Source: a virus. Taken from it: a stretch of DNA of 20,193 bases. The number at the start of each line of letters is the position of its first letter. Positions within the stretch are counted from its first letter, which is position 1. Positions 1-20,193 of this stretch are shown here, one piece after another. The translations under genes and the position numbers were made by a program. The DNA is taken from UHGV virus genome UHGV-0040698. One strand, given 5' to 3'. The notes beneath the pieces were generated by a model. That model made no database searches and had not been told where the DNA came from. It was given only the letters and a program-made list of their open reading frames with translations.

Positions 1-205
1 GTGGCTTATGAAGACATTACTAACATCGGGGTGTACTAATCAACGGGGAGCAGGTCAGGGTGGCGAAGTAACCACTCTTAACACAGTAAACGAGAAAATG
101 CGGACCGCGTAAGTTTTTTTTGATAGATTATGCATATGCAACGAACCCAGGATCATTAACAAATCACAACCCATTGATTCAAAAGGATAATAAAGGGTAA
201 TTTTA

Positions 206-1138
206 ATGACTACTACAGCCACTTCCGCGCCACTAACTAAACAAAAAAAAATGCGTATCGGTTTCTTCCAAAGCTCCTCAGGAACGAAGTCAACTACATC
301 AAATGCACAACTTGCATTTGACAACATGTATACAACCATTGTTACACCTTCGCAAAATTCTTATACCGCTGAGTTTGATAAGAAAAAATTAAAGATTGTA
401 TTATTAGAAAAAGACGCACAGGCGGAGTTCTATTTTGGTTATCTATCATGCTCTCGTGATGGTTTCCACTTACCTTATATTGGTGATGAAAATTGGGATG
501 AGCACAATATTCCGTTAGATGATAAAAAATATATAGTCGAACGCACTTATTTTATTTACTACTATAAGAAAGACATTCTTGTTTTATCTCAAAATCATTT
601 AGGACCTAAAGTTTCCGATTTAGCATTTCTTTTATTCAATTTTTCTGAAGAAAACAAACCTGTAGCGTTTGAGGCAATTTGGAAAAAAGAAAGTGTAAAA
701 GAACTACTTGAAACAGGAAGCACTTTACGTAGCTGTGAAATTACACTCGCCGCTCCACGTAATTTTAGCGCAACGGATTATGACCTTTCGAATTCATTTT
801 CCAAAAGTATGATTGAAATGATGGCTGGGATGGGCGGTTCGCATTTAAAACTATCACTTAGAGGTAGAGCATCGCAACGTAAATTAATCCGTGGTTATCT
901 CAGTGATGAAGTAAAAAGTGGAATAAAGGAATTAATAGAAAAAGTTCCTCACTTATTACGTAAAGCTAATGTCACTGAACCTAAAAATACTCATTCAAGG
1001 AGTCTTCTCAATCAAGTTCTGATCAGTGAAAAAAACATTAACACAAAAGATGGCTACGCAAAAGAAACAGATGTGCGTACTGCCTTGATCAGTGCTAAAA
1101 TTGAACATGGTCAGTATTTAAAGCAATATGAAATCTGA
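206..1138 (+). CDS. Hypothetical 310-aa protein; candidate RexA-like sensor of a two-gene module
   Basis: ATG at 206 with AAGGG upstream; long ORF in visibly AT-rich DNA; immediately followed on the same strand by a small 4-TM membrane protein gene; no catalytic motif recognised. Confidence 0.6.
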   Translation: MTTTATSAPLTKQKKMRIGFFQSSSGTKSTTSNAQLAFDNMYTTIVTPSQNSYTAEFDKKKLKIVLLEKDAQAEFYFGYLSCSRDGFHLPYIGDENWDEHNIPLDDKKYIVERTYFIYYYKKDILVLSQNHLGPKVSDLAFLLFNFSEENKPVAFEAIWKKESVKELLETGSTLRSCEITLAAPRNFSATDYDLSNSFSKSMIEMMAGMGGSHLKLSLRGRASQRKLIRGYLSDEVKSGIKELIEKVPHLLRKANVTEPKNTHSRSLLNQVLISEKNINTKDGYAKETDVRTALISAKIEHGQYLKQYEI

Positions 1139-1161
1139 TCTTATTTTTAAGGATGATGATT

Positions 1162-1605
1162 ATGCTTATTAAAGTTTTAATTAACATAGTTATCAGTGGG
1201 CTGTTAGCTTGGGTGCTTGGGAAATACCTAGCGCCTATGGCTCACTCTGATATCTTAAGTACAGCCGGAGTGTTATCTACGGTGGCAGGCATTTTGTTTG
1301 GTTTTGTATTGGCCGCTATTTCCATCTTCAGTTCTGCAAGTTCAAGTACTGATGGAATTATTTTTGCTTTAAAACAAAACAAGATTTTACCTAAAATTAT
1401 TCATAACCTGTTATCTACGGGAGTTACCTTAATATTAGCATGTATTTTCCCGCTGATAGCAATGTTTATAAATGAAAAAATCACCATTACCTCTGTAAGA
1501 CTTGATTTCGCCCTAACCTTATATGGTTTCTCGACCCTGATCGTATCAATAGTTTCATTTGCAAGTACCTGGAGGAAAATAAACTGGATATTACCCCACA
1601 TATAA
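1162..1605 (+). CDS. Small four-helix membrane protein (147 aa); candidate RexB-like effector
   Basis: AAGGA Shine-Dalgarno 8 nt before ATG at 1162 (track start 1153 sits directly on the SD); four hydrophobic segments of ~20 aa; gene pair architecture matches lambda RexA/RexB. Confidence 0.6.
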   Translation: MLIKVLINIVISGLLAWVLGKYLAPMAHSDILSTAGVLSTVAGILFGFVLAAISIFSSASSSTDGIIFALKQNKILPKIIHNLLSTGVTLILACIFPLIAMFINEKITITSVRLDFALTLYGFSTLIVSIVSFASTWRKINWILPHI

Positions 1606-1608
1606 TAT

Positions 1609-1634
1609 TAAGCAGGTGCAAGCACACCTGCTTA
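1609..1634. terminator. Strong hairpin between convergent genes (possible bidirectional terminator)
   Basis: 10-bp perfect stem TAAGCAGGTG/CACCTGCTTA with 6-nt loop, 4 nt after the stop at 1603-1605 and 15 nt before the Q stop; no clean U-tract on either side. Confidence 0.4.
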
Positions 1635-1648
1635 TCCAAACCAAGATA

Positions 1649-2011
1649 TTAATCCATATCTAAGCTAACATTTAGAATAGCTAGACAACCTTCTATAAAT
1701 CCCTCAGCCATCTGTATCTCAATGCGTATTATTTTCTCATCCTTTTTGCGAGCTTTAGCGAGCTTTCTTTTAGAGATACCGTATAGGTAATGGGCAACAA
1801 GAAGCGAGTGTTCTTCAGGTCTTTTTTGCTTTAGACGAGCAAGACAACCTTCAATAATTAATGCATCACTATCTGAACAAGCCTGACGTGTTTTGCTTGT
1901 ATAGGGAAGAAGCCCTTTAAACCCAGCAGCTATAGGCGAATAGTCTACCCCAGAACTATCACTCGCCGCCCATGCACCCCAACGATCCAGAACCATCTGA
2001 ATATCACGCAT
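1649..2011 (-). CDS. Antitermination protein Q (phage 82 / QuuD-like Q family)
   Basis: Product begins MRDIQMVLDRWGAWAA...IAAGFKGL, the characteristic N-terminus of enterobacterial prophage Q proteins; track start at 2026 adds 5 residues; last gene of the minus-strand operon. Confidence 0.8.
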   Translation of the reverse strand: MRDIQMVLDRWGAWAASDSSGVDYSPIAAGFKGLLPYTSKTRQACSDSDALIIEGCLARLKQKRPEEHSLLVAHYLYGISKRKLAKARKKDEKIIRIEIQMAEGFIEGCLAILNVSLDMD

Positions 2012-2028
2012 CAACTTTCTCCACAAAA

Positions 2029-3024
2029 TCAGGCCAGCACGCCAGTTGCCAGCGCGCGATCGATAAAACGAAATATCAGCTCCAGCTGGGAGCCATACTT
2101 CTCTTCAAATGCCACGGTATCCGCATGCAGCTCGTCGTGATGCTTTCTGCACAAAGGCAACACAAAGAGATCATGCGCTTTTGTACCCATTCCACCCTGA
2201 CCGTGGCCTATCAGGTGGTGGGGATCATCAGCAGGCTTTCCACAACATGCACACGGCTGCGTCTTAACCCAGCGCGTGTACTTTTCATTAACCCAGCGGC
2301 GACGTTTTGGGCGTAACATAAAAGACTCCGGCGACTCTGGATCCACTTTCAGCGCCAGCACCTTTTTCGCTTTATCCTGGATAATGCTGGTGGCAGGAAC
2401 CGAAGGAACAAGGTCACTCTCCCGGGTGACAGACGGCACAACAGGCTTAGGTAATCTCAGTGCCTTACGGGCTGCACTTTCCGGTAAGGCATCAGCCAGG
2501 TCATTACGAACCAGCCACCAGCACAGTTCCGGCATTGTTACAACGTGACTATCATCAAAACCGAGATCACGGCGCACAACAGATAACACCCAGCGGGCAC
2601 AGTTATCCGTTGCCATTGATTCCAGCCGTTCCGTGAACTGATCGCGCAGCTGGTTATCGCAGTGCCAGCACAGACGGATTGCGCCCGGCGCGTGTCGCAT
2701 TGTGGTCATGTTCTCGCTGTGCCAGTCAGAATGGGGCCACTGGCAGCCTTTTTCACGAAGTAACCAGCTTTCAAGACATTCCACTCCACCAGCACGACGG
2801 ATTACTGCCTCATTGCGGAACACGGCCCGAACGGCAGGATCATCCGCCAGCGGTTGTGATGCCGCCGGAACGGCACCACTGGCGAAAGATGAATAACGTT
2901 CCGGCTCAGGCTCCAGCAGGACACGCCCCTGCATAAACAGGGGCATCAGCTCTGAACCTGGTCTGAACAATACGATCCCCATACGCGGGGCAATTTCAGG
3001 GGTCAGTAGTGCTCTCACGGTCAC
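2029..3024 (-). CDS. DUF968-family phage protein (YdfU-like) with Cys/His-rich HNH-like C-terminus
   Basis: C-terminal CACCGKPADDPHHL...CRKHHDELH motif typical of DUF968 prophage proteins; track start is GTG at 3024 and true start is uncertain (next ATG at 2982 lacks SD). Confidence 0.7.
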   Translation of the reverse strand: MTVRALLTPEIAPRMGIVLFRPGSELMPLFMQGRVLLEPEPERYSSFASGAVPAASQPLADDPAVRAVFRNEAVIRRAGGVECLESWLLREKGCQWPHSDWHSENMTTMRHAPGAIRLCWHCDNQLRDQFTERLESMATDNCARWVLSVVRRDLGFDDSHVVTMPELCWWLVRNDLADALPESAARKALRLPKPVVPSVTRESDLVPSVPATSIIQDKAKKVLALKVDPESPESFMLRPKRRRWVNEKYTRWVKTQPCACCGKPADDPHHLIGHGQGGMGTKAHDLFVLPLCRKHHDELHADTVAFEEKYGSQLELIFRFIDRALATGVLA

Positions 3025-3025
3025 C

Positions 3026-3841
3026 TCAATGAACGGTATTGAGCAGCTTTAACAGCTCAGGGAATCGGGATTCGAAGAAGTGCGGCTGCGTCTCGCGCGG
3101 ATTTGCAGGACTGGTGATGTTCTTGCCGAACATGCAGCCTTTCGCTGTCAGCGACCAGAATTTTTTGATGTTGTTAATCGAGGTACGGCTGTATCGTTCG
3201 CGCTGCTCGACGATCCCCAGCTTCACCATCTGGTGATATGCCTGATTAGCCGTAAGGCGGATACCATACTGTTTCAGCAGTGCACTCAGCGACAGCGTAG
3301 GGCGGCTTGAACCATCTGGCGCATCAGCAGGTGCATCAATGGCATAGATCGGCATAAGTTCAGGAAGACCAGCTACCTTTGATAATTTCTGGTATGCACC
3401 AAGTTTCGAGGAGTTTGACAGATTTAGAGTCTTTGCTGCTGATTCAAGCAGAATGACCCCGGATTTAATTTTGTCGGATGTGGTTTCTTCTGGTGATGAA
3501 TTATGAAGCGCATCAAAAGTACGTATCACTTTTAAGCTGAATGCCGGGCTGATCCACATTGCATATGCATAGACCAGCTCTTTACAGACATACGTCCCAC
3601 CATTGCGCCCCTGAATGGTGATGACAGGAATACTACGGGAATCTCCCGTAGTTTCTTCTTCCAATAATTCCACAAGAGCCTTCGTTTCAGGACGACGCAT
3701 AAACTCGTGAACTTCCAGCGAACGGGAGGAGCGATTCTCACCAGCGGCAAGAAGAGCAGCTTTCTGAAGGTCGTTAAGACAGTAGTTAGATTCGAAGTAC
3801 TGGCGCACAGAAACGCCATCAATTACAAGCAACTGATTCAT
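3026..3841 (-). CDS. KilA-N domain protein, antirepressor-like
   Basis: IQGRNGGTYVCKELVYAYAMWISPAFSLKV KilA-N signature; start moved from GTG 3853 to ATG 3841 which has GGAGA 5 nt upstream; LexA box lies in its upstream region. Confidence 0.7.
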   Translation of the reverse strand: MNQLLVIDGVSVRQYFESNYCLNDLQKAALLAAGENRSSRSLEVHEFMRRPETKALVELLEEETTGDSRSIPVITIQGRNGGTYVCKELVYAYAMWISPAFSLKVIRTFDALHNSSPEETTSDKIKSGVILLESAAKTLNLSNSSKLGAYQKLSKVAGLPELMPIYAIDAPADAPDGSSRPTLSLSALLKQYGIRLTANQAYHQMVKLGIVEQRERYSRTSINNIKKFWSLTAKGCMFGKNITSPANPRETQPHFFESRFPELLKLLNTVH

Positions 3842-3938
3842 TGGTTTCTCCACAAATTTTTATCCACGAGCGGGACTGCACTCCCTTTTCGTTGATGCAG
3901 GATGAACTTACTGCGATTTTTAATAGTTATCAAGGATA

Positions 3939-3958
3939 CACTGTTCATAAATACAGTA
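3939..3958. promoter_or_regulatory. LexA (SOS) box upstream of the KilA-N gene
   Basis: caCTGTtcataaatACAGta matches the CTGT-N8-ACAG core of the E. coli LexA box consensus; lies in the 150-bp intergenic gap between rusA and the KilA-N gene. Confidence 0.6.
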
Positions 3959-4003
3959 TCTTTAACGAGGTAATACCCAAATTTAGGGTGTTGCTCAATT
4001 CCG

Positions 4004-4399
4004 TTACCGAGTTGCTAATTTGCAACTCGCTTTTTCGTACTTACTGATAGTGATCTCGACCTTCCCCTCCGGGATAACCGGTCCCCACTCCACCAGCATT
4101 CTTTTCACCTGACTGTCGTCTTCCCACACACCCGCGTGGGTCAGGGCGTCAAACAGCGCCTTGTTATAGTTGTCCAGATCGCGGATCCGGTTATCCGGAG
4201 GAAACAACACGATCTCCACTGAAGCAGGTGCCGACGTTGGTTTTGGCAGACGACGTAACTGCTCAACTATTGCTGCACACGCCGCGCTCTGGAATTTGCG
4301 CCCCGCCGCGCTTATCAGGCTCTTACCTGCAAACGCCCCTTTGTTGGGGTGTCGCCAGTACGTGTTCACGCTGGGCGGGAAAGGCAGGATCAGCTTCAT
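4004..4399 (-). CDS. rusA: Holliday junction resolvase RusA
   Basis: ~130-aa product with conserved RusA-like acidic core (DLDNYNKALFDALT...W.DD.QV); ATG with GAGGGG upstream; ATGA overlap with upstream gene. Confidence 0.8.
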   Translation of the reverse strand: MKLILPFPPSVNTYWRHPNKGAFAGKSLISAAGRKFQSAACAAIVEQLRRLPKPTSAPASVEIVLFPPDNRIRDLDNYNKALFDALTHAGVWEDDSQVKRMLVEWGPVIPEGKVEITISKYEKASCKLATR

Positions 4400-4722
4400 A
4401 CTTTCAGACCCCTCTCATGTAACCAGTGGGCTGCACGCAACCTGGCGTTCTCCTCACCGGCAAGCAGTGCGCGGATGATACCGACCGCTTCGCTGTCGTC
4501 GTCCTTCACTGCGGTATGAAGCGTGATCCCCCGGGCCACGCCACGCTTTATCGTGATGACGCCTTTTTTCTCCAGTGCGCGAAGATGCTCCACCGCTGCA
4601 TTCACCGAACGGTATCCCAGCATGGTTGCCACCTCCTGATTGGTTGGCGGAAAGCCACGTTCTTTCTGGTAAGAAATCAGCATATCCAGCACCTGCTGCT
4701 GGCATTGAGTTAACGTCGTCAT
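4396..4722 (-). CDS. LexA N-terminal DNA-binding-domain protein without peptidase domain
   Basis: LTQCQQQVLDMLISYQKERGFPPTNQEVATMLGYRSVNAAVEHLRALEKKGVITIKRGVARGI parallels the LexA winged-helix N-domain (LT.RQ.EV...I......G.PPT..EIA..LG.RSPNAAEEHLKAL.RKGVIEI..G.SRGI); 108 aa, no S24 Ser/Lys domain; GGAGA SD. Confidence 0.7.
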   Translation of the reverse strand: MTTLTQCQQQVLDMLISYQKERGFPPTNQEVATMLGYRSVNAAVEHLRALEKKGVITIKRGVARGITLHTAVKDDDSEAVGIIRALLAGEENARLRAAHWLHERGLKV

Positions 4723-5372
4723 GCCGCCATCTCCCTGACCAGTTTTTCTGCCTGCTGGCGAACCTGCGCCAGAAACGCCTCACCACATGCCTCAAGTTCA
4801 TCGCGCCCGATGTAGCTGATTGCCGGTCCCTTCCAGGTCTTGTCGAAAACAGCAATAGCACCAGCGAAGAAAGCGCCTGTCGGCACCTGCTTCTCATCCT
4901 TCGGGATAAACCAGGCAGGCAGTTCAAAACCAATACGCCCGCGAATAAAAGCAATATGATCTGCATCTTCCGGCCACCACACTTCGCTGGTGGCAGCTTT
5001 GATCAGGAAAACATAGCGCCCGCCTTTATCACGCATGGCACTGGCATGCTTCATGATGTAACGCATGCCGGTGATGTATTGCCCCTCATGCTGACTGGCG
5101 CGGCTGTATGGGGGATTACCAAAGGCAGCACCTTTAAGCTCCGCAAGACGTTCTGACCAGTCATGCGCCAGCGCGTTGTCTTCCGCCGTGTAATACGCGG
5201 CACATTTGGCGTTATCACCGTCAGTGAACAGATCCAGAACAAACGGGCCAAACAGGGTGTTAATTCCCCAGAAAATGTTGTCCGGCGTGCGCCACTGATC
5301 GCCCACTTCCTTCAGTTCATGGGCTGGTTTGTTCCGCAGTTCCACCAGCGCCTGGCAATATTTATTACTCAT
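4719..5372 (-). CDS. Phage N6-adenine DNA methyltransferase (Dam-like)
   Basis: FGNPPYS catalytic motif IV of N6-adenine MTases; start set at ATG 5372 (TAATG overlap with upstream stop, GGGGG SD) rather than the GTG at 5405. Confidence 0.75.
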   Translation of the reverse strand: MSNKYCQALVELRNKPAHELKEVGDQWRTPDNIFWGINTLFGPFVLDLFTDGDNAKCAAYYTAEDNALAHDWSERLAELKGAAFGNPPYSRASQHEGQYITGMRYIMKHASAMRDKGGRYVFLIKAATSEVWWPEDADHIAFIRGRIGFELPAWFIPKDEKQVPTGAFFAGAIAVFDKTWKGPAISYIGRDELEACGEAFLAQVRQQAEKLVREMAA

Positions 5373-5860
5373 TAAGCCCCCACGTAATTCCCTGACAGAT
5401 ACCACTCTTCACCCGATGCAGCGCGCTTGCTGCTTTTCCGTAAGCACCGCTCACGACGCGCCAGAAAATTGTTTCGTTCTGGCTGGGAGTGGCTTTCACG
5501 GAATGCCGCCATCCACACGGTTGCAGCACGACGGTATAAGCCCCTGGACTCCAGTTCTTCCGCCTGGCGGGTCAGGCACAAAATCACACGGGGATCGTTA
5601 GTGCCGACATAGAAATTGCGCACAGGTCTGGTTTCACGAACTGGTTGTGGTTCCGGTTCCTGCGCTCTCTCAGTCAGGCGCGGGAAATGTCTGCGTGTAT
5701 CTCCTTCACAACGGTGAGCCACACGCCCACTCTGACGTAACTTGCTTGCTGACTGCAGAACGCGCTGCCGTGAGTAACCGGCAAAAGCATCCGCAATATC
5801 TCCGGAAGTACAGCCCGGATGGGCTTCAATGAATTTCTGAACGTCATTCAAAAGACTCAT
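5372..5860 (-). CDS. Hypothetical regulator with PerC-like C-terminal region
   Basis: C-terminal AEELESRGLYRRAATVW resembles PerC-family activators; ATG at 5860 two nt after the upstream stop with GGGGG SD (track start 5866 is GTG). Confidence 0.5.
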   Translation of the reverse strand: MSLLNDVQKFIEAHPGCTSGDIADAFAGYSRQRVLQSASKLRQSGRVAHRCEGDTRRHFPRLTERAQEPEPQPVRETRPVRNFYVGTNDPRVILCLTRQAEELESRGLYRRAATVWMAAFRESHSQPERNNFLARRERCLRKSSKRAASGEEWYLSGNYVGA

Positions 5861-5862
5861 GC

Positions 5863-6804
5863 TCACCCCCTGAATCCTGCCGGGATTTGGCTGTAGTCCA
5901 CGTTGTCGTAACTGGCTTTGAAGTACGGGTCTTCGCGTTTTTCGGTGTACGTGCTGACGGACGGCGATAAGCGCAGGGAAAGCTCATCCCATTTTTCCCG
6001 CAGCTTCGACGGGCTGAGCACGTTACGGCACCAGAACGGATCGCGACTGACGCGGCTGTACATCTCGCAGATTTGTTTATGAGTACGACCATCCTGCACA
6101 CACATCAGGCGAATTTCGTTTGCCCAGGCTGTCCAGTTCGGTTCTTTGGGACGAACCACCTCGCCGTCACATTCGGCGGCCTGCTCGTACAGGGCGATGA
6201 TTTTTTTCCAGAGCCACTGTGCGCAGGTCAAATCATCCTGCGTTCCCCACTGGCGCTTTTTAGGGCTGAATACAACCGCATCAGGATGGCGAGTTAAAAA
6301 CTCCTGTTCAGCCGTCTGCGTGTCCGGTTGCGAAGCGTCCGGACGAGAAGTTTTTTTATCTGACGGATCATGTTTTGATTTTACTGACGGATCCCCGCCA
6401 GATTCTGACGGGTGAAAACCCGCTTTTTTGCCAGATTTCGACGCATCAAATTTTGACGGGTCAGATTTTGATGCGTCAGATTTTGACGGGTCAGAATCTG
6501 ACAGTTGAGAAAATGCCGCTGCCTGAAGCTTCGCAACGTTAAGCTGATAAACATTCGACGCATTGCGGTTACCCTGGCGACGCGCCTTACGCGTTAACCA
6601 GCCTTCTGCTTCCAGCCGTGCGATAGCCGTTCTGACGGTACTCATTCCCGCGCCAATCTGGCGGGCAATGGTTTCAATTGATGGCCAGCACACACCTTCG
6701 TCATTACTGAAATCAGCCAGGCGGGCCATAATTGCCACGCTGGATAATTTCATGCCTGATGCAGCGCAACCATCCCATACATAGCCGGTTAATTTAGTGC
6801 TCAT
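5863..6804 (-). CDS. Phage replication initiation protein (N-terminal winged-HTH, repeat-containing linker)
   Basis: N-terminus CWPSIETIARQIGAGMSTVRTAIARLEAEGWL is an HTH of replication-initiator type; the gene contains DNA iterons that encode the SDPSKSDASKSDPSKFDASKS repeat; GAGG SD. Confidence 0.7.
   Translation of the reverse strand: MSTKLTGYVWDGCAASGMKLSSVAIMARLADFSNDEGVCWPSIETIARQIGAGMSTVRTAIARLEAEGWLTRKARRQGNRNASNVYQLNVAKLQAAAFSQLSDSDPSKSDASKSDPSKFDASKSGKKAGFHPSESGGDPSVKSKHDPSDKKTSRPDASQPDTQTAEQEFLTRHPDAVVFSPKKRQWGTQDDLTCAQWLWKKIIALYEQAAECDGEVVRPKEPNWTAWANEIRLMCVQDGRTHKQICEMYSRVSRDPFWCRNVLSPSKLREKWDELSLRLSPSVSTYTEKREDPYFKASYDNVDYSQIPAGFRG
6355..6506. repeat. Iteron array inside the replication gene (candidate origin of replication)
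   Basis: About eight imperfect direct copies of a ~14-15 bp unit (ATTTTGACGGGTCAG, ATTTTGATGCGTCAG, GATTCTGACGGGTG ...) with TGACnnGTCA cores, analogous to ori-lambda inside gene O. Confidence 0.6.
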
Positions 6805-6813
6805 GACCGACCT

Positions 6814-7152
6814 CTATTTCCCTGAATTTACGACGAAACTGTTCGAGCGGGCTGAAGCACTCATGCTCATAGCCTTCGCGGAGGTAGATAACACGTTGTG
6901 TTTCCGGCTCCCAACGAATGACTCTGACGGGCACTCCGTAGTGATCTTTGAACCAGCGGTTAACTTGTCGCAAAGGACTGTCTCCTTCTGCCGGTTGAAA
7001 TCACCCACAGCCCACTCTGCAAAGCTGTGGGTTACAATTTCCCTGTCACCTGGTACATTTACTGCATAGCAATACTCCACCTTCGCTTTTCCACCCGGTA
7101 CAGGAAGCGCAATCAGTTGCGAGCGACGGTAGTGTGTTGTTAAACTGTTCAT
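6814..7152 (-). CDS. Hypothetical protein (112 aa)
   Basis: ATG at 7152 overlaps the upstream stop (ATGA) and has GGAGA upstream; stop 7 nt before the replication gene start; no recognisable motif. Confidence 0.4.
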
Positions 7153-7712
7153 GCGTTAGTTTCTCCACAGTCACGACACGCCACGGCGCCCGGAGCTGCA
7201 CACTCGCGGGCGTCACTACTTTCTGAAACGCAAAAGATTTTGTAGACCAGTGCTGCATGCTCCTGCAGCTTCGAAATTGAGAGGTACAGCTCATCGTTAA
7301 TTGCTGTCTTCTCATGCGGTTCCACTACACCGTCTTCAATTGCTGAACGAATCTGTTTTGAATAACTGCCGATCTGTTCAATGACTTCCAGCAGGCGTTG
7401 GTTGATATCGGCGTTGTCCACATCCTCGACGTCAGGAAGAGACACAAAGACGCCATTTGCAGACTGCGCCACAGCATCAGCAATGAAGTGAGTGCCACCA
7501 GCACGCTGTAAAACCATTGCCCATCCCAGCGGGAAAATCTGATCGCCATCTGCACGAAGGCGGTTGAATAAAGCGTTTTCTGTTACATCGAGCCAGTCAG
7601 CCGCTTCAGCGTAACCACCCGGCAACGCCGCGATAGTTTTTCTGACAGCTTTCACGTACCACTCAGGCTGTTTTTCTATTTTCCAGTGATGCTTACCCAC
7701 GGTTAGCCTCAT
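7149..7712 (-). CDS. CII-like / YdaT-like phage regulatory protein
   Basis: Position directly downstream of the Cro-like gene as in Rac ydaS-ydaT; 187-aa product; weak SD; family assignment by context and size only. Confidence 0.45.
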
Positions 7713-7743
7713 CGTTCTGTGGTTAAAAATTGAAAGTGTTCTG

Positions 7744-7944
7744 CTAATCTTTCGGATAGATATCCGGTCTTAAGTCAGATTTCGTAATTGCACCTGACGT
7801 GCATTGCTCAAGTTTTTTAGCCAGCACAAAACTGGCTTTTTTATAGCCATTGAAAACCAGCCGTAAGTAGCCAGGTGTTGAGCCAACTTTTCCGGCCAAC
7901 TCGCCCTGCTGTTCTTTGGTTAAAGAGTCCCAATACGCTTTCAT
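7744..7944 (-). CDS. Cro-like HTH regulator (YdaS-like)
   Basis: 66-aa product MKAYWDSLTKEQQGELAGKVGSTPGYLRLV...SDLRPDIYP; GGAGGT SD 9 nt before ATG 7944; divergent from the cI-like gene; the track's 167-aa version lacks an SD. Confidence 0.7.
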   Translation of the reverse strand: MKAYWDSLTKEQQGELAGKVGSTPGYLRLVFNGYKKASFVLAKKLEQCTSGAITKSDLRPDIYPKD

Positions 7945-8034
7945 ACAATATGTACCTCCGGTGTACATATTACATGATTGAAATGAACCTTCAAGATACT
8001 TGTACCTTAACGGTACAAGGGTTTTAATTTCGTT
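7945..8034. promoter_or_regulatory. Immunity-region intergenic: two palindromic operators and divergent promoters
   Basis: ATGTAC-N7-GTACAT at 7950-7968 and perfect CTTGTACC-N5-GGTACAAG at 7999-8019; minus-strand promoter TTGAAG-N16-TAATAT for the cro-like gene overlaps the first operator. Confidence 0.6.
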
Positions 8035-8709
8035 ATGAAAACAATCCATGACATCCGGCGGTCTAACGCCAGAAAACTGAGAGATGGTGTTGGCGGGAAT
8101 TCTTCCTTTGCCACTATGATTGATCGCGAGCCAACCCAGACCAGCAGGTTTATGGGAGATGGTGCTACTAAAAATATCGGTGACAGCATGGCACGACACA
8201 TCGAAAAATGTTTCGACCTGCCTGTCGGATGGCTCGATCAAGAACACCAGACAACGAACATCACAAAAAAACCTGATGTTTCAATCACTAATAAACAAAT
8301 CACATTAGTCCCTGTCATATCATGGGTACAGGCCGGAGCATGGAAAGAAGTTGGATATTCTGAGGTTGATTTGAGCACAGCAGAAACGTATCCCTGCCCT
8401 GTACCCTGTGGGGAAATGACTTATATCTTGCGGGTGATAGGTGATTCAATGATTGATGAGTACCGCCCGGGAGACATGATTTTTGTCGATCCTGAAGTAC
8501 CTGCCTGCCACGGTGACGACGTTATTGCATTGATGCACGATACAGGCGAAACCACCTTCAAAAGGTTGATAGAAGATGGGACACAGCGTTATCTCAAAGC
8601 GTTAAACCCAAACTGGCCTGAGCCTTACATTAAGATCAACGGTAATTGCTCTATAATTGGTACAGTGATTTTCTCAGGAAAACCAAGAAGATACAAAATC
8701 AAAGCCTAA
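8035..8709 (+). CDS. cI-like prophage repressor with S24 (LexA-type) autopeptidase domain
   Basis: C-terminal GDSM...FKRL Ser/Lys dyad spacing typical of S24 peptidases; N-terminal CI-type DNA-binding region; divergent from the cro-like gene. Confidence 0.85.
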   Translation: MKTIHDIRRSNARKLRDGVGGNSSFATMIDREPTQTSRFMGDGATKNIGDSMARHIEKCFDLPVGWLDQEHQTTNITKKPDVSITNKQITLVPVISWVQAGAWKEVGYSEVDLSTAETYPCPVPCGEMTYILRVIGDSMIDEYRPGDMIFVDPEVPACHGDDVIALMHDTGETTFKRLIEDGTQRYLKALNPNWPEPYIKINGNCSIIGTVIFSGKPRRYKIKA

Positions 8710-8718
8710 TCAATGTTT

Positions 8719-8745
8719 ATGAACCTGCTTCGGCAGGTTTTTTTA
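8719..8745 (+). terminator. Rho-independent terminator after the repressor gene
   Basis: GAACCTGC-TTCG-GCAGGTT stem with UUCG tetraloop followed by a 7-T run, 10 nt after the cI-like stop. Confidence 0.7.
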
Positions 8746-8747
8746 TA

Positions 8748-8780
8748 CTTGACAATGTACCTTTGGGATACATAATGTAC
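8748..8780 (+). promoter_or_regulatory. Sigma70-like promoter with embedded ATGTACC operator half-sites
   Basis: TTGACA (8748-8753), 16-nt spacer, CATAAT (8770-8775); ATGTACC occurs in the spacer and over the -10, the same half-site as the cI/cro operators. Confidence 0.6.
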
Positions 8781-8902
8781 CCAAGCGAAACAACGAACAG
8801 GCAGGACGCCCACGAAGTAGCCGCCTGGGGCATATGAAGTCCAGGATGATTCGTTGAGTCATGTTGTGCCACTAGGCACTCATGTTAAAGCAGGTGTATG
8901 AA

Positions 8903-9178
8903 ATGAAAGTCCAGATTTTAAACAATAACTGTGAAGTCGTTTGGTCATACGACATAGCCGCCCCTGTAGATCAGAGCGGCGATAGCTGGACCAATGGGAA
9001 ACATCAGATTATGGCTGGAGTTGTGTTCTCTTTACGCCGTGCTTTGGAACAGGCTGAAGTATTTCCATCAGACCCTGAATGGAAATGGCCTTTTTCTATT
9101 TGTCCAAATTCGGAGAGCACATTTCAGAAAATTGGTCAGAAAGTCGCACTCGAAGAGCATCAGCCAACTGTTTCCTGA
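8903..9178 (+). CDS. Hypothetical small protein (91 aa)
   Basis: AGGTG 8 nt before ATG 8903; first ORF after the repressor-controlled promoter; overlaps the convergent ORF 9096-9341 by 83 nt so one of the two may be spurious. Confidence 0.35.
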   Translation: MKVQILNNNCEVVWSYDIAAPVDQSGDSWTNGKHQIMAGVVFSLRRALEQAEVFPSDPEWKWPFSICPNSESTFQKIGQKVALEEHQPTVS

Positions 9179-9341
9179 TTTTTTCAGGTAACTCGTCGGC
9201 ATCGCAGAAACAACAACGCTCGATCATGTTGAAAGCCGATTCGTAGAACTGTTTCTGCTGAGTGTCGCTGAGACAGGAAAAGAGCGACGTTACGATGATT
9301 TTATTAATTGCATTATCAAGTTCTTTTTCATCAAAAGTCAT
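9096..9341 (-). CDS. Hypothetical small protein (81 aa)
   Basis: AAGGAA SD 7 nt before ATG 9341; helical charged product; antisense to the plus-strand operon. Confidence 0.4.
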   Translation of the reverse strand: MTFDEKELDNAINKIIVTSLFSCLSDTQQKQFYESAFNMIERCCFCDADELPEKIRKQLADALRVRLSDQFSEMCSPNLDK

Positions 9342-9577
9342 TTGATTTTCCTTTTATGTATACGGGCTTAAAAGGATACCACCGAGCCTGAAGTGGTGAA
9401 AAGACAGGCACATAACAGCTAAGTATTTTCAACCAAAGAGAATCCTTAGCGTTGTGGTGAATGCGGCTCAGCGCACGCGGGTTAAGGTTGAGGCTGACAG
9501 TCGACCTTCTGTGGATACCCACCCGTCTGGTGTGCAACCTTCGCCAGGCACCGGGAGGCACCCGGCACCACAACTTT

Positions 9578-9642
9578 ATGCTGTGTGTAGTCCTGGCGGT
9601 ACCAGTTTGTACCCTTGCTTCCGGCTGGTACCGTCCTTTTTA
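9578..9642 (+). ncRNA. DicF-like small RNA candidate with intrinsic terminator
   Basis: CUGGCGGUACCAGUUUGUACCC...CCUUUUU resembles the Qin-prophage DicF core UGGCGGUAUCAGUUUUACUCC...GCCCUUUUU as I recall it; terminal stem CGGUACCAG/CUGGUACCG differs from DicF GGCGG/CCGCC by compensatory changes; sits in a ~440-bp GC-rich noncoding stretch. Confidence 0.45.
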
Positions 9643-9778
9643 CAAAACAGAGAAGAGCATCACCGGACGACGGGCTCATAACCCAATCCATCCGGGCGGC
9701 TGCTACCGCAGGTGTTCTTCTCTGTTTTGTGGAGAAACTAATCGGCCTTGCAGGGTCGATATGATGAGGAGCAGCAAA

Positions 9779-10141
9779 ATGGCTAGCGAACGCAGTACTG
9801 ATGTGCAGGCATTTATCGGGGAGCTGGACGGCGGCGTATTTGAAACCAAAATCGGCGCAGTTCTCAGTGAAGTCGCTTCCGGTGTGATGAACACGAAAAC
9901 CAAAGGTAAGGTCTCACTCAACCTGGAAATCGAACCATTTGATGAGAACCGTGTGAAAATCAAACACAAACTCTCATATGTTCGCCCGACTAACCGCGGG
10001 AAAATTTCCGAAGAAGACACCACCGAAACGCCGATGTATGTCAATCGCGGTGGTCGCCTGACTATTCTGCAGGAAGACCAGGGACAATTACTGACTCTTG
10101 CCGGTGAACCTGACGGAAAACTCCGCGCAGCAGGTCATTAA
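9779..10141 (+). CDS. Hypothetical protein, YfdP-like (120 aa)
   Basis: GAGGAG SD 7 nt before ATG 9779; the track's longer 226-aa ORF is an unsupported upstream extension; first of five genes whose sizes and order match CPS-53 yfdP-T. Confidence 0.6.
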   Translation: MASERSTDVQAFIGELDGGVFETKIGAVLSEVASGVMNTKTKGKVSLNLEIEPFDENRVKIKHKLSYVRPTNRGKISEEDTTETPMYVNRGGRLTILQEDQGQLLTLAGEPDGKLRAAGH

Positions 10142-10206
10142 TATCGTTCTTAATTAACTGATTATTTATCTCATCACTGAATATCTTTATATAGTGAGGA
10201 CTTATT

Positions 10207-11031
10207 ATGTCTCAGAACTTAGACGCAACCGCAATTAATCAAATCCATGCCCTTATTTCTGCTCAGGGTGTTAATGAAATTATCAGTAAGATTGGTGCCG
10301 ATGCTGTGGCATTGCCTGAGAATTTCCGCATTCATGATCTGGAAAAATTTAATTTAAATCGCTTCCGTTTCCGTGGTGCGCTTTCCACTGCCAGCATCGA
10401 TGACTTTACCCGTTATTCTAAAGATCTTGCAGATGAAGGCACCCGCTGCTTTATCGATGCTGATAATATGCGTGCCGTCAGTGTGCTTAACCTGGGTACT
10501 ATTGATGAACCAGGTCACGCAGATAACACCGCCACTCTCAAACTGAAAAAGACAGCACCGTTCTCTGCTCTGTTGTCTGTTAATGGCGAGCGTAACTCCC
10601 AGAAATCACTGGCAGAATGGATTGAAGACTGGGCCGACTACCTTGTGGGCTTTGATGCTAATGGTGACACCATTCAGGCAACAAAAGCGGCTGCGGCGGT
10701 CCGTAAAATCACGATTGAAGCAAACCAGACCGCTGATTTTGAAGATAATGACTTCAGCGGCAAACGCTCCCTGATGGAGTCTGTCGAAGCGAAGACCAAA
10801 GACATTATGCCAGTGGCATTTGAATTTAAATGCATTCCGTTTGAAGGTCTGAAAGAACGTCCGTTTAAATTACGCCTCAGCATTATCACTGGCGATCGTC
10901 CGGTACTGGTTCTGCGCATTATTCAGCTGGAGGCGGTGCAGGAAGAAATGGCTAACGAATTTCGTGATCTGCTTGTTGAGAAATTCAAGGACAGCAAAGT
11001 AGAAACCTTTATTGGTACTTTCACCGCCTGA
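10207..11031 (+). CDS. yfdQ: YfdQ-like prophage protein (274 aa)
   Basis: GAGGA SD; 274 aa, and the following genes of 178, 120 and 101 aa reproduce the K-12 CPS-53 yfdQ-R-S-T sizes and order; no sequence comparison possible here. Confidence 0.6.
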
Positions 11032-11158
11032 TTTCATTACTGCAAATGCCCCTGCGGGGGCATTTATGGAAACGTAATTTACTCAATAATCGCCGGATGG
11101 TGAGGGATTCTTTTTACCAGAATTCAGCGCGGTGCAGCGCATATACGTGGAGAACAAA

Positions 11159-11695
11159 ATGTCATTTATTAAAACTTTTTCCGGGAAGCATTTTTATTAT
11201 GACAGGATAAATAAAGACGACATCGATATTAACGATATCGCGGTTTCCCTTTCAAATATCTGTCGCTTTGCCGGTCATCTTTCGCACTTCTACAGCGTCG
11301 CCCAACATGCGGTTCTTTGCAGCCAGCTGGTGCCGCAGGAATTTGCTTTTGAAGCGTTAATGCATGATGCAACAGAAGCGTATTGCCAGGACATTCCCGC
11401 ACCACTGAAACGCCTTCTTCCTGACTATAAACAAATGGAAGAAAAAATAGACTCCGTAATCCGTGAGAAATACGGATTACCCCCAGTTATGAGTACGCCC
11501 GTGAAATATGCCGATCTCATCATGCTGGCAACCGAACGCCGCGATCTCGGGCTTGATGATGGCTCTTTCTGGCCTGTACTGGAAGGTATCCCGGCAACAG
11601 AGATGTTCAACGTGATTCCACTGGCACCGGGCCATGCCTACGGGATGTTTATGGAACGCTTTAACGAGTTATCGGAGTTACGCAAATGCGCATGA
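11159..11695 (+). CDS. yfdR: HD-domain phosphohydrolase, YfdR-like (178 aa)
   Basis: H...HD...D metal-binding pattern (AGHLSHF...MHDATEAY); GGAGAA SD before ATG 11159 (track start 11132 adds 9 residues). Confidence 0.7.
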   Translation: MSFIKTFSGKHFYYDRINKDDIDINDIAVSLSNICRFAGHLSHFYSVAQHAVLCSQLVPQEFAFEALMHDATEAYCQDIPAPLKRLLPDYKQMEEKIDSVIREKYGLPPVMSTPVKYADLIMLATERRDLGLDDGSFWPVLEGIPATEMFNVIPLAPGHAYGMFMERFNELSELRKCA

Positions 11696-12048
11696 ATGTT
11701 TTCGAAATGGAAGGGTTTCTTCGTGGGAGATGTGTACCGCGAGATCTGAAAGTAAATGAAACAGATGCTGAATACCTGGTGCGTAAATTCGATGCGCTTG
11801 AAGCTAAATGTGCAGCACAGGAAAACAAAGTAATACCAGTGTCAACTGAACTGCCACCAGCAAATGAAAGTGTTTTGTTATTCGATGCTAACGGAGAAGG
11901 CTGGCTAATTGGTTGGCGTTCTCTCTGGTACACCTGGGGACAAAAAGAAACCGGAGAATGGCAGTGGACATTTCAGGTCGGGGACCTTGAAAACGTCAAT
12001 ATCACTCACTGGGCAGTAATGCCAAAAGCACCGGAGGCTGGAGCATAA
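11686..12048 (+). CDS. yfdS: YfdS-like protein (120 aa)
   Basis: GGAG SD; start overlaps the upstream stop; size and position match yfdS. Confidence 0.6.
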   Translation: MRMNVFEMEGFLRGRCVPRDLKVNETDAEYLVRKFDALEAKCAAQENKVIPVSTELPPANESVLLFDANGEGWLIGWRSLWYTWGQKETGEWQWTFQVGDLENVNITHWAVMPKAPEAGA

Positions 12049-12353
12049 TGACCACTTTTACCGACAAAGAACTGATTAAAGAAATTAAAGAGCGTATCAG
12101 CAGCCTTGACGTGCGAGACGATATTGAGCGCCGTGCTTATGAAATCGCACTCCTATCTCTGGAAGTAGAACCAGATGAACGCGAAGCTTATGAATTATTC
12201 ATGGAAAAGCGTTTCGGTGACTTAGTAGATCGTCGGAGAGCAAAAAACGGCAATAACGAATACATGGCATGGGATATGACTCTCGGTTGGATCGTCTGGC
12301 AGCAACGAGCTGGTATCCATTTTTCAACAATGTCACAGCAAGAGGTGAAATAA
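12048..12353 (+). CDS. yfdT: YfdT-like protein (101 aa)
   Basis: TAATG overlap with the upstream stop, GGAGG SD; size and position match yfdT. Confidence 0.6.
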   Translation: MTTFTDKELIKEIKERISSLDVRDDIERRAYEIALLSLEVEPDEREAYELFMEKRFGDLVDRRRAKNGNNEYMAWDMTLGWIVWQQRAGIHFSTMSQQEVK

Positions 12354-12703
12354 TGGAGCCATACAGCCTCACACTCGATGAGGCCTGTCATTTTCTCAAG
12401 ATATCCAGACCGACTGCCATTAACTGGATACGCACAGGGCGTCTTCAGGCAACACGCAAAGATCCCACTAAGAATAAATCTCCTTACCTCACAACACGAC
12501 AAGCCTGCATTGCGGCTCTTCAGTCTCCGCTGCATACTGTCCAGGTGAGTGCGGGTGATGGCATAACAGAGGAAAGAAAATGTCACTCTTCCGCAGAGGT
12601 GAAATATGGTACGCCAGTTTCACATTGCCGAACGGTAAAAGATTTAAACAGTCTCTTGGAACAAAGGACAAAAGGCAGGCGACAGAACTCCATGACAAGC
12701 TAA
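12353..12703 (+). CDS. Excisionase-like (AlpA/Xis-type HTH) protein
   Basis: [28 protein letters not shown] helix-turn-helix of excisionase type; TAATG coupling to the upstream gene; 3' end overlaps the integrase start by 124 nt, so the true C-terminus is uncertain. Confidence 0.5.
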
Positions 12704-13743
12704 AGGCTGAAGCATGGCGGGTCAGCAAACTTGGTGAAATACCTGATATAACGTTCGAGGAAGCGTGTGTCAGGTGGCTTGAAGAGAAAGCACATAAAAA
12801 ATCACTGGACGATGACAAAAGCCGGATCGGATTCTGGCTTCAACATTTCGCAGGAATGCAACTAAGAGACATTACTGAATCAAAAATTTATTCAGCAATG
12901 CAGAAAATGACGAACCGGCGTCATGAGGAAAACTGGAGACTCAGGGCAGAAGCATGCAGAAAAAAAGGGAAACCTGTTCCAGAATACACGCCAAAACCAG
13001 CGTCCGTTGCAACGAAGGCTACGCATCTTTCATTTATAAAGGCCCTACTAAGAGCCGCAGAGCGTGAATGGAAAATGCTGGATAAGGCACCAATTATTAA
13101 AGTGCCTCAACCAAAGAATAAACGGATCCGCTGGCTGGAGCCCCATGAAGCACAAAGGCTGATTGATGAATGTCCGGAGCCATTAAAGTCTGTTGTTGAA
13201 TTTGCACTGGCAACAGGCTTAAGACGCTCGAACATCATCAACCTTGAATGGCAACAAATAGACATGCAGCGCCGGGTGGCATGGATAAACCCGGAAGAGA
13301 GTAAATCAAACCGCGCAATTGGCGTTGCGCTGAATGATACTGCATGTCGCGTTTTGAAAAAACAAATCGGGAATCATCACCGTTGGGTATTTGTGTACAA
13401 GGAAAGCTGTACCAAACCAGACGGAACGAAAGCGCCAACAGTAAGGAAGATGCGGTATGACGCAAACACAGCCTGGAAAGCGGCGCTGAGACGGGCTGGT
13501 ATTGATGATTTCAGATTTCACGACTTGAGACACACCTGGGCAAGTTGGCTGGTTCAAGCCGGAGTCCCGTTGTCAGTGTTACAGGAAATGGGAGGCTGGG
13601 AGTCTATCGAAATGGTTCGTCGATATGCTCACCTTGCACCTAATCACCTTACCGAACACGCACGGCAAATAGACTCGATCCTGAACCCATCGGTCCCAAA
13701 TTTGTCCCAGTCAAAAAATAAGGAAAGTACTAATGATGTGTAA
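12580..13743 (+). CDS. Lambda-family tyrosine integrase (Rac IntR-like)
   Basis: N-terminal [14 protein letters not shown] arm-binding region; catalytic R (LATGLRRSN), HxxR ([10 protein letters not shown]) and Y (VRRYAHL); GAGGAA SD; transcribed toward the tRNA-derived att core. Confidence 0.9.
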
Positions 13744-13757
13744 CTTATTGATTTAAA

Positions 13758-13806
13758 TGGTGCCGATAATAGGAGTCGAACCTACGACCTTCGCATTACG
13801 AATGCG
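13758..13806 (-). other. Partial tRNA-Thr(CGU) (thrW) 3' end, 49 nt: attachment-site core
   Basis: Minus strand reads CGCATTCGTAATGCGAAGGTCGTAGGTTCGACTCCTATTATCGGCACCA = anticodon loop (CGT), T-arm and acceptor 3' strand of E. coli thrW; the 5' half of the tRNA is absent. Confidence 0.75.
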
Positions 13807-13894
13807 TAAATTGATCTTGTAAAATCAATACCTATCGAATTTAAATGGATTTTTTGCCACAATATTGCCACAGTTCGTTAGGAATCAGACAGAA

Positions 13895-14968
13895 ATGGCG
13901 ACTATACGCAAACGTGGTAACTACCAATGGGAAGCTCAAATCCGTAAACGAGGTTTTCCCTCTCAAACCAAAACCTTTAACACCAAAGTAGAAGCAGAAG
14001 CTTGGGCCAAAATGATCGAGTCAGAAATGGCGAGAGGAGTTTGGCTTAGCCGCAGCGAAGCGGAATCTACGACATTGTATGAAGCCCTAACGCGATATGA
14101 AAAAGAGATTGTTCCCGACAAAAAAGGGGCAGTGCAAGACCAATCATTGGTGCGGATACTAAAAGGCACTCAGCTGGCGAAAAACTATATGGCCAGCATC
14201 AGGAGTGCCGATGTCGCCAAGCTGAGAGATGAATGGTTGAAAATCTATGCCCCTGCAACCGTTTTAAGGCGTTTGGCCTTACTTTCTCATGTATTCAACG
14301 TTTCGCGGAAAGAATGGGGCATGGAGAGCCTGCTGAACCCCGTAGAGGCCATTCGCAAACCTCAACCCAAGAACTCCAGGACCAGACGCCTGGAAGCGCT
14401 GCCTGTAGTTTCTGAGAAAACCGGTGTTACGTCAGGAAAGGAAATAGCCAACGAGATCGAACATATCATCGCCGCAACACATTCATTAGTATTGCCAGCA
14501 ATCATTCTTCTGGCGTTAGAGACAGCCATGCGCCGTAGCGAAATCGCAGATCTTCGATGGCGCTTTATCGATCTTGATCGGCGAGTTGCACATCTGCCGG
14601 ATACTAAGAATGGTAATGCCCGCGATGTCCCTTTATCAACGAAAGCCATCACGATACTGTCCAGTCTCAAGGAACATTCTAAGCCAGCTGCTGATAAGGT
14701 TTTTGATATGCGTGCAGACGCGATTACCCGAGCTTTTGACCGAGCTGTAAAACGAGCCAGAGAACGATACGAGAAAACAAACTCATTATGTGATGAATCA
14801 TTCCTTAAAGATTTAAGATTTCATGACCTTCGACATGAAGCAACTTCTCGACTTGCTGAAATTTTCCCTATGCATGAACTGACCAAAATTACAGGACATA
14901 AAGATCCAAGAATGCTAATGCGGTATTATCATCCAAAAGCTGAAGATTTGGCGTTAAAGTTGAAATAA
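13895..14968 (+). CDS. Tyrosine recombinase / integrase of the second island
   Basis: Catalytic R (ETAMRRSE), HxxR (FHDLRHEATS) and Y (LMRYYH); ATG at 13895 (the track start 13865 is a TTG). Confidence 0.85.
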   Translation: MATIRKRGNYQWEAQIRKRGFPSQTKTFNTKVEAEAWAKMIESEMARGVWLSRSEAESTTLYEALTRYEKEIVPDKKGAVQDQSLVRILKGTQLAKNYMASIRSADVAKLRDEWLKIYAPATVLRRLALLSHVFNVSRKEWGMESLLNPVEAIRKPQPKNSRTRRLEALPVVSEKTGVTSGKEIANEIEHIIAATHSLVLPAIILLALETAMRRSEIADLRWRFIDLDRRVAHLPDTKNGNARDVPLSTKAITILSSLKEHSKPAADKVFDMRADAITRAFDRAVKRARERYEKTNSLCDESFLKDLRFHDLRHEATSRLAEIFPMHELTKITGHKDPRMLMRYYHPKAEDLALKLK

Positions 14969-14977
14969 GGACGTTAT

Positions 14978-15868
14978 ATGGAATATAAAAATAATTTGGT
15001 TGACGCATCATCCAAATTAAACAACCCTCAACTATTGGCTATAATATACTTAATACCTTTTGGATACTTGATTGTAGAAAACCCATTATGGCTAGAAAAT
15101 ATATACATTGCCGCTCCAATTTTTCTATCATCTATAGCTTTATTAACCAGTGTATACATAGGATATCGTGATTTATTAAATAAAGTATTTAATAATACAG
15201 TGGTTAAGTGGGGCGTAACTGGCTTTACATATTCAGTATGCTTATGGATCGCAAAGTTTAAGCTTGACATAGCTTATGGTATAGCCCCAGAAAATCTTAA
15301 TTACTCAACATTAGCTTATGCTTTCATGCTCTCATTTCCAATAGGAGCAATGATTTGTGCAACTACAGTCTATATATACATATTTTTGCGAGATGTATCC
15401 CCAGCAAAAATAGTAATATCCTCTATGATTTCAGTATATATTGGAAACTTGGCTCAACATCATATACAAGTGAACAATCTTCCTGAAAAAATAATATTAA
15501 TAGGACTCATAATTATGGTCCCCTATAACATGGTCAATCTAGCCAGTTCATTAGTTATTAAAAGGAAATTTAATTTTAATCGTTTAGTATCAGGCTTATC
15601 CCTTTTTGCTGTGTCAGTTGCTCTTTTTATTATTAGCATGACAGCAATGAAATATATTGAAAGATTTCAAGAAAAGTTTATTTTTCTTGATGCAAGAACA
15701 TCTACGACATGTGGTAGCGCAGAAAGCAAATCTCTTTATATTGAAAAAAATGAAAATCAGTGTTATAAAATATCAGGAAATAAATTCTCGGAGTTAAGAC
15801 TAACTCTTGTAGATAAAAACATCCCGAATATAAATAATAAGGGCACTTCAACTTATGAACAAAAATAA
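14978..15868 (+). CDS. Polytopic membrane protein of unknown function (296 aa)
   Basis: AGGA SD 8 nt before ATG, 9 nt after the integrase stop; multiple hydrophobic segments; strongly AT-rich. Confidence 0.65.
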   Translation: MEYKNNLVDASSKLNNPQLLAIIYLIPFGYLIVENPLWLENIYIAAPIFLSSIALLTSVYIGYRDLLNKVFNNTVVKWGVTGFTYSVCLWIAKFKLDIAYGIAPENLNYSTLAYAFMLSFPIGAMICATTVYIYIFLRDVSPAKIVISSMISVYIGNLAQHHIQVNNLPEKIILIGLIIMVPYNMVNLASSLVIKRKFNFNRLVSGLSLFAVSVALFIISMTAMKYIERFQEKFIFLDARTSTTCGSAESKSLYIEKNENQCYKISGNKFSELRLTLVDKNIPNINNKGTSTYEQK

Positions 15869-16082
15869 CCCTGCTAATTCATTTTCTATAGAAGCAAGGA
15901 AAGAAGCTTTTCGGAGAGCTGAAGCCAGTCTTTTTTTATCAAGTAAAGATCCCAAAGGCTCCTCATTTTTTAATGAAATAAAAAATAAGGTAATCAATGG
16001 AGAGCTAACCTATGAAGAGGCAAAGAGAGAAGTGTTAAATCATCACATTGAACAATCTAAAAATAAAATTAAAAAAGGCTAA
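15855..16082 (+). CDS. Small charged protein (75 aa), unknown function
   Basis: ATG overlaps the end of the membrane-protein gene by 14 nt; weak SD. Confidence 0.45.
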   Translation: MNKNNPANSFSIEARKEAFRRAEASLFLSSKDPKGSSFFNEIKNKVINGELTYEEAKREVLNHHIEQSKNKIKKG

Positions 16083-16342
16083 CATCCAGTTAGCTGTATT
16101 AGCTCAGGCTCGAACTGACAGTTTGCGTAGGCAAAATGCAACCAAATCTGACAGTCTGCTTTGAGCGAGGAGCGGACGTTAGTAATTGTATCGTCGTGGG
16201 CGCATTATTATTTTTCTATTCAACTAAATGTGATAGGGGTGTCTTTTAGTGTTGTTTCTATTGTTCACAAAGGCTTCAATTTGATATGAAGCCCTTATTT
16301 AAGAATTTAGGGCTAGGATGCTTTTGCGTAGCATTGCTATTA

Positions 16343-17296
16343 TTATTTAGGGCGGGCTGATGTTAATGTCGCTAGCAAGGTTGGCATGAACCATTCTCTA
16401 ACAAGCTCCTCATACATATTTGAAAGATTTGTTAACTTATGCCAAACCACTTCGGAACAGTAACTCAAAAAATGTTCATAATGTTCAGGTTTTACCTCTT
16501 TATCAATATCTATTTGAAGTTGGATCAACTCCTTTTGGCTCGATACCATCGGCTTCCAAAATTCATGACCAGACCATATATCTTGTCTAAGAGCAATTAC
16601 AATAAAGTTATTTACCATCTCTATAGCTTCATCGAAAGAGACAGGAAATTGTACGGCCGCTTTACCTTGTAATCGGTTTATTTCTTTTAATTGATAGTTA
16701 AAAAGTGAGAATGCGCCATACATTTTTGATCTTTTACCATATGCACGTAATGGAACAAGCGCATCTTCATCATCCAGAATTTCATTTTCAAGAGGTATAT
16801 ATATAGTCTTTGAGTCTTTTTTAGAATAATTCGGGTCTTCTGGTATGAGAACTTTATCTATGTAATCATTAAGGCAAATAAAAAATGCCTTTTCTGTATT
16901 AGTGTCAACTAGTATCAATAATACTGGAATTGCAATACCTATAGACTGAACAGTCAAAATGTCTGATATATCTAACTTGAATTTTGCGACAGGGATTTCG
17001 ACAAAATCGCTTTTATCTTCTGTTAACTTTCCTTTGGTTACATTTCCACGAGCATAGGCTTTACGTGTACAATATTCAATACAATCTGAAGATTTTAGTT
17101 GTACAAAGAAGTTTTCACCAAGGGTTTCTGCAATACTTTCACTGTCATCAATAAAATCAAATAATTCAACAACGCAATCAATACCATAGTCAGCGCCATA
17201 GCTATGTACGACCCATTCGCGAGGTAGTTTTTCCCGCAGAACCCTGATTGAAATGTCTTCTTTTACCTGGCTAATAGACCGTCTTTTCTTTGGCAT
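16343..17296 (-). CDS. DUF4365-like (PD-(D/E)xK nuclease-like N-terminus) protein, 317 aa
   Basis: Strong GGAGG SD; N-terminal HSYGADYGIDCVVELFD...FFVQLKSS pattern resembling DUF4365; AT-rich. Confidence 0.65.
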   Translation of the reverse strand: MPKKRRSISQVKEDISIRVLREKLPREWVVHSYGADYGIDCVVELFDFIDDSESIAETLGENFFVQLKSSDCIEYCTRKAYARGNVTKGKLTEDKSDFVEIPVAKFKLDISDILTVQSIGIAIPVLLILVDTNTEKAFFICLNDYIDKVLIPEDPNYSKKDSKTIYIPLENEILDDEDALVPLRAYGKRSKMYGAFSLFNYQLKEINRLQGKAAVQFPVSFDEAIEMVNNFIVIALRQDIWSGHEFWKPMVSSQKELIQLQIDIDKEVKPEHYEHFLSYCSEVVWHKLTNLSNMYEELVREWFMPTLLATLTSARPK

Positions 17297-17472
17297 GTTA
17301 CCTCCTAAAATTACAAATTAAAAAACAGATCTTACACTCGAATGCTTAAAATGTCCGCTTCTGACACAGGGCTGCTGTTGCAGCCCTGACAACCTCGTAA
17401 CATTCCCCCCTTCATTATTAGTTTTAAATCTTGTCAATTTTCTTCTTTCAAGAATATGCTTGCATCAAGCAA

Positions 17473-18867
17473 TCACGGCTTTTCCTTGGCTTTGAGTTTA
17501 TCGGCGACATCTGGAACAATACTAAACTCGGTTACTGATGCAAGTACCTGGTTTTTCCATTGGGTCTCACAGATGATCTCTCCATTGTGTTCAAACCAAT
17601 GTGTTGCCCCCGGCAGGAAATCATGGGACATTGGATAAGCAGCATTAGGGTTATGAAATACTTCAAGTTCAAAACACCAAAATTCTTTGCCATCGCAAAG
17701 ATTAATATATTCAGGCGATTGAATATCTAGATCGAAGTCAATTGGTTCCAAGGCCCCTTCAGTCCTATCAAATAAAATCCCAACCCTGCGGGCTTTCACA
17801 ATAGGTGAGGAAAATTCAGCTTGGATTGCCATTCGCTGGAATTTTGGCAATGTTCCAGCATTACTAAACAAGATAGCAGATAAATTTTCAATCTCTGGGT
17901 GGTTAAATAGTCCTGCCGGAATATTTACATGGCCTAAAAGCTTTTCAATTGATAATGCAGCAGCCTTCATACCTTTGGATGTTTTGACTGTATGTGCGGT
18001 TTGCCCATACAAATAGGTTGGAAGTGACTCGCGAGACCAGACCATAGTGCCCCCACCGCTAAAATCCGCTATAGCGATTGCAAATGGAAATCCTTTAACA
18101 TGCGGTAGTTCTTCATACTTTCTCTGGAGTTTAGATCTGATGGTCTTAGCGAACCGTGCTGCCATATCACCTGCTGTGCGAGCTAATCGATCTCCGGGGG
18201 GGAATTGTGTTTGAGGCAACTTTAGGCTGCCCGGACCAGTTGGATTCGCGGTGACCGCCTCAACATATGCTTTGTTATTACCGTTCATGAGCATAAAATC
18301 CGGAGATGGATAATCTTGAAAAACTTTAATTCCCTGCTCTTTAAAACATGCGAAAAGGTATAGCTCCCAGATTCTAGAGTTGAATCCTTGGGTCTGGAGA
18401 TCGGTTCTGAAGTTATCATCAGGTTTTGGTAATGCCAGATAGAGCTCGACAATTAAATGAAATGCTCCTCGGTACTTTATCGTGGACGATAATTGTATAA
18501 ATGCCTGACAAACATTCCGCTCACCAACATGATCCAGTCGGGCTCTACGTGATTGCCCAGATGGAATCGGTAATAAATCTCCTCCGGCTGAAAGGTGCTT
18601 ATCAAGATGCACCAATGCCTCCTGCTCGGTAAAACACATCTCATGCTCGAGAGGTACCAGCACATAATCTTCCCGTCGCCTGAGCACAACAAGGCCATAT
18701 GAATTTTTGCTGTATTGAAGGACTGCACCATATCCAAGCCCTTTTTCATTTGACCAAGCGGAAAGTAATTCCGCATTACCATAATTAGGCCCATGTGGCA
18801 ATGACATTGCAAATATCTTAAATGCTTCAGTAGGCATTCTTTGTAGGCTATAGATCTTATTAGACAT
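17473..18867 (-). CDS. Hypothetical protein (464 aa), second gene of a two-gene operon
   Basis: GGAGAG SD 8 nt before ATG 18867 (the track's ATG 18873 is only 2 nt from the SD); 22 nt after the upstream gene; no named motif. Confidence 0.65.
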   Translation of the reverse strand: MSNKIYSLQRMPTEAFKIFAMSLPHGPNYGNAELLSAWSNEKGLGYGAVLQYSKNSYGLVVLRRREDYVLVPLEHEMCFTEQEALVHLDKHLSAGGDLLPIPSGQSRRARLDHVGERNVCQAFIQLSSTIKYRGAFHLIVELYLALPKPDDNFRTDLQTQGFNSRIWELYLFACFKEQGIKVFQDYPSPDFMLMNGNNKAYVEAVTANPTGPGSLKLPQTQFPPGDRLARTAGDMAARFAKTIRSKLQRKYEELPHVKGFPFAIAIADFSGGGTMVWSRESLPTYLYGQTAHTVKTSKGMKAAALSIEKLLGHVNIPAGLFNHPEIENLSAILFSNAGTLPKFQRMAIQAEFSSPIVKARRVGILFDRTEGALEPIDFDLDIQSPEYINLCDGKEFWCFELEVFHNPNAAYPMSHDFLPGATHWFEHNGEIICETQWKNQVLASVTEFSIVPDVADKLKAKEKP

Positions 18868-18889
18868 TTTCATCTCTCCATAGATAATC

Positions 18890-19942
18890 CTAAAATTCAG
18901 TTAAATTGAAGCTTCCTTGATTTAGATGACATATTTCTGGGACGACCGATTCTGATATACCTTCACTTTCATGAATCCCTAGTGTTACTACTGTACTAAG
19001 CTCAGGAAACAATCTTCTCTTTGTTTTTGGTTTAATTTTTATATGTGAGATCATCTCCAAAAATCTGGAGGTTGTATAAATTGTGTCATAATGAGCAGAT
19101 CCTTCGCCATCGTCATACCATGAGCCTGTATCCACTACTACAGTGTTAAGTAATGGTGCTATTAAATTGAAATTATCAGTGCGAATAGAGACTGCAAACT
19201 TGAAGGGATAAGAATCTTGCTGTGCAAAGTAATCCTCACCACGCCCGTATTGCCTAGTAATTTCAACTATTCCGCGCACCAAAAGATAAATATAATTTTC
19301 GTCAAGGTTCAGCAACTCAATGGATTCAACATTGCACCAATCAACAGTTGTTTGTGAAGATAATATATCCAGTTCGTCAGGGATATTATTCATTGTGATG
19401 TCAGTAACTTCATTCTGTACTTCCTCGATTATTGATTCGGTAATAACACGCTCAAGTTCATCGAAGGTATCGAATATTATGTTACACAGTTCTATTATTA
19501 GTTTAGCACTCTCAAAAAACTGTTTGGGGTTACTATCAAATGAATGTTCGCTAATATGGGTGTAATCGTTTAAAGAAGAATAGTTTTTATTGAACCATGC
19601 TATACCATCATCTAGTCTTTCGATAGCTACATCATCAAGAAGTTGATCGGGTATATGCTTCTGGGCGATGTATTTTGCTTGCTGTTTACGGGTAACAGTG
19701 GCGTTATTTTTGTTTTTAGTGAACCATGGAGACGCCATAACTCTGTCATTTGGTGCCAGTCGTTTCAGCACATGATTTATTAGCTCACGTATTGCAAATG
19801 CAAAGTTGTTGAAGCGCAGAGGATTACCATGAGAACAATAGTTGCGAAGACTGGCATGTAAGAGTTCATGCTCAAAGTCAGTTTCTAGGTGCTCTTGAAA
19901 CTCCTTGATGAAATCCATTTCAAGCATTTTTTTTAGTTTCAT
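18890..19942 (-). CDS. Hypothetical protein with HEPN-like R-x4-H motif (350 aa)
   Basis: ATG at 19942; N-terminal FAFAIRELINHVL contains R-x4-H; AT-rich; first gene of the operon. Confidence 0.6.
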   Translation of the reverse strand: MKLKKMLEMDFIKEFQEHLETDFEHELLHASLRNYCSHGNPLRFNNFAFAIRELINHVLKRLAPNDRVMASPWFTKNKNNATVTRKQQAKYIAQKHIPDQLLDDVAIERLDDGIAWFNKNYSSLNDYTHISEHSFDSNPKQFFESAKLIIELCNIIFDTFDELERVITESIIEEVQNEVTDITMNNIPDELDILSSQTTVDWCNVESIELLNLDENYIYLLVRGIVEITRQYGRGEDYFAQQDSYPFKFAVSIRTDNFNLIAPLLNTVVVDTGSWYDDGEGSAHYDTIYTTSRFLEMISHIKIKPKTKRRLFPELSTVVTLGIHESEGISESVVPEICHLNQGSFNLTEF

Positions 19943-20059
19943 ATAAGTGCCTAATTATCAATTGATTGTGGGCTAAATAGCCTGCTTTTATGTTACAGAA
20001 CATACTGGTTCATTGGATAGTTGAAGCTGGATAAAAATGCACGGTTACTTAGATTAAGT

Positions 20060-20090
20060 AATCAAGAATCAAGAATCAAGAATCAAGAAT
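20060..20090. repeat. Heptanucleotide tandem repeat (AATCAAG)x4 plus partial copy
   Basis: Four perfect AATCAAG units and a partial AAT, about 120-150 bp upstream of the start codon at 19942. Confidence 0.8.
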
Positions 20091-20193
20091 GTCGGACTTT
20101 AAAAGTAATAGTTTCCCATATCTGTATCCAGTCACTGTGACCTGCCCCCACGATTAGATACAACACTCAGTTAGTAACGTCGGAATCTTCATT

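Follow-up and report, generated by a model that had tools for sequence, protein, structure and literature searches.

A Q21-family antiterminator gene set apart from its candidate late promoter by convergent cargo in a lambdoid prophage with an insertion sequence at the predicted late leader

We analysed a 20,193-nucleotide stretch of viral DNA (UHGV virus genome UHGV-0040698; hereafter the window), at the left end of which a Q antiterminator gene faces a convergent gene pair. The region is very probably the late-control region of an SfV/cdtI-like lambdoid prophage, with the normal layout of its family plus one private disruption. The original prediction had described a Q gene with no late genes downstream and had concluded that the prophage was either truncated or had its late region replaced by accessory cargo. 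What is unusual here is an insertion sequence (IS) at the late leader, which that prediction missed.

The Q antiterminator gene and the early region

1649–2014, minus strand: Q antiterminator of the Q21/Q933W family, 121 aa from the ATG at 2014
2029–3024, minus strand: DUF968/HNH-like gene directly upstream of Q (PF06147, E 4e-81)

The assignment of a Q antiterminator to 1606–2026 was borne out. The open reading frame (ORF) is open from a TTG at 2026 (1649–2026, minus strand), and RefSeq relatives use the ATG at 2014. In profile searches the protein matched Pfam PF06530 (Phage_antitermQ) end to end, covering model positions 1–118 of 118 with an E value of 3.7e-52, and phrog_79 with an E value of 1.9e-44. 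PF06530 corresponds to the Q21/Q933W family (Yin, Kaelber & Ebright, bioRxiv 10.1101/651190). The sequence match to the Q21 structures 6p18/6jnx is weak (E 4e-4, residues 9–87), and the protein is 100% identical to the Q of intact prophages. By family, the window encodes an intact Q21/Q933W-type antiterminator, and antitermination activity is predicted for it.

The DUF968/HNH-like gene followed by Q is a gene order common to all relatives compared. With this gene closing the early operon ahead of Q, the early region is unbroken. From Q to the integrase, the order and lengths of the ORFs equal those of intact relatives, and no decay of the remaining genes by frameshift or truncation was found over this interval. 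A repressor homologue lies at 8035–8709, about 6.4 kb from the gene pair that faces Q.

A second integrative island was observed directly after the prophage integrase (window 13865–19942). It has its own integrase (13865–14968) with a VbhA-family antitoxin neighbour, and three genes on the minus strand encoding a DUF4365 protein (16343–17296), a 466-aa hypothetical protein (17473–18873) and a 350-aa protein (18890–19942); an identical copy of the last in TUM10008 is annotated by RefSeq as a pPIWI-associating nuclease, and the island may be a short-Argonaute-type defence locus. At the integrase/island junction of TUM10008, RefSeq annotates a 112-nt 'tRNA-Ser' (L005, 20059–20170, corresponding to window positions of about 13758–13870); ARAGORN found no tRNA anywhere in the window.

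A hairpin and a convergent gene pair follow Q

1609–1634: hairpin between the convergent genes, stem of 10–11 bp
1153–1605, plus strand: small membrane protein of 147–150 aa with four hydrophobic segments, second cargo gene (phrog_8552, E 7e-60)
206–1138, plus strand: DUF6731 protein of 310 aa with a RexA/RdgC-like fold by fold comparison, first cargo gene
122–205, plus strand: cargo-specific upstream region with a sigma-70-like promoter candidate from a promoter scan, ATCACA-17-GATAAT (163–191)

The strong hairpin that had been placed 15 nt from the end of Q is indeed present, 14 nt beyond the Q stop and 4 nt beyond the stop of the convergent 150-aa ORF. Its folding energy is -15.5 kcal/mol on the plus strand and -17.4 kcal/mol on the minus strand, with z scores of -5.7 and -3.0, respectively. 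On the Q strand it is terminator-like, with the tail AAUAUUAUAUG, and no U-tract was found on the cargo strand. An equivalent terminator stands directly 3' of Q in other cargo cassettes, for example GGGGGAATTACCCCCC plus T7 in mEp460_4F5.

The cassette to which the two genes belong spans about 122–1648 (~1.53 kb), between the Q stop codon and a conserved promoter block described below. Its edges are marked by the loss of conservation, which ends at the Q stop (matches begin at 1650–1653) and, in comparison with prophages with other cargo, near 110–120. Its GC content is 31–39%, versus 52–57% in the adjacent phage genes.

The original prediction had called this pair a convergent Rex-like module. 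The two genes are real, the first with a RexA-like fold and the second encoding a partner with four transmembrane (TM) segments, whereas homology to RexA or RexB in sequence was not found: BLASTP gave E 0.32 for the DUF6731 protein and E 0.9 for the 4-TM protein, hhalign of DUF6731 against RexA returned a probability of 0.4%, and PADLOC, PDB phmmer and NCBIfam were also negative. The signal for the RexA-like fold comes from fold comparison only. The 4-TM protein (150 aa; Kyte-Doolittle segments at about 1–26, 40–58, 86–104 and 117–137) is similar in size and segment placement to lambda RexB (144 aa; about 8–26, 42–66, 84–114 and 116–139), a likeness of topology and not of homology. 'Rex-like' is accordingly used here for fold and architecture, not for proven family membership. 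Phage cdtI carries orthologues of both proteins, 62% identical for DUF6731 and 54% for the 4-TM protein (cdtI orf53). Our literature search on DUF6731 returned no papers. We infer that the cargo module is a defence system.

The hhalign alignment, which is not significant, pairs LGPKVSDLAFLL (DUF6731 residues 132–143, window 599–634) with FGPTTSDLTDFL (lambda RexA residues 108–119) and thereby places a G-P-x-x-S-D-L motif in both proteins. Within the DUF6731 family, G133, P134, D138 and L143 are invariant. The motif may be a functional one shared by DUF6731 and RexA.

Late genes follow the same cargo in related prophages

The segment from window position 60 to 2100 is present at 99.8% identity in 18 complete E. 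coli genomes. In E. coli NJS001 the Q strand continues past the cargo into a 67-aa ORF, a DNA methyltransferase, holin, lysozyme and Rz, and further along into HNH, small and large terminase, portal, protease, capsid and tail genes. An identical DUF6731 protein was found in nine distinct contexts, all nine of which continue into the 67-aa ORF, the methylase, and lysis, terminase and head genes. In phage cdtI, described in the title of its paper as 'An inducible lambdoid prophage...' (as given in the reference list of PMC8065619), the cargo orthologues lie between Q and orf55/methylase/holin, the position that they have in the window. SfIV carries a different convergent cargo at the same position.

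Truncation or replacement had been deduced from the convergent module itself, and this deduction fails, since the same arrangement is followed by late genes in NJS001, in the nine contexts and in cdtI. Lysis and structural genes stand just beyond it in every relative examined; the corresponding side of this genome lies past the IS. It is likewise highly improbable that accessory cargo replaced the late region, with the Rex-like module standing where late genes once were. Within the window the cargo is what comes after Q, and its AT-rich composition fits horizontally acquired DNA, but the ~1.53-kb insertion keeps both flanks and late genes are present in all relatives, so that NJS001, cdtI and the nine DUF6731 contexts already contradict a replacement. 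Because both flanks are kept and late genes follow in relatives, the cargo is better described as a hotspot insertion between Q and the candidate late promoter pR'.

One of the nine contexts, L134 (GCA_974490225.1, 9497–11806), has the identical DUF6731/4-TM cargo together with the short Q, the 67-aa ORF and the methylase, but its backbone is lambda-like and unrelated in other respects, with NinG, NinH, Cro, RecT and a GpA-type terminase; this suggests that the Q-cargo-pR' segment moves as a unit between lambdoid mosaics.

A conserved block beyond the cargo is a candidate pR'-tR' unit

58–121, minus strand: retained upstream half of a candidate late promoter module (pR'), by comparative conservation
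121–114, minus strand: A-run, part of the candidate block
110–99, minus strand: conserved ACGCGGTCCGCA, part of the candidate block
88–83, minus strand: candidate -10 element TACTGT, part of the candidate block
83–60, minus strand: invariant 24-mer TGTTAAGAGTGGTTACTTCGCCAC, part of the candidate block

No pR' in the canonical position, up to about 100 nt past the Q stop, was found in the window; the 24-mer is 1565 nt away from that stop. The alignment of prophages with differing cargo showed a constant order on the late strand: the A-run with ACGCGGTCCGCA, 15 variable bases, the 24-mer, and a GC hairpin with a T-run. The 24-mer occurs once in the window, with a chance expectation of 0 matches, and is present in more than 120 IMG/VR contigs; since loci were gathered by exact match to it, its invariance is partly by construction. 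Each of the seven annotated loci that have the short Q type contains it, whereas the three that have a 250-aa Q, in SfV, Ayreon and the Stx2c phage, lack it. Among about 110 IMG/VR loci, a short PF06530-type Q precedes the 24-mer in the same orientation whenever the upstream sequence is long enough, and the 250-aa type is never paired with it. The short Q homologues so paired are 47–100% identical.

In 45 distinct upstream contexts, the hexamer that ends at the first base of the 24-mer reads T (43/45), A (45/45), n, y, s, T at constant spacing. The critical positions of a sigma-70 -10 element, -12, -11 and -7, show this T-A-n-n-n-T pattern. GT(A/C)CGCA is conserved in the spacer of these contexts, and TTTACA or TTTACG occurs at 16-nt spacing in some sub-families; the -35 is poor in the sub-family of the window, with CTTACG at 19-nt or TTACGC at 18-nt spacing. 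In relatives, a CCCGC..GCGGG terminator with a T-run follows 9–10 nt after the 24-mer, is kept in 61 downstream contexts, and is succeeded by divergence. In SfV, which has the different Q type and the classical layout, the Q stop is followed by 106 nt with TTGCAT-17-TAAGAT and an AACGAT motif, and then by the same terminator as in the family of the window.

We infer that the conserved block comprises pR', the leader and the terminator tR', with the -10 element predicted at 88–83 and a putative start near 76. The assignment of a promoter to 58–121 is based on comparative conservation, as a consensus promoter scan called no late-strand promoter there. An Rfam search of the Q-cargo-leader region of NJS001 gave no match at E up to 1, which argues against the block belonging to a known RNA family (a put-like element, for instance). 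Neither a Q-binding repeat nor a sigma-dependent pause element could be assigned in the block with confidence. Candidates for these elements are the spacer GT(A/C)CGCA and, within the 24-mer, a pair of GTTA repeats at a distance of 10 bp.

These repeats are contained in GTTAAGAG and GTTACTTC, the GTTA cores of which are exactly 10 bp apart (window 82–65, minus strand). The Q-binding element (QBE) of Q21 consists of two directly repeated 8-bp subsites (bioRxiv 10.1101/651190), which the GTTA repeats of the 24-mer recall as a sequence pattern.

The A-run with ACGCGGTCCGCA was also considered as a terminator of the cargo strand and was rejected as the main reading. In cargo-free loci the block lies directly after Q and the A-run represents Lys codons and the stop of Q.

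The Q stop codon is a site of interchangeable cassettes

Between the Q stop and the 24-mer there are 26–37 nt in 14 cargo-free loci and 524–3779 nt in the others, and the ORFs in these long gaps are nearly all on the strand opposite Q. With conserved flanks, the slot shows 48 gap lengths and at least 39 protein clusters. Five of ten sampled alternative cargo proteins matched PADLOC defence or candidate families, the matches being PDC-S60, HEC-04/ATPase-Toprim, NsnA/PD-T4-2_A, PDC-M53A and PDC-M68A/HNH; a KAP NTPase is a further cargo type. Conserved flanks, many unrelated cassettes and some known defence families, by which a phage-borne defence hotspot is recognised, were thus all found at this position. 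A description of a Q-to-pR' slot was not found in the literature that we searched, which is not proof that the slot is undescribed.

A recurring design was noted among unrelated cassettes, in which a soluble protein of about 270–360 aa is followed by a multi-TM protein of about 110–195 aa, sometimes with a middle gene of 80–90 aa (IMG/VR loci L009, L019, L068, L069, L076, L087, L098 and L127). This design suggests a common sensor-plus-membrane-effector logic.

In an alternative placement, the 3' end of Q itself would adjoin or contain pR' and the Q-loading site, so that Q-modified polymerase would read antisense through the cargo and the 24-mer block would be leader and terminator only. The phages Ayreon and Stx2c, with the 250-aa Q, do show cargo downstream of pR' in related phages. 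However, the Q stop and the cargo stop are only 14–43 nt apart in four cassettes, leaving too little room for a promoter and a Q-loading site, and the gap is filled by a terminator-like hairpin. Moreover, Q diverges to 47% identity while the 24-mer is exact and has a constrained TAnnnT directly upstream, and in SfIV the block is separated from Q by 2.5 kb and an IS remnant. We therefore regard a pR' at the end of Q as improbable and prefer its placement in the block beyond the cargo.

In Ayreon (L012, 1718–2530) and the Stx2c phage (L013, 1718–2530), a co-oriented 141-aa gene lies between the first terminator after Q and the terminator common to the family of the window, indicating that in the 250-aa Q lineage the same neighbourhood takes cargo downstream of pR'.

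An insertion sequence interrupts the predicted late leader

1–57, minus strand: end of an IS3-family, ISSen4-like IS, comprising the left inverted repeat and 5' leader (57 nt), by multicopy matches

The first 65 to 71 positions of the window match at 94–97% sequences present in up to 20 copies per genome. Copies of this end are inserted in acrR, melB and ugd and adjoin annotated IS3/ISSen4 transposases. The element is of the TG...CA type and ends at ...GGAGCAGGTCA (window 57), and in the alignment prophage sequence is back at 58–60. The transposase gene is read leftward, in the direction of the late operon, from a start codon placed about 15 nt outside the window, past position 1. The IS thus enters at about +19 of the predicted late transcript, between the candidate pR' and tR', and the terminator seen in relatives is cut off. 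Among 5,426 complete E. coli genomes, no carrier of the IS/prophage junction was found and none covers window 1–210, and a 44-nt junction pattern had no match in genome, viral or metagenome contig collections, indicating a private event.

The statement that no late genes lie downstream therefore holds for the 1.6 kb past Q in the window and not as an absence from the genome, because the window stops inside the IS repeat about 90 nt past the cargo upstream region. Draft contigs typically break at IS copies, and a break at this repeated IS would explain where the window begins.

A truncated or cryptic prophage, in which an IS3-family deletion or rearrangement removed tR' and the lysis and structural genes and left a domesticated remnant, is the strongest competing account, although we consider it rather unlikely. 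The IS end adjoins the prophage exactly where late genes should start, at a junction that is private and occurs in none of the 5,426 complete genomes or the contig collections. In addition, TUM10008, in which the right-hand junction and the neighbouring island are 100% identical to the window, carries a related prophage that is heavily deleted and has a Q pseudogene, showing that decay at this locus does occur. Yet the IS end fits a simple insertion of 1.2–1.3 kb equally well, given that draft contigs break at such copies; the early-region ORFs are all full length, with no general decay; and late genes are present in every other carrier of the exact cargo. A normal late-control region with one private IS thus remains our preferred reading.

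Proposed course of late transcription

On this preferred reading, a Q21-family Q would act at a pR'-tR' unit that does not always lie directly after Q in this lineage. The slot at the Q stop codon would take interchangeable AT-rich cassettes, almost always transcribed opposite Q, and that of the window would be a RexAB-like pair bringing a hairpin that ends Q-strand transcription. Late transcription would begin anew at pR' beyond the cargo, with a predicted start near 76. Without Q it would stop at tR' about 45–50 nt downstream, whereas Q would let it proceed into the 67-aa ORF, the DNA methylase, and the lysis and structural genes. Here, pR' and tR' would be parted at about +19 by an element of the IS3 family whose transposase is oriented as the late operon is. 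Given a simple IS insertion, Q-modified polymerase might still read through the IS in sense orientation as far as the late genes.

A wider proposal joins several of these points and, taken as a whole, is tentative and somewhat doubtful. The junction of the Q stop and pR' in Q21-family phages would be a major, hitherto undescribed hotspot for counter-oriented, self-terminated defence cassettes only; the DUF6731 and 4-TM pair would be a distant RexAB homologue that acts from this site in place of the immunity region; and in this genome the late genes may have lost their coupling to Q through the IS at about +19, leaving the cargo fixed within a domesticated remnant.

Comparison with known systems

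Like the Q-dependent late cassette of lambdoid phages (bioRxiv 10.1101/651190), the family of the window has a PF06530 Q and a separate late unit, predicted to consist of a promoter, a short leader and an intrinsic terminator before the lysis and structural genes. The textbook layout of Q followed by pR' is matched by the 14 related loci with the unit 26–37 nt after the Q stop. Different from that cassette, in the window and most relatives Q and the unit are separated by 0.5–3.8 kb of cargo in the opposite orientation. The predicted terminated RNA is short (about 45–50 nt), and the similarity to Q21 itself is weak, as given above.

Stx phages carry accessory genes such as stx between Q and the lysis cassette, an interval that is diverse (review PMC8065619; Zhang et al. 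PMC6266700). Cargo between Q and lysis genes is therefore a known theme, and it is the placement upstream of pR' that differs from stx. The stx genes lie downstream of pR'/tR' and are co-transcribed with late genes under Q control, whereas the window cargo stands upstream of the candidate pR', runs convergently to Q, and carries a candidate promoter region of its own with terminators insulating it, so that its expression should be independent of Q.

The lambda RexA/RexB exclusion system (Adams et al. 2024, PMC11077077) resembles the cargo module in the RexA-like fold and in the adjacent small 4-TM partner encoded downstream. Unlike the module of the window, which stands between Q and the candidate pR', lambda RexAB is located in the immunity region and is co-transcribed with the repressor. 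The slot also resembles the P2/P4 hotspots of antiviral systems (Rousset et al. 2022, PMC9122126) in its conserved flanks and many unrelated cassettes, several of them in known or candidate defence families; it differs in the phage group and in its position at the Q stop codon upstream of pR'.

Implications

In this lineage, a convergent module after Q is no evidence of a dead prophage, and the edges of windows or contigs at IS copies can mimic truncation. The 24-mer block provides a concrete candidate Q-loading site for a large, uncharacterised branch of the Q21 family, and DUF6731 gains its first structural link to RexA. The short Q gene and the exact 24-mer together offer searchable anchors for prophage-borne defence candidates.

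Follow-up and report, generated by a model that had tools for sequence, protein, structure and literature searches.

A palindrome of the LexA-box type precedes a KilA-N gene in a lambdoid prophage. Does this gene answer to DNA damage through the LexA protein of the host, and what kind of protein would such a response produce? The prophage is part of the virus genome UHGV-0040698, of which one strand of 20,193 nucleotides (here called the window) was analyzed. Because a near-perfect LexA site adjoins a conserved internal promoter, the KilA-N gene is probably switched on directly by DNA damage, as judged from sequence comparison. In our literature search, no publication described a LexA box at a KilA-N gene, and no binding or expression data for this locus emerged. 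Neither this KilA-N family, as it occurs in SfIV, SfII, and the Stx phages, nor the truncated LexA homologue encoded nearby, which lambdoid phages share, was the subject of any paper found.

The Prophage and Its Minus-Strand Operon

The window contains a lambdoid, SfIV-like prophage that is 98.8% identical over the region to Shigella phage SfIV and Escherichia phage PhiR49_1. According to Pfam, its pR operon on the minus strand starts with a cro-like gene and a gene of the cII/CP76 family (7149-7712). The genes that follow are listed in Table 1. The Dam methylase gene is followed by a LexA-like gene, RusA, the gap that holds the box, KilA-N, DUF968/HNH, and Q, and the order methylase, LexA-like, RusA, KilA-N, DUF968, and Q is widely kept among related loci. 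The box therefore sits in the nin region, 2.2 kb upstream of Q. From 3841 down to 1649 terminator-like matches are weak, and a strong hairpin follows Q at 1634-1609. Since the stretch from KilA-N to Q has no convincing terminator, a transcript from the promoter proposed below (P_kilA) could reach DUF968 and Q, and these two genes may be co-transcribed from it. Unrestrained expression of Q would be harmful, which argues for a P_kilA that is weak or attenuated.

The preliminary description of this DNA had placed a CTGT-N8-ACAG sequence upstream of the KilA-N gene, within the only sizeable gap of the operon, and had seen a cI-like repressor with an S24 domain of its own. All of this was confirmed. 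The gap (3842-4003) is 162 nt long and all other junctions of the operon overlap or measure at most 31 nt, the palindrome occurs once in the window and belongs to a 20-mer that scores 20.4 bits, and the divergent repressor gene has a clear Peptidase_S24 match (Table 1).

Two other gene groups lie at the margins of the window. Downstream of Q and convergent with it, 206-1605 on the plus strand encodes a DUF6731 protein (310 aa) and a hydrophobic-looking protein of 150 aa. These look like moron or defence cargo, in the position that stx takes in Stx phages. A defence-type cluster on the minus strand (16343-19942) lies past the integrase end of the prophage and comprises a DUF4365 protein (16343-17296), a 466-aa protein matching PADLOC PD-T7-1 (17473-18873), and an Argonaute/pPIWI-associated nuclease (18890-19942; pP_pnuc_1, pP_pnuc_2, Aga_Nuclease).

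Table 1. Features of the KilA-N locus and the genes around it (coordinates of the window).
Feature	Position	Strand	Basis or remark
Q antiterminator gene	1649-2026	-	Pfam; behind DUF968/HNH
DUF968/HNH gene	2029-3024	-	Pfam; packed directly behind KilA-N
KilA-N protein, 271 aa	3026-3841	-	PF04383, E 1.3e-15; ATG at 3841
Shine-Dalgarno GGAG of KilA-N gene	3849-3852	-	Sequence; GTGGAGA kept in relatives
Leader hairpin	3866-3892	-	RNA fold; loop GUGCAG, inner stem GGGA/UCCC, outer stem CGA/UCG
-10 TAAGTT of proposed P_kilA	3905-3910	-	17-nt spacer; T1, A2, and T6 invariant
-35 TTGATA of proposed P_kilA	3928-3933	-	Top sigma-70 match in gap; starts 5 nt past box
SOS (LexA) box, predicted	3939-3958		Matrix score and uniqueness; core CTGT-N8-ACAG at 3941-3956
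Alternative promoter P2	3953-3980	-	TTGGGT (3980-3975), 16-nt spacer, TACTGT (3958-3953); 5.5 bits
RusA resolvase gene	4004-4399	-	Pfam PF05866; alignment with SfII-type phages
LexA homologue, truncated, 108 aa	4396-4722	-	PF01726, E 2.9e-19
Dam methylase	4719-5405	-	Pfam
PerC	5372-5866	-	Pfam
O-like replication gene	5863-6804	-	Pfam
cI-type repressor, 224 aa, divergent	8035-8709	+	Peptidase_S24 PF00717, E 1.5e-26

A Predicted LexA Box

The core of the box is the 16-mer CTGTTCATAAATACAG at 3941-3956. The bare CTGT-N8-ACAG pattern is weak evidence, because 0.29 matches are expected per window and at least one is present in 26 of 100 shuffled windows. The complete 20-mer, which reads CACTGTTCATAAATACAGTA on the plus strand (3939-3958) and TACTGTATTTATGAACAGTG on the sense strand, was scored with a matrix of 31 E. 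coli boxes, which yields approximate scores. The sense-strand sequence reached 20.4 bits with the base composition of the window and 21.6 bits with a uniform background. This exceeds the median of the training boxes (19.7 bits; minimum 11.7). None of 300 first-order Markov shuffles attained 20.4 bits, the best of them scoring 19.3, and the box is the sole site above 10 bits in the 20 kb. It has the marks of an E. coli-type SOS box: a palindrome with an AT-rich spacer, flanks of the TA type, and a score within the range of proven boxes. Its heterology index is 5.6 on our matrix, and PSOSP reports a low-index peak of binders near 7.3 and a peak of non-binders near 22 on its own matrix (PMC12527982), two scales that are not directly comparable. 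Judged from the quality of the match, host LexA very likely binds 3939-3958 in vitro.

The runner-up in the window, AACTGACCAAAATTACAGGA at 14877-14896, scores 9.8 bits, which is under the weakest training box. It lies outside the prophage, about 80 nt upstream of an open reading frame starting at 14978, and is probably a chance match.

A Conserved Candidate Promoter Beside the Box

A consensus promoter scan of 3700-4150 at a threshold of 9 of 12 positions found no promoter. P_kilA was therefore identified by a simple hexamer model of our own and by comparison with relatives. TTGATA-17-TAAGTT scores 10.2 bits, the best of the gap on either strand and within the top 5% of random 162-nt windows, and the transcription start is predicted near 3898. 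Orthologous loci were drawn from IMG/VR, from one genome per species, and from contigs encoding intermediate homologues. Eight relatives from Kluyvera, Leclercia, Kosakonia, Phytobacter, Raoultella, and uncultured phages, whose KilA-N proteins are about 64-79% identical to that of the window, were aligned. In all eight, the TG of the -35 element, positions T1, A2, and T6 of the -10 element, and a spacer of exactly 17 nt are invariant, while the spacer sequence is unrelated and the -10 hexamers read TAATGT, TAATCT, TAGTGT, or TAAGGT. A hairpin with a (G/T)TGCAG loop and the ribosome-binding site GTGGAGA are invariant too. The distance from the end of the 20-mer to the -35 element is exactly 5 nt in the window and relatives alike. 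The alignment shows the box as one element of a larger conserved unit that is made up of the putative promoter, the hairpin, and the KilA-N gene.

The position of the box is the main weakness of a LexA model. Chromosomal SOS boxes of E. coli usually overlap the -35 element, the -10 element, or the start site of transcription. Here the box lies 5 nt upstream of the -35 element of P_kilA, off the core promoter, which is atypical for LexA repression. The one candidate that overlaps the box is P2, a match at chance level. Its 5.5 bits are no better than a random window gives, and the segment that contains it is exclusive to this lineage. Its -10 element would be the left half-site of the box, and classical occlusion of P2 by LexA is a speculative reading of this arrangement.

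A Model for Damage-Dependent Expression

The site and the promoter together incline us, by a small measure, to the view that the LexA operator at 3939-3958 puts P_kilA under SOS control and regulates KilA-N in vivo. In a lysogen, pR would be kept off by cI. A LexA dimer on the box would cover approximately -41 to -60 of P_kilA and abut the -35 element, where it would occupy the AT-rich zone used for docking of the RNA polymerase alpha subunit and hold P_kilA low. DNA damage would activate RecA, LexA would cleave itself, and P_kilA would fire independently of cI. The transcript would begin just upstream of the (G/U)UGCAG hairpin and encode KilA-N, and it may run into DUF968 and Q. The outcome would be a second damage input for the prophage that bypasses the self-cleavage of cI. 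We infer four parts of this model: the occupancy of the site by LexA in vivo, the start site, repression from a position upstream of the -35 element, and the extent of the transcript.

Distribution and Evolution of the Box

Five phage records contain the exact gap, as do 186 of the 5,426 complete E. coli genomes, with the O104:H4 strain HUSEC2011 among them, and 42 IMG/VR loci have an identical box. Where the box has its outer G, SfIV and strain AZ187 carry the consensus A. Within the lineage (48 loci, seven variants), 12 of 155 nt are variable, and the one variable site in the box is its outermost base, which has changed towards the consensus. Such divergence is too small to show constraint on the box. 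The SfII, SfV, Stx2a, and Stx2c phages have a RusA-KilA junction of 19 nt, with neither box nor promoter. Mosaic junctions were placed at two points: the final RusA codons with the stop, which form the upstream border of the box-bearing segment, and the neighbourhood of codon 80 of KilA-N.

Relatives with the same promoter have the right half-site alone (...ATGAACAGTG), their left half being C-terminal coding sequence of RusA, and they score 7-15 bits; some relatives (L170/L049) are without any box. The full palindrome is thus a feature of the SfIV/PhiR49_1 lineage. Of 41 non-redundant upstream regions of orthologues, not all of them independent of one another, eight have a LexA-like site scoring 13 bits or more, where 0.26 would be expected (binomial P 2e-10). 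This is an enrichment of about 30-fold, and it involves several independently built promoters. The Erwinia orthologue has a 15.9-bit box that holds the -10 element of TTGCCA-17-TATATT, and the boxes of the Edwardsiella and Serratia orthologues score 19.2 and 14.5 bits. Since boxes are found at differently built promoters and are absent elsewhere, SOS control of the KilA-N gene seems to have been gained repeatedly. It also seems to be dispensable for the gene, because half-site, boxless, and gapless relatives exist.

These patterns bear on the possibility that the palindrome is a neutral by-product of the mosaic junction at the 3' end of RusA, which may bind LexA in vitro and have no regulatory effect. 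Such an origin fits a full box that occurs in one barely diverged lineage with no excess of constraint, that lies outside the core promoter, and that relatives manage without. A match of 20 bits is not expected by chance in 20 kb, however, and still less so in a gap of 162 nt. The fixed distance of 5 nt to a conserved -35 element and the enrichment of LexA-like boxes upstream of orthologues also speak against neutrality, and we consider it unlikely.

Two further LexA-type sequences were met in related or unrelated DNA. The exact 18-mer ACTGTATTTATGAACAGT of the box recurs in an unrelated 80-kb contig (L241, IMGVR_UViG_2609460236_000001) at about 100-135, where a tandem SOS box of the colicin type (CACTGGTTATATTTACAGTACTGTATTTATGAACAGTG) lies directly ahead of an ATG and has this 18-mer as its second half. 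A second strong LexA-type box, TACTGTAAAAATAAACAGTG, scores 22.6 bits and recurs downstream of Q in relatives (L170, 9947-9966; L178/L179, 8986-9005; L090, L097, L066, L070, L073, and others), and the window has no copy of it. It falls within codons 3-9 (NTVKINSV) of an N6_N4 DNA methyltransferase, and it could be an SOS operator or simply conserved coding sequence.

A Truncated LexA Homologue Encoded Nearby

Two genes upstream of the box lies a gene that the preliminary description did not mention. Its 108-aa product matches PF01726 over residues 1-65 and aligns to residues 2-86 of LexA. Against TIGR00498 it scores 70.5 bits, below the cut-off of 110.95, and covers model positions 1-91 of 203. 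It has the domain content of a truncated LexA homologue, with the catalytic and dimerisation domain missing. Five residues of LexA are listed as contacting DNA (PMC3091678), and the 108-aa protein keeps four of these (Ser39, Asn41, Ala42, and Glu45) and has Val in place of Glu44. A stretch reading LLAGE aligns with the Ala84-Gly85 cleavage region of LexA, although the catalytic domain is absent. Thousands of sequences from E. coli prophages belong to this family, whose members differ at positions 44 and 45 of the recognition helix.

Could this phage protein, made from pR after derepression, be the ligand of the box and activate or re-repress P_kilA? It consists of the DNA-binding domain of LexA, keeps four of the five contacts, and is encoded close by. 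The box abuts the -35 element of a promoter with a weak -10 element, a placement that is compatible with an activator, and GIL01 gp6, a truncated LexA homologue and the only analogue that has been characterised, activates from a site overlapping the -35 element (PMC6182141). On the other hand, SfII lacks both box and gap and yet encodes a 99%-identical protein, and KilA-N is preceded by LexA-like boxes in L096, L097, and L111, where such a gene is missing within 4 kb. Positions 44 and 45 vary in the family, and the dimerisation domain of LexA is missing. Taken together, the SfII protein without a box, the boxes without a gene, and the variable helix do not support a role of the 108-aa protein that is dedicated to this box. 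Among related loci, box quality did not correlate with the presence of the phage LexA-like gene. We think it rather improbable that the 108-aa protein is the biologically relevant ligand of the box, an idea that would allow host LexA to bind the same site as well.

A more elaborate reading, which seems to us more doubtful still, joins the box, the 108-aa homologue, and the leader hairpin in a previously undescribed device for timing and competition. Host LexA would hold P_kilA off, and after damage the uncleavable 108-aa protein made from pR would re-occupy SOS boxes. KilA-N expression would then be a pulse, and the SOS regulon of the host and the LexA-controlled antirepressors of rival prophages would be shut down. 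The components of such a device are common in E. coli prophages.

The KilA-N Product and the Linked Repressors

The KilA-N protein is a member of its family by a Pfam match above the gathering score and by an APSES-like fold. [quoted passage not shown] In a search for antirepressor domains, Pfam found KilA-N alone and NCBIfam found nothing. The protein shows no homology to the DinI/Tum-like, Gifsy small antirepressor, ANT, Bro-N, or P22 Ant families.

Near-identical KilA-N alleles with the same box adjoin three repressors: one YmfK-like (224 aa), one of the XRE-S24 type (230 aa), and one of the LexA family (217 aa). Two linked repressors, annotated as XRE family and LexA family, are known from RefSeq only. 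The XRE-S24 and YmfK-like repressors align over just 39 residues, with 38% identity. Near-identical alleles are also linked to different types of Q. A Peptidase_S24 domain was found by Pfam in the linked repressors of the window, L005, and L006, and by precomputed Pfam hits in those of seven more loci. In the translation of the window repressor, a cleavage-site-like VQAG, a GDSM serine, and an FKRL lysine can be read. The linked repressors that were tested are not of the kind that escapes RecA-dependent cleavage, and the KilA-N gene is not tied to one particular repressor. Different repressors beside the same gene, all of those tested with an S24 domain, make a repressor-specific antirepressor unlikely and unnecessary.

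The preliminary description had suggested that the KilA-N product may be an antirepressor made in the SOS response, which would bind and inactivate cI of the prophage; induction would then be doubly wired, through this protein and through the self-cleavage of cI. The SOS-box half of this proposal is supported by a score of 20.4 bits and by the conserved promoter that adjoins the box. The antirepressor half is not, as no such domain was found in the protein and its gene is linked to different repressors. In its favor are the LexA-controlled precedents Tum of coliphage 186, AntC of N15, and GfoA/GftA of the Gifsy phages (PMC3121763), the presence of both a box and an S24 repressor in the window, and some database records in which KilA-N proteins are named 'ant' or 'anti-repressor' by annotation alone. 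Its fold, by contrast, is that of an APSES/KilA-N DNA-binding protein. Alleles with the same box sit beside three different repressors, and every linked repressor seen is of the S24 type or the LexA family (in part by Pfam, in part by annotation), whereas repressors of the Gifsy type need an antirepressor. The orthologues of SfII and the Stx2 phages, moreover, are plain genes of the pR operon without a promoter or box of their own. An antirepressor function thus appears quite unlikely to us, and what is known of its domains agrees better with a DNA-binding regulator or with a 'kil' function directed at the host.

The Leader Hairpin

In the window, the leader hairpin lies about 15 nt upstream of the ribosome-binding site of KilA-N, and in nearly all Escherichia-like relatives a hairpin with a (G/T)TGCAG loop is found 15-45 nt upstream of that site. 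All 39 viral relatives have it, and so do most of the full-length homologues in genomes, whereas its background frequency is 0.02 per 130 nt. The element is confined to the 250 nt upstream of the KilA-N gene. Loci that carry it upstream of the KilA-N start beyond the window are L003, L048-L086, L087-L119, and L170-L180. The gapless SfII-type phages keep it as GGCGG-GTGCAG-CCGCC, which overlaps the stop codon of RusA. Stems of 25 different sequences close the same loop. Each of their four inner positions is filled by three to six types of base pair, and two pairs show compensatory changes among close relatives. Judged on the window alone, the hairpin is not unusual.

Rfam, searched with the window or the gap, gave no family at gathering scores or at E values up to 10. 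A covariance model built from close relatives recovered just those and L178, and because of this limited recall a loop-anchored search and a table of stems were used instead. As an intrinsic terminator the hairpin was ruled out, since no U-tract follows it. A sizeable minority of E. coli prophages has an 11-bp deletion (CTCGTGGATAA, 3861-3871) that removes the 3' side of the outer stem. Its carriers are L005, L006, L289, and 15 IMG/VR loci, and their inner stem, loop, and LexA box are intact. The yeast APSES factors Sok2 and Phd1, which have the KilA-N fold, are listed with motifs of the TGCAG type. KilA-N might bind its own leader hairpin, possibly as an autoregulatory site.

Roadblock and Antisense Readings of the Box

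LexA on the box might serve as a roadblock to transcription from pR when an undamaged cell has just been infected. Transcripts from pR would then be late to enter KilA-N, DUF968, and Q, which would bias the decision between lysis and lysogeny. The box does lie within the pR unit, 2.2 kb upstream of Q and with no strong terminator between. The adjacent conserved promoter is a simpler target for it, and phage antitermination usually overrides roadblocks, which counts against this idea as well; we hold it to be highly improbable.

A palindrome in the last codons of RusA (GCGAGTTGCAAATTAGCAACTCG, 4008-4029) is specific to the lineage and resembles a terminator on the plus strand only, where it is followed by a T-run (4030-4037). 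As a sense-strand terminator, the hairpin at 4030-4008 was rejected because the T-run is on the plus strand only. The idea that the box controls a plus-strand antisense RNA, which would end at this hairpin 50 nt beyond the box and target the 3' end of RusA in the manner of lambda oop, was dismissed as scarcely credible, since even the best promoter candidates on the plus strand are weak and do not exceed 6.6 bits, AZ187 has lost one pair of the stem, and the hairpin lies in lineage-specific coding sequence.

Implications and Comparison With Known Systems

If LexA controls P_kilA, prophages of the SfIV type have a damage-sensing input that bypasses cI. About 3% of complete E. coli genomes carry such a prophage, those of the O104:H4 outbreak lineage among them, and serotype-converting Shigella phages also belong to this type. 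LexA is cleaved at lower levels of damage than cI-type repressors, as is established for lambda. KilA-N, and possibly Q, could therefore be expressed in lysogens under stress that is too mild for induction. If so, this would affect host physiology, spontaneous induction, or the leakage of late genes. The locus also makes gain and loss of SOS control visible, since the unit of promoter, hairpin, and KilA-N has a full, half, or no LexA box depending on the lineage. In addition, the comparison brings out two very common elements, namely the leader hairpin with its (G/U)UGCAG loop and the truncated homologue of LexA that is encoded in lambdoid nin regions.

Several LexA-controlled prophage loci resemble the one described here in part. 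Tum of coliphage 186 and AntC of N15 share with it an SOS box that gates a single prophage gene outside the immunity region. Ant of SPC32H, a LexA-controlled antirepressor, belongs to the same gating class. KilA-N has no similarity in sequence or fold to Tum, AntC, or Ant. Chromosomal E. coli boxes such as those of recA, sulA, and umuDC have the same consensus and score range; at the prophage locus, however, the -35 element is abutted from upstream. The KilA protein of P1 has a homologous N-terminal domain (36.8% identity over about 106 aa), and the C-terminal parts are unrelated. Its gene, in the kilA-repL operon, is under the C1 repressor at P53 and is not known to be under LexA.

The Bacillus tectivirus GIL01 has no cI, and its lysogeny repressor is LexA together with gp7, with gp6 as a proven activator (Fornelos et al., 2018; PMC6182141). 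Both gp6 and the 108-aa protein comprise the winged-helix domain of LexA only and are encoded near LexA-box promoters, which in the prophage are predicted. Unlike gp6, the 108-aa homologue is encoded in the nin region of a lambdoid phage, and phages that lack the box have it as well as phages that carry one.

[quoted passage not shown] There, as here, a LexA box with its own promoter lies in a lambdoid nin region downstream of the replication genes, a palindrome precedes the box, and the damage input bypasses the immunity region (PMC3121763). The palindrome at 4008-4029 recalls those ahead of the Gifsy LexA boxes. The effectors differ, being a DinI homologue and a small antirepressor in Gifsy and a 271-aa KilA-N DNA-binding protein in the window. 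The Gifsy repressors need an antirepressor, whereas the repressor of the window is of the self-cleaving S24 type and its box lies upstream of the -35 element. Most likely, this locus joins the known LexA-controlled loci of prophages, with Gifsy as the closest of them, and combines such a box with a different effector and a self-cleaving repressor.

Follow-up and report, generated by a model that had tools for sequence, protein, structure and literature searches.

The DNA analysed here (the window; 20,193 nt) comes from a lambdoid E. coli prophage and covers its early region, from int to Q, with the rightward operon on the minus strand. Its main genes are the following.

12580-13743: integrase
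8035-8709, plus strand: CI-type repressor
7149-7712: CII-like YmfL protein
6814-7152: DUF4222 protein
5863-6804, minus strand: replication initiator gene, 313 aa (open reading frame and translation; Pfam HTH_36, PHROG 391)
5372-5866, minus strand: PerC-domain protein (YfdN-like, 164 aa; Pfam PerC)
4719-5405, minus strand: phage-encoded Dam (N6-adenine) methyltransferase (Pfam Dam PF05869, E 1.1e-45)
After Dam: LexA-DNA-binding-domain protein, RusA, KilA-N protein, and DUF968/HNH protein
1649-2026: Q antiterminator

The strand of the initiator gene (minus, 5863-6804) had not been given in the original prediction. A tRNA scan for an attachment site found none, and PADLOC returned no hits in the early-left genes or in the cassette that follows Q. 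The 1.9 kb surrounding the repeats described below are 99.8% identical to phage vB_EcoS-569R4 and 98.1% identical to Shigella phages SfII and SfIV. The replication module is 98 to 100% identical in SfII, SfIV, and vB_EcoS-569R4, i.e., in viable phages, and the initiator protein itself is 100% identical to that of SfIV and 99% identical to that of SfII (complete genome). Matches were found in 2778 of 5426 complete E. coli genomes (about half), 1546 of these 2778 carrying at least 80% of the stretch.

The predicted initiator protein belongs to the O-like replication initiators (PHROG 391, "replication initiation O-like," E 1.6e-135) and can be divided into a winged helix-turn-helix (wHTH) domain (residues 1 to 97), a disordered linker (100 to 165), an O-like helical domain (182 to 277), and a DnaT-like tail (290 to 313). 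The AlphaFold 2 model likewise places a wHTH at residues 2 to 97, a disordered stretch at 101 to 164, and a helical domain at 188 to 277. The N-terminus matches Pfam HTH_36 (E 4e-11), and the C-terminal domain aligns with lambda O by BLASTP (E 1e-25) and tblastn (E 3e-23). Pfam Phage_rep_O (PF04492) matches lambda O only and not the window initiator, a search of the whole protein against PDB chains returned only weak MarR-type wHTH matches, and the C-terminal DnaB_2/DDBH2 domain of DnaD-like replisome organisers (Gram-positive phages and Bacillus DnaD) is absent from the initiator. The elements within the gene are listed here in the order in which they are transcribed.

6520-6804, minus strand: codes for the N-terminal winged helix-turn-helix, which presumably binds the iterons
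6360-6506, coding strand minus: repeat region with eight TGAC-containing units, within the disordered-linker part of the gene (codons 100-149 of 313)
6436-6506: tandem array of four 15-bp units (6481-6495, 6466-6480, 6451-6465, and 6436-6450) and a partial unit (6496-6506)
6401-6418: single iteron-like unit TTTTCACCCGTCAGAATC, set apart from the tandem array by a variable spacer of about 15 nt (15-mer match at 6403-6418)
6351-6393: A-rich candidate unwinding region (66% A+T); contains two GATCCGTCAG units 24 bp apart (6384-6393 and 6360-6369)
6322-6356: conserved element of about 30 bp, AAAAAACTTCTCGTCCGGACGCTTCGCAACCGGAC, containing two 15-bp direct repeats and the palindrome CGTCCGGACG (repeat family D3)
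5974-6261, minus strand: codes for the C-terminal helical domain, a homologue of the P-binding C-terminal domain of lambda O
5866-5937, minus strand: coding region of the C-terminal tail, REDPYFKASYDNVDYSQIPAGFRG, whose last 9 residues match the E. coli DnaT C-terminus

On the coding strand, the tandem unit reads TCTGAC[C/G]C[G/A]TCAAAA, which can be viewed either as TGACnnGTCA or as GTCA-N5-TGAC dyads; TCTGACCCGTCAAAA alternates with TCTGACGCATCAAAA. Read from 6506 down to 6360, the region consists of the partial unit, then TCTGACCCGTCAAAA, TCTGACGCATCAAAA, TCTGACCCGTCAAAA, and TTTGATGCGTCGAAA, a 15-nt spacer, TTTTCACCCGTCAGAATC, and the two GATCCGTCAG units. Tandem Repeats Finder reported periods of 15 (4.3 copies, 81% matches) and 30 (2.1 copies, 88% matches) over 6432-6495, and a repeat search placed direct-repeat families D1 and D2 and inverted repeats I4, I6, and I10 in the tandem array. 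Units of the form TGACNNGTCA are perfect at 6454 and 6484 and have one mismatch at 6361, 6406, and 6469; direct reading of the sequence adds a one-mismatch unit at 6439 and two-mismatch units at 6385 and 6499, giving eight in total. The 15-mer has seven matches in the window with up to three mismatches, five of them within 6403-6495 (0.56 expected; seven or more in 0 of 100 shuffles), and GAYSCRTCR has 10 matches, eight of them within 6361-6492 (2.0 expected; 10 or more in 0 of 100 shuffles). The bare TGACNNGTCA core with at most one mismatch is not enriched over the window as a whole (10 matches versus 6.7 expected), and its significance lies only in the clustering. The original prediction of about eight imperfect TGACnnGTCA repeats at 6355-6506 inside the initiator frame thus holds as to their number and position, the tandem period being 15 bp, but only four to five of them are truly in tandem (6436-6506), the other three being spaced and reaching 6360. 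A terminator-like hairpin at 6409-6422 on the antisense strand was taken as a chance structure, since the stem-forming spacer is not conserved among relatives.

All units in the window share one reading frame and encode SDPSK, SDASK, or FDASK, followed by HPSE, DPSV, and DPSD, so the low-complexity SDPSK/SDASK linker that had been predicted agrees with the translation, and the AlphaFold model is disordered there. Unit number varies from 0 to about 10 among near-identical genes (alignment A1). Among 78 copies in IMG/VR, the protein has 313 aa in 74, 318 aa in three, and 323 aa in one; the scan returned near-identical copies only and is informative on unit-number polymorphism, not as independent evidence on the association between tail and loader described below. 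A Ser/Asp/Lys-rich disordered linker encoded in a single frame, with changes in unit number in slippage-like steps of 15 nt, is what one would see if the repeats were no more than slippage-generated SDPSK coding sequence with no role as DNA.

This last explanation makes a poor fit with the comparative data. We extracted the initiator genes of 80 related loci, one per species, of which 65 share the N-terminal domain type of the window (type A). GAYSCRTCR occurs two to seven times in the linker of all 65 type-A loci, whatever their C-terminal domain, and a consensus over 159 units from 65 species reads CAAAATCTGAC[C/G]C[G/A]TCAAAATCTGA, with third codon positions conserved and a modal spacing of 15 bp. 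The serine codon of the [D/H/E][P/A]S motif in these 65 loci is TCA in 310 cases and TCG in 24 (334 of 334), the other four serine codons never being used, whereas each of four invariant serines of the N-terminal domain is encoded by five to six different codons in the same genes. Synonymous sites are thus randomised except in the repeats. Phage modules move horizontally, and the 65 loci are therefore not independent, yet the synonymous sites of the flanking domain have been randomised across them.

The identity of the array also depends on the domain that precedes it. The window motif is absent from loci that pair another N-terminal domain with an O-like C-terminal domain of the same family; one of them (L013) has a different N-terminal domain and no window motif, yet a near-identical tail. 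Conversely, many loci with the window-type N-terminus and iterons bear an unrelated C-terminal domain. At least six N-terminal types each have their own array at the same place in the gene. One consists of five GKTCAAAAYG copies at 23- to 24-bp spacing that use all three frames (RSKC, GQND, EVKM, and GSKW), and another of five AGAWTGYGG copies whose frame and orientation vary. GAATCRCGGAAC is present three times, TTGASSSSYYAA recurs as many as ten times in either orientation and is translated as DPP or EGS, and relative L061 has an array of the GGTCAAAATG type. The array therefore follows the N-terminal DNA-binding domain and not the C-terminal one, which is the pattern expected of cognate iterons and the one known from lambda, P22, and phage L (PMC8022706), and arrays that lie in three frames or both orientations encode unrelated peptides. 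Together, these observations support the view that the repeats act as DNA, matched to the N-terminal domain, and are not a mere protein linker. The codon and frame data largely refute the linker-only explanation, which we hold to be extremely improbable.

Beyond the array, a block TTTT[G/C]ACCCGTCAGAATCTGG (also given as TTTT[G/C]ACCCGTCAGAATCTGGSGGGGATCCGTCAG) is kept in nearly all type-A loci, while the spacer that precedes it varies. Each GATCCGTCAG unit carries a Dam site (GATC at 6366 and 6390), and units of this type across loci have GAT in 103 of 103 cases and never GAC, so that the Dam site is always present. In all loci, GATC density is 10.2/kb in the linkers versus 3.0/kb in the rest of the genes, with at least one site in every locus; over the whole window GATC is not enriched, only the conserved origin pair and the linker-wide density across loci standing out. 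The phage Dam methyltransferase, encoded two genes downstream, could methylate this pair of sites, and DNA methyltransferases of several classes come after the initiator in most related loci. The A-rich segment (delimited as 6351-6393 by composition and as 6342-6386 by stability) contains the least stable 30 to 45 bp of the gene but falls within the 9th to 15th percentile of the window; as it is unremarkable in the window as a whole, we propose it only weakly as a candidate unwinding element. The AT-rich region of lambda is much stronger. The AAAAAACTTCTCGTCCGGACGCTTCGCAACCGGAC element is conserved at the nucleotide level in 31 loci with differing N- and C-terminal domain types and may belong to the origin core or represent a recombination joint. 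DnaA boxes were not enriched, and there is no perfect box near the origin.

Plasmid iterons have secondary roles such as titration or handcuffing. The repeats could similarly bind the initiator and yet serve autoregulation, copy control, or incompatibility, with the start site elsewhere in the prophage, and the weak unwinding element beside the array is in keeping with such a role. Nevertheless, the 15-mer is not found again in the rest of the 20-kb window from int to Q, the position of the array is the same as in lambda, and the array is accompanied by the conserved A-rich/GATC block and the 30-bp element. In addition, the arrays inside the initiator genes of P22 and phage L have been read as origins (PMC8022706). 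On this evidence, a purely secondary role seems improbable, and it is very likely that the repeat region is the replication origin and that the repeats are the binding sites of the initiator, both together. The period of 15 bp, against a spacing of 20 to 24 bp for lambda iterons, was weighed against the origin reading.

If 6322-6506 is an origin, the question arises of how the helicase reaches it. No homologue of lambda P, DnaC, or DnaB was found in the window. A tblastn search of the complete SfII genome, with DnaB, DnaC, DnaT, and the O and P proteins of lambda as queries, detected the O-like domain only and no other replication gene. The gene directly downstream of the initiator matches Pfam PerC (E 7.9e-9) and PHROG 1324 ("transcriptional activator"), bearing out the prediction of a PerC-like partner in place of a recognisable loader. 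The N-terminal ~97 residues of its product correspond to PHROG 23071, a family without known function, and its C-terminal half is of the PerC/ANR type, so that the protein looks like a transcription factor. Its gene is translationally coupled to the initiator gene, and a 4-nt overlap of its start with the initiator stop is seen both here and in 21 further loci. The coupling and the function-unassigned N-terminal part would suit a nonhomologous replacement of lambda P, but only 22 of the 80 related loci have the YfdN-like gene, and more than half of those with the GFRG-type tail described below lack it. Moreover, a locus with a true P gene (L057) has a PerC-domain match further downstream, after P, and dam comes directly after the initiator in phage cdtI. 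With a transcription factor-type C-terminal half as well, replacement of P by this protein is very improbable.

The other candidate is the end of the initiator itself. The protein ends ...VDYSQIPAGFRG and E. coli DnaT ends ...EPDSQIPPGFRG; by BLASTP, SQIPAGFRG of the initiator and SQIPPGFRG of DnaT are identical at 8 of 9 residues, both at the extreme C-terminus. Some records name the initiator "primosomal protein (I)" because of this DnaT-like end. The ssDNA-binding three-helix domain of DnaT (PF17948) was not found in the initiator, and BLASTP detected no similarity to DnaT residues 1 to 88 (the N-terminal oligomerisation/PriB-binding domain and the acidic linker), the N-terminus of the initiator being a wHTH. 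All 120 DnaT clusters listed end in IPxGFRG or IPxGFRGAK, and some phage proteins end in IPxGFRGAK too.

The same tail is found on other proteins. Initiators with a Phg_2220_C-type C-terminal domain end ...RERDINAIS.PD..IPPGFRG, and when these were compared with DnaT by hhalign, the alignment was confined to the last 22 residues (59% identity, probability 93%, E 3e-7). In phage cdtI and Stx2c phages, a third kind of C-terminal domain is joined to the last 33 residues of the window protein. The part that the window shares with Stx2c-converting and cdtI phages is only the tail-coding end of the initiator gene and the neighbouring downstream genes, and the recombination joint lies at window position 5938. 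The tail is thus a module of its own, which in the sequences compared follows three unrelated C-terminal domains.

We then compared the tail class of the initiator with the neighbouring gene across 79 relatives, with the following result.

Lambda-like tail (...HWNSPEAWENTL, ...TDWIDG...), 8 loci: lambda P homologue directly downstream in 8 of 8
GFRG-type tail, 52 loci: P in 0 of 52; phage DnaC directly downstream in one (L072)
Tail ...GGTDDDFI, reminiscent of the SSB tail, 1 locus (L070): DnaC
Other tails, 18 loci: no known loader gene

The association between tail class and loader gene has a Fisher p of 3e-9, computed ignoring the phylogeny of the loci. However, 18 related loci lack both the GFRG tail and any known loader gene, so that being loader-less is not peculiar to this tail. 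The phage DnaC of L072 is 51% identical to E. coli DnaC, and the gene order there matches dnaT-dnaC of E. coli.

From this co-occurrence, we tentatively suggest that the tail may be a helicase-recruiting docking peptide for the host DnaC/DnaB or PriA machinery. A broader proposal, to which we would give slightly less weight still, is that a tail of about 9 to 22 residues, ...(RD.N..S.PD..)IPxGFRG, is a portable docking peptide exchanged with or copied from host DnaT, and that it hands opened DNA to DnaC-DnaB/PriA in both proteins. How DnaT recruits DnaB and DnaC has been described as an open question (PMC5778457, PMC4132743, PMC13377028), and papers from 2017 to 2026 say so of the PriA-PriB-DnaT preprimosome as a whole (PMC5778457, PMC13377028). 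Preprimosome models obtained by cryo-EM in 2026 are based on DnaT fragment 84-153 and for that reason lack the tail, and the authors of that study favour the N-terminal domain of DnaT, not the tail, as the recruiter of DnaB/DnaC (PMC13377028). Removal of DnaT residues 154 to 179 changed the ssDNA affinity from about 10 to 27 uM, i.e., about 2.7-fold weaker binding (PMC4132743).

The reduced ssDNA binding of truncated DnaT (PMC4132743) also suits another explanation, in which the tail takes no part in loading. The O-like C-terminal domain would then contact DnaB directly, host DnaC (possibly with DnaA) would do the rest, as for the Rep proteins of iteron plasmids, and the GFRG tail would only aid ssDNA binding or stability. 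The tail does contain Phe and Arg, typical ssDNA-contacting residues, and the 18 loader-less relatives manage without it. Yet the origin region shows no DnaA-box enrichment or perfect box, and an intact tail on three unrelated domains, together with the complete exclusion of P genes, fits a docking peptide better. Furthermore, the homologous C-terminal domain of lambda O binds P rather than DnaB. We regard a tail without any role in loading as unlikely, although an auxiliary part in ssDNA binding is the main alternative to docking.

Overall, with a probability of roughly three in four, we interpret 6322-6506 as the origin of an SfII/SfIV/e14/CPS-53-type lambdoid prophage, located inside the gene of its own O-family initiator, the part played by the tail being much more tentative. 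Based on the covariation of domain and array, the N-terminal winged-helix domain would bind the 15-bp TGACssGTCA/GTCA-N5-TGAC iterons. The resulting nucleoprotein complex might then destabilise the adjoining A-rich segment with its two Dam sites, which is a weak step of the model. Host DnaB helicase would next be brought in without a phage-encoded loader, consistent with the absence of a loader gene. Finally, the lambda-O-like C-terminal domain and the disordered IPxGFRG tail, which copies that of DnaT, may lead into the host DnaC-DnaB/primosome route.

As an origin, the region would add a member to a well-known kind; the phage group itself is very common and has been sequenced before. A search of the literature, in which subscription journals were thinly covered, returned no description of this origin, tail, or helicase route, so an earlier description is possible; in particular, we could not find a loader-less O-type replicon with a DnaT-type tail described as a variant. 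About half of complete E. coli genomes carry the replicon, and the serotype-converting phages SfII and SfIV of Shigella are driven by it as well. Defining its origin gives both a cis element and a specificity determinant, the N-terminal domain together with the iterons, which bear on prophage induction, on the incompatibility of co-resident prophages, and on engineering. For the replication restart question, a replicon that combines a missing loader with a DnaT-type tail offers a testable lead, and a phage initiator dependent on a DnaT-type peptide would be a simple genetic system for finding the partner of the tail. If the docking-peptide proposal is true, it would give a handle on how DnaT recruits DnaB/DnaC, and the dnaT-dnaC operon would correspond, in domesticated form, to a phage "initiator + DnaC" module like that of L072.

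Among known systems, the iteron plasmids offer one parallel. In pSC101 RepA, R6K pi, and RK2 TrfA, a winged-helix initiator binds tandem iterons beside an unwinding element, and these plasmids rely on host DnaB/DnaC without a loader of their own. A winged-helix initiator, tandem iterons, and the lack of an own loader are features shared with the present replicon. However, iteron-plasmid Rep proteins have two winged-helix domains, whereas the initiator here has one wHTH and, according to the model, an all-helical C-terminal half without a wing; the origin here also lies inside the gene, has no DnaA boxes nearby, and is associated with a lambda O-type C-terminal domain. With E. coli DnaT, the initiator shares the extreme C-terminus but neither the PF17948 domain nor the N-terminal domain. 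P22 gene 18 and phage L gene 18 contain distinct iterons inside each initiator gene, and, as here, each initiator type has its own repeats in its own coding region; these phages differ in encoding their own DnaB-type helicase, gp12 (PMC8022706), none being present in this replicon.

The closest counterpart is ori-lambda. The annotated lambda iterons occupy codons 117-145 of 299 and the present repeats codons 100-149 of 313, i.e., the same arrangement, and the likeness to ori-lambda within gene O that had been proposed from the sequence is upheld by these corresponding positions and by the homologous C-terminal domain. In both cases, the iterons are in frame within the middle part of the initiator gene, which encodes the linker, the array is followed by an A-rich segment on its promoter-distal side, and the gene comes after cII in the rightward early operon. 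The two differ in the N-terminus (Phage_rep_O in lambda and HTH_36 here), in the iterons (~18 bp at 20- to 24-bp spacing in lambda, and a 15-bp period with another sequence here), and in the AT-rich region, which is weak here. Lastly, this replicon has no P gene, and its initiator carries a DnaT-like C-terminus instead of the lambda ending ...TDWIYGVDL.

A block at positions 5300-5938 of the window is common to Stx2c-converting phages at 98% identity. It comprises the tail-coding end of the initiator gene together with the whole PerC-like gene and the first part of the Dam gene. Phage cdtI carries an initiator that has the tail in common with that of the window, is followed directly by dam and is different outside the tail. 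The sequence comparison thus places the module boundary within the initiator gene, exactly where the tail begins.

Related initiators differ in how they end and in the gene that follows. In one relative (L072), the initiator ends in IPAGFRG and is directly followed by a phage DnaC with 51% identity to E. coli DnaC, a gene order that matches the host dnaT-dnaC operon (L072:4394-5113 and L081:739-2018). This shared order hints that dnaT-dnaC may descend from a phage initiator-DnaC module of this kind. In another relative (L070), the initiator C terminus reads ...GGTDDDFI, which is reminiscent of the acidic C-terminal tail of SSB, and the next gene (4405-5127) encodes a DnaC homologue; this arrangement suggests a general theme in which initiators swap tails that mimic replication proteins of the host. 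In a further 18 related initiators (L012, L014-L016, L018-L020, L033, L050, L051, L060, L066, L067, L073, L075-L077, and L079), the C terminus is a helix of the W..IW[KQ]..Q type and there is no GFRG tail; no P, DnaC, or DnaB gene was found within 3.5 kb of any of them. They would represent yet another route to a helicase.

Three other genes of the window were characterized as follows:
4396-4722, - strand, 108-aa protein with a LexA DNA-binding domain (Pfam E value of 2.9e-19)
206-1138, + strand, 310-aa DUF6731 protein, first gene of a two-gene cassette
1153-1605, + strand, 150-aa protein without an assigned family, second gene of the cassette

The 108-aa protein, encoded in the nin region, consists of the DNA-binding domain only, without an S24 peptidase domain, and could act as a noncleavable LexA mimic that keeps SOS-box genes repressed. 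The cassette lies just past Q on the opposite strand, a place typical for accessory or defense genes; PADLOC returned zero matches for its two genes.

Within the initiator gene, the proposed origin contains the following features:
6322-6356, conserved element, about 30 bp long, with two direct repeats of 15 bp that contain the palindrome CGTCCGGACG
6360-6393, stretch of the A-rich part with two Dam sites (GATC at 6366 and 6390)
6409-6422, + strand, terminator-like hairpin followed by a T-run, antisense to the initiator gene

The hairpin is probably a chance occurrence, since the spacer forming its stem varies in relatives. The element at 6322-6356, located downstream of the iterons, is conserved at the nucleotide level in loci that differ in both their N-terminal and C-terminal modules, and it could be either a core element of the origin or a recombination joint serving module exchange. 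In some E. coli and Klebsiella initiator copies (P0017, P0019, P0015, and P0069 in our alignment), in-frame deletions have removed either all of the tandem array or a portion of the winged helix, and these are probably origin-dead, domesticated prophages. Across relatives, the units that hold the origin Dam sites read GAT-CC in every case and never GAC-CC. The prophage encodes its own Dam methylase (4719-5405) two genes downstream of the initiator, and methyltransferases of several classes occupy the corresponding place in relatives. It is possible that this origin is under Dam/SeqA control, as oriC and P1 oriR are.

Follow-up and report, generated by a model that had tools for sequence, protein, structure and literature searches.

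[quoted passage not shown] The RefSeq names of these genes in E. coli are ymfK and ymfT, and in K-12 MG1655 they constitute the repressor/cro pair of the cryptic prophage e14. The repressor contains a Peptidase_S24 domain (PF00717, E=1.5e-26), also matches the lambda CI C-terminal domain (E=2e-9), and in its C-terminal half resembles the structures of lambda CI, UmuD and LexA; alignment indicates that Ala100-Gly101, Ser138 and Lys176 are conserved across homologues. A Pfam search of the N-terminal domain returned no HTH match, and the N-terminal 75 residues gave weak matches to the Repressor chain of PDB 5D50 (E=6e-4), which we take to be Rep of Salmonella phage SPC32H, and to 7NKV (E=0.05); the 7NKV and 8C3K chains are presumably CI of prophage CP-933P.

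On the minus strand, the PR operon continues beyond cro with a gene for a cII-like regulator of the YmfL family. It is directly followed by a 112-aa ORF (6814-7152, minus strand) that has no Pfam or NCBIfam match and occupies the position of ymfM in K-12 e14, a gene described in the literature as the SOS-inducible cell-division inhibitor SfiC. A replication gene (5863-6804, minus strand) lies downstream of cro in the same region and harbours, at 6384-6506, five to six tandem 15-bp repeats (CAGATTTTGACGGGT-like), an arrangement reminiscent of an iteron-type origin located within the initiator gene, as in lambda O. An ORF at 4719-5405 (minus strand), which follows the replication genes downstream, is found at the position of the 'DNA adenine methylase' gene (dam) of SfV.

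Table 1. Genes, promoters, candidate operators and terminator of the immunity region (window coordinates; a dot marks a feature to which no strand is assigned)
Feature	Coordinates	Strand	Details
cII-like regulator (YmfL family)	7149..7712	-	Pfam Phage_CP76 E=1.4e-13; NCBIfam YmfL E=2.7e-50
cro-like gene, 66 aa	7744..7944	-	weak Pfam matches YdaS_toxin and HTH_3; corresponds to ymfT/croE of e14 and cro of SfV
OR1-like operator TGTACCTCCGGTGTACA (palindrome 1; extended 7950-7968)	7951..7967	.	exact match; PWM 19.6 bits; conserved in 26 relatives
PR-like promoter for cro	7967..7994	-	TTGAAG (7989-7994), 16-nt spacer, TAATAT (7967-7972)
OR2-like weaker operator TGAACCTTCAAGATACT	7984..8000	.	fifth-best PWM score in the window, 9.6 bits
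PRM-like promoter for cI	8000..8028	+	TTGTAC (8000-8005), 17-nt spacer, TTTAAT (8023-8028)
OR3-like operator TGTACCTTAACGGTACA (palindrome 2; extended 7999-8019)	8001..8017	.	exact match; best PWM score, 23.1 bits
cI-like repressor, 224 aa	8035..8709	+	Peptidase_S24; corresponds to ymfK/cohE of e14 and cI of SfV
intrinsic terminator after cI	8721..8740	+	hairpin followed by a T-run; annotated terminator in SfV; conserved in relatives
PL-like early promoter	8749..8776	+	TTGACA-N16-CATAAT; 11/12 consensus positions; directed away from cI
OL1 operator TGTACCTTTGGGATACA	8756..8772	.	one mismatch to the core pattern; PWM 22.2 bits
OL2 operator TGTACCCAAGCGAAACA	8776..8792	.	PWM 14.7 bits, fourth-best score in the window

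The intergenic region contains two palindromes. As proposed in a preliminary description of this DNA, the first (ATGTACCTCCGGTGTACAT, 7950-7968) has the form ATGTAC-N7-GTACAT, and the second (CTTGTACCTTAACGGTACAAG, 7999-8019) is a perfect palindrome over 21 bp, with two 8-bp arms flanking a 5-bp spacer. The half-site said to be common to them was recovered as well, with both palindromes reducing to TGTAC-N7-GTACA, which can be written as TGTACC-N5-(G/T)GTACA, at 7951-7967 and 8001-8017. Exact copies of this pattern occur twice in the 20-kb window, compared with a mean of 0.01 in 100 dinucleotide-preserving shuffles, none of which contained two. When up to one mismatch was allowed, three sites were found against 0.46 expected, the sole additional one being located at 8756-8772. 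With two mismatches allowed, the count (9 found, 5.4 expected in shuffles) showed no enrichment; loose matches elsewhere in the window are therefore meaningless, and those at 2953, 5225, 16650 and 18483 were dropped. The hexamer TGTACC/GGTACA is present in 16 copies, compared with 5.6 expected, and 11 of the 16 fall within 7052-8781, five of them in the operators described below and six as isolated half-sites inside the neighbouring coding sequences (7052, 7097, 7283, 8325, 8400 and 8659).

Sites built on the common half-site overlap both divergent promoters, at the start of PR, at its -35 region and in the core of PRM. The TTGAAG-N16-TAATAT promoter that had been assigned to cro on the minus strand is present, and its position and TTG/TAnnnT cores are kept in diverged relatives. 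The term 'well-formed' used for it was generous, because the promoter agrees with the consensus at only 8 of 12 positions and falls below the threshold of the consensus scan. The overlap with a palindrome noted at the same time also holds, as the -10 hexamer and palindrome 1 share 1-2 bp, so that the palindrome covers the start site of PR, predicted near 7960. The spacer of this site, OR1, additionally contains the Shine-Dalgarno sequence of cro, GGAGG (7955-7959, minus strand). OR2, which deviates from the core at 3 of 12 positions, overlaps the -35 region of PR, and its centre lies 43 bp upstream of the cI start.

For cI, we identified the promoter as TTGTAC-17 nt-TTTAAT, considering that there is no Shine-Dalgarno sequence before the gene, that a TnTAAT hexamer is found 6-9 nt ahead of the cI ATG in all relatives, and that dRNA-seq in K-12 placed ymfK among five leaderless E. 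coli mRNAs (PMC4681348). The start of this PRM-like promoter coincides with the A of the ATG at 8035, which yields a leaderless cI mRNA. OR3 is located between the -35 and -10 elements of the cI promoter, occupying positions -34 to -18; the strongest, perfectly symmetric site is therefore embedded in the promoter core. In several relatives (L008, L010, L012, L014, L016, L022, L023, L027, L028 and L032-L035), an in-frame upstream ATG would extend the repressor by 2-22 residues, across the operators; these extensions are probably artefacts of ORF calling, since both the MKT start and the preceding -10 hexamer are kept.

A second group of sites is found downstream of cI, beyond the terminator. 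The PL-like promoter located there is invariant in relatives and is an annotated promoter in phage Ayreon. OL1 lies between its -35 and -10 elements, and OL2, 20 bp away centre-to-centre, covers its start. Across relatives, the half-sites of OL1 reach 2.0 bits, compared with 0.1-0.9 bits for the spacer; in OL2 the left half is conserved, while some relatives have only a weak right half or none. The equivalent promoter in K-12 is directed towards ymfJ, ymfH, xisE and intE, and this orientation towards xisE/intE fits reports of SOS-inducible e14 excision. Two further features were observed in this part of the module: a promoter-like TTAAGA-N16-TATAAT (10/12 positions) at 8630-8657 on the plus strand, within the 3' end of cI, and, in Hafnia phage yong2 (locus L003), a tRNA-Gly(CCC) gene at 2582-2655, just downstream of the PL-like promoter and operators, which is absent from the window.

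To compare the sites across relatives, we used the Hafnia phage yong2 (70%), the Edwardsiella phage EPP-1 (67%) and 29 genome loci whose repressors are 43-100% identical to that of the window; conservation was calculated from an alignment of 26 diverged relatives, ranging from Enterobacterales to Rosenbergiella, in which the window formed the 27th row. Across the 26 diverged loci, no change is seen in the half-sites TGTACC/GGTACA, whereas the 5-bp spacers are free to vary. At OR3, the half-site positions carry 1.8-2.0 bits, except for a degenerate G/A position (1.3 bits), compared with 0.2-0.4 bits at the five positions of the spacer. Invariant half-sites combined with free spacers are the signature, at the level of sequence, of a dimeric protein-binding site, which sets them apart from an RNA stem and from neutral conservation. 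At the position of OR2, many relatives have TGAACC-N5-GGTACT or TGTACC-N5-GATACT. Wherever both OR1 and OR3 were identified in an enterobacterial relative, they are spaced by exactly 50 bp; counted by hand, the distance is 50-51 bp in Halomonadaceae loci and in Pseudomonas phage vB_Pae_CF60a, which have the same three-site layout.

A PWM built from the sites of the relatives only gave its five highest scores in the entire window at 8001, 8756, 7951, 8776 and 7984, in that order. All but the last exceed the mean shuffle maximum (7.9 bits) by a wide margin, with one of 100 shuffles reaching 18.0 bits and thereby exceeding the score at 8776. Two lower-scoring matches were seen in coding sequence. 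One, at 8400-8416 within cI (8.5 bits), may simply reflect the conserved codons for PVPCG; the other, at 8987-9003 (TGGACCAATGGGAAACA, 8.0 bits), is borderline relative to the shuffles and lies in the first ORF downstream of the PL-like promoter.

The motif tracks the recognition helix of the repressor, as judged from the compared loci. It is found upstream of all 31 repressors with the helix DRE[P/A/S]TQxSR and in none of 49 loci encoding a homologous repressor with a different helix, GTNSSY[L/I]SQVR. The repressor of the Pseudomonas phage, whose N-terminal domain is 59% identical, has the same helix, and both the motif and the three-site layout are kept there.

These comparisons bear on several ways of explaining the palindromes. 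That they have no function and arose by chance or from the base composition of an AT-rich intergenic region would agree with the lack of enrichment of the two-mismatch pattern, but has virtually no chance of being correct in view of two exact matches where 0.01 are expected, half-sites that are conserved with free spacers across genera, and a motif that co-varies with the recognition helix. It is also very improbable that palindrome 2 acts as an intrinsic terminator or RNA hairpin on the plus strand, with an 8-bp stem followed by GGTTTTAATTT, and does not bind protein. The terminator scan lists 7999-8019, and the predicted RNA fold of the palindrome has an energy of -13.1 kcal/mol (z = -3.8); in relatives, however, the T-run is not conserved and only the -10-like TnTAAT is; what is kept of the arms is their sequence, with no compensatory exchanges, and it recurs in the half-sites of four other sites that lie outside any hairpin context. 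Moreover, palindrome 2 is part of neither main transcript, because transcription of cI begins beyond it, at the ATG, and transcription from PR leads away from the palindrome. It is conceivable, although on balance we doubt it, that OR comprises two strong sites only and that 7984-8000 is conserved solely as the -35 region of PR: the sequence has three core mismatches, its score is only slightly above the average shuffle maximum, and the CAA in its spacer is the complement of the -35 TTG, such that its conservation could partly stem from the -35 element alone. On the other hand, conservation reaches past the -35 hexamer to either side, with ATGAAC and GGTAC kept, and a right half close to the consensus (GGTAC) or a perfect left half (TGTACC) is seen at this position in many relatives.

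A different question is which protein reads the sites. If they were real operators recognised by one phage protein only, or by a host factor, there would be no shared CI/Cro switch of the lambda kind, a scenario that we consider improbable. In its favour, the assignment of CI and Cro as binding proteins is drawn from sequence comparison, Cro is of the YdaS family with an HTH unlike that of CI, and the motif is accompanied by Cro homologues just as consistently as by CI (33% identity in the case of the Pseudomonas phage Cro), so that co-variation alone cannot single out CI or Cro as the reader. Against it, sites are present on both PR/PRM and PL, as expected of a maintenance repressor, and to our knowledge CI and Cro share their operators in every characterised lambdoid switch. 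A host factor in particular is unlikely, given that the motif accompanies the phage module in hosts unrelated to one another, through Escherichia, Hafnia, Edwardsiella, bacteria of the Halomonas group and Pseudomonas phages.

Taken together, the palindromes are very probably two of five operators (TGTACC-N5-GGTACA, 17 bp) of a lambdoid lysis-lysogeny switch of the e14/SfV type. The comparative evidence from gene layout, conservation and co-variation with the recognition helix supports the view, put forward in the preliminary description, of a lambda-like immunity switch with its own repressor specificity. That description had recognised operators, but its account was incomplete: it had missed OR2 (7984-8000), the OL pair (8756-8792) and the position of palindrome 2 within the cI promoter.

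The layout of OR and OL in phage lambda is well established and offers a frame for comparison. Common to both systems are the divergent cI and cro genes, two-fold symmetric operators of 17 bp, a self-cleaving S24 repressor, a leaderless cI mRNA, three OR sites (at the PR start, at the PR -35 region about 43 bp upstream of cI, and in the PRM core) and a separate operator cluster on PL; the placement of OR3 in the cI promoter is that of lambda OR3. A leaderless cI mRNA transcribed from the maintenance promoter is a hallmark of lambda but is not obligatory for the family. The switch described here differs in its half-site, TGTACC versus TATCACCGC in lambda, in having two OL sites instead of three, and in a Cro of the YdaS family. 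The spacing of the OR sites is also different: OR2 and OR3 abut, at 16-17 bp centre-to-centre compared with 23-24 bp in lambda, and OR1 and OR2 are 33 bp apart, unlike in lambda. No gene for an N-type antiterminator, a lambda feature, was identified in the window.

The binding sites of other known regulators are likewise distinct. With up to one mismatch allowed, no site for LexA (CTGT-N8-ACAG), lambda CI (half-site TATCACCGC), 434 (ACAA-N6-TTGT) or P22 (TNAAG-N4-CTTNA) was found in 7900-8060 or 8700-8830, in agreement with the earlier remark that the half-site is unlike the lambda, 434 and P22 operators and the LexA box. The operator of E. coli TrpR, which has GTAC ends, was set aside as a host-factor match, as its GTAC elements are 10 nt apart compared with 7 nt here (judged by eye) and the motif follows the phage module. 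Among the N-terminal-domain matches listed, the next-closest well-known coliphage repressor is the cI of H-19B. The cI of the Stx phages H-19B/BP-4795 is 42% identical in the N-terminal domain and is encoded in the same gene layout; the recognition helix of H-19B (SPSQLTQVSG versus REPTQTSRFMG here) and its intergenic repeats, in which TGTACC does not occur, are different, indicating a different immunity specificity. The repressors of the 5D50 and 7NKV/8C3K structures are weakly homologous in the N-terminal domain, and their recognition helices differ; the 5D50 repressor is reportedly inactivated by an antirepressor and not via an S24 domain.

Based on this arrangement, the switch could operate as follows. 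Dimers of the CI-like repressor (YmfK/CohE type) would block the cro promoter PR by binding to OR1 at the start site and to OR2 at the -35 region, and would bind to OL1/OL2 to block the strong leftward-type PL downstream of cI. The centre of OR2, at -43, coincides with the placement from which lambda CI activates PRM, and by analogy its occupancy may stimulate cI transcription here too. Excess CI, or Cro after induction, would occupy OR3 and shut off cI synthesis, given that OR3 lies between the -35 and -10 elements of the cI promoter. Upon DNA damage, RecA would stimulate the repressor to cut itself at Ala100-Gly101, by means of Ser138/Lys176, and this would release PR, which serves cro, the cII-like ymfL, the division inhibitor ymfM and the replication genes, as well as PL. 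In this scheme we infer which protein binds to which site, and the order of occupancy, cooperativity and PRM activation are proposed by analogy with lambda. The abutting arrangement of OR2 and OR3, unlike that in lambda, might prevent their simultaneous occupancy. There is a small chance that the switch is wired differently from lambda, with OR2 and OR3 mutually exclusive or OR1 and OR3 pairing via a short loop; the leaderless cI would then be autoregulated by a logic that has not been described for lambda, 434 or P22. What novelty remains resides in the fixed and unusual spacing, behind which a variant of the regulatory logic might lie.

The module itself is widespread and has been annotated before. 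Over 7700-8900, the window shares 98.1% identity with Shigella phage SfV and 96-99% with SfIV, the cdtI phage, Ayreon, 2H10 and Stx2c phages, and 7935-8040 matches the ymfK-ymfT intergenic region of e14 in K-12 MG1655 base for base. The module is present in 1324 of 5426 complete E. coli genomes, with 99.9% identity to chromosomal ymfK/ymfT. The immunity region of SfV and e14 is the same module as that of the window, with nothing of substance different. Repressor and Cro binding sites in e14 were reportedly identified in 2004 by Mehta, Casjens and Krishnaswamy on the basis of similarity to SfV. The SfV record U82619.2 annotates a 69-bp 'putative operator region' (26377-26445) that corresponds to 7950-8018 of the window and includes both palindromes. 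In publications, YmfK/CohE is named an 'SOS-sensitive repressor' or a 'CI-like repressor', and as of 2020 its control of e14 genes was described in papers as likely only. The full-text literature that could be consulted yielded no binding or footprint study of these sites; the TGTACC in PMC9769523 is a primer and not an operator report. The finding is therefore correct but ordinary, being already known as a prediction, given that the SfV record marks this stretch as a putative operator region. The public annotation of SfV gives the region only, without individual sites, and leaves the OL pair unmarked; the present analysis adds the single sites, together with their conservation and the assignment of the promoters.

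Conceptually, this is another lambda-like switch, and no current view is changed by it. The repressor-operator pair could serve as an orthogonal part in synthetic circuits, and the operator consensus TGTACC-N5-GGTACA, together with the map of sites, would make the regulation by YmfK/YmfT in K-12 directly testable. The switch controls e14-type prophages, carried by roughly one in four complete E. coli genomes, K-12 among them, and the same switch is present in the serotype-converting phages SfV and SfIV, in Stx2c phages and in CdtI phages; it therefore governs SOS-induced excision, the division block exerted by YmfM (SfiC) and, in some relatives, the induction of toxin phages.

Follow-up and report, generated by a model that had tools for sequence, protein, structure and literature searches.

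The question raised by this locus is whether the gap that follows the repressor gene of a lambdoid prophage contains a second promoter that is controlled by that repressor. The window, meaning the whole 20,193-nucleotide stretch of viral DNA that was analysed, has a lambdoid gene order, with cro, a CP76-type cII gene and the replication genes on one strand and cI, a terminator, orf33, yfdP/Q/R-like genes, xis and int on the other. The region from 7700 to 9800 has 98.8% identity to Shigella phage SfV, and the immunity region also is found in SfIV, cdtI, 2H10, Ayreon and Stx2c-converting phages; at the protein level the cI immunity type is shared by SfV, SfIV, cdtI and Stx2c-converting phages (98.7-100% identity). 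In the SfV record (U82619), operators are annotated between cro and cI only.

The repressor gene (8035-8709, plus strand) encodes a cI-type protein of 224 aa that is 100% identical to SfIV cI. Its C-terminal part is a Peptidase_S24 domain: residues 93-212 matched Pfam PF00717 (E 1.5e-26), the sequence contains VQAG and GDSM motifs, and a search of the PDB returned the C-terminal domain of lambda cI (E 2e-9). The N-terminal 92 residues (8035-8310) matched no Pfam model, even at E = 10, and gave only a weak PDB match (5d50, 'Repressor', E 0.0018); since the DNA-binding domain is without a Pfam match, its specificity for the dyads described below is read solely from the distribution of the sites. 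The divergent early-right operon begins with a 66-aa cro-like gene (7744-7944, minus strand), which is annotated as cro in SfV and has weak HTH_3/YdaS matches.

A sequence-only reading had proposed a TTGACA-N16-CATAAT promoter behind a cI-like terminator, and both were found as described. The 170-nt gap 3' of cI contains a hairpin, T7, TTGACA, a spacer and CATAAT, in that order. The intrinsic terminator of the cI transcript (8721-8747, plus strand) begins 12 nt past the cI stop codon and consists of a hairpin with a GC-rich 8-bp stem (8721-8740) followed by a T-run (8741-8747); a terminator is annotated here in the SfV and Ayreon records. The candidate early-left promoter, or PL analogue (8749-8776, plus strand), has its -35 hexamer TTGACA at 8749-8754, a spacer of 16 nt and its -10 hexamer CATAAT at 8771-8776, which together agree with the consensus at 11 of 12 positions; transcription is predicted to start near A8783/A8784. 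The Ayreon record (MF807953) contains the same cI, terminator, -35, first operator (OL1, see below) and -10, and places a 'promoter' at the homologous position, although both its 'terminator' and its 'promoter' are annotations only.

The promoter was the top consensus match of its region, and no other site in the 20-kb window reached 11/12. Among dinucleotide-shuffled versions of the window, 35% contained a match of this quality, so the hexamers by themselves are not significant and the case for a promoter at 8749-8776 therefore depends on its context.

That context begins with the two ATGTACC half-sites that the same reading had placed in the spacer and over the -10. Exact copies were present at 8755-8761, adjoining the -35 inside the spacer, and at 8775-8781, overlapping the final two bases of the -10. 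There are four exact copies of ATGTACC in the window compared with 1.79 expected, and three of the four lie within the two regulatory gaps. The half-sites proved to be the left halves of two whole tandem 19-bp operators of the form ATGTACC-N5-GRTACAT. The putative OL1 (8755-8773, ATGTACC TTTGG GATACAT) has one mismatch to the dyad; it takes up the entire spacer and extends over 3 bases into the -10. The putative OL2 (8775-8793, ATGTACC CAAGC GAAACAA) is weaker, with two mismatches, and extends from the last 2 bases of the -10 to approximately +10; its right half is off consensus (GAAACA vs GGTACA). Since the centres of OL1 and OL2 are 20 bp apart, both would lie on one face of the helix.

Operators of the same type were found in the cro-cI gap. 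One (7950-7968, ATGTACC TCCGG TGTACAT) overlaps the -10 of the inferred PR, and the other is a perfect dyad (8000-8018, TTGTACC TTAAC GGTACAA) with no mismatches to TGTACC-N5-GGTACA that falls inside what the SfV record labels a 'putative operator region'. When the window was searched for this dyad with at most two mismatches, five matches were obtained compared with 0.31 expected, and none of 100 shuffles reached five. Four of the five were located in the two regulatory gaps (7951-7967, 8001-8017, 8756-8772 and 8776-8792); the fifth (8400-8416, two mismatches) lies inside cI and was taken as a chance match. The hexamers of the inferred PR, TTGAAG-16-TAATAT (8/12), were read by eye, with the -10 TAATAT at 7967-7972 on the minus strand. 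OL2 occupies the same register on the early-left promoter as the cro-side operator does on this -10 (TAATAT-GTAC...). A third cro-side operator is possible at 7983-8001 (ATGAACC TTCAA GATACTT); this candidate shares 2 nt with the 8000-8018 site and lacks a centre-variable signature.

On the cI side of this gap, cI was observed to have no Shine-Dalgarno sequence. A -10-like TTTAAT (8023-8028) puts the start at the A of the cI ATG (8035), and for this reason the cI maintenance transcript may be leaderless, as in lambda PRM; the -35 that pairs with it, TTGTAC (8000-8005), sits within the perfect-dyad operator.

Substitutions were counted in loci that had been retrieved via the cI protein alone and hence were unselected for the promoter. 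The sample comprised 78 usable loci, with identical cI in all, and gave 29 unique variants of the gap. The ten central N5 columns of the two operators held 39 variant cells out of 290, compared with 7 out of 812 for the 28 half-site columns (odds ratio of 17.9, p = 3e-17), a p-value that overstates independence because the sequences share descent. Among the same 29 variants the -35 columns contained one variant cell (a TTGGCA singleton), the -10 contained one hexamer-disrupting singleton (CATATT), and the cI terminator had no substitutions. The operator centres (8762-8766 and 8782-8786) were the most variable positions of the gap in the identical-cI prophages, in which the flanking non-coding bases showed no variation. 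The variability of the centres suggests either tuning of affinity or a mutational hotspot.

More divergent relatives (cI identity of 74-87%, including Hafnia phage yong2), which were found with a pattern that demanded the half-sites, keep TTGACA, both copies of ATGTACC, GRTACAT and GAAAC, and the central bases of their operators change freely. Half-sites that are kept around free centres are the signature of a dyad operator that is read via its half-sites. All 109 copies of the promoter pattern for which at least 800 nt of upstream sequence was available lay directly 3' of a co-oriented cI homologue (74-100% identity), a linkage that, like the half-site invariance in these copies, is to be read with the fact that the scan itself required the half-sites. 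When the downstream sequence is swapped, the promoter stays with cI and not with orf33; as the sequence past OL2 is exchangeable, cI, the terminator and PL/OL move as one module. The proposal of a second promoter under the same repressor is thus supported, at the level of sequence, by an operator dyad that is common to the cro-cI region and by linkage to cI homologues.

A BLAST search with the gap revealed that homology to phages of unrelated immunity starts abruptly at approximately 8789, a few bases past the predicted start; the phages that share sequence from this point include SfII, ST64B, mEp237, phiNP, YeP2, AH07, SPN3UB, ZF40 and SEN34. Use of the conserved leader that follows (8792-8855, see below) as a position marker yielded 106 distinct upstream sequences from many immunity classes. 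In most of these, a TTGAC-type -35 preceded the leader core by approximately 47-55 nt, and a -10 ended 20-31 nt ahead of the core. The upstream variants carry class-specific flanking repeats, with lambda-like OL sequences in one class. In all nine of the annotated phages, the 70-nt stretch that precedes the leader was enriched in 7-mers from the phage's own cro-cI gap: 4-20 7-mers were shared, compared with means of 0.3-1.3 in control windows from the same locus, and the fraction of control windows that reached the observed count was 0-0.046. Judged from these comparisons, the position of the promoter is conserved across immunity types and the sequence of its operators follows the repressor.

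The first ORF of the operon that the promoter heads is orf33 (8882-9178, plus strand, 98 aa), which corresponds to SfV orf33 and has no family match. An 81-aa ORF with a good ribosome-binding site was observed on the minus strand (9096-9341), antisense to the 3' end of orf33; it also had no family match and may be a convergent moron gene within the early-left operon. Further downstream lies an STnc100-like RNA element (9429-9644, plus strand), the 'sRNA candidate' of the earlier reading, which aligned over its full length with Rfam STnc100 (RF02076) at 39.5 bits and E 1e-6, against a gathering score of 47. According to a 2026 preprint (10.64898/2026.05.13.724894), STnc100 is related to the prophage sRNA PasD. 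Of 121 unique loci, 38 carried the core motif of the element, CACCGGGAGGCACCCGGCACC, on the strand of the leader and 0.4-1.1 kb 3' of it; none had the motif on the upstream side.

The STnc100-like element ends in a strong intrinsic terminator with a 13-bp stem (9595-9642). Beyond it are yfdP-like, yfdQ-like (DUF2303) and yfdR-like (HD) genes, two small ORFs and xis (9779-12703, plus strand, co-oriented), with the SfV integrase gene next. The promoter had been expected to drive an operon that contains both the sRNA and the yfd-like genes. It does head a plus-strand operon, and this part of the claim stands; since the terminator lies between the promoter and the yfd-like genes, expression of the latter from this promoter presumably needs read-through. 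Of 5426 complete E. coli genomes, 391 contained at least 80% of the 8700-9800 region, which includes the promoter, leader, orf33 and STnc100-like element.

The reading that best accounts for these results, to which we assign a probability of about 0.88, is that 8749-8793 is the early-left promoter-operator (PL/OL analogue) of an SfV-type lambdoid prophage. Position, hexamers, operators, operator-immunity covariation and an S24 repressor, that is, each feature of a lambdoid early-left promoter-operator that can be looked for in the DNA, were all found. In the lysogen, we infer that dimers of the cI-type repressor would bind the adjacent 19-bp OL1 and OL2, with OL1 plugging the spacer between -35 and -10 and OL2 lying over the start site and the last bases of the -10, so that RNA polymerase would be excluded from a near-consensus sigma-70 promoter. 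The upstream terminator (8721-8747) would keep cI read-through out of the early-left operon. Upon DNA damage, RecA-stimulated self-cleavage of the S24 repressor would free the promoter, and transcription would proceed from approximately 8783 through the leader RNA, orf33 and the STnc100-like element, and, by read-through of the terminator at 9595-9642, into the yfd-like genes, xis and int. The early-left operon should therefore be off in the lysogen and switched on by induction, as had been predicted. With this promoter, the regulatory map of a common type of prophage immunity becomes complete, a result that is useful but expected; the map marks the expected start of induction-dependent transcription on the yfd/xis/int side.

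A different interpretation is that the promoter serves orf33 either as a lysogen-expressed ('moron'-type) or as a constitutive promoter, with ATGTACC sites that do not effectively repress it. The mosaic, replaceable nature of orf33, which is absent from the Ayreon-type and SfIV-type relatives (62-75% coverage of the region), agrees with this interpretation, as do the strong terminator that lies after orf33 and the weak dyad match of OL2. Operators that sit over the spacer, -10 and start site are nevertheless hard to square with activity under repressor. Furthermore, the equivalent promoter of nine other immunity types bears its own cro-cI dyads, and downstream swaps leave the promoter with cI rather than with orf33; we consider a moron or constitutive promoter to be quite improbable.

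Among the 29 unique variants the hexamers are as conserved as the half-sites, most other immunity classes have a -35/-10 pair that is equally far from the leader, and a co-oriented operon starts here with no other evident promoter. These observations argue against the view that the operators chiefly serve, from a distance, to repress the cro-side promoters by cooperativity or looping and that the hexamers are incidental, which is very improbable even though the hexamer match alone is statistically non-significant and the approximately 800 bp that separate these operators from those of the cro-cI gap are a looping-compatible distance. In lambda, OL assists OR, and looping over some 800 bp is compatible with that system; a looping role and a promoter role are not exclusive. 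It is hardly conceivable that an AT-rich intergenic spacer resembles such an arrangement purely by chance: promoter-like hexamers are indeed common (four matches of at least 9/12 between 7000 and 10500, compared with 4.6 expected), but the dyad enrichment, the conservation pattern, the cI linkage and the cross-immunity covariation contradict this explanation.

If 8749-8793 is an early-left promoter-operator, its transcript would begin with the leader RNA, which matters more than the promoter itself as it bears on how N-less lambdoid phages pass terminators. The leader is a conserved structured RNA of approximately 65 nt (8792-8855, plus strand; 92.6 bits to the leader model, R1) with two helices that are supported by covariation. 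Helix P1 is formed by 8792-8797 and 8850-8855 and starts approximately 9 nt past the predicted start of transcription; helix P2 is formed by 8824-8828 and 8841-8845. Between the strands of P1 lies a 22-nt core, GGCAGGACGCCCACGAAGUAGC, at 8800-8821. The alignment of the leader was gap-free across 101 distinct sequences, in which the core is invariant by construction because it was the search pattern. In P1 and P2, 94.5% of cells were paired compared with 18-44% when the partners were slid, the covariation score was 0.745 compared with no more than 0.168 in the slid controls, and double changes were seen in 10 of the 11 helix pairs.

The exact 22-mer core was found in at least 120 viral contigs and in 92 species-representative genome stretches, nearly all from the Enterobacterales, with a range that includes Escherichia, Xenorhabdus, Yersinia, Pantoea and Erwinia. 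In phages of every immunity type, and irrespective of which genes lie downstream, the element is located directly 3' of the early-left promoter. The invariance of the core across a bacterial order points to a contact with a conserved host machine. Model R1 found one copy in the window, with no putR analogue; a second match (1011-1098, minus strand; 12.1 bits, E 0.28) lies within a plus-strand ORF in AT-rich DNA and was rejected as chance. No Rfam family matched 8786-8863, with gathering thresholds used for the whole window and permissive E-values around the leader. HK022 putL also has no Rfam match, so this absence is no proof of novelty. A text search of the literature for the core sequence returned no paper, and no description of the leader was found.

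SfV, SfII and SfIV are without N (SfIV paper, PMC3851460). Neither an N homologue nor an arginine-rich ORF was found within 1.5 kb downstream in 216 loci, and the leader of the window contains no boxA or nut site; in the lack of both a leader boxA and a downstream N, the locus differs from a lambda-type nutL/N antitermination system. We know of no explanation, outside the HK022 put family, for how early transcription passes terminators in the N-less phages SfV, SfII, SfIV and ST64B. Our leading hypothesis, which we hold at somewhat under even odds, is that the leader is a cis-acting processive antiterminator. More tentatively, it may belong to a class of cis-acting phage RNA that has yet to be described; such an RNA would most plausibly act in processive antitermination without the aid of a protein, with a put-like role in N-less phages of the SfV, ST64B, mEp237 and ZF40 types. 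Alternatives are that another conserved host factor binds the leader, or that the leader is a 5' structure with a ligand-sensing or stabilising role.

The position occupied by the leader is filled differently in some relatives. Ayreon, cdtI and Stx2c phages have the same cI-PL/OL module followed by a different leader with put-like ACGGCG...CAUGCGUCG motifs, which are common to this Ayreon-type leader and to the putL sites of HK022 and HK639; one immunity type thus carries alternative leader RNAs at one place. The joining of put-like leaders to the same module bears on the question of antitermination at the leader position. In SfII, a fragment related to the put-like leader was observed between PL and the SfV-type element (locus L003, approximately 2455-2495). 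In Hafnia phage yong2, which keeps the same operators and promoter, a tRNA-Gly(CCC) gene replaces the conserved RNA in the early-left leader (locus L005, 2680-2753).

Approximately 20 nt past the leader, 61 of the 267 unique loci have a hairpin (AGCGCCC-UACA-GGACGCU) together with a boxA of the rrn type, GCUCUUUAACAA, against a background rate of 0.004 per 200 nt. Loci L056, L048 and L022 are examples, and the arrangement is absent from the window. It could equally indicate that antitermination takes place there or that the leader element itself does something else.

The arrangement had been likened to that of DicA and dicB in the Qin prophage, in which a repressor silences an adjacent or divergent early operon with a small RNA. 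To that extent the two are similar, but the likeness is a loose analogy: the repressor here has a Peptidase_S24 domain, there is no dicB here, and no credible DicF was found (15.7 bits with E 3.2, where the gathering score is 48). DicA, to our knowledge, is without a Peptidase_S24 domain. The presence of this domain means that the repressor should be SOS-inducible, and the S24 autocleavage domain makes lambda PL/OL the closer analogue.

As in lambda, a strong sigma-70 promoter lies downstream of and co-oriented with cI, is overlapped by tandem operators of the type used at OR, is paired with an S24 autocleaving repressor, and heads an operon that leads to recombination, xis and int genes, with a regulatory RNA site, here a putative one, in the first ~100 nt of the transcript. 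The differences are that two operators are recognisable here compared with three in lambda; that the operators here span 19 bp, as 7-bp half-sites on either side of 5 free central bp, and are placed over the spacer and the -10/+1 region and not over the -35; that a terminator, and not rexAB, separates cI from PL; and that both an N gene and a boxA/boxB nut site are lacking. Ayreon, which has the same module, differs in the leader that it carries downstream of OL2 (locus L002, 3100-3200).

HK022 is an N-less lambdoid phage in which a structured put RNA of ~70 nt starts no more than approximately 10 nt from the PL start (PMC9378689), and the HK639 record also annotates putL. The locus studied here resembles both in being N-less and in having a structured RNA that starts close to the PL start, and resembles HK022 in its TGTAC-type operators. 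Unlike put, which has two side-by-side stems, the leader consists of a closing helix around the core and one hairpin. The put RNA promotes the read-through of terminators by way of the zinc-binding domain of the RNA polymerase beta-prime subunit. The leader core had no match in HK022 with up to seven substitutions, and model R1 matched no put site in HK022 or HK639. Homology to put was rejected, as only the short words ACGAAC..GGC and CAGGAUGA are shared; the former falls within helix P1, which differs in sequence between classes. The leader (8792-8855) is not a member of the put family and is regarded as a candidate put-like antiterminator. By analogy, the proper counterpart of the locus is the PL-OL of lambda and HK022, with an N-less layout like that of HK022 PL-putL.

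Follow-up and report, generated by a model that had tools for sequence, protein, structure and literature searches.

Background

Few prophage transcripts of pathogenic Escherichia coli are more abundant than the RNAs of the STnc100/PasD family, which have been treated as ordinary base-pairing sRNAs. STnc100, PasD1 and PasD2 give discrete transcripts on Northern blots, depend on Hfq for their stability, are represented in RIL-seq data and have many RNA partners (PMC8550237); in strain EDL933, 11 copies of STnc100 are transcribed, one of them confirmed by Northern blot (PMC5331693). PasD is related to STnc100, and the 3' stem-loop with a poly-U tail is its likely Hfq site (bioRxiv 10.64898/2026.05.13.724894). 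Another sRNA to be considered is DicF, which pairs with xylR via its 5' end and with ftsZ via its 3' region, and of which RNase III generates a 72-nt species (PMC5069750).

An element with likeness to both was found in the window, that is, the whole stretch of 20,193 nucleotides of the virus genome UHGV-0040698 that was analysed. The best explanation, to which, with the mode of action proposed below included, we give a probability of about 0.55, is that positions 9451-9641 form a composite, operon-internal non-coding RNA unit in which a divergent 'class II' STnc100/PasD core with an H-type pseudoknot (9451-9574) is joined to a highly diverged terminator module of the DicF type (9575-9641), made of a lead, a GC-rich hairpin and a U-tract. 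According to this explanation, the unit belongs to the early-left operon (pL type, under repressor control) of a lambdoid prophage that resembles SfV and CPS-53.

Genomic context

The coordinates of the features are collected in Table 1. The gene order is repressor, terminator, promoter, a small ORF (orf33), the RNA region and yfdP. The promoter, located just 3' of the repressor gene and its terminator, is the sole strong promoter positioned to transcribe the RNA element, and the promoter scan of the window found none immediately 5' of the core. The operon is under repressor control, as the dicA/dicC-type operon of DicF is, but the position upstream of dicB is missing: dicB is absent, and the gene following the RNA region is yfdP. 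An identical locus is present in E. coli O157 strain 493/89 (NZ_CP038412, 5120833-5121143). The preliminary description of this DNA, made from its letters alone, had proposed a repressor, a repressor-controlled promoter, small ORFs and an sRNA with no dicB behind it, which agrees with the layout found. No N-type antiterminator could be recognised in the prophage.

Table 1. Features of the operon and of the RNA unit, in window coordinates
Feature	Position	Strand	Basis or description
S24-type repressor gene (cI-like)	8035-8709		Peptidase_S24 Pfam match
Terminator of the repressor gene	8721-8740		SfV annotation of cI, operator region and terminator
pL-type sigma-70 promoter	8749-8776	+	TTGACA, 16-nt spacer, CATAAT; 11/12 consensus match
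Class II STnc100/PasD-type core, 124 nt	9451-9574	+	Rfam STnc100, 39.5 bits; family model R1, 65.4 bits (inflated, see text); MFE fold; family alignments
P1, 5' strand, GUUGUGGUG	9451-9459	+	Exact 9-bp complement of 9566-9574
Hairpin H1, UGCG-GCUCAG-CGCA	9462-9475	+	Fold and family alignment
Pseudoknot strand a, AAGGUUG	9484-9490	+	Pairs with the hairpin 4 loop (9535-9541)
Hairpin 4, UCUGGUG/CGCCAGG	9526-9548	+	Loop 9533-9541 bears strand a', CAACCUU, 9535-9541
Hairpin 5, CCGGG-AGGCA-CCCGG	9551-9565	+	Invariant family signature, directly followed by the P1 3' strand
P1, 3' strand, CACCACAAC	9566-9574	+	Pairs with 9451-9459
Single-stranded lead of the 3' module	9575-9594	+	Alignment across lineages
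Intrinsic terminator	9595-9641	+	13-bp stem 9595-9607/9623-9635, 15-nt loop, U-tract 9637-9641
Read-through-only domain	9640-9732	+	22-bp near-perfect helix 9640-9661/9711-9732 closing a small branched structure
yfdP RBS (GAGGAG) and ATG	9766-9781	+	First gene past the terminator

Structure and conservation of the core

The core is built of a closing helix (P1) that encloses hairpins H1 to H5 and a pseudoknot. For P1, two-sided changes were seen in 8 of 8 modelled pairs, the observed values were matched in none of 500 shuffles, and 91% of the P1 cells in the family alignment are paired, compared with about 50% in slid registers. H1 carries the loop motif CU-NN-GCG, common to the class I copies described below (CCCCU-GUGCGG-AGGGG), and two-sided changes affect three of its five pairs in the class I register. 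Hairpin 4 varies within the window's own lineage at position 9526, which alternates between U and C opposite G9548.

MAFFT did not give dependable columns in hairpin 4 and the pseudoknot, which were therefore assessed with a per-sequence parse and with a column count on the model alignment. In the parse, a pseudoknot of at least 6 bp is present in 46 of 54 representatives, with pairing sequences that are unrelated between lineages; it forms with the sequence's own loop in 45/54, as against 23% with the loops of other lineages. The column count, a conservative one on an alignment not fitted to the pseudoknot, gave 71% paired cells against 55% in shuffled alignments and a covariation of 0.33 against 0.16 (0/500 shuffles), and every slid register was lower.

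Hairpin 5 is the part that is invariant in the family. Its motif occurs once in the window, where 0.01 occurrences are expected by chance; across Enterobacterales it recurs in exact form at 120 or more viral loci and at 120 or more loci of species-level genomes, and a 21-mer is invariant across the order. The preliminary description had noticed both this hairpin and the complementary segments AAGGTTG and CAACCTT, and both exist, but it took the upstream hairpins for possible processing sites, and what was found instead is a conserved pseudoknotted core. These upstream hairpins, rather than the DicF-like hairpin, are the main feature of the locus. This folded domain is probably the binding site of a factor conserved throughout the order.

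Assignment to the STnc100/PasD family

The Rfam model of STnc100 (RF02076) aligned with the core over all of its 206 positions (39.5 bits, E = 5e-07). This score does not reach the gathering score of 47 bits, which speaks against the main reading; the other class II copies scored 23-38 bits with the same model. The higher value obtained with family model R1 is inflated because near-identical sequences sat in its seed. The signature of the STnc100/PasD core is present in the window: a closing helix with GGUGAAU, a hairpin 1 and, stacked on that helix, hairpin 5 (CCGGGAGGCACCCGG). So is the pseudoknot, defined in this analysis as pairing of the segment past hairpin 1 with the loop of hairpin 4, which is not part of the Rfam or published STnc100/PasD structure as far as the literature shows.

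The window copy thus resembles STnc100 and PasD in the closing helix ending in GGUGAAU, in the loop of hairpin 1, in a hairpin followed by CACCGGGAGGCACCCGGCACC and then by a terminator, in its prophage location and in the alignment of the entire model. It differs in that hairpin 1 and the middle section diverge, that its terminator is of the DicF type, and that it lies in an early-left operon with no promoter of its own, whereas theirs belong to the late region, where they are flanked by Q and the lysis genes. On sequence grounds, it is a member of a divergent, operon-internal subclass (class II) lying below the Rfam threshold. The family as a whole is large and distributed widely among phages of Enterobacterales.

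The two classes differ in their surroundings. Class I copies, of which one (L016) is absent from the window, sit between a pR'-like promoter and terminators, 5' of the lysis genes; in other phages the core starts at the transcription start of the late-operon promoter, 5' of at least one terminator, and Q is encoded in the late operons that bear it. A terminator follows the core in 67 of 92 class I copies but in only 5 of 19 class II copies; most class II copies have none and run straight into an ORF. An own promoter was found for 25 of the 111 copies (1.9% in shuffles), never for class II. The window copy has a terminator and no promoter within range. One copy of the family in an Stx2 phage lies 75 nt downstream of stx2.

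Lambda 6S RNA and StxS of Stx phages are short terminated leader transcripts of lambdoid late operons. Class I copies resemble them in being located in the late leader and transcribed in lysogens, whereas the window copy is not in a late leader. A supposed copy in the late leader of lambda itself was rejected, as only the closing helix matches (12.2 bits, E = 0.14). IpeX of DLP12 was likewise dropped as a family member (DLP12 has no R1 match, and ipeX is unannotated in the record), and no copy of the core is present 5' of yfdP in CPS-53 of K-12. The resemblance of a class I terminator (GCCCCUCUCCGGAGGGGC) to hairpin 1 had suggested a riboswitch-like switch between the two, an idea that was abandoned because the terminators vary between lineages and are absent in some.

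The copy in Qin

An unannotated class II core was found in the Qin prophage of E. coli K-12 between dicF and dicB (NC_000913.3, about 1649442-1649593), directly adjoining authentic dicF and downstream of the DicF terminator. Its hairpin 5 is a compensatory variant (CCUGG/CCAGG). The closing helix measures 20-22 bp in Qin and at three other loci (L031, L035 and L080), and in the MFE fold of Qin it reaches about 28 bp, pairing with the Shine-Dalgarno region of dicB. The 3' end of the 72-nt DicF species generated by RNase III maps inside this extended helix, which supports the closing helix in vivo. The segment of about 137 nt that lies 5' of authentic dicF was considered as a degenerate core and found unconvincing (10.5 bits, with only a closing-helix-like match).

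The terminator module and the downstream domain

Part of the lead, GCUGUGUG at 9580-9587, has stayed the same in lineages that have unlike terminator hairpins, and at locus L048 the lead is kept and the hairpin replaced entirely; to judge from these alignments, the constraint falls on the lead and not on the sequence of the hairpin. The consensus of RNase E sites is RN↓WUU, and the AC↓UUU at 9573-9577 may represent a site of this type, comparable to the DicF 5' end.

The hairpin is GC-rich and stands directly before the U-tract, as in an intrinsic terminator. Within its stem, CGGUACCAG (9597-9605) pairs with CUGGUACCG (9625-9633), and CUUUUU follows at 9636-9641, the U-tract having only five U's. 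None of 200 shuffles was as stable as the fold of 9582-9650 (z = -3.9). The generic terminator scan missed this hairpin because its 15-nt loop exceeds the limit of 8 nt.

Past the U-tract, the segment 9640-9790 folds with dG of -62.8 kcal/mol (z = -5.4, 0/200 shuffles as stable). In the modelled fold, its 22-bp helix would be long enough for an RNase III substrate.

Possible modes of action

From the observed anatomy, conservation and covariation of the composite unit, the following course of events may be proposed. After inactivation of the S24-type repressor, the polymerase would start at the pL-type promoter and transcribe orf33 and the core, and a substantial fraction of transcription would end at 9637-9641. 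The RNA so produced would carry a hairpin and a U-tail of the Hfq-binding kind at its 3' end, and would measure about 191 nt with a 5' end trimmed back to the closing helix, or about 67 nt after cleavage at AC↓UUU. The same terminator would limit how much transcription enters yfdP...xis-int, much as tL1 does in lambda. As a seed for base pairing, the conserved lead would be the best candidate, but this is a guess. By analogy with PasD and STnc100, association with Hfq and discrete expression are predicted for the class II RNA; unlike them, it would be silent in a stable lysogen, since there is no promoter directly 5' of the core.

The scarcity of terminators after class II copies speaks against the core as the body of an sRNA and suggests instead that it works in cis or after processing to a fragment. 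A somewhat unlikely alternative along these lines is that the core has no role in trans and is a processing, stability or translation-control element of a polycistronic mRNA, which would either mark the message for RNases, like punctuation, or hide the downstream start site in its fold. The operon-internal position of class II copies, with no promoter of their own, would be in line with this, as would the long closing helices of Qin and the three loci named with it, the coincidence of the Qin helix with the reported RNase III cut and its extension over the dicB Shine-Dalgarno region, and the separate 22-bp helix after the terminator in the window. The closing helix in the window, however, is only 9 bp long, and 190 nt separate it from the yfdP start; a long plain hairpin would suffice for RNase III, so that the conserved pseudoknot and the invariant hairpin are left unexplained, and class I copies are autonomous promoter-terminator units.

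A more general proposal, which we consider tentative and unlikely, is that the core is no sRNA body at all but belongs to a new class of cis-regulatory phage RNAs, bound to a host machine conserved in Enterobacterales, for which RNA polymerase or a factor of elongation or processing would be the most attractive choice. If this were true, the core would be a label of late operons, in their 5' leader, and of early-left operons, at internal sites, and in phages with no recognisable N, such as this one, it could allow regulated passage through the terminator behind it; DicF-type sRNAs would then have evolved as the terminator module of such units.

It is quite doubtful that the core is a processive antiterminator acting in cis, similar in function to the put RNAs and unrelated to them in sequence, which would help polymerases from pL through the terminator at 9595-9641 and through later ones as far as xis-int. 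The put RNAs bring about factor-independent read-through of terminators, dependent on the beta' zinc-binding domain. This possibility is raised by the lack of a recognisable N in a prophage where an intrinsic terminator separates pL from yfdP...int, and by the position of the core, 20 nt upstream of that terminator here and elsewhere at the transcription start of late promoters, 5' of terminators. The fold is compact and closed at its 5' end, as was described for putL (PMC9378689), and the invariance of the 21-mer across Enterobacterales would fit recognition of a conserved host machine. The likeness to put RNAs thus lies in a folded phage RNA domain 5' of terminators in early or late operons, many copies of which start at the transcription start, whereas a put RNA has two stem-loops in about 70 nt and the core five helices and a pseudoknot in 100-135 nt. 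Homology was rejected and only the analogy kept, for putL and putR of HK022 and the annotated putL-like RNA of HK639 are unrelated to the core in sequence; HK022 has no R1 match, nor does its immunity region contain the hairpin motif, and HK639 bears the core family only in its late region, apart from its putL-like RNA. Further against antitermination, terminated transcripts of the family build up as discrete RNAs, in sizes that agree with those expected from RNA-seq (PMC8550237, PMC5331693), so that termination should be efficient, provided that their 3' ends are those of the terminators directly behind the core. In addition, the core-bearing late operons also encode Q, and the Qin core lies downstream of the DicF terminator, not upstream of it.

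Relationship with DicF

The preliminary description had assigned the region to a DicF-like sRNA. With the Rfam DicF model (RF00039), however, the window scored 15.7 bits (E = 1.4), against a threshold of 48 and 76.7 bits for authentic DicF with the same tool. By the covariance-model criterion that this description had itself set, the assignment falls. The DicF motif on which the assignment was based is accurate: 17 of 19 bases are common to window positions 9594-9612 and nt 15-32 of K-12 DicF, TGGCGGTA(T/C)CAGTTT-TAC. This 19-mer comprises the 5' arm of the terminator and the start of its loop; it is the best match of DicF in the window, and one of 3000 shuffles scored equally, though it stands barely above background (26 vs 22). 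The pairing of the terminal hairpin had also been described correctly. It had been said to preserve the DicF stem by covarying bases, which does not hold. GGCGG is paired with CCGUC in the window, a single C-to-U change giving a G-U pair. The 5' arm hardly differs from that of DicF, and the DicF internal loop UAU/CUCU is merely replaced by paired UAC/GUA, and therefore no pair has changed on both sides. Within the window's own lineage there are only one-sided switches between wobble and Watson-Crick pairs (9606 and 9634). Nor does the non-coding stretch end in this hairpin, as had been stated: 137 nt more follow, including the 22-bp helix.

It is nevertheless plausible from the sequences that the 3' module and the DicF module are distantly related and sit in homologous slots of their operons, without being orthologues, because the 3' modules of related loci and DicF have a common template (a U(U/G)CUG(U/G)UG lead, a GGCGG...CCGCC hairpin and a U-tract), an intermediate form reaches 25.8 bits on the DicF model, and DicF-type terminator hairpins are confined to class II contexts (15 of 42, against 0 of 224 class I contexts). 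The likeness to the dic locus thus stood in one respect, that in Qin a class II core adjoins dicF, and fell in the other, membership in the DicF family; the relationship between the loci is real, and the wrong family had been named. The window also differs from Qin in the order of core and terminator, which is reversed, and in the absence of dicB after them.

That the 3' module is a genuine DicF orthologue, i.e. an sRNA of about 60 nt that represses ftsZ and blocks division on induction, is very improbable. The 19-mer, the same layout of lead, GGCGG hairpin and U-tract, the similar repressor-controlled operon with a neighbouring class II core and the A/U-rich RNase E-type site at the equivalent position would all agree with it, but the alignment is limited to nt 15-32, the xylR-pairing 5' end and the ftsZ-pairing 3' region (PMC5069750) are not conserved, the stem is fully paired, and the loop, which carries UUUUACUCCGUG in DicF, is GUACCCUUGCUUCC here. 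The low model score, the lack of compensatory changes relative to DicF and the replaceable hairpin, which is the least constrained part of the module, point the same way. Nothing indicates that the 3' module acts on ftsZ; duplex and cofold energies were uninformative, because authentic DicF did no better with ftsZ than its own shuffles.

Non-coding nature of the region

The long stretch before yfdP proved to be non-coding, as had been thought: 9342-9778 contains no credible CDS, no ORF overlapping it has a Pfam match, and across the family neither reading frame nor length periodicity is kept. The GC content is 52% in this spacer, 59% in 9451-9641 and 45% in the whole window. The lengths of 57 cores are spread over the three classes modulo 3 (21/19/17), frames anchored on the invariant hairpin are open in only 16, 10 and 15 of them, 19 have stops in all three frames, and the variation tracks base pairs rather than codons. 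The frame analysis and the Pfam negatives therefore leave hardly any chance of a decayed protein-coding gene here, or of a YfdP extended at its N-terminus, in spite of the 'frameshifted hypothetical protein' pseudogene that PGAP annotates across 9454-9764 and an ATG ORF (9461-10141) in frame with yfdP. YfdP of K-12 has the identical start ATG with unrelated DNA upstream.

Implications

These findings explain why parts of the region look DicF-like without being DicF. They show for a family regarded so far as ordinary base-pairing sRNAs that what is conserved in it is a fold with a pseudoknot and with a 21-mer that does not vary across Enterobacterales, that a divergent operon-internal subclass escapes Rfam-based annotation, and that K-12 itself carries an unannotated copy between dicF and dicB, with a reported RNase III cut at its closing helix. 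The Qin copy provides a tractable K-12 model for the family and ties it to the biogenesis of DicF and to the expression of the toxic DicB.

Prophage and operon setting

The element consists of a conserved, pseudoknotted core (9451-9574) and a separable terminator module (the 3' module, 9575-9641), and it lies within an operon whose repressor-controlled promoter is located upstream. The window is a lambdoid prophage resembling SfV and CPS-53; over 9300-9800 it matches many E. coli chromosomes at 100% identity and phage SfV at 99.8%. Genes for cro, a CII-like protein and a lambda-type Q are found in the rightward arm, and the orf33 product is neither arginine-rich nor N-like. The layout of repressor, promoter, small ORF and RNA given in the preliminary description matches the gene order of the plus strand.

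Features of the window prophage, the Qin core and the pseudoknot strands (positions in the window unless another sequence is named)
Feature	Position	Strand	Details
S24-type cI repressor	8035-8709	+	
Repressor-gene terminator	8721-8740	+	
Sigma-70 promoter	8749-8776	+	11/12 matches
orf33	8882-9178	+	
Spacer	between orf33 region and yfdP	+	437 nt
yfdP, yfdQ, further genes, then xis, int	yfdP ATG at 9779	+	
Qin class II core	L125 about 2943-3094, within L125 2936-3105 (NC_000913.3 about 1649435-1649604)		
Pseudoknot, window			5' AAGGUUG, loop CAACCUU
Pseudoknot, Qin			5' CAGUUAA, loop UUAACUG
Pseudoknot, class I			5' CUGGUG, loop CACCGG
Pseudoknot, class I			5' CCAGUC, loop GACUGG
Pseudoknot, class I			5' ACUGGAUA, loop UAUCCAGU

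Two convergent ORFs, 8882-9178 (+) and 9096-9341 (-), overlap by 83 nt; each matches a PHROG family of its own, both of unknown function (phrog_3195 and phrog_3311), and SfV and PGAP annotate the plus-strand ORF only. The prophage end carries adjacent tyrosine-recombinase (Phage_integrase) genes at 12580-13743 and 13865-14968 (both +), the second of which may come from a neighbouring element.

Conserved core and pseudoknot

The best Rfam match in the window was STnc100 (9429-9644, 39.5 bits, E = 5e-07), aligned over the whole model and below its gathering score of 47; nowhere in the window did any Rfam family attain its gathering score. A motif scan of viral contigs found the hairpin CCGGGAGGCACCCGG at at least 120 loci, the flanks of which define a large, diverse family with a conserved order: the closing helix P1 ending in GGUGAAU, hairpin 1, a variable middle, hairpin 4 and the invariant CACCGGGAGGCACCCGGCACC. 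Conservation across the family does not extend downstream of the core. The invariant 21-mer is spread over Enterobacterales (among others, in Escherichia, Salmonella, Klebsiella, Enterobacter, Kosakonia, Pantoea, Erwinia, Rahnella and Serratia). In a model-based alignment of 115 copies, both-side changes occur at 8 of 8 P1 pairs and 91% of cells are paired, versus about 50% with slid partners; none of 500 shuffles attained any observed measure.

Some 30 nt from its start, the core has a segment that complements the hairpin 4 loop in every lineage, with unrelated sequences. This pseudoknot reaches 6 bp or more in 46 of 54 representatives; when a narrower 5' window is used, pairing with the own loop is found in 45/54, and with the loops of other sequences in 23%. 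In an alignment that was not fitted to the pseudoknot helix, 71% of cells in its columns are paired versus 55% after shuffling, with a covariation score of 0.33 versus 0.16; 0 of 500 shuffles attained either value, and all slid registers were lower. AAGGTTG...CAACCTT, listed among the upstream hairpins in the preliminary description, is the pseudoknot of the core.

Two classes of core

Class I copies, of the STnc100/PasD type, have CCCCU-GUGCGG-AGGGG as hairpin 1. A sigma-70 promoter positioned to start at P1 (at least 9/12 matches; shuffled control 1.9%, offset control 0) was found at 25 of 111 unique copies, all of them class I, and a terminator lies within 120 nt downstream of 67/92 class I copies. 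Their position in annotated phages is the late leader: Klebsiella phage ST846-OXA48phi9.1 has the order promoter, core, two terminators, holin, while the interval from Q to the holin gene holds three copies in Fels-1 (L130 3103-4769) and one, in the late region, in HK639 (L124 44811-44922). Four annotated terminators divide Q from the holin gene in HK639, and its core sits between two of them; the left operon of this phage has an annotated putL-like antiterminator RNA. Tandem core-plus-terminator arrays, of three copies each at about 253-nt spacing, occur at L026 373-988, L042 1726-2341 and L086 4380-4995, and the three Fels-1 copies likewise form a tandem array of such units. Hfq stabilises the PasD1/2 transcripts, for which RIL-seq gives many partners (PMC8550237); in EDL933 eleven STnc100 copies are transcribed, one being Northern-confirmed (PMC5331693). 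In an Stx2 phage, one copy is located 75 nt downstream of stx2 (PMC12370729). STnc100 and PasD are regarded as relatives of unknown function (bioRxiv 10.64898/2026.05.13.724894).

Class II copies, to which the window copy belongs, have UGCG-GCUCAG-CGCA as hairpin 1. Among the 111 copies scanned, no class II copy had its own promoter; a terminator follows 5/19 of them, and their setting is operon-internal, frequently with an ORF immediately after the core. They are left uncalled by annotation pipelines because they score only 23-39 bits on Rfam STnc100. A minus-strand terminator-like hairpin (9397-9378), just upstream of the 9096-9341 ORF, recurs ahead of the class II core in L080. In L100, L091, L018 and L077, a CCGGG-CAUCAU-CCCGG hairpin followed by CAC lies about 40-70 nt upstream of class II cores; it looks like hairpin 5 joined to the beginning of the P1 3' strand, and might be the remains of a second core or a related module. 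In L048, matches to C4 antisense RNA (79.7 bits) and to isrK (64.3 bits) at 4100-4288 (minus strand) are about 3 kb away from a class II core closely related to the window copy.

An unannotated class II core was also found in K-12 Qin, in the interval that separates the DicF terminator from the start codon of dicB (63.8 bits on R1, the covariance model of the core family). Its hairpin 5 carries the compensatory change CCUGG/CCAGG. Direct complementarity gives its closing helix 21 bp and the MFE fold about 28 bp; in that fold the helix includes the U-tract of the DicF terminator and pairs with the Shine-Dalgarno region of dicB (GAGGA). The 72-nt DicF is reported to have an RNase III-generated 3' end, 19 nt past the 53-nt end (PMC5069750), and we infer that this end maps inside the 5' strand of the Qin closing helix. 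In the window, a 22-bp near-perfect helix (9640-9732, z = -5.4) closes a small branched domain; since it starts inside the terminator U-tract, its formation is confined to read-through transcripts, and it is long enough for RNase III. That the core itself is a cis-acting processing or translation element is possible, if unlikely. A put-like, polymerase-modifying RNA is a more doubtful reading, as the element is not a member of that group and family transcripts accumulate in terminated form; it is retained because no recognisable N was found in the window prophage.

Relationship to DicF

The preliminary description proposed a DicF-like sRNA with compensatory stem changes. Its terminal hairpin was confirmed, GGCGGUACCAGUU (9595-9607) pairing with GGCUGGUACCGUC (9623-9635) ahead of CUUUUU (fold z = -3.9), and the DicF motif that it gave holds against the authentic K-12 dicF sequence. 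Positions 9594-9612 share TGGCGGTA(T/C)CAGTTT-TAC with DicF nt 15-32 (17/19 bases, equalled in 1/3000 shuffles), the best DicF match within the window by a small margin (score 26 versus background 22). The compensatory change was not borne out: GGCGG opens both stems, the 5' arms are near-identical, paired bases replace the DicF internal loop, and stem variation in the SfV-type lineage consists of one-sided wobble/Watson-Crick switches only. The DicF model gave 15.7 bits in a permissive search (E = 1.4, threshold 48), and authentic DicF scored 76.7 bits with the same tool. DicF pairs with xylR via its 5' end and with ftsZ via its 3' region (PMC5069750); neither segment is conserved in the window, and the loop also differs. 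Duplex energies against the ftsZ leader do not discriminate, authentic DicF being no better than its own shuffles. By the test that the preliminary description itself set, the DicF assignment is refuted; a true orthologue is very improbable.

The likeness to DicF is one of modules. The 3' modules and DicF have a common template, a U(U/G)CUG(U/G)UG lead, a GGCGG...CCGCC hairpin and a U-tract, and a more DicF-like terminator lies about 100 nt after the class II core in L100 (25.8 bits on the DicF model) and L091. Of 42 unique class II contexts, 15 have a DicF-type hairpin within 260 nt, on the downstream side in 11 and on the upstream side in 4; of 224 class I contexts, none does. Given this template and these hairpins, the window 3' module and the DicF module are plausibly distant relatives that occupy homologous operon slots. 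The DicF-like part is the least constrained part of the element, since L048 keeps the core and the GCUGUGUG lead unchanged and has the entire hairpin replaced.

The core region is non-coding despite the PGAP 'frameshifted pseudogene' annotation across it, and a decayed coding sequence can be dismissed almost entirely: core lengths modulo 3 are distributed 21/19/17, none of the reading frames counted from hairpin 5 remains open among family cores, and the core region has no Pfam match. Both the 'frameshifted hypothetical protein' pseudogene that PGAP places over 9454-9764 in E. coli loci of identical sequence and the 226-codon ORF (9461-10141) that continues in frame into yfdP are apparently artefacts, produced by a structured RNA with few stops.

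Proposed function

The window element would work like STnc100/PasD, to which it is related, but misses the Rfam threshold and differs in hairpin 1, context and terminator type. The literature searched does not mention the pseudoknot, class II, the Qin copy or the association with DicF-type terminators, which is weak evidence of novelty because the search was incomplete. Upon derepression, transcripts from the 8749-8776 promoter would end at 9637-9641, giving an RNA of about 191 nt, or of about 67 nt if cut at AC|UUU (9574/9575). This RNA would have an Hfq-type 3' end, with the lead as a candidate seed, and the same terminator may gate yfdP-int.

Follow-up and report, generated by a model that had tools for sequence, protein, structure and literature searches.

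Between two integrase genes of the viral genome UHGV-0040698 lies a piece of the tRNA gene thrW, and the question it raises is whether the DNA on its two sides belongs to one mobile element or to two. A preliminary description of this stretch of 20,193 nt (hereafter, the window) proposed that two elements sit in tandem at a tRNA-gene integration hotspot. The analysis presented here leaves little doubt that two independent integrative elements stand in a tandem array, both in the segment of thrW that runs from the anticodon stem to the 3′ end, and that the region is their internal junction. The coordinates of the features discussed below are collected in Table 1.

The thrW fragment and the genes on its two sides

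The minus-strand letters of window positions 13758-13806, CGCATTCGTAATGCGAAGGTCGTAGGTTCGACTCCTATTATCGGCACCA, are identical to positions 28-76 of thrW, the tRNA-Thr(CGU) gene adjoining proA in E. coli. They represent the last 49 nt of this 76-nt gene: their first base is the first to be paired in the anticodon stem, and they end with CCA. An exact match of this length cannot be a product of chance. The preliminary description had the exactness, the length and the CCA end right and set the start in the anticodon loop, where it is in the stem; the span it gave (13744-13894) contains the fragment and corresponds to the whole intergenic region, the core being confined to 13758-13806. Both distances it reported stand, the fragment being located 14 nt downstream of the int1 stop codon and 88 nt upstream of the int2 ATG, and strands and coordinates agree with its statement that int1 reads toward the core and int2 away from it. 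The core occurs once within the window, and no consensus promoter or terminator was found within 13650-13950. The 5′ half of the tRNA is missing, as had been claimed; in the alignment of att sites described below, island sequence takes its place.

The fragment is a hybrid junction that joins the int-side end of a prophage to the int-side end of an island. The extra CGC that makes the core 49 instead of 46 nt long in the window is contributed by the island side.

On the left, the window begins inside a lambdoid prophage (element 1) and is collinear up to 13803 or 13806 with many E. coli prophages, at 97-98.7% identity. From xis-int1 through the core to 13803, the DNA is 98.5-99.5% identical to that of the Shigella phages SfI, SfII, SfIV and SfV, and the int1 region shares 80% DNA identity with P22 and its relatives. 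The organization of this end is that of the SfI, SfII, SfIV, SfV and P22 integration module: a closely related Int of 387 residues, xis upstream of int, an int that reads toward the core, and a 46-bp core, identical to thrW, that follows just after the int stop codon. The SfI record annotates its 46-bp attP core 14 nt past the int stop, a spacing equal to that in the window. Unlike in a free phage of the SfI type, where gtr genes follow the core, here an island follows it; the prophage side otherwise differs in nothing material. The 17-nt extension of att homology past the tRNA 3′ end, TTTAAATCAATAAGTTA, is identical in the related genome PSS-13, differs by one base from the SfI attP and resembles the native attB flank. 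Further inside the prophage, two ORFs of 310 and 150 residues (206-1605, plus strand), on the strand opposite to the adjacent Q gene, match the function-unknown families phrog_7651 and phrog_8552 and have no match in Pfam, NCBIfam or PADLOC; the pair may be a prophage moron.

On the right, the sequence from 13807 onward continues unbroken to an intact thrW and then proA in TUM10008, PSS-13 and Z0117EC0040. The integrase at this end, int2, matches PF00589 over nearly its full length (positions 6-170 of 172), as does int1, and the two proteins are 30% identical to each other. Alignment with int1 places the int2 residues R213, H310-x-x-R313, H335 and Y344. Among the phage integrases in the collection, the best match to int2 reaches at most 40% identity, so we assign it no named phage relative.

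Table 1. Positions of the features of both elements and of their junction in the window
Feature	Position	Strand	Basis or remark
Element 1 early region, lambdoid prophage	1-12268	.	PHROG matches; collinear with prophages in many E. coli
Q-like antiterminator	1649-2026		PHROG
HNH/DUF968 protein, KilA-N regulator, RusA, O-like replication initiator	within 1-12268		PHROG
CI/LexA-type repressor	8035-8709		PHROG
xis, excisionase-like, overlapping int1 start	12269-12703	+	Pfam HTH_17, E = 3e-08; SfI, SfIV and SfV counterparts annotated xis/excisionase
int1, P22/SfV-family tyrosine integrase, 387 aa	12580-13743	+	Pfam Phage_integrase, E = 3.5e-48
17-nt att-homology extension (P arm of element 1) past the 3′ end of the tRNA; holds int1 stop codon	13741-13757	-	att alignment
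thrW 3′ fragment, shared att core (49 nt)	13758-13806	-	Exact match to thrW; seven-way att alignment
Part of core belonging to SfI/SfV/P22-type attP (46 nt)	13758-13803	-	Phage genomes match window only to 13803
P′ arm of element 2	13807-13894	+	Conserved beside core in every island copy, regardless of the neighbour on the other side
Imperfect inverted repeat ATTGATCTT/AAAATCAAT beside core	13810-13829	.	Repeat search
Direct repeat pair TTGCCACA-N3-TTGCCACA	13854-13872	+	47 nt from core; 23-41 nt upstream of int2 ATG
int2, tyrosine integrase, 357 aa, away from core	13895-14968	+	Pfam Phage_integrase, E = 3.6e-26
Element 2 cargo start	14978-20193	.	Pfam, PADLOC, PHROG; RefSeq annotation of identical genes
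296-aa ORF after int2	from 14978		PHROG family member
vbhA-like antitoxin	15855-16082		Pfam/PADLOC/PHROG
DUF4365 protein	16343-17296	-
PD-T7-1-like protein, 466 aa	17473-18873	-	PADLOC, E = 3.8e-83
pPIWI-associated nuclease	18890-19942	-	Pfam pP_pnuc_1/2; PADLOC Aga_Nuclease

A three-copy array in related genomes

The preliminary description expected the intact thrW and further copies of the core to lie outside the window, and this is where they are found in near-identical relatives. The E. coli genome TUM10008, of all complete genomes with this junction the closest and 99.5% identical to window positions 11048-20137, presents the order paoD-yagP′, 46-nt core, prophage remnant with int1, 49-nt core, int2 and island, intact thrW, proA. 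The three core copies start at positions 2306 (46 nt), 21259 (49 nt) and 40898 (full gene) of this locus, all on the minus strand. Seen from the junction, the intact thrW is thus located 19.6 kb rightward, by proA, and the 46-nt third copy 19 kb leftward, by yagP′/paoD. For the window's own genome, the outer copies are deduced from such relatives, since its flanks lie beyond the window and every complete E. coli genome of the collection matches less than 80% of the 20-kb stretch.

The arms that meet at each copy were identified by aligning seven att sites: three junctions from TUM10008, one from PSS-13, the attP of SfI, the CP4-6 distal end and, from BMH-17-0027, an empty attB. Every junction in this alignment has the composition that recombination between known arms predicts. 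In TUM10008, the leftmost copy combines an SfI-type P′ arm with the native flank, the window-type copy an island P′ arm with an SfI-type P arm, and the thrW copy the tRNA 5′ half with an island P arm.

Each element also exists alone, which, together with the three copies in TUM10008, bears out the proposal of two tandem elements at a tRNA hotspot. The island occurs without int1 in PSS-13, and in genomes that have only the island the match begins at window position 13740-13741. Many genomes have the prophage but not the island, and in them homology breaks precisely at 13803 or 13806: the match stops at 13806 beside thrW or beside an island arm of this type, and at 13803 beside the arm of another P22-type phage. 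The exact int1-core-int2 junction is present in 16 of the 5,426 complete E. coli genomes. Each of these 16 has two to four copies of the core, so that the absence of any second copy from the flanks, named beforehand as evidence against the proposal, was seen in none of them. Across the whole collection, the core is found 7,587 times in 5,017 genomes, with a maximum of four per genome. Islander defines tandem arrays of tDNA islands as a class of their own and counts 125 of them in 2,168 genomes (PMC4383910). The window junction shows no difference in kind from them: an intact tDNA at the end of the array (seen in the relatives only), a 3′ tDNA fragment for each member in the orientation of the intact tDNA, an integrase for each member, independent presence and absence, and a block of identity from the anticodon arm to the 3′ end.

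Read in the orientation of the tRNA, the array is B′-O-P2 (island) P′2-O-P1 (prophage) P′1-O-B, with the window showing the middle copy, P′2-O-P1. On the plus strand, the left side (xis, int1, the 17-nt extension and 46 nt of core) is the usual int-attP end of an SfI/SfV/P22-type lambdoid prophage, and the right side (three further core bases, the 88-nt P′ arm with its two TTGCCACA motifs, and int2) the int end of a separate island. Each integrase, a tyrosine recombinase, would swap strands within the common core, the crossover probably falling within the anticodon stem-loop. Because each element brings the 3′ part of thrW, the tRNA gene would be rebuilt on the proA side, and a displaced fragment would stay at each inner and outer junction. 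Either element may still be capable of excising by itself. Both orders of arrival of the two elements would yield this same structure.

Two other loci show further neighbours at thrW. At PSS-13 positions 19970-20017, the fragment still adjoins the phage-type extension of 17 nt, and beyond this lies a different island, with YfjI, DUF3987 and inovirus Gp2-like genes and no adjacent integrase. This neighbour probably represents a third type of element at thrW, or its scar. In the E. coli genome CUPF06 (locus positions 22806-26000), the SfV-type int and the core are followed directly by tail genes of another lambdoid prophage, homology to the window ending at 13803, and two phages appear to lie in tandem at thrW.

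The island and its attachment arm

The data support a view of element 2 as an independent island of ~18-20 kb with defence genes and variable cargo. Its length is 19.6 kb in TUM10008, 18 kb in PSS-13 and ~18.7 kb in Z0117EC0040. The backbone common to these islands comprises int2, the 296-aa ORF, vbhA, remnants of trbL, trbJ and traJ, and higA. A defence-like module of three genes on the minus strand (16343-19942) is present in the window, TUM10008 and PSS-13; the otherwise collinear island of Z0117EC0040 lacks the trio and has Tn10 tet(B) in its place. The part of the window that belongs to the island yielded no recognisable recombination directionality factor or excisionase, and in the papers searched the island does not appear under a name. 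On plasmids, the sole match is a non-coding stretch of 79 nt.

That stretch, 16090-16168, lies just past vbhA, is 98.7-100% identical to Klebsiella plasmid sequence and is also kept in the island of Enterobacter vonholyi. Identity between the window and E. vonholyi stops at ~16178, where the defence module starts. The stretch could mark a boundary of cargo insertion.

The P′ arm should contain the promoter and ribosome-binding region of int2; a search for a consensus sigma-70 promoter upstream of int2 found none. Two kinds of repeat are present in the arm. The inverted repeat beside the core was considered as a structural hairpin, but its stem shows no compensatory changes in the Pantoea copies, which makes such a structure improbable, and no function is assigned to it. 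The direct repeat pair has a chance expectation of 0.02 matches in the window. In both TUM10008 and PSS-13, the opposite end of the island has a second TTGCCACA pair of like orientation, separated by 82 nt from the CCA of the intact thrW, and the ~2.7-kb element of Candidatus Pantoea haifensis described below shows this arrangement too. In int2 homologues of 59-68% identity, a repeat pair occupies the matching position relative to the int start, with an altered sequence (e.g. TTGGACA, TGGGACA). A pair on both arms, conserved in position and co-varying in sequence, is the pattern expected of attP and suggests that the TTGCCACA pairs are arm-type binding sites of Int2. In Z0117EC0040 the far-arm pair is absent, near an IS insertion, and the loss indicates that some copies of the island are probably immobilised.

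By analogy with characterized integrases, int2 may be negatively autoregulated, the pair at 13854-13872 doubling as its operator. Such control would be expected because one repeat pair falls in the short region upstream of int2, whose promoter region overlaps the att arm of its own element. This overlap, with 88 nt from core to ATG, is the divergent tRNA-int layout described by Panis et al. (2010). In K-12, the thrW fragment ptwF and intF have the divergent layout, and IntF represses its own promoter ~23-fold (PMC2951348). Autoregulation of IntS has also been demonstrated, and in that study the convergent layout proved not to be autoregulated (PMC2951348). The layout of int1 relative to the core is convergent.

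Element 2 has homologues in Escherichia, Enterobacter, Pantoea and Yersinia, and relatives in Thiobacillus target tRNA-Ala(CGC). In Enterobacter and Pantoea, int2 homologues of 92-99% identity are located at an equal distance from a thrW 3′ fragment, which is in each case the host's own variant. The Thiobacillus homologue, 67% identical, accompanies a 3′ fragment of tRNA-Ala(CGC) with a near-identical anticodon arm. Both observations fit a recognition centred on the anticodon arm, and anticodon-centred att sites are the commoner of the two classes in Islander (PMC4383910). The copy in E. vonholyi shares ~98% identity with the window between the core and ~16178, and only ~75% left of the core.

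Three loci deserve separate description. In E. vonholyi, a frameshifted C-terminal remnant of a P22-type integrase (locus positions 2500-2863) lies directly left of the thrW fragment, so that the int-core-int2 layout recurs in another genus. In Candidatus Pantoea haifensis (3001-5674), an int2 homologue (93%), a TTGCCACA pair and an intact thrW are contained within ~2.7 kb, in what looks like a minimal or stripped island. In a Moraxellaceae MAG (2819-3819), a 61% identical int2 homologue has an intact tRNA-Ala(CGC) 106 nt upstream of it, both reading the same way and with a hairpin between them, a layout opposite to that of the window.

This distribution lends itself to a tentative reading, less probable than not, in which element 2 would belong to an undescribed family of integrative islands, still mobile and crossing genera, with a compact att and swappable defence or resistance cargo.

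Rival readings and known systems

The array could be real and yet a fossil, with one or both elements no longer able to excise and the junction left as an inert scar. The TUM10008 prophage is much decayed, with many pseudogenes, the int1-type remnant of E. vonholyi is frameshifted, and the island retains only fragments of conjugation genes (trbJ, trbL, traJ), has suffered IS insertions and offers no excisionase that could be found. Against this, both integrase ORFs of the window are full length with their catalytic motifs, xis is intact, the core is exact, TUM10008 and PSS-13 retain both arm-repeat pairs intact, and a near-identical island in another genus points to recent movement. We consider the fossil doubtful, while granting it a real share of the probability.

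Much weaker is the case for the attP of a single element, be it a free phage or one prophage that carries int2 as cargo. Such a reading would draw on the succession of int, 14 nt and core, which is the layout of the SfI attP with its gtr cargo genes after the core, and on the membership of the 296-aa ORF past int2 in a PHROG family. The limits of the phage matches and the chromosomal context contradict it: all phage records cease to match at 13803, in three genomes the right-hand sequence continues uninterrupted as far as the intact thrW and proA, island without phage and phage without island both occur, and arm-repeat pairs are found at both ends of the island.

Equally improbable is a functional, unusual tRNA, corresponding to the 112-nt "tRNA-Ser" that RefSeq (PGAP) places over the fragment and the island arm in dozens of genomes (window 13758-13869; TUM10008 locus 21259-21370; PSS-13 locus 20018-20129): the island arm contains CGATA, a potential pairing partner of the 3′ acceptor strand, and there is a hairpin at the place expected for a D arm, but ARAGORN detects no tRNA anywhere in the window, the site reaches 22.3 bits with the Rfam tRNA model in a partial local alignment (gathering score 29), the 112-nt RNA folds no better than shuffled sequences (z = -1.0), and the pseudo-acceptor does not co-vary with the differing acceptor stem of Pantoea thrW. 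No known RNA family reaches its gathering score anywhere in the window. A complete tRNA at this position, which the preliminary description had named as the observation that would speak against it, is thereby ruled out, and the RefSeq call is an annotation artefact; displaced tRNA fragments miscalled as tRNA genes are documented (PMC9897764).

The junction of two independent elements in thrW has well-characterized counterparts. Experiments in Shigella flexneri showed that SfI inserts into the attL of an SfX prophage already resident at thrW, forming a tandem pair (PMC3306764). The window shares with this pair the thrW target, an int1 that is 98.5% identical in DNA to SfI int, the head-to-tail arrangement of the elements and an internal att copy between them. 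SfI and SfX are related serotype-converting phages with one type of integrase, whereas here the second element is a non-phage island whose integrase is only distantly related to int1 and faces the opposite way.

The island side resembles CP4-6 of K-12 (intF/ptwF). Both have a 49-nt core from CGCATTCG, the 49-nt copy being located at the distal end of CP4-6, and in both the integrase occupies the end distant from the intact thrW and points away from the displaced fragment, at a distance of about 90-110 nt. The two differ in the length of the integrase (357 residues in int2, 466 in IntF) and in their cargo, and autoregulation, measured for IntF, is only proposed for int2. In a pairwise comparison, int2 is 25% identical to IntF over 189 residues of the catalytic domain (E = 2e-06). 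Although layout and core are in common, this is too distant for int2 to be a member of the IntF family.

The junction is, in sum, a sound example of a known and ordinary kind, whose principle is long established, at a gene that is among the most-used tDNA targets in E. coli (PMC7545054). What it adds is that the boundaries of the prophage and of the defence island are fixed to the base, that thrW of E. coli is seen to be often multiply occupied, and that a recurrent "tRNA-Ser" misannotation in RefSeq is flagged at such junctions. The island offers a small model for the swapping of defence and resistance cargo on one integrase backbone. Should element 2 indeed represent a new family, its att would be compact, with TTGCCACA pairs 82 nt and 47 nt from the two sides of the core and the second pair serving as the int2 operator. 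The common thrW core would then account for the repeated adjacency of the island and P22-type prophages, and through it the two recombination systems might engage in cross-talk.

Follow-up and report, generated by a model that had tools for sequence, protein, structure and literature searches.

Orphan, fast-evolving membrane proteins occupy a fixed slot directly behind the integrase of thrW-integrated mobilizable islands of the IncP-dependent type

INTRODUCTION

IMEs of the GIsul2/IncP-island type have been described (Guedon et al. 2017, PMC5704250), and PIMEs are known as reservoirs of immune systems (Perta et al. 2026, bioRxiv 10.64898/2026.01.12.698999). The regulator gene alpA and the replicase gene repA are core components of PIMEs, variants without a core component being allowed (bioRxiv 10.64898/2026.01.12.698999). 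Here we analyze a three-gene locus in the window, by which we mean the whole 20,193-nucleotide stretch of the virus genome UHGV-0040698. As in GIsul2 and the PIMEs, a tyrosine integrase gene stands at one end of the island to which the locus belongs, the genes for TraJ, TrbJ, a TrbK-like protein and TrbL are the sole transfer genes, and a large accessory region beside the transfer module is filled with defense systems, islands of this build being found in several genera. Unlike GIsul2 and the PIMEs, this island is inserted in thrW and not next to guaA; unlike in PIMEs, alpA and repA are unannotated here. A further difference is the slot for a membrane protein 3' of the integrase gene, which appears in neither PMC5704250 nor the preprint; the word "membrane" occurs 0 times in the main text of the latter (bioRxiv 10.64898/2026.01.12.698999).

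In P2-like phages, gpS-gpV (orf30) is a known moron site (PMC6823313), and other P2 moron sites encode phage exclusion by the genes old, tin and fun(Z) (PMC6823313; PMC9122126). Distant homologs of the membrane protein studied here occupy exactly this gpS-gpV site. They differ from the P2 moron genes in that the S-V occupants are without known function, in that the gene in the window lies in an IME behind an integrase gene and not in a phage, and in that no sequenced free phage in a 50,697-record collection carries a homolog.

The third gene of the locus recalls VbhA, the class I antitoxin of the Fic toxin VbhT, whose inhibitory glutamate, E24, blocks the Fic active site (PMC3667792). Compared with the VbhA structures PDB 3SHG and 3ZC7, the small protein is also small and predicted to have three helices, and its weak similarity to VbhA takes in the Ser of the SxxxE motif and a G-x-L-T/E turn in the C-terminal half. 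It departs from VbhA in its motif, SLFLS(S/G), in the absence of a Fic gene, in having a membrane protein as its upstream partner, and in gene order: the small gene lies downstream of its partner, whereas VbhA is encoded upstream of its Fic toxin.

Mobile genetic elements also encode inner-membrane proteins for superinfection exclusion or entry exclusion, among them P22 SieA, T4 Imm, HK97 gp15, F TraS and SXT Eex, that are expressed in the carrier state and occur as fast-diverging alleles. No similarity of the protein described here to any of these was detected in sequence or fold; it is larger (seven transmembrane segments) and has a predicted periplasmic domain with a Cys pair.

RESULTS

Organization and conservation of the gene trio

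The preliminary description of this DNA had reported an integrase gene followed after 9 nt by the gene for a 296-amino-acid multihelix membrane protein, whose end overlaps the gene for a 75-amino-acid charged protein by 14 nt. The ORF list and the sequence itself confirmed that all three genes, at 13895-16082, are real and laid out in this way (Table 1). The spacer behind the integrase gene reads GGACGTTAT, and the AAGGA Shine-Dalgarno sequence of the membrane protein gene overlaps the integrase stop codon, 6 nt before the ATG. The 9-nt junction contains neither a promoter-like nor a terminator-like site, which agrees with the operon-like unit proposed earlier. From this spacing and its conservation we infer that the integrase and membrane protein genes are cotranscribed; an internal promoter within the 3' end of the integrase gene is a possible alternative. 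GC content, 0.46 before the integrase stop codon, falls there to 0.31 (0.458 for the integrase gene, 0.305 for the membrane protein gene and 0.311 for the small gene, with a windowed profile of 0.31-0.32 across 15001-16000), so that the AT richness noted before was borne out.

TABLE 1 Features in and around the integrase, membrane protein and small protein genes of the window
Feature	Position	Strand	Basis or detail
thrW (tRNA-Thr) 3'-end copy, 49 nt, distal att repeat of the island	13758-13806	-	Sequence identity
Two 8-bp direct repeats, TTGCCACA, 11 bp apart, just 5' of the integrase start	13854-13872	+	Read from sequence
Tyrosine integrase gene of the thrW island	13895-14968	+	ATG 13895, stop TAA 14966-14968, 357 aa
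Integrase stop, Shine-Dalgarno and membrane protein gene start junction, TAAGGACGTTATATG	14964-14980	+	Read from sequence
Membrane protein gene	14978-15868	+	296 aa, ATG 14978
Small gene	15855-16082	+	75 aa
Hairpin GCTAAC-ATCCA-GTTAGC over the small-ORF stop codon, minus-strand T-run	16078-16094	-	Terminator-like
First plus-strand terminator-like hairpin 3' of the small ORF	16272-16293	+	Consensus match only

The product of the first gene matched the Pfam family PF00589 (3.6e-26; 92.4 bits against a cutoff of 27.1; profile positions 6-170 of 172) and the integrase family phrog_1 (3.9e-49). The direct repeats in front of it may be protein-binding or promoter-region elements. At the other end of the trio, the hairpin over the small-ORF stop codon looks like a terminator for converging transcription from the trb side, and the same hairpin was found in Dickeya, where orf70/TrbL abuts the small ORF.

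Comparison of homologous loci gave dN/dS values of 0.06-0.14 for the integrase gene, 0.21-0.24 for the membrane protein gene and 0.26-0.43 for the small gene; all three are therefore real genes under purifying selection. With equal lengths and spacing, the trio recurs in at least eight enterobacterial genera, its carriers being E. coli, Salmonella, Enterobacter, Klebsiella, Kosakonia, Pantoea, Cronobacter, Dickeya, Pectobacterium and Lonsdalea. With the same genes, lengths and spacing found across these genera, the arrangement is no coincidence.

The trio is the att-proximal end of a thrW-integrated mobilizable island

The 49-nt repeat upstream of the integrase gene is identical to the final 49 nt of the tRNA-Thr gene annotated in E. 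coli A23, in which intact thrW lies at the opposite end of the island, adjoining proBA. With an intact tRNA gene on one side and a direct repeat of the tRNA 3' end on the other, the element is a tRNA-integrated genomic island, and the earlier assignment of the integrase to an island stands. The trio is the att-proximal end of this thrW-integrated island, which is about 18 kb or more in length and whose right end falls beyond the window. At the repeat, PGAP annotates a 112-nt "tRNA-Ser." We rejected this as a real hybrid tRNA given the identity with thrW, the failure of ARAGORN to predict a tRNA there, and an Rfam tRNA score of 22.3 bits, below the gathering score of 29. An Rfam scan of 13600-16450 returned just this subthreshold tRNA fragment and a chance snoRNA match.

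In a fully annotated relative the order is thrW; defense cargo, HigA, TraJ, TrbJ, TrbK-like, TrbL and orf70; variable defense cargo; small ORF, membrane protein gene and integrase gene; and the 49-nt thrW repeat. TraJ, TrbJ and TrbL are annotated in RefSeq records of the same island (loci L001, L042 and L043), and Pfam analysis identified TrbL and NikA-like proteins in related loci (L002, L038 and L045). The trbJ, trbK-like, trbL and traJ genes, which are not accompanied by a full type IV secretion system, lie beyond the right end of the window. By this gene content the island belongs to the IncP-dependent mobilizable type (GIsul2/IncP-island/PIME-like). Neither alpA nor repA is annotated between the integrase gene and thrW in E. 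coli A23 or in L001, and the annotation of these islands holds no excisionase gene.

Defense genes adjoin the trio: beside it are a PD-T7-1 homolog (3.8e-83) and a pPIWI-associated nuclease (1.4e-58). Other islands carry different cargo at the corresponding place, and a reduced island in Lonsdalea retains the trio. Matches in IMG/VR were considered as phage-borne copies and rejected as such, the contigs that reach upstream of the island integrase including an adjacent prophage integrase.

The membrane protein gene occupies a hypervariable slot

Alignment of islands with different membrane protein alleles revealed 26% identity for the membrane protein and 62% for the small protein, against 93-95% for the integrase and 97% for TrbJ and TrbL. 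Because the membrane proteins are 26% identical in near-identical backbones, the gene constitutes a hypervariable slot. DNA homology between such islands stops exactly at the integrase stop codon, and the other alleles likewise begin approximately 10 nt past this codon, behind AAGGA. Across islands with different alleles, the integrase is 91-95% identical. Covariation of the membrane protein allele with TrbJ/TrbL was considered and rejected on the same figures (97% versus 26% identity).

The small three-helix protein follows two allele groups, between which it is 62% identical. Allele A is that of the window, and allele B is carried by E. coli 2017.06.04CC. Allele C, found in three independent contigs (L038 to L040) with an integrase 92-93% identical, lacks the small protein, and its membrane protein is a clear family member (hhalign E value, 7e-71). 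The position 3' of the integrase stop codon is a fixed slot of the island backbone that is always filled by one orphan family of AT-rich genes for seven-transmembrane proteins. The preliminary description had suggested a cargo function for the membrane protein, for example superinfection exclusion or abortive infection. Exclusion or defense is still the best guess; the idea of occasional cargo gives way to a fixed backbone slot with divergent alleles.

The membrane protein belongs to an orphan family and also stands alone

A word-indexed protein search recovered only relatives of at least 83% identity, to which a profile repeat added one Advenella protein; distant members were reached by an exhaustive HMMER search. 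Among 1.84 billion representatives, the family comprises 18 clusters. The membrane protein falls in phrog_26661, which together with phrog_22101 was the sole PHROG match for the membrane and small proteins; both are of unknown function, and every member of the membrane protein family falls in a PHROG of that kind. No Pfam, NCBIfam or PADLOC match was obtained for the membrane protein, nor was there a match in PADLOC for the small protein, and weak hits to TIGR03982 (E value, 0.029) and, for single members, to Pfam Claudin, PrgI, holin and Wzy_C were discarded as noise. Structure comparison yielded no structural relative and no fold match. No similarity to any housekeeping transporter was found, in line with the preliminary description. 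In tblastn searches, the 50,697 phage records gave zero matches and plasmids gave one weak Pantoea match.

Topology analysis agreed with the multihelix character originally noted and predicted seven helices with the N terminus inside. A conserved loop between helices 3 and 4, an invariant Asp, invariant Tyr residues and a C-terminal domain of approximately 65 residues with two invariant Cys are placed on the periplasmic side by the positive-inside rule and by an AF2 model for which just 12 sequences were used. The C-terminal domain is probably disulfide bonded. We conclude that the protein is a fast-evolving inner-membrane protein of an orphan family.

Homologs were also found outside islands. 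Those between gpV and gpS of P2-like prophages stand alone, are 33-35% identical and AT-rich, and lie on the opposite strand. Another, on a plasmid, adjoins resolvase, CcdAB and ParA genes; a 442-kb replicon carries one close to a restriction-modification system, a chromosomal copy lies between ychF and alsD, and the Advenella homolog is beside IS fragments. A VbhA-like ORF was absent from all of these P2-prophage, plasmid, 442-kb replicon, chromosomal and Advenella loci. The membrane protein is thus autonomous and needs neither the integrase nor the small ORF.

Relation of the small protein to VbhA

The small "charged protein" first noted is a real 75-amino-acid ORF that RefSeq names "antitoxin VbhA family," and it fails VbhA features. 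The Pfam VbhA model (PF18495) scored 12.8 bits (E value, 0.12), short of its gathering score of 25.9, the best VbhA E value among nine homologs was 0.049, and a SHOCT-like match reached 6.5e-4. Neither a PDB sequence profile search nor BLASTP against VbhA found VbhA from the small ORF. Alignment with VbhA chain 3ZC7_B by hhalign was weak and in register (E value, 0.078; 31% over 42 columns), placing S25, S29 and S30 on VbhA S20, E24 and G25, i.e., S25-L-F-L-S29-S30 on S20-Q-R-L-E24-G25. The corresponding stretch reads SLFLSG, SLFLFG or SLYLSG in other alleles. The VbhA motif S/T-x-x-x-E-(G/N) is therefore lacking, with the inhibitory Glu replaced by Ser or, in some homologs, by Phe.

AF2 modeled the small protein as three helices (pLDDT, 75.6). 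Foldseek, which is weak for helical proteins of 60-75 residues, returned no VbhA chain from the PDB at an E value of ≤10. A Fic gene is absent from the island part of the window and from all related loci; the neighbor is always the membrane protein gene, and every small-protein homolog whose gene neighborhood was examined sits in the trio. These comparisons point to a cytoplasmic three-helix protein that is a weak VbhA/SHOCT-like relative and not a Fic antitoxin. The database label is corrected accordingly: because both the Fic partner and the inhibitory glutamate are absent, "antitoxin VbhA family" proteins in this context should not count in toxin-antitoxin surveys.

DISCUSSION

Our best guess, which we put forward tentatively, is that the membrane protein may be an envelope-level exclusion or defense protein expressed with the integrase, the small protein being an optional cytoplasmic partner. 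Coupled or reinitiated translation of the integrase transcript would produce it, so that its level in the inner membrane of every island-carrying cell would be low and constitutive. The conserved loop 3-4 and the C-terminal domain, facing the periplasm, would form an envelope barrier to an incoming agent, DNA entry by competing phages being the likeliest target (superinfection exclusion). Such deep divergence of the alleles would reflect an arms race or the existence of specificity groups. The small protein, as a cytoplasmic accessory, would bind the membrane protein or tune it and would not be required for tolerance of it. The association of the family with the S-V moron site of P2-like prophages, with plasmids and with other mobile elements favors this explanation, as do the defense genes next to the trio. 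Against it, neither homology nor PADLOC ties the family to a known exclusion or defense protein, no free-phage genome among the 50,697 records has a homolog, the ychF-alsD homolog is in an ordinary chromosomal neighborhood, and the periplasmic orientation is that of the positive-inside rule and the 12-sequence model. Defense genes usually lie in variable cargo and are not hard-wired to an integrase gene, which also counts against this explanation.

An addiction module of the toxin-antitoxin kind, with the membrane protein acting as a membrane-damaging toxin and the small VbhA-like protein as antitoxin, to stabilize the island, is suggested by the RefSeq name, the 14-nt gene overlap, the pairing retained in two deeply divergent allele groups, the commonness of toxin-antitoxin genes on islands of such a type (PMC5704250) and the survival of the trio in the reduced Lonsdalea island. 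We nevertheless consider it unlikely. Intact membrane protein genes occur without a VbhA-like ORF in the allele C contigs and at P2-prophage, plasmid and chromosomal homologs (L038 to L040, L022, L033, L034, L035, L041 and L003), which sets the locus apart from type II toxin-antitoxin modules. At one metagenome locus (L018), the small ORF is truncated beside an intact membrane protein gene. The small protein, moreover, lacks the hallmarks of VbhA, and the order toxin then antitoxin is the rarer one.

A role in conjugation is also improbable. Entry-exclusion proteins, of which F TraS and SXT Eex are examples, reside in the inner membrane and have highly divergent alleles, a profile that supports such a role. 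The protein would then act in entry exclusion or as a mating-channel accessory with TrbJ, TrbK, TrbL and the helper IncP plasmid, and its alleles would be exclusion groups. The slot belongs to the island backbone, and an island with only TraJ and TrbJ/K/L is expected to reshape the mating apparatus of its helper (PMC5704250; bioRxiv 10.64898/2026.01.12.698999). However, TrbJ and TrbL show no covariation with the membrane protein, being 97% identical where it is 26% identical, trbJ and trbL already have a TrbK-like exclusion gene between them, and the P2-like prophage and plain chromosomal homologs have no conjugation genes nearby.

We regard it as decidedly unlikely that the protein is an orphan immunity protein against a bacteriocin, contact-dependent effector or type VI effector that acts on the periplasm or membrane. 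Extreme divergence, carriage by mobile elements and AT richness are typical of immunity genes, and this family has all of them, together with a polytopic inner-membrane character and conserved residues predicted to face the periplasm. Set against this, no toxin gene adjoins the family in any context examined, and there is no similarity to known immunity families.

A surface polysaccharide- or envelope-modifying enzyme of the lysogenic-conversion type appears highly unlikely. The model for it is that O-antigen modification genes adjoin temperate-phage integrase genes, and an AT-rich polytopic membrane protein gene beside an integrase gene and in a prophage moron site would fit, as would the invariant Asp and Tyr on the predicted periplasmic side. 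A protein of seven transmembrane segments and approximately 300 residues is, however, too small for the known Wzy, GtrC, Oac and GT-C types; no Acyl_transf_3, Gtr or significant Wzy match was obtained (Wzy_C appeared once, at an E value of 0.35), and GtrA/GtrB-type partner genes are absent.

Least credible is a life-cycle sensor, in which the seven-helix protein would sense an envelope event such as helper-plasmid contact or phage attack and control integrase activity or excision via the small protein: the apparent translational tie to the integrase in all three alleles, the absence of an alpA or excisionase gene from the island annotation and the induction of PIME excision by helper plasmids (bioRxiv 10.64898/2026.01.12.698999) speak for sensing, yet homologs exist outside any integrase context, allele C is without the small protein, and no signaling or DNA-binding domain was found. 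Hardly any credence attaches either to the protein as a periplasm-facing receptor in the integrase operon, which would respond to contact by the mating apparatus of a helper plasmid or to phage DNA entry and, by way of the small VbhA/SHOCT-like protein, couple this cue to integrase expression or activity; this would be a new kind of sensory module deciding when the island excises, its deep alleles reading different cues.

Should the membrane protein be an exclusion or defense factor, it would represent a new, structurally unrecognized family in IncP-dependent islands, P2-like prophages and plasmids. The islands would then carry, beyond their swappable defense cargo, a built-in protection gene that is expressed with the integrase and switches alleles. 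With near-identical backbones around alleles A, B and C, nature provides a ready-made specificity experiment.

Organization of the integrase, membrane gene, and small ORF

The source DNA is E. coli chromosome, and the window is 99.9 to 100% identical to several complete genomes. The ORF list and the sequence confirmed the layout of the trio (integrase, membrane gene, and small ORF) that the preliminary description had reported, including the spacer and the overlap. GC content is 0.458 in the integrase but only 0.305 in the membrane gene and 0.311 in the small ORF, which bears out the AT richness noted for this DNA. A signal scan of the junction between the integrase and the membrane gene found no promoter-like or terminator-like site, and hence no sign of the separate promoter or terminator that would have argued against an operon; the earliest plus-strand terminator-like hairpin past the small ORF was at 16272-16293. 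The membrane gene is probably cotranscribed and translationally coupled with the integrase.

Features of the thrW island and its flank (window positions unless a locus is named)
Feature	Coordinates	Strand	Description
Second tyrosine integrase	12580-13743		Left of thrW fragment; 387 aa; 29% identical to island integrase, unrelated
thrW fragment	13758-13806	-	Exact copy of last 49 nt of tRNA-Thr thrW
Island integrase	13895-14968	+	357 aa; PF00589 at 3.6e-26
Integrase/membrane gene spacer	9 nt	+	AAGGA Shine-Dalgarno overlapping integrase stop codon
Membrane ORF	14978-15868	+	296 aa
Small ORF	15855-16082	+	75 aa; 14-nt overlap with membrane ORF
Cargo genes	16343-19942	-	Three genes
70- to 76-aa backbone ORF	L002 (Dickeya) 6243-6455	-
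70- to 76-aa backbone ORF	L038 6999-7229	-
70- to 76-aa backbone ORF	L042 30207-30419	-

Measured against the Dickeya locus L002 and the metagenome contig L019 (membrane gene 85% identical), dN/dS was 0.09 to 0.14 for the integrase, 0.21 to 0.24 for the membrane gene, and 0.26 to 0.43 for the small ORF; these ratios indicate purifying selection on all three genes. The trio occurs with the same spacing in at least 10 enterobacterial genera. A survey of 5,426 complete E. coli genomes found part of the segment spanning the membrane gene and small ORF in 88 and at least 80% of it in 54. Decayed copies in other E. coli genomes keep only nt 1 to 668 or 660 to 1105 of this segment. At 3288-4951 of L044 (E. 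coli H2), IS1 has deleted the integrase together with the initial 154 nt of the membrane gene and spared the small ORF. In Lonsdalea quercina (L046/L047, 3041-5237), the trio is intact in a reduced island next to proBA that consists of the trio plus about 2.4 kb, the transfer genes being gone.

Family and predicted topology of the membrane protein

The membrane protein had no match in Pfam, NCBIfam, or PADLOC. Its sole library match was phrog_26661, a PHROG without assigned function, to which all 12 family members tested belong. A word-indexed protein search returned only enterobacterial relatives (at least 83% identity), and an exhaustive profile search, run over 1.84 billion cluster representatives, returned just 18 proteins, 8 of them full-length distant members with 18 to 44% identity. 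Six residues are invariant in the family (W78, I102, Y109, D238, C245, and C262), and K77, T81, N97, Y100, L216, L237, Y254, and K257 are nearly so. The AlphaFold2 model, which is fairly confident (pLDDT 77.6, pTM 0.73), comprises seven long helices and, at the C terminus, a three-stranded sheet. The family mean of Lys plus Arg is 10.5 on the N terminus and loops 2-3, 4-5, and 6-7 and 1.7 on loops 1-2, 3-4, and 5-6, and the C-terminal domain has exactly two Cys in every member. This predicts an N-in, C-out protein whose conserved loop 3-4 and C-terminal domain, the latter with a disulfide bond, face the periplasm.

The membrane gene occupies a hypervariable slot

E. coli 2017.06.04CC has the same island backbone, with an integrase 95% identical and TrbL and TrbJ 97% identical to those of the window, yet its 315-aa membrane homologue, 10 nt behind the integrase, is only 26% identical; after a further 13 nt comes a small protein of 66 aa with 62% identity to that of the window. 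A third allele, of 309 aa, lies 10 nt behind an integrase that is 92 to 93% identical (contigs L038 to L040); its identity is 26% with the window protein and 56% with the 315-aa allele, and these contigs contain no small ORF. DNA homology between the window and the other-allele islands stops exactly at the integrase stop codon. The junction is thus conserved in three alleles, and the membrane gene is a dedicated hypervariable slot in this island family. In these islands the pair is a slot of the backbone, not cargo carried now and then.

Standalone homologues

Some distant membrane homologues sit in P2-like prophages, on the opposite strand in the gpV-gpS interval, which the literature counts among the three moron sites of such phages (PMC6823313). 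Elsewhere, one follows a resolvase on a plasmid-like contig, with CcdAB and ParA nearby; another is close to a restriction-modification pair of NotI type on a 442-kb replicon; one adjoins IS fragments in Advenella; and one occupies a plain chromosomal site in the ychF/alsD interval. No VbhA-like ORF adjoins any of these homologues. The membrane family is therefore autonomous and strongly tied to mobile elements. That the pair forms an addiction module is unlikely, given that intact membrane genes without a partner exist. A conjugation or entry exclusion role is similarly improbable: membrane alleles do not covary with TrbJ/TrbL, the island already holds a TrbK-like gene, and homologues occur in phages.

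The small ORF is not a Fic antitoxin

RefSeq names the small ORF "antitoxin VbhA family protein," after the class I antitoxin of the Fic toxin VbhT. It scored 12.8 bits against the Pfam VbhA model (gathering score, 25.9), and a SHOCT-like model scored slightly higher on the same C-terminal segment. VbhA was not found by a PDB sequence-profile search, and BLASTP against VbhA returned nothing. Alignment with VbhA (PDB 3ZC7_B/3SHG_B) by hhalign was weak and in register, with E 0.078 and 42 aligned columns at 31% identity. In this alignment the small protein retains the Ser of the SxxxE(G/N) motif and has Ser in place of the inhibitory Glu24, which in VbhA blocks the Fic active site (PMC3667792). 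Other alleles read SLFLSG, SLFLFG, and SLYLSG. AlphaFold2 modeled three helices, for which Foldseek returned no VbhA chain, a weak test for helical proteins of 60 to 75 aa. No Fic gene is present at any locus examined, and every small-ORF homologue whose neighborhood was inspected lies in this trio. On the subthreshold Pfam score, the substitution of Glu24, and the absence of a Fic gene, the VbhA label fails; a distant three-helix domain of VbhA/SHOCT-like type is the most that the small protein can be called. Nor does the membrane protein require it, since homologues of the membrane gene also stand alone.

Island type and defense cargo

With only TraJ plus TrbJ/TrbK/TrbL, the island corresponds to GIsul2 and the IncP island, described as IncP-dependent mobilizable elements (PMC5704250). 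Such elements were described more recently as the PIME family, in which the accessory regions beside the transfer module act as a reservoir for immune systems (bioRxiv 10.64898/2026.01.12.698999). Unlike those elements, which use a guaA site, this island uses thrW, and alpA and repA are not annotated in it. All the islands also have a 70- to 76-aa ORF between TrbL and the small ORF or membrane gene; it is 66 to 70% identical, has no Pfam match, and is another uncharacterized backbone gene.

Of the three cargo genes in the window, one encodes a DUF4365 protein, another a homologue of PD-T7-1 (PADLOC, 3.8e-83), and the third a pPIWI-associated nuclease (Aga_Nuclease, 1.4e-58); an Argonaute gene is lacking. 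E. coli A23 has other cargo, dynamin-family genes, at the same junction. The Dickeya, Pectobacterium, and L038-group islands are cargo free, with the small ORF or membrane gene abutting orf70-TrbL, which places the point of cargo insertion at the convergent junction immediately past the small ORF. Given other cargo or none there in other islands, this junction is a defense gene insertion hotspot.

Island ends and the neighboring prophage

In A23, the same island is annotated end to end, and an intact thrW adjoins proBA. The order is thrW, an ABC-three-component defense system, HigA, TraJ, TrbJ, TrbL, the 70-aa ORF, variable cargo, small ORF, membrane gene, integrase, and the 49-nt repeat. The integrase therefore lies at the island end remote from the tRNA. 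The neighboring prophage used the distal att copy: it sits in tandem, with the distal thrW repeat of the island as its attachment site. Its integrase is adjoined by an AlpA-like HTH gene and yfdR/S/T-like prophage genes (RefSeq annotation; 12269-13743 and leftwards); in other genomes this position holds a different integrase (56% identical) or is empty.

A 112-nt "tRNA-Ser" (RefSeq/PGAP; 13758-13869, minus strand), called in every genome with this island, is in fact island-end sequence fused to the 49-nt thrW 3' fragment; no tRNA was found there by ARAGORN, and the Rfam tRNA model gave 22.3 bits (gathering score, 29). Two TTGCCACA repeats 11 bp apart (13854-13872) lie just 5' of the integrase ATG, and a 6-bp inverted repeat, ATTGAT ... 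ATCAAT (13810-13829), adjoins the att repeat; both might serve as binding sites of the integrase or of a regulator. The 10-nt direct repeat ATTTAAATGG lies on either side of the thrW fragment (13751-13760 and 13839-13848, 88 nt apart) and could be a remnant of an earlier att junction or a coincidence.

Possible function

The exclusion-type function suggested in the preliminary description is a reasonable hypothesis. Our best reading, a tentative one, is that the membrane protein is an envelope-level exclusion or defense protein: it would be made constitutively with the integrase and most plausibly would block the entry of competing phages at the envelope, and the small protein would be an optional cytoplasmic partner. 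A role as an orphan immunity protein against a bacteriocin or effector is unlikely, an envelope-modifying enzyme very unlikely, and a life-cycle sensor the least probable. The trio would be a variant among the accessory protection genes of mobile elements, built on a membrane family without recognizable relatives, and offers a clear lead open to testing, not a new mechanism already demonstrated.

Follow-up and report, generated by a model that had tools for sequence, protein, structure and literature searches.

The three minus-strand genes near the end of a 20,193-nt viral sequence (UHGV-0040698, the whole of which we call the window) lie in a stacked E. coli defense island beside a thrW att remnant, and comprise a divergent representative of a known system plus two solo candidates; as a three-gene module they are no new system. 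Our preferred reading, to which we give a probability of about 0.6, is that they make up the cargo end of an integrative island associated with thrW, which stacks separate, self-contained candidate anti-phage genes rather than carrying one three-component system. The analysis demonstrates the homologies, the fold class of the 464-aa core, the solo occurrence of the three families and the borders of the cassette; nuclease activity, co-transcription and an anti-phage role for this clade and the two flanking genes are predictions. All three genes are probably anti-phage, and the interpretation given in a first-pass annotation, an undescribed three-gene defense module, is supported in part.

Gene content and setting of the island

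The features of the island, in window coordinates, are:
13758-13806, minus strand: 3' 49 nt of tRNA-Thr(CGU) thrW, matching the Enterobacter thrW 3' end exactly
13865-14968, plus strand: tyrosine integrase of the cargo-bearing island (Pfam Phage_integrase, E 3.7e-26; RefSeq 'site-specific integrase')
16343-17296, minus strand: 317-aa gene (ORF calling and Pfam DUF4365)
17297-17472, minus strand: spacer, the junction of two separately mobile modules, where the homology block ends
17473-18873, minus strand: middle gene, 466 aa when counted from its first ATG
17473-18867, minus strand: the same gene as the 464-aa PD-T7-1-family gene, from its second ATG at 18867
18890-19942, minus strand: 350-aa pP_pnuc gene (Pfam pP_pnuc_1 and pP_pnuc_2)
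19943-20137, minus strand: upstream (promoter) region of the two-gene cassette (conservation with the Enterobacter cassette)

The annotation of three minus-strand genes here (317, 464 and 350 aa) was borne out, each ORF being found in place, and full-length homologs are abundant for each protein (514, 130 and 387 matches, one figure per protein), marking the ORFs as real genes rather than chance. For the middle gene we favored the second ATG because of the spacing of its GGAGAG Shine-Dalgarno sequence and the RefSeq annotation; this start yields 464 aa and agrees with the 22-nt gap to the 350-aa gene noted earlier. Two of the three genes are, as had been observed, far more AT-rich than the prophage, with GC fractions of 0.351 (317-aa gene) and 0.368 (350-aa gene) vs. 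0.46-0.525 for the prophage part; the 464-aa gene stands at 0.432. NCBIfam profiles matched none of the three proteins, and PDB sequence searches with them gave no credible match.

These genes had been assigned to an integrase island at a tRNA site. The second integrase is present, but the tRNA is merely the 49-nt thrW fragment, an att-site remnant flanked by the prophage and island integrases; ARAGORN and Rfam found no complete tRNA in the window. At the other end, the sequence upstream of the pnuc ATG (19943-20137) shows conservation with that of the Enterobacter cassette and, in part, with those of Rts1 and Rahnella; it contains an (ATTCTTG)x4 tandem at 20063-20090 and ends where the match of the window to all complete E. 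coli genomes stops, at 20137.

A diverged member of the PD-T7-1 family

The 464-aa protein, for which no family could previously be named, matches the PADLOC PD-T7-1 profile (PDLC04073) with E 3.8e-83 and 277.7 bits (residues 115-451 against profile positions 114-447 of 452), and all 20 of the 20 members of its clade match it too, with E up to 3.1e-93. Judged by these sequence matches, it is a diverged member, in a sister clade, of that family. Its closest known counterparts are PD-T7-1 (Vassallo et al. 2022, PMC9519451) and the shorter relative PD-T7-5. Like PD-T7-1, it has a length of ~450-465 aa and an architecture built around a PD-(D/E)xK-like nuclease core (residues ~120-270), here preceded by an N-terminal alpha/beta domain (~1-95) and followed by a beta-rich C-terminal domain; the two share the motifs ELYLFA, PDF, [IV]EA[VT]T[AV]NP, FSN[AS]GTL.KF.RM and HNP, and the 464-aa family, too, is typically found as a stand-alone gene on mobile elements and in defense islands. 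Members of the 464-aa family are 45-50% identical across their full length.

The divergence is considerable. Canonical PD-T7-1 proteins score 540-620 bits against the profile where the 464-aa protein scores 278, and the profile leaves ~113 of its N-terminal residues unaligned. Its identity to the canonical proteins of the PD-T7-1 clade, which match the profile end to end, is 35-37%; by BLASTP its residues 7-431 align with a canonical clade member at 35% identity. The canonical (D/E)xK lysine is replaced by valine (E203-A-V205). The putative catalytic core is made up of E168, D190 and E203.

PD-T7-1 was validated in E. coli as a phage defense when cloned as one gene; protection against T7 and the T-even phages has been reported for a single protein, RCQ85672.1 of ECOR46 (PMC9519451). 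The 464-aa protein most likely works alone as well, as a phage-triggered or phage-DNA-directed nuclease of the PD-(D/E)xK type. Unlike the singly cloned PD-T7-1, its gene lies 22 nt downstream of pnuc in the window, inside a conserved two-gene cassette. In the literature searched we found no experiment on the 464-aa clade, any solo pP_pnuc or any solo DUF4365 protein.

The pP_pnuc protein and its solo distribution

The 350-aa protein matches, along its full length, both Pfam domains of the 'predicted pPIWI-associating nuclease' (PF18165 and PF18166) and the PADLOC Aga_Nuclease profile (E 1.4e-58). Both Pfam scores were above the gathering cut-off: 119.3 bits for pP_pnuc_1 (E 1.2e-34, cut-off 26.3) and 62.6 bits for pP_pnuc_2 (E 5.3e-17, cut-off 25). 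Its AF2 model (pLDDT 84) lays out a helical N-domain, an NTF2/cystatin-like beta domain and a ~70-aa tail. Comparison with solved structures found no significant relative, and no solved nuclease fold matched; the C-domain resembles NTF2, cystatin and VirB8, with D237 alone as a near-invariant acidic residue.

The first-pass annotation had called this protein HEPN-like, pointing to an RELINH motif. The motif is present (residues 52-57) and its R52 never varies, but no more than roughly half of the relatives retain H57 (17 of 31 sequences in set A2 and 16 of 38 in set A4), being elsewhere N, Q, I, R, V or L. The R-x4-6-H motif of HEPN RNases (e.g., RnlA/LsoA, HepT) is not conserved in this family, where the invariant histidine is H129, 77 residues from R52, and the fold evidence for HEPN was within noise; that identity is not established. 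The residues invariant in the family are R52, W73, R85, H129 and P246, and a cluster of R52, R85 and H129 may serve a nucleic-acid-directed role.

The family name suggests an Argonaute partner. No Ago/PIWI gene was found among 148 pnuc loci, counting annotated or Pfam-listed neighborhoods and Pfam-scanned tight neighbors, a census that in metagenome and viral loci covered the ORFs tightly coupled to pnuc; an Argonaute link was rejected for these loci and for the DUF4365 contexts described below alike. The 350-aa protein further departs from the named family by its extra ~70-aa tail. Of the 1091 pnuc clusters at 50% identity, nearly all are ~280-aa stand-alone proteins. In the loci surveyed the gene is mostly solo cargo, in the P2 hotspot, on P1-like plasmids and beside integrases, and it recurs in defense islands; relatives at 76-77% identity are solitary in the P2 portal/GPA defense hotspot. 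Phage GenBank records held no pnuc homolog, and literature searches on pP_pnuc, PF18165 and PF18166 returned nothing relevant. The gene is best seen as independent cargo, usually solitary in mobile-element hotspots.

A solo DUF4365 nuclease candidate

The DUF4365-like character proposed for the 317-aa protein was confirmed by Pfam (DUF4365, E 2.8e-15, residues 13-178), with GADYGID at residues 34-40 and VQLK at 65-68; at E <= 0.1 this was the sole Pfam match in the protein, and neither PADLOC nor PHROG profiles matched it. D36, D40, E44, D47, E57, E61, Q66 and K68 are invariant. The protein keeps the catalytic D...(E/Q)xK pattern of DUF4365/DREN, with D36, D40, E44, Q66 and K68 unchanged across 18 sequences. 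Members of the family, in hosts from Yersinia and Pseudomonas through to cyanobacteria, show 56-85% identity, and the C-terminal half is helical and highly conserved.

DUF4365 is the Mrr-like nuclease domain familiar from SPARDA, where DREN-APAZ is accompanied by a short pAgo (PMC10810196, 10.1101/366930). Like DREN-APAZ, the 317-aa protein carries this domain at its N-terminus with a conserved D...QxK; unlike it, the protein has no Argonaute partner or recognizable APAZ and has a different helical C-terminal half, and a profile search against solved SPARDA chains gave no match. Another comparison is Divona, a Vibrio integron cassette defense combining DUF4365 with crr6 (10.1101/2024.07.02.601686), which resembles the 317-aa protein as a single-gene defense candidate with an N-terminal DUF4365 nuclease but differs in its crr6 (PF08847), for which Pfam found no match at E <= 0.1 in the C-terminal half of ours. 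The gene is solitary in E. coli A134, in Pseudomonas and at a Yersinia prophage end, and no Argonaute gene was found in the window or in those contexts. The 317-aa protein is a candidate solo DUF4365 (DREN/Mrr-like PD-(D/E)xK) nuclease with its D...QxK site intact, most likely a stand-alone restriction-like or abortive-infection enzyme under the control of the conserved helical C-terminal half, its gene having probably been acquired and transcribed separately from the others.

A mobile two-gene cassette

The pnuc and PD-T7-1-like genes recur together as a 2.8-kb cassette on the Rts1 plasmid, in Enterobacter and in Rahnella, with the same gene order and a gap of 22-35 nt in E. coli, Enterobacter, Rts1 and R. 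victoriana; Moellerella plasmids carry a 97%-identical pnuc. GC is unequal inside the cassette (0.368 for pnuc vs. 0.432 for the 464-aa gene). In this lineage, pnuc would have become joined to a PD-T7-1-like gene as one transcription unit, the two moving as a ~2.8-kb cassette.

It is fairly unlikely, in our estimate, that the pair constitutes a genuine two-component system here, with pnuc as a sensor/regulator or second effector controlling the downstream nuclease. The pair would then be an instance of pP_pnuc teaming with interchangeable effectors (nuclease, Lit peptidase, caspase-like protease). Such a system would account for the shared strand, the short gap free of any predicted terminator, and the retention of the pair, moving as a unit, in four or more replicon/host contexts; no nuclease fold is established for either pnuc domain, and an NTF2-like C-domain would suit a non-catalytic partner. 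Distant pnuc homologs (Rhizobiales), moreover, overlap Lit peptidase or caspase-family genes by 4 nt, indicating translational coupling. Against this, members of either family overwhelmingly occur alone. At 39 of the 148 loci, a candidate ORF of >=70 aa on the same strand began -30 to +60 nt from the pnuc stop; a PD-T7-1-like gene or its remnant accounted for 16 of the 39, all in one shallow clade of at least 83% pnuc identity, and the other tight neighbors are a mix of defense genes and integrases (AbiJ_NTD4, Mrr_cat, EEP nuclease, Hypoth_Ymh, DUF5677 and DUF6043 among the non-integrases). The closest relatives outside this clade are solitary for both proteins: relatives of the 464-aa protein at 82%, 61% and 60% identity (on an ICE, a plasmid and an unclassified contig) lack a pnuc neighbor, and 80 loci of its relatives in other species showed no pnuc or DUF4365 homolog within +/-7 kb. 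Finally, pnuc remains intact after loss of the partner, which is frameshifted in Rahnella and cut by IS1 in E. coli ES3, and PD-T7-1 proper is active as a single gene (PMC9519451).

We considered two further cases and set them aside. E. coli ES3 is not an independent pair-only arrangement, being the same island truncated by IS1. A 457-aa protein overlapping pnuc by 4 nt at seven peat-metagenome loci was a candidate conserved upstream partner, but it has no Pfam match and is unrelated to the PD-T7-1-like family (hhalign probability 0.1%).

Some features sit uneasily with stacked solo genes: a true two-component system would likewise show pnuc and the 464-aa gene a mere 22 nt apart and moving jointly, and there are besides the unaligned ~113 residues, the ~35% identity, V205 in place of lysine and the coupling of distant pnuc to effector-like genes. 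A bolder proposal, which we regard as unlikely, is that pP_pnuc (~1100 clusters at 50% identity) is a widespread, structurally unprecedented stand-alone immunity protein rather than an Argonaute-associated nuclease, one that also plugs in upstream of interchangeable effectors, the cassette of Rts1, E. coli and Enterobacter then being a true two-component PD-T7-1 variant, with pnuc as the infection sensor or as a gate on the nuclease.

Borders between modules and alternative functions

A spacer of 176 nt lies between the 464-aa and 317-aa genes. Homology of the cassette with Enterobacter and Rts1 runs out near 17390, ~83 nt beyond the stop codon of the 464-aa gene, and the DUF4365 segment common to the window and E. 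coli A134 spans 16153-17395. Besides the motif TGTGTCAGAAGCGGAC (17348-17363), the spacer contains a terminator-like hairpin at 17457-17471 and another hairpin, of 9 bp, at 17367-17388; hairpins placed ahead of the 317-aa gene are consistent with its separate transcription.

It is quite improbable that some or all of these genes are not anti-phage, and instead serve the mobile element (addiction, plasmid/ICE exclusion, DNA processing) or are decaying cargo. The function of these clades is a prediction, genes of these families are carried by backbones of ICEs and plasmids (Rts1, TrbL/TrbJ remnants), SPARDA-type DREN nucleases target plasmids (10.1101/2025.04.08.647717) and two lineages have an inactivated 464-aa gene, all of which would fit such roles. 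Purifying selection is nonetheless strong, with identities of 45-50% (464-aa family) and 56-85% (DUF4365) maintained across classes and phyla; pnuc is recurrent in the P2 portal/GPA hotspot and defense islands, and anti-phage activity has been demonstrated for the PD-T7-1 family (PMC9519451).

There is scarcely any chance that the three genes make up one undescribed three-component defense system: although they adjoin on one strand, are all predicted nucleases and are identical as a trio in seven complete E. coli genomes, the trio was seen only in near-identical E. coli islands, the pair occurs without DUF4365 in Enterobacter, Rts1 and Rahnella, DUF4365 is solitary elsewhere, and the blocks of shared sequence end at ~17390-17395 in a spacer with a terminator-like hairpin, a combination of gene distribution and homology borders on which we rejected the three-gene module.

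Significance

A hypothetical E. coli gene of 464 aa is now placed in the validated PD-T7-1 defense family, its clade being a widespread PD-T7-1 sister clade in Proteobacteria. The pP_pnuc and 317-aa DUF4365 proteins are compact, well-conserved solo genes whose domains have so far been known or named only as Argonaute accessories, and they recur without Argonaute at sites well known as defense hotspots: in the P2 portal/GPA locus, at prophage ends, in ICE cargo and on plasmid Rts1. If either protects alone, it would be one more single-gene defense system, and in the case of pP_pnuc a misleading family name would be corrected.

Three genes and their families

The window comes from an E. coli chromosome; of the 5426 complete genomes of this species, 7 carry its 16000-20137 portion at 99.6-100% identity. 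The three minus-strand ORFs of the first-pass annotation lie where it placed them, with the 22-nt gap between the 350-aa and 464-aa genes, and all three are genuine genes, since full-length homologues of each number in the hundreds.

16343-17296, minus strand: DUF4365 gene, 317 aa
17473-18867, minus strand: PD-T7-1-like gene, 464 aa counted from the second ATG
18890-19942, minus strand: pP_pnuc gene (pnuc), 350 aa

For the middle gene RefSeq starts at the second ATG, which is also correctly spaced from a Shine-Dalgarno sequence; the first ATG would give 466 aa. GC content is 0.351, 0.432 and 0.368 for the 317-, 464- and 350-aa genes, and 0.46-0.525 in the prophage part.

The 464-aa protein has no match in Pfam; it matches the PADLOC-DB profiles PD-T7-1 (E = 3.8e-83) and PD-T7-5 (E = 3.7e-38). 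It falls within a large clade found in alpha-, beta- and gamma-proteobacteria (~450-470 aa, 45-50% full-length identity), of which 20 of 20 sampled members match the PD-T7-1 profile, but only across the C-terminal ~335 residues. Proteins aligned to that profile over its full length (540-620 bits) share signature motifs with the window protein at 35-37% identity, which by sequence comparison places the latter in a sister clade of PD-T7-1. PD-T7-1 was discovered by functional screening of E. coli fosmids, and the gene cloned singly protects, more against T-even phages than T7; its 'nuclease' label is the authors' annotation, from weak HHpred matches to Hjc/PDDEXK (PMC9519451). Most likely the 464-aa protein is a putative stand-alone PD-(D/E)xK-type nuclease acting as assumed for PD-T7-1, and by the same analogy its N- and C-terminal domains would limit the predicted activity to infected cells or phage DNA.

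The 350-aa protein matches Pfam pP_pnuc_1 (E = 1.2e-34) and pP_pnuc_2 (E = 5.3e-17), is labelled Aga_Nuclease by PADLOC (E = 1.4e-58) and is named 'pPIWI-associating nuclease domain-containing protein' in RefSeq. The string RELINH, earlier taken as a HEPN motif, is present at residues 52-57, but it does not establish a HEPN assignment: R52 is invariant, while H57 occurs in only 17 of 31 close and 16 of 38 distant relatives. Residues kept without exception across relatives are R52, W73, R85, H129 and P246, and the R52/R85/H129 cluster suggests a putative role in nucleic-acid or nucleotide binding or cleavage. At 50% identity the family falls into 1091 clusters, nearly all of them single proteins of ~280 aa. 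For comparison, long-B pAgo nucleases (bAgaN) are described as combining a helical N-domain with a RecB-like PD-(D/E)xK domain of 390 aa (PMC13535254, PMC10620215).

The 317-aa protein carries the DYGID...QLK pattern reported before, and the DUF4365 assignment drawn from it is borne out by Pfam (E = 2.8e-15). SPARDA, an Argonaute system, has DUF4365 as its Mrr-like nuclease domain ('DREN'), and Divona, an integron-cassette defence, has it at the N-terminus; the window protein stands alone and has a C-terminal half that is helical and conserved. Its homologues, which range from Yersinia and Pseudomonas to cyanobacteria, show 56-85% identity, with D36, D40, E44, Q66 and K68 invariant. It is most likely a putative solo Mrr-type nuclease, which would be modification-dependent or infection-activated.

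One system or several

The first-pass annotation proposed a single, undescribed three-gene defence module. The three genes are not one system, because each family occurs alone and the shared sequence blocks break between the genes. A phmmer search of 7 kb on either side of the gene in 80 loci of 464-aa relatives, all from other species, gave no pnuc or DUF4365 homologue, and relatives at 82%, 61% and 60% identity (on an ICE, a plasmid and an unclassified contig) have no pnuc neighbour. The DUF4365 gene is found by itself at the end of a Yersinia prophage, in islands of Pseudomonas and, next to IS256 and a disrupted integrase, in another E. coli; the DUF4365 block common to the window and E. 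coli A134 spans 16153-17395, and a terminator-like hairpin follows the 464-aa stop. Likewise pnuc is mostly solo cargo.

Examples of pnuc settings
P2 portal/GPA hotspot, in Serratia and a JGI genome
P1-like plasmids of E. coli
Klebsiella
Rhizobial plasmids, within defence islands
Directly 3' of integrases

A candidate downstream ORF (at least 70 aa, same strand, start -30 to +60 nt from the pnuc stop) was found in 39 of 148 loci; 16 of the 39 are the PD-T7-1-like gene or its remnant, and in all 16 the pnuc is at least 83% identical to that of the window. No Argonaute or PIWI gene was seen in the 148 loci, among annotated or Pfam-listed neighbourhoods and Pfam-scanned tight neighbours, a subset of the ORFs.

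Within this shallow clade, pnuc and the 464-aa gene are found together (gap 22-35 nt) as a cassette extending from up to 246 nt 5' of pnuc to 83 nt beyond the 464-aa stop, near 17390, with 96-97% identity to the window in Enterobacter and Rts1 and 85% in Rahnella.

Locations of the cassette
E. coli island
Enterobacter asburiae island adjoining proBA-thrW
IncT plasmid Rts1 of Proteus vulgaris (NC_003905), 26510-28980
Rahnella victoriana plasmid

The Rts1 proteins (97% and 95% identical) are both annotated only as hypothetical; IS5 lies directly upstream there, and an AbiJ-NTD4 gene close by. Moellerella plasmids carry a 97% identical pnuc, the downstream gene is frameshifted in the Rahnella chromosomal copy, and in E. 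coli ES3 IS1 cuts the 464-aa gene while pnuc is intact. Functional coupling of the two genes could be argued from distant pnuc homologues, which overlap Lit-peptidase or caspase-family genes by 4 nt, but we think it less probable: both genes are solo just outside the shallow clade, pnuc persists when its neighbour is lost, and their GC contents are unlike. We therefore read the cassette as two self-sufficient genes recently joined in one transcription unit.

On peat metagenome contigs (L174, L177-L183) a 449-457-aa gene precedes a distant pnuc (~30% identity) with a 4-nt overlap; it has no Pfam match and no relation to the PD-T7-1-like family, and may be a different conserved partner of pnuc in that lineage. 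Four tandem copies of ATTCTTG (20063-20090, minus strand), a possible operator or slippage-prone tract, lie 120-150 nt 5' of the pnuc start codon, within the conserved cassette promoter region.

Island setting

12580-13743: prophage integrase
13758-13806, minus strand: thrW fragment, the 3' 49 nt of tRNA-Thr(CGU), identical to the Enterobacter thrW 3' end
13865-14968: island integrase

The placement at a tRNA site claimed earlier holds in that the island integrase adjoins thrW DNA, but only this fragment is present: the window contains no complete tRNA, and ARAGORN and Rfam find none at 13758-13806, where RefSeq has a dubious 112-nt 'tRNA-Ser'. The position of the fragment between the two integrases suggests tandem integration at thrW.

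Beyond the window, the same element (NZ_CP135658, 17324-28138) holds TrbL/TrbJ/TraJ remnants interrupted by IS1, then HigA, and further on a Septu-like PtuA (E = 2.4e-241) with an HNH partner and Lamassu LmuB (1016 bits) with DUF4297. The element, conjugative or integrative, is decayed and carries a defence island, of which the three genes are thus one end.

At 14978-16082 (plus strand) the gene of a 296-aa multi-pass membrane protein (phrog_26661, GC 0.305) shares 14 nt with a 75-aa gene named VbhA-family antitoxin in RefSeq; no Fic toxin was seen in the window, and neither protein is in PADLOC. The pair may be another small cargo module. The 3' end of the 75-aa gene and adjoining spacer (16000-16180) occur in more than 700 E. 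coli records. The last 56 nt (20138-20193) have no match in the seven complete genomes carrying the island, so the source strain's junction upstream of the cassette differs.

An imperfect palindrome, GTCCGCT-yTGTGCCAGA-AGCGGAC (core TGTGYCAGAAGCGGAC), lies upstream of each cargo module. In the window it is at 17348-17388 (minus strand), ~50 nt 5' of the DUF4365 ATG; in other genomes it precedes the pnuc ATG by 233 nt, and there the DNA 5' of it varies by host and the 3' side is conserved with the cassette. It is also present in loci L001 (NZ_CP135658; ~16176), L104 (9214, 10954), L105 (10080), L124 (3775, 6580) and L204 (3775), and at least 120 IMG/VR contigs have its core between unrelated flanks. 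Possible roles are those of operator, terminator or recombination site, marking cassette boundaries.

The region is an ordinary stacked defence island with two reasonable candidates, not a new three-gene system. By sequence its middle gene adds a new and diverged member to a known defence family, and both flanking genes are uncharacterised solo forms of domains that have until now been described, or named, in Argonaute contexts alone.

What the first reader, a model, noticed from the sequence alone, without database searches (positions are those of the whole stretch)
20054..20092. Heptanucleotide tandem repeat upstream of the HEPN-like operon
(AATCAAG)x4 with degenerate flanking units sits about 120-150 bp upstream of the start at 19942. 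Short tandem repeats are uncommon in enterobacterial intergenic DNA; unit-number changes by slipped-strand mispairing shift promoter geometry in 7-bp steps, or the units may be regulator binding sites.
Basis: seen in the sequence. Interest (0 to 1): 0.45.

Follow-up and report, generated by a model that had tools for sequence, protein, structure and literature searches.

The report
Hypervariable 7-bp repeat before defence operon
A perfect 7-base tandem repeat in front of a mobile pair of anti-phage genes in E. coli varies from 3 to 7 copies between otherwise identical strains, so it is a real mutational hot spot that may tune expression of the defence genes, although that effect is untested.

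Summary
The repeat is real: (AATCAAG)x4.4, 100% perfect, at window 20060-20090. On the gene's sense strand it reads (CTTGATT)n and lies 118 bp upstream of the ATG at 19942.

It is strongly polymorphic. Thirty records carrying the near-identical cassette have 3, 4, 5, 6 or 7 units (9/9/6/5/1). Six loci with zero SNPs over 2,587 flanking bases carry five different copy numbers. At least 9 copy-number changes compare with 8 SNPs in that stretch. Sister lineages have 2 units (Rts1, Moellerella plasmids) or 1 unit (Rahnella plasmid, one metagenome contig).

The tract splits the most conserved non-coding block of the leader. Downstream lie a pP_pnuc (RNxxxH, HEPN-like) gene and a PD-T7-1-like gene.

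No convincing sigma-70 promoter, Rfam family or RNA structure could be located, so an effect on expression is inferred, not shown. The best weak promoter candidate takes its -35 (TTGATT) from the repeat and keeps a 17-bp spacer at any n>=3.

In this window an ISSen4 element is inserted 47 bp beyond the repeat.

Verdict: a genuine slippage-prone VNTR in a defence-cassette leader, a new member of a known kind. Function is plausible but unproven.

The parts
20060..20090 (-). Heptanucleotide VNTR. It reads (AATCAAG)x4 plus AAT on the + strand and (CTTGATT)n on the sense strand of the operon. There are 4 units in this window.
   Evidence: TRF; sequence; 3-7 units in 30 near-identical cassettes.
20053..20059 (-). 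Degenerate proximal unit GATTAAG (5 of 7 matches, one base out of register).
   Evidence: Sequence; direct-repeat family D5.
20091..20124 (-). Distal invariant block. Sense strand: CAGATATGGGAAACTATTACTTTTAAAGTCCGAC. It is 100% identical in E. coli, Moellerella, Rahnella and two environmental contigs. It contains the 11-bp palindrome ACTTT-T-AAAGT, a 6-codon mini-ORF (ATGGGAAACTATTACTTTTAA) and the -35-like CCGACA.
   Evidence: Five-lineage leader alignment: about 43 contiguous invariant columns abutting the repeat.
20031..20059 (-). Proximal conserved block. Sense strand: ACTTAATCTAAGTAACCGTGCATTTTTAT. It includes the -10-like TAATCT (+ strand AGATTA, 20051-20056), which starts 3 bp after the last unit.
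   Evidence: Alignment; PWM scan.
19968..19985 (+). Conserved small hairpin (GGGCT-loop-AGCC core) in the leader, 26-43 bp upstream of the ATG. The loop varies and the stem is kept in the relatives. The scan scores it terminator-like on the + strand only.
   Evidence: Terminator scan; alignment.
18890..19942 (-). Gene 1, 350 aa: pP_pnuc_1 plus pP_pnuc_2 (predicted pPIWI-associating nuclease; PADLOC Aga_Nuclease). It has an invariant RNxxxH HEPN-type motif at residues 33-38.
17473..18873 (-). Gene 2, 466 aa (annotated as 464 aa elsewhere): PD-T7-1-like defence protein with no Pfam domain. It is always paired with gene 1 in E. coli, Rts1, Moellerella and Rahnella victoriana.
   Evidence: PADLOC PD-T7-1 E=3.8e-83; synteny.
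16343..17296 (-). Gene 3, 317 aa, DUF4365. It accompanies the pair in both E. coli-type contexts but not on the Rts1, Moellerella or Rahnella plasmids.
17350..17372 (+). 3' copy of a 23-nt direct repeat (AATGTCCGCTTCTGACACAGGGC) that brackets the two-gene cassette. The 5' copy lies about 100 bp beyond the VNTR in uninterrupted loci. It is missing from this window because of the IS insertion.
   Evidence: Cross-genus homology ends at both copies.
20138..20193 (-). Right end of an ISSen4-family IS3 element, starting TGACCTGCCCCC and inserted 47 bp distal to the VNTR. The transposase reads towards the operon, with its stop codon at 20167-20169.
   Evidence: the native sequence continues CATTGTGC... 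in 8 E. coli genomes.

Best explanation
The repeat is a slippage-prone heptanucleotide VNTR that arose inside the regulatory leader of a mobile two-gene anti-phage cassette (HEPN-like pP_pnuc gene plus PD-T7-1-like gene).

Shown: the tract gains and loses whole 7-bp units far faster than the flanks acquire point mutations. It sits in the middle of the only strongly conserved non-coding block of the leader.

Inferred: replication slippage produces 7-nt loops, which E. coli mismatch repair does not correct (own knowledge). Each step moves the 34-bp invariant distal block 7 bp, about 240 degrees of helix, away from the proximal block, the -10-like TAATCT and the gene.

The unit itself contains a -35-like TTGATT. 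A TTGATT-17 bp-TAATCT arrangement therefore exists at every n>=3. It replaces the ancestral CCGACA-17 bp-TAATCT seen in the one-unit lineage. The core promoter would then survive expansion, and copy number would tune transcription in a graded or periodic way rather than switching it fully on and off. This resembles the H. influenzae hmw and N. meningitidis nadA promoter repeats. The result would be cell-to-cell and strain-to-strain differences in how strongly a probably costly defence system is expressed.
For: The tract is perfect and unlikely by chance.

Copy numbers are 3, 4, 5, 6 and 7 in 30 records of the near-identical cassette, in two different genomic contexts.

Six loci identical over 2,587 bp carry n=3, 4, 4, 5, 6 and 7. 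At least 9 copy-number changes compare with 8 variable sites in that stretch. Pairs of loci that differ by 2-3 SNPs over 4-5.8 kb differ by exactly one unit.

The evolutionary series is 1 unit (Rahnella victoriana plasmid, metagenome L058), then 2 units (Rts1, Moellerella), then 3-7 units (E. coli type).

The flanks of the tract are the most conserved part of the leader. About 43 contiguous columns are invariant, while the middle of the leader diverges.

The top-scoring sigma-70 candidate is TTGATT-17-TAATCT at every n>=3. In the one-unit Rahnella leader, CCGACA-17-TAATCT is among the top three candidates.

IS elements have repeatedly landed in or next to this leader or in the genes: ISSen4 here, IS5 9 bp from the repeat in Rts1, an IS inside gene 1 in L073, and a split gene 2 in L071. 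This is consistent with expression of the cassette being under selection.

Known precedents show that 7-bp or 4-bp promoter repeats modulate transcription (PMC2651432; PMC2791445).
Against: No promoter is actually demonstrated. The tool scan finds none at 9 of 12 matches or better. My PWM's best candidate scores 6.87, below the median best score of shuffled sequence, 7.79.

If the -35 really lies in the unit, spacing is buffered and the effect of copy number could be small.

All values from 3 to 7 occur with no obvious preferred phase.

The SSR is absent upstream of 29 distant homologues and of the Klebsiella and P1-like plasmid homologues. One related lineage has replaced the whole block. The repeat is therefore not a conserved regulatory device of the family.

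All E. coli-type cassettes are nearly identical, so conservation of the flanks within them says nothing about ongoing selection.

No expression or within-culture data exist.
Confidence: 0.45

Rival explanations
1. Functionally neutral VNTR. The tract is a by-product of replication slippage on a proto-repeat in AT-rich acquired DNA. It varies because 7-bp loops escape repair, like the MLVA typing loci of E. coli O157, and has no meaningful effect on the operon.
For: Whole-unit changes on identical haplotypes are exactly what known E. coli VNTRs with 6-7-bp units do. Those mutate at 4e-5 to 2e-3 per generation (PMC3777172). No promoter, RNA motif or structure is detectable. All copy numbers from 3 to 7 are tolerated. 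The repeat is lineage-specific.
Against: The tract interrupts the most conserved non-coding block of the leader. In one-unit lineages the two halves of that block abut. Inserting 14-42 bp between two conserved elements would be expected to matter if they act together.
Confidence: 0.4
2. Operator array. The heptads are contiguous binding sites for a small dimeric regulator, in the manner of ribbon-helix-helix proteins that bind 7-bp heptad arrays, and the number of units sets repression strength.
For: A 7-bp periodic direct-repeat array upstream of an operon. The unit AATCAAG matches 5 of 7 positions of the omega-type heptad WATCACW (consensus recalled from memory). The half-site TTGAT recurs in a palindrome ATCAATTGAT near the ribosome-binding site in E. 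coli.
Against: No regulator gene travels with the cassette, and the neighbours differ in every context. The 70-aa neighbour has no Pfam hit. No second array exists in the window or in the fetched loci. Sister lineages have only 1-2 units. The downstream palindrome is not conserved in Moellerella or Rahnella victoriana. The extreme instability on identical haplotypes is atypical for a selected operator.
Confidence: 0.07
3. Transcribed leader repeat. The promoter lies in the distal invariant block, so (CUUGAUU)n is part of the 5' UTR and alters mRNA stability or translation. One reading of the hmw system works this way.
For: The distal block is invariant and holds weak promoter-like hexamers, TGGATA-17-TACTTT. 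The repeat lies about 100 bp upstream of the gene, as at hmw1A/2A.
Against: That candidate scores lower than the repeat-borne one, and its -35 is not conserved in Rahnella. The leader folds no better than shuffles (z=+1.15). There is no complementarity to the ribosome-binding site beyond a 6-nt AU-rich match.
Confidence: 0.08

Closest known systems
Haemophilus influenzae hmw1A/hmw2A promoter heptanucleotide SSR (Dawid et al. 1999, as summarised in PMC2651432)
   Same: A 7-bp unit in perfect tandem, about 100 bp upstream of the start codon. Copy number differs between strains. At hmw, changes in copy number modulate expression rather than shifting a reading frame.
   Different: The hmw tracts are much longer (13-38 units against 3-7 here). 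The host is a classical contingency-locus organism, the target is an adhesin rather than a defence system, and the effect on expression is experimentally shown there but not here.
Neisseria meningitidis nadA TAAA tract (PMC2791445)
   Same: The repeat lies upstream of the core promoter and is flanked on both sides by conserved regulatory elements. At nadA, copy number changes the spacing of distal promoter elements and gives graded, periodic expression.
   Different: The nadA unit is a tetranucleotide. The flanking operators (NadR) and the IHF site are defined there. Here the flanking blocks are conserved but their ligands are unknown.
E. coli K1 neuO heptanucleotide (poly-psi) switch on prophage CUS-3 (cited in PMC9659370)
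   Same: A heptanucleotide repeat in E. coli, carried on a mobile element, that varies by slipped-strand mispairing and is linked to phage resistance.
   Different: The neuO repeat lies inside the ORF and acts through the translational frame. The repeat here is intergenic, and no sense-strand ORF crosses it.
E. coli O157:H7 MLVA/VNTR loci with 6-7-bp units, such as Vhec7 and O157-10 (PMC3777172)
   Same: Same species, same unit size and the same behaviour: whole-unit gains and losses at rates orders of magnitude above point mutation.
   Different: Those loci are used only as typing markers and have no assigned function. This one sits inside the conserved leader of a mobile defence cassette and travels with it.
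Heptad operator arrays of ribbon-helix-helix repressors (omega of pSM19035; recalled from memory)
   Same: Contiguous 7-bp direct repeats upstream of promoters; the unit resembles WATCACW at 5 of 7 positions.
   Different: There is no cognate regulator and no other arrays. The array is unstable and is dispensable in sister lineages.

Membership tests
Promoter-type SSR contingency locus (hmw / nadA kind) | Perfect tandem tract of short units | tested here: met
   Period 7, 4.4 copies, 100% matches. The tract is perfect in all 30 alleles.
Promoter-type SSR contingency locus (hmw / nadA kind) | Tract length hypervariable relative to flanking sequence among close relatives | tested here: met
   n=3-7 on near-identical cassettes. 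Six loci with 0 SNPs in 2,587 bp carry five different lengths. At least 9 length changes compare with 8 SNPs.
Promoter-type SSR contingency locus (hmw / nadA kind) | Tract lies within or next to the promoter, so that its length alters transcription | tested here: inconclusive
   The tract lies 118 bp upstream of the ATG, in the centre of the most conserved leader block. No promoter scores above the shuffled background.
Promoter-type SSR contingency locus (hmw / nadA kind) | High-frequency, reversible length change within a clonal culture, with a matching change in expression or phenotype | not testable with these tools
   This needs amplicon sequencing of cultures and reporter or phage assays.
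Translational (in-ORF) SSR switch (neuO kind) | Repeat lies inside the coding sequence, so that units not divisible by three shift the frame | tested here: not met
   No sense-strand ORF crosses the tract. The only ORF over it is a 39-aa TTG-started frame on the opposite strand. The sense-strand mini-ORF ends before the repeat.
E. coli VNTR (MLVA-type locus) | Tandem array of 6-7-bp units that changes by whole units between isolates | tested here: met
   All differences are exact multiples of 7 bp. Known loci behave the same way (PMC3777172).
RHH heptad operator array | Cognate small regulator encoded with the array | tested here: not met
   The cassette holds only two genes. The neighbours differ in every context. 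The 70-aa neighbour has no Pfam hit.
RHH heptad operator array | Further heptad arrays at other promoters of the same element | tested here: not met
   The only other hit in the window is a single 2-mismatch match inside gene 1. The loci hold only the one array.
   R33-N-Y-C-S-H38 is invariant in homologues down to 34% identity. The fold itself was not tested.
pPIWI / short Argonaute system (suggested by the Pfam name of gene 1) | A PIWI-domain partner encoded next to the pP_pnuc gene | tested here: not met
   Gene 2 has no Pfam or NCBIfam hit and instead matches PADLOC PD-T7-1. It has no PDB relative by sequence. Its fold was not predicted.

The most novel reading that the evidence does not exclude
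This is a bona fide contingency locus in E. coli. A portable 'sliding promoter' has its -35 hexamer embedded in a hypermutable heptamer. It generates heritable but rapidly reversible heterogeneity in expression of a HEPN-like/PD-T7-1-like anti-phage cassette, and it moves with that cassette between plasmids, islands and species. Lineages would thereby hedge between the cost of immunity and protection from phage.
Probability: 0.25. Interest if true: 0.65.

Novelty: new member of a known kind. Interest (0 to 1): 0.45.

Why it matters
E. coli is usually regarded as poor in repeat-driven contingency loci. Regulation of most newly found anti-phage systems is unknown, although many are costly or toxic. 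A hypermutable repeat built into the leader of a mobile defence cassette gives a simple, directly testable route to population heterogeneity in immunity. Even if it proves neutral, it is a highly discriminating marker for tracking this island among strains that are otherwise identical. The locus also shows how a repeat can expand inside a promoter region while possibly preserving a -35/-10 arrangement.

Tried and rejected
- Rfam at gathering thresholds gave no hit in the window. ARAGORN found no tRNA.
- Folding the 208-nt leader as RNA showed no more structure than shuffles, z=+1.15.
- The sigma-70 scan found 0 sites. My PWM scan on both strands, on all alleles n=1-7, on the orthologous leaders and on the IS junction gave nothing above the shuffled background. 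By eye I also checked LexA, CRP, IHF (only the WATCAA half is present in each unit), sigma-54, sigma-32, sigma-E, T7 and T4 MotA consensus sequences, all recalled from memory. None fitted, and these were not formal tests.
- An exact search for the distal flank in the GTDB species representatives found nothing. A distant search of the leader against phage genomes found no match.
- Upstream regions of 29 distant homologues and of the Klebsiella and P1-like plasmid homologues hold no perfect array of at least 3 units. Convergent SSRs in the family are therefore rejected.
- No other heptad arrays occur elsewhere.
- The A8 tract just after the start codon is invariant in 28 loci, so it is not a second switch.
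- PDB sequence searches with genes 1 and 2 gave only chance-level hits.
- Full-text search for the repeat sequence in the literature found no paper.
- Look-ups of CP152494.1 and CP029212.1 in the annotated collections failed. The host of the second genomic context remains unidentified; it is absent from 5,426 complete E. coli genomes.
- Assembly artefact was rejected. The differences are exact multiples of 7 in many independent complete genomes, and the tracts (21-49 bp) are shorter than a sequencing read.

Full report
**1. The observation**

Tandem Repeats Finder reports one array at window 20060-20090: period 7, 4.4 copies, 100% matches, no indels, consensus AATCAAG. The sequence reads gattaagt-(AATCAAG)4-AATgtcgg. 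GATTAAG at 20053-20059 matches 5 of 7 positions. AATGTCG at 20088-20094 matches 4 of 7.

The downstream gene lies on the minus strand. In its sense orientation the tract is therefore (CTTGATT)n and ends 118 bp before the ATG at 19942.

It is the only perfect repeat of at least 3 copies with a 4-9-nt unit in the window. Only 3 of 1000 Markov-simulated windows held any perfect repeat of at least 4 copies with such a unit. A two-unit pattern gives 4 matches against 0.27 expected.

**2. Surroundings**

Three genes lie downstream on the minus strand.
- Gene 1 (18890-19942, 350 aa) carries Pfam pP_pnuc_1 and pP_pnuc_2 and matches PADLOC Aga_Nuclease. It has an invariant RNxxxH motif at residues 33-38, so 'HEPN-like' is fair.
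- Gene 2 (17473-18873, 466 aa) has no Pfam or NCBIfam hit. It matches PADLOC PD-T7-1 at E=3.8e-83. PD-T7-1 is an E. coli system validated against T-even and T7 phages (PMC9519451).
- Gene 3 (16343-17296) is a DUF4365 protein.

These genes belong to a small integrative island. Its integrase is at 13865-14968. The island sits next to the integrase of a CPS-53-like lambdoid prophage that fills the left part of the window.

The last 56 bases of the window (20138-20193) are the right end of an ISSen4-family IS3 element. Its transposase reads towards the operon. In eight E. coli genomes the native sequence continues past this point. The IS sits 47 bp distal to the repeat and leaves the conserved leader intact.

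**3. Copy number in relatives**

The same 438 query bases span 438, 445 or 452 bases in eight complete E. coli genomes. The alignment shows the only difference is 4, 5 or 6 units.

Contigs encoding the identical gene-1 or gene-3 protein were fetched, together with metagenome and IMG/VR contigs holding the distal flank. With the window itself this gives 30 distinct records of the near-identical cassette. Their copy numbers are:

| n | records |
|---|---|
| 3 | 9 |
| 4 | 9 |
| 5 | 6 |
| 6 | 5 |
| 7 | 1 |

. For four of the E. coli genomes the number is inferred from match length only.

The cassette occurs in two genomic contexts, and both are polymorphic. One is downstream of trbL in the E. coli island. 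The other is next to LysR and MFS genes in an unidentified host that is absent from 5,426 complete E. coli genomes.

Over 2,587 flanking bases, 19 loci show only 8 variable sites. The haplotype identical to the window carries n=3, 4, 4, 5, 6 and 7. Counting the other haplotypes, at least 9 length changes are needed. Pairs of loci that differ by 2-3 SNPs in 4-5.8 kb differ by exactly one unit.

This one locus has therefore changed about as often as all the flanking positions together, which is the behaviour expected of slipped-strand mispairing. It matches known E. coli VNTRs with 6-7-bp units, which mutate at 4e-5 to 2e-3 per generation (PMC3777172). It is established knowledge, not tested here, that E. 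coli mismatch repair does not act on loops longer than about 4 nt.

**4. Origin of the tract**

More distant copies of the cassette show how it arose.
- Plasmid Rts1 of Proteus vulgaris and two Moellerella plasmids (93% DNA identity for Moellerella) have 2 units.
- A Rahnella victoriana plasmid (88%) and a metagenome contig (94% protein identity) have a single unit, in the form CTTGATT-AGATTG-CTTAATC.
- In Rahnella sp. CG8 (83% protein identity) homology stops about 75 bp upstream of the ATG. The whole block is replaced and an XRE-type gene lies upstream.
- Twenty-nine homologues at 36-52% identity, and the single-gene homologues on Klebsiella and P1-like plasmids, have no upstream array of at least 3 units.

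The repeat is therefore a recent, lineage-specific expansion (1, then 2, then 3-7 units). It is not an ancestral regulatory device of the family.

**5. Where the tract sits in the leader**

Five lineages were aligned from the cassette boundary to the ATG. The sequence immediately distal to the repeat, CAGATATGGGAAACTATTACTTTTAAAGTCCGACATTCTTGAT, is invariant for about 43 columns. The proximal 30 bp, ending in CGTGCATTTTTAT, are nearly invariant. The middle of the leader is the least conserved part.

The repeat thus splits the best-conserved non-coding element of the cassette. In the one-unit lineages the two halves abut.

The cassette is bracketed by a 23-nt direct repeat (20 of 23 identical). 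Cross-genus homology ends at both copies.

**6. Search for a mechanism**

No Rfam family reaches threshold. The leader RNA is no more structured than shuffles. The consensus scan finds no sigma-70 promoter.

A position-weight scan of my own gives TTGATT-17 bp-TAATCT as the best candidate at every n>=3. The -35 comes from the third-last unit, and the -10 starts 3 bp after the tract. In the one-unit Rahnella leader, CCGACA-17-TAATCT is among the top three candidates. In the two-unit leader, CCGACA-17-CTTAAT is the best.

These scores (5.6-6.9) lie below the median best score of shuffled sequence (7.8). The assignment is a hypothesis, not a finding. If it is right, expansion replaced the ancestral -35 with one supplied by the unit. 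The -35/-10 spacing would then be buffered against copy number. What changes is the distance, in steps of 7 bp or about 240 degrees, between the invariant distal block and the core promoter.

**7. Most likely working**

I commit to the following, with confidence 0.45 for the functional part. The tract is a hypermutable VNTR in the promoter-leader of the defence cassette (shown). Its length tunes transcription in a graded or periodic manner by re-spacing conserved upstream elements (inferred).

The main rival, at 0.40, is that the tract is a neutral VNTR.

An operator-array reading (0.07) is weakened by three things: no cognate regulator, no other arrays, and one-unit sister lineages.

A 5'-UTR reading (0.08) is weakened by the poor, non-conserved distal promoter candidate and the unstructured leader.

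Repeated disruption is consistent with expression of the cassette being under selection, but does not prove it. The disruptions seen are ISSen4 here, IS5 9 bp from the tract in Rts1, an IS inside gene 1 in L073, and a split gene 2 in L071.

**8. Comparison with what is known**

- The closest analogues in mechanism are the 7-bp SSRs about 100 bp upstream of H. influenzae hmw1A/hmw2A (PMC2651432).
- The TAAA tract of N. meningitidis nadA is flanked by operators and acts through differential spacing of distal promoter elements (PMC2791445).
- In E. coli the known heptanucleotide switch is neuO of prophage CUS-3, but that repeat is inside the ORF (PMC9659370). The in-ORF criterion is not met here.
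- As a sequence object, the tract meets the criteria of an E. coli VNTR.
- No paper in the held library contains the repeat sequence.

**9. Verdict**

The promoter-geometry consequence remains untested and may be buffered. The binding-site alternative has no support.

This is a new member of a known kind: a promoter-region VNTR or candidate contingency locus. It is of moderate interest because such loci are rare in E. coli and because it sits in front of a mobile anti-phage cassette.

Noticed in passing
window 20138-20193; also L022 and L023: ISSen4-family IS3 end inserted 47 bp from the repeat, with the transposase reading towards the operon. Three independent insertions (this window and two unrelated E. 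coli sites) are all preceded by C[CT]AG-N-C-N-CTG. This suggests a target preference, or targeting of sequences that resemble the IS end.
   Followed up: partly
window 17350-17372; L001 3651-3673 and 6463-6485: A 23-nt direct repeat (20 of 23 identical) brackets the two-gene cassette. The 5' copy forms the hairpin GTCCGCT-N10-AGCGGAC. Homology between E. coli, Moellerella and Rahnella ends at these points, and three different upstream contexts join there. It may be a recombination site for cassette exchange.
   Followed up: partly
L016 (Rts1), L073, L071, L003: The system is repeatedly disrupted. IS5 is inserted at CTAA|G, 9 bp gene-proximal of the repeat, in Rts1. An IS3-family element truncates gene 1 in L073. 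Gene 2 is split in L071. The DUF4365 gene is shorter in strain 2017.06.05CC. This hints at a fitness cost, or at IS-mediated activation or silencing.
   Followed up: partly
window 13744-13864: The 3' part of a tRNA gene (an att remnant) lies between the CPS-53-like prophage integrase (12580-13743) and the island integrase (13865-14968). Two integrative elements are therefore stacked at one tRNA site. ARAGORN finds no intact tRNA in the window.
   Followed up: partly
window 6432-6495: A 15-bp unit repeated 4.3 times (also scored as 30 bp x 2.1; consensus CAGATTTTGACGGGT) lies inside the ORF 5863-6804 (-), which has a winged-helix HTH_36 domain. It looks like iterons of a lambdoid replication origin inside the initiator gene.
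   Followed up: no
window 19927-19934 (minus strand: ATGAAACT-A8-TGC): An A8 homopolymer lies at codons 4-6 of gene 1 and is followed directly by an in-frame ATG. It is invariant in all 28 loci examined, so there is no sign that it is a second slippage switch.
   Followed up: yes
window 20091-20124 (sense strand): The invariant distal block contains an 11-bp palindrome ACTTT-T-AAAGT and a 6-codon mini-ORF ATGGGAAACTATTACTTTTAA (MGNYYF). Neither has an assigned role.
   Followed up: no
window 19955-19966; L059/L060 near position 1180: A perfect 10-bp palindrome ATCAATTGAT lies 13-24 bp upstream of the ATG, and its half-site equals the core of the repeat unit. In Rahnella sp. CG8 it is a 14-bp perfect palindrome GTATCAATTGATAC next to an XRE-family gene. 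It is imperfect in Moellerella and Rahnella victoriana.
   Followed up: partly
L018, L068-L071, L076 (context B): The same three-gene block, at 99.9% identity, sits without the island integrase next to LysR and MFS genes in 5.4-5.6-Mb genomes that are not among 5,426 complete E. coli genomes. This implies recent transfer between species. The host was not identified.
   Followed up: partly
window 18890-18873 region; genes 1 and 2: A gene named 'pPIWI-associating nuclease' is paired here with a PD-T7-1-like protein rather than with any recognisable PIWI/Argonaute protein. The pair is conserved in four genera. This suggests PD-T7-1-like proteins can work as two-gene systems with a HEPN-like partner.
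   Followed up: partly
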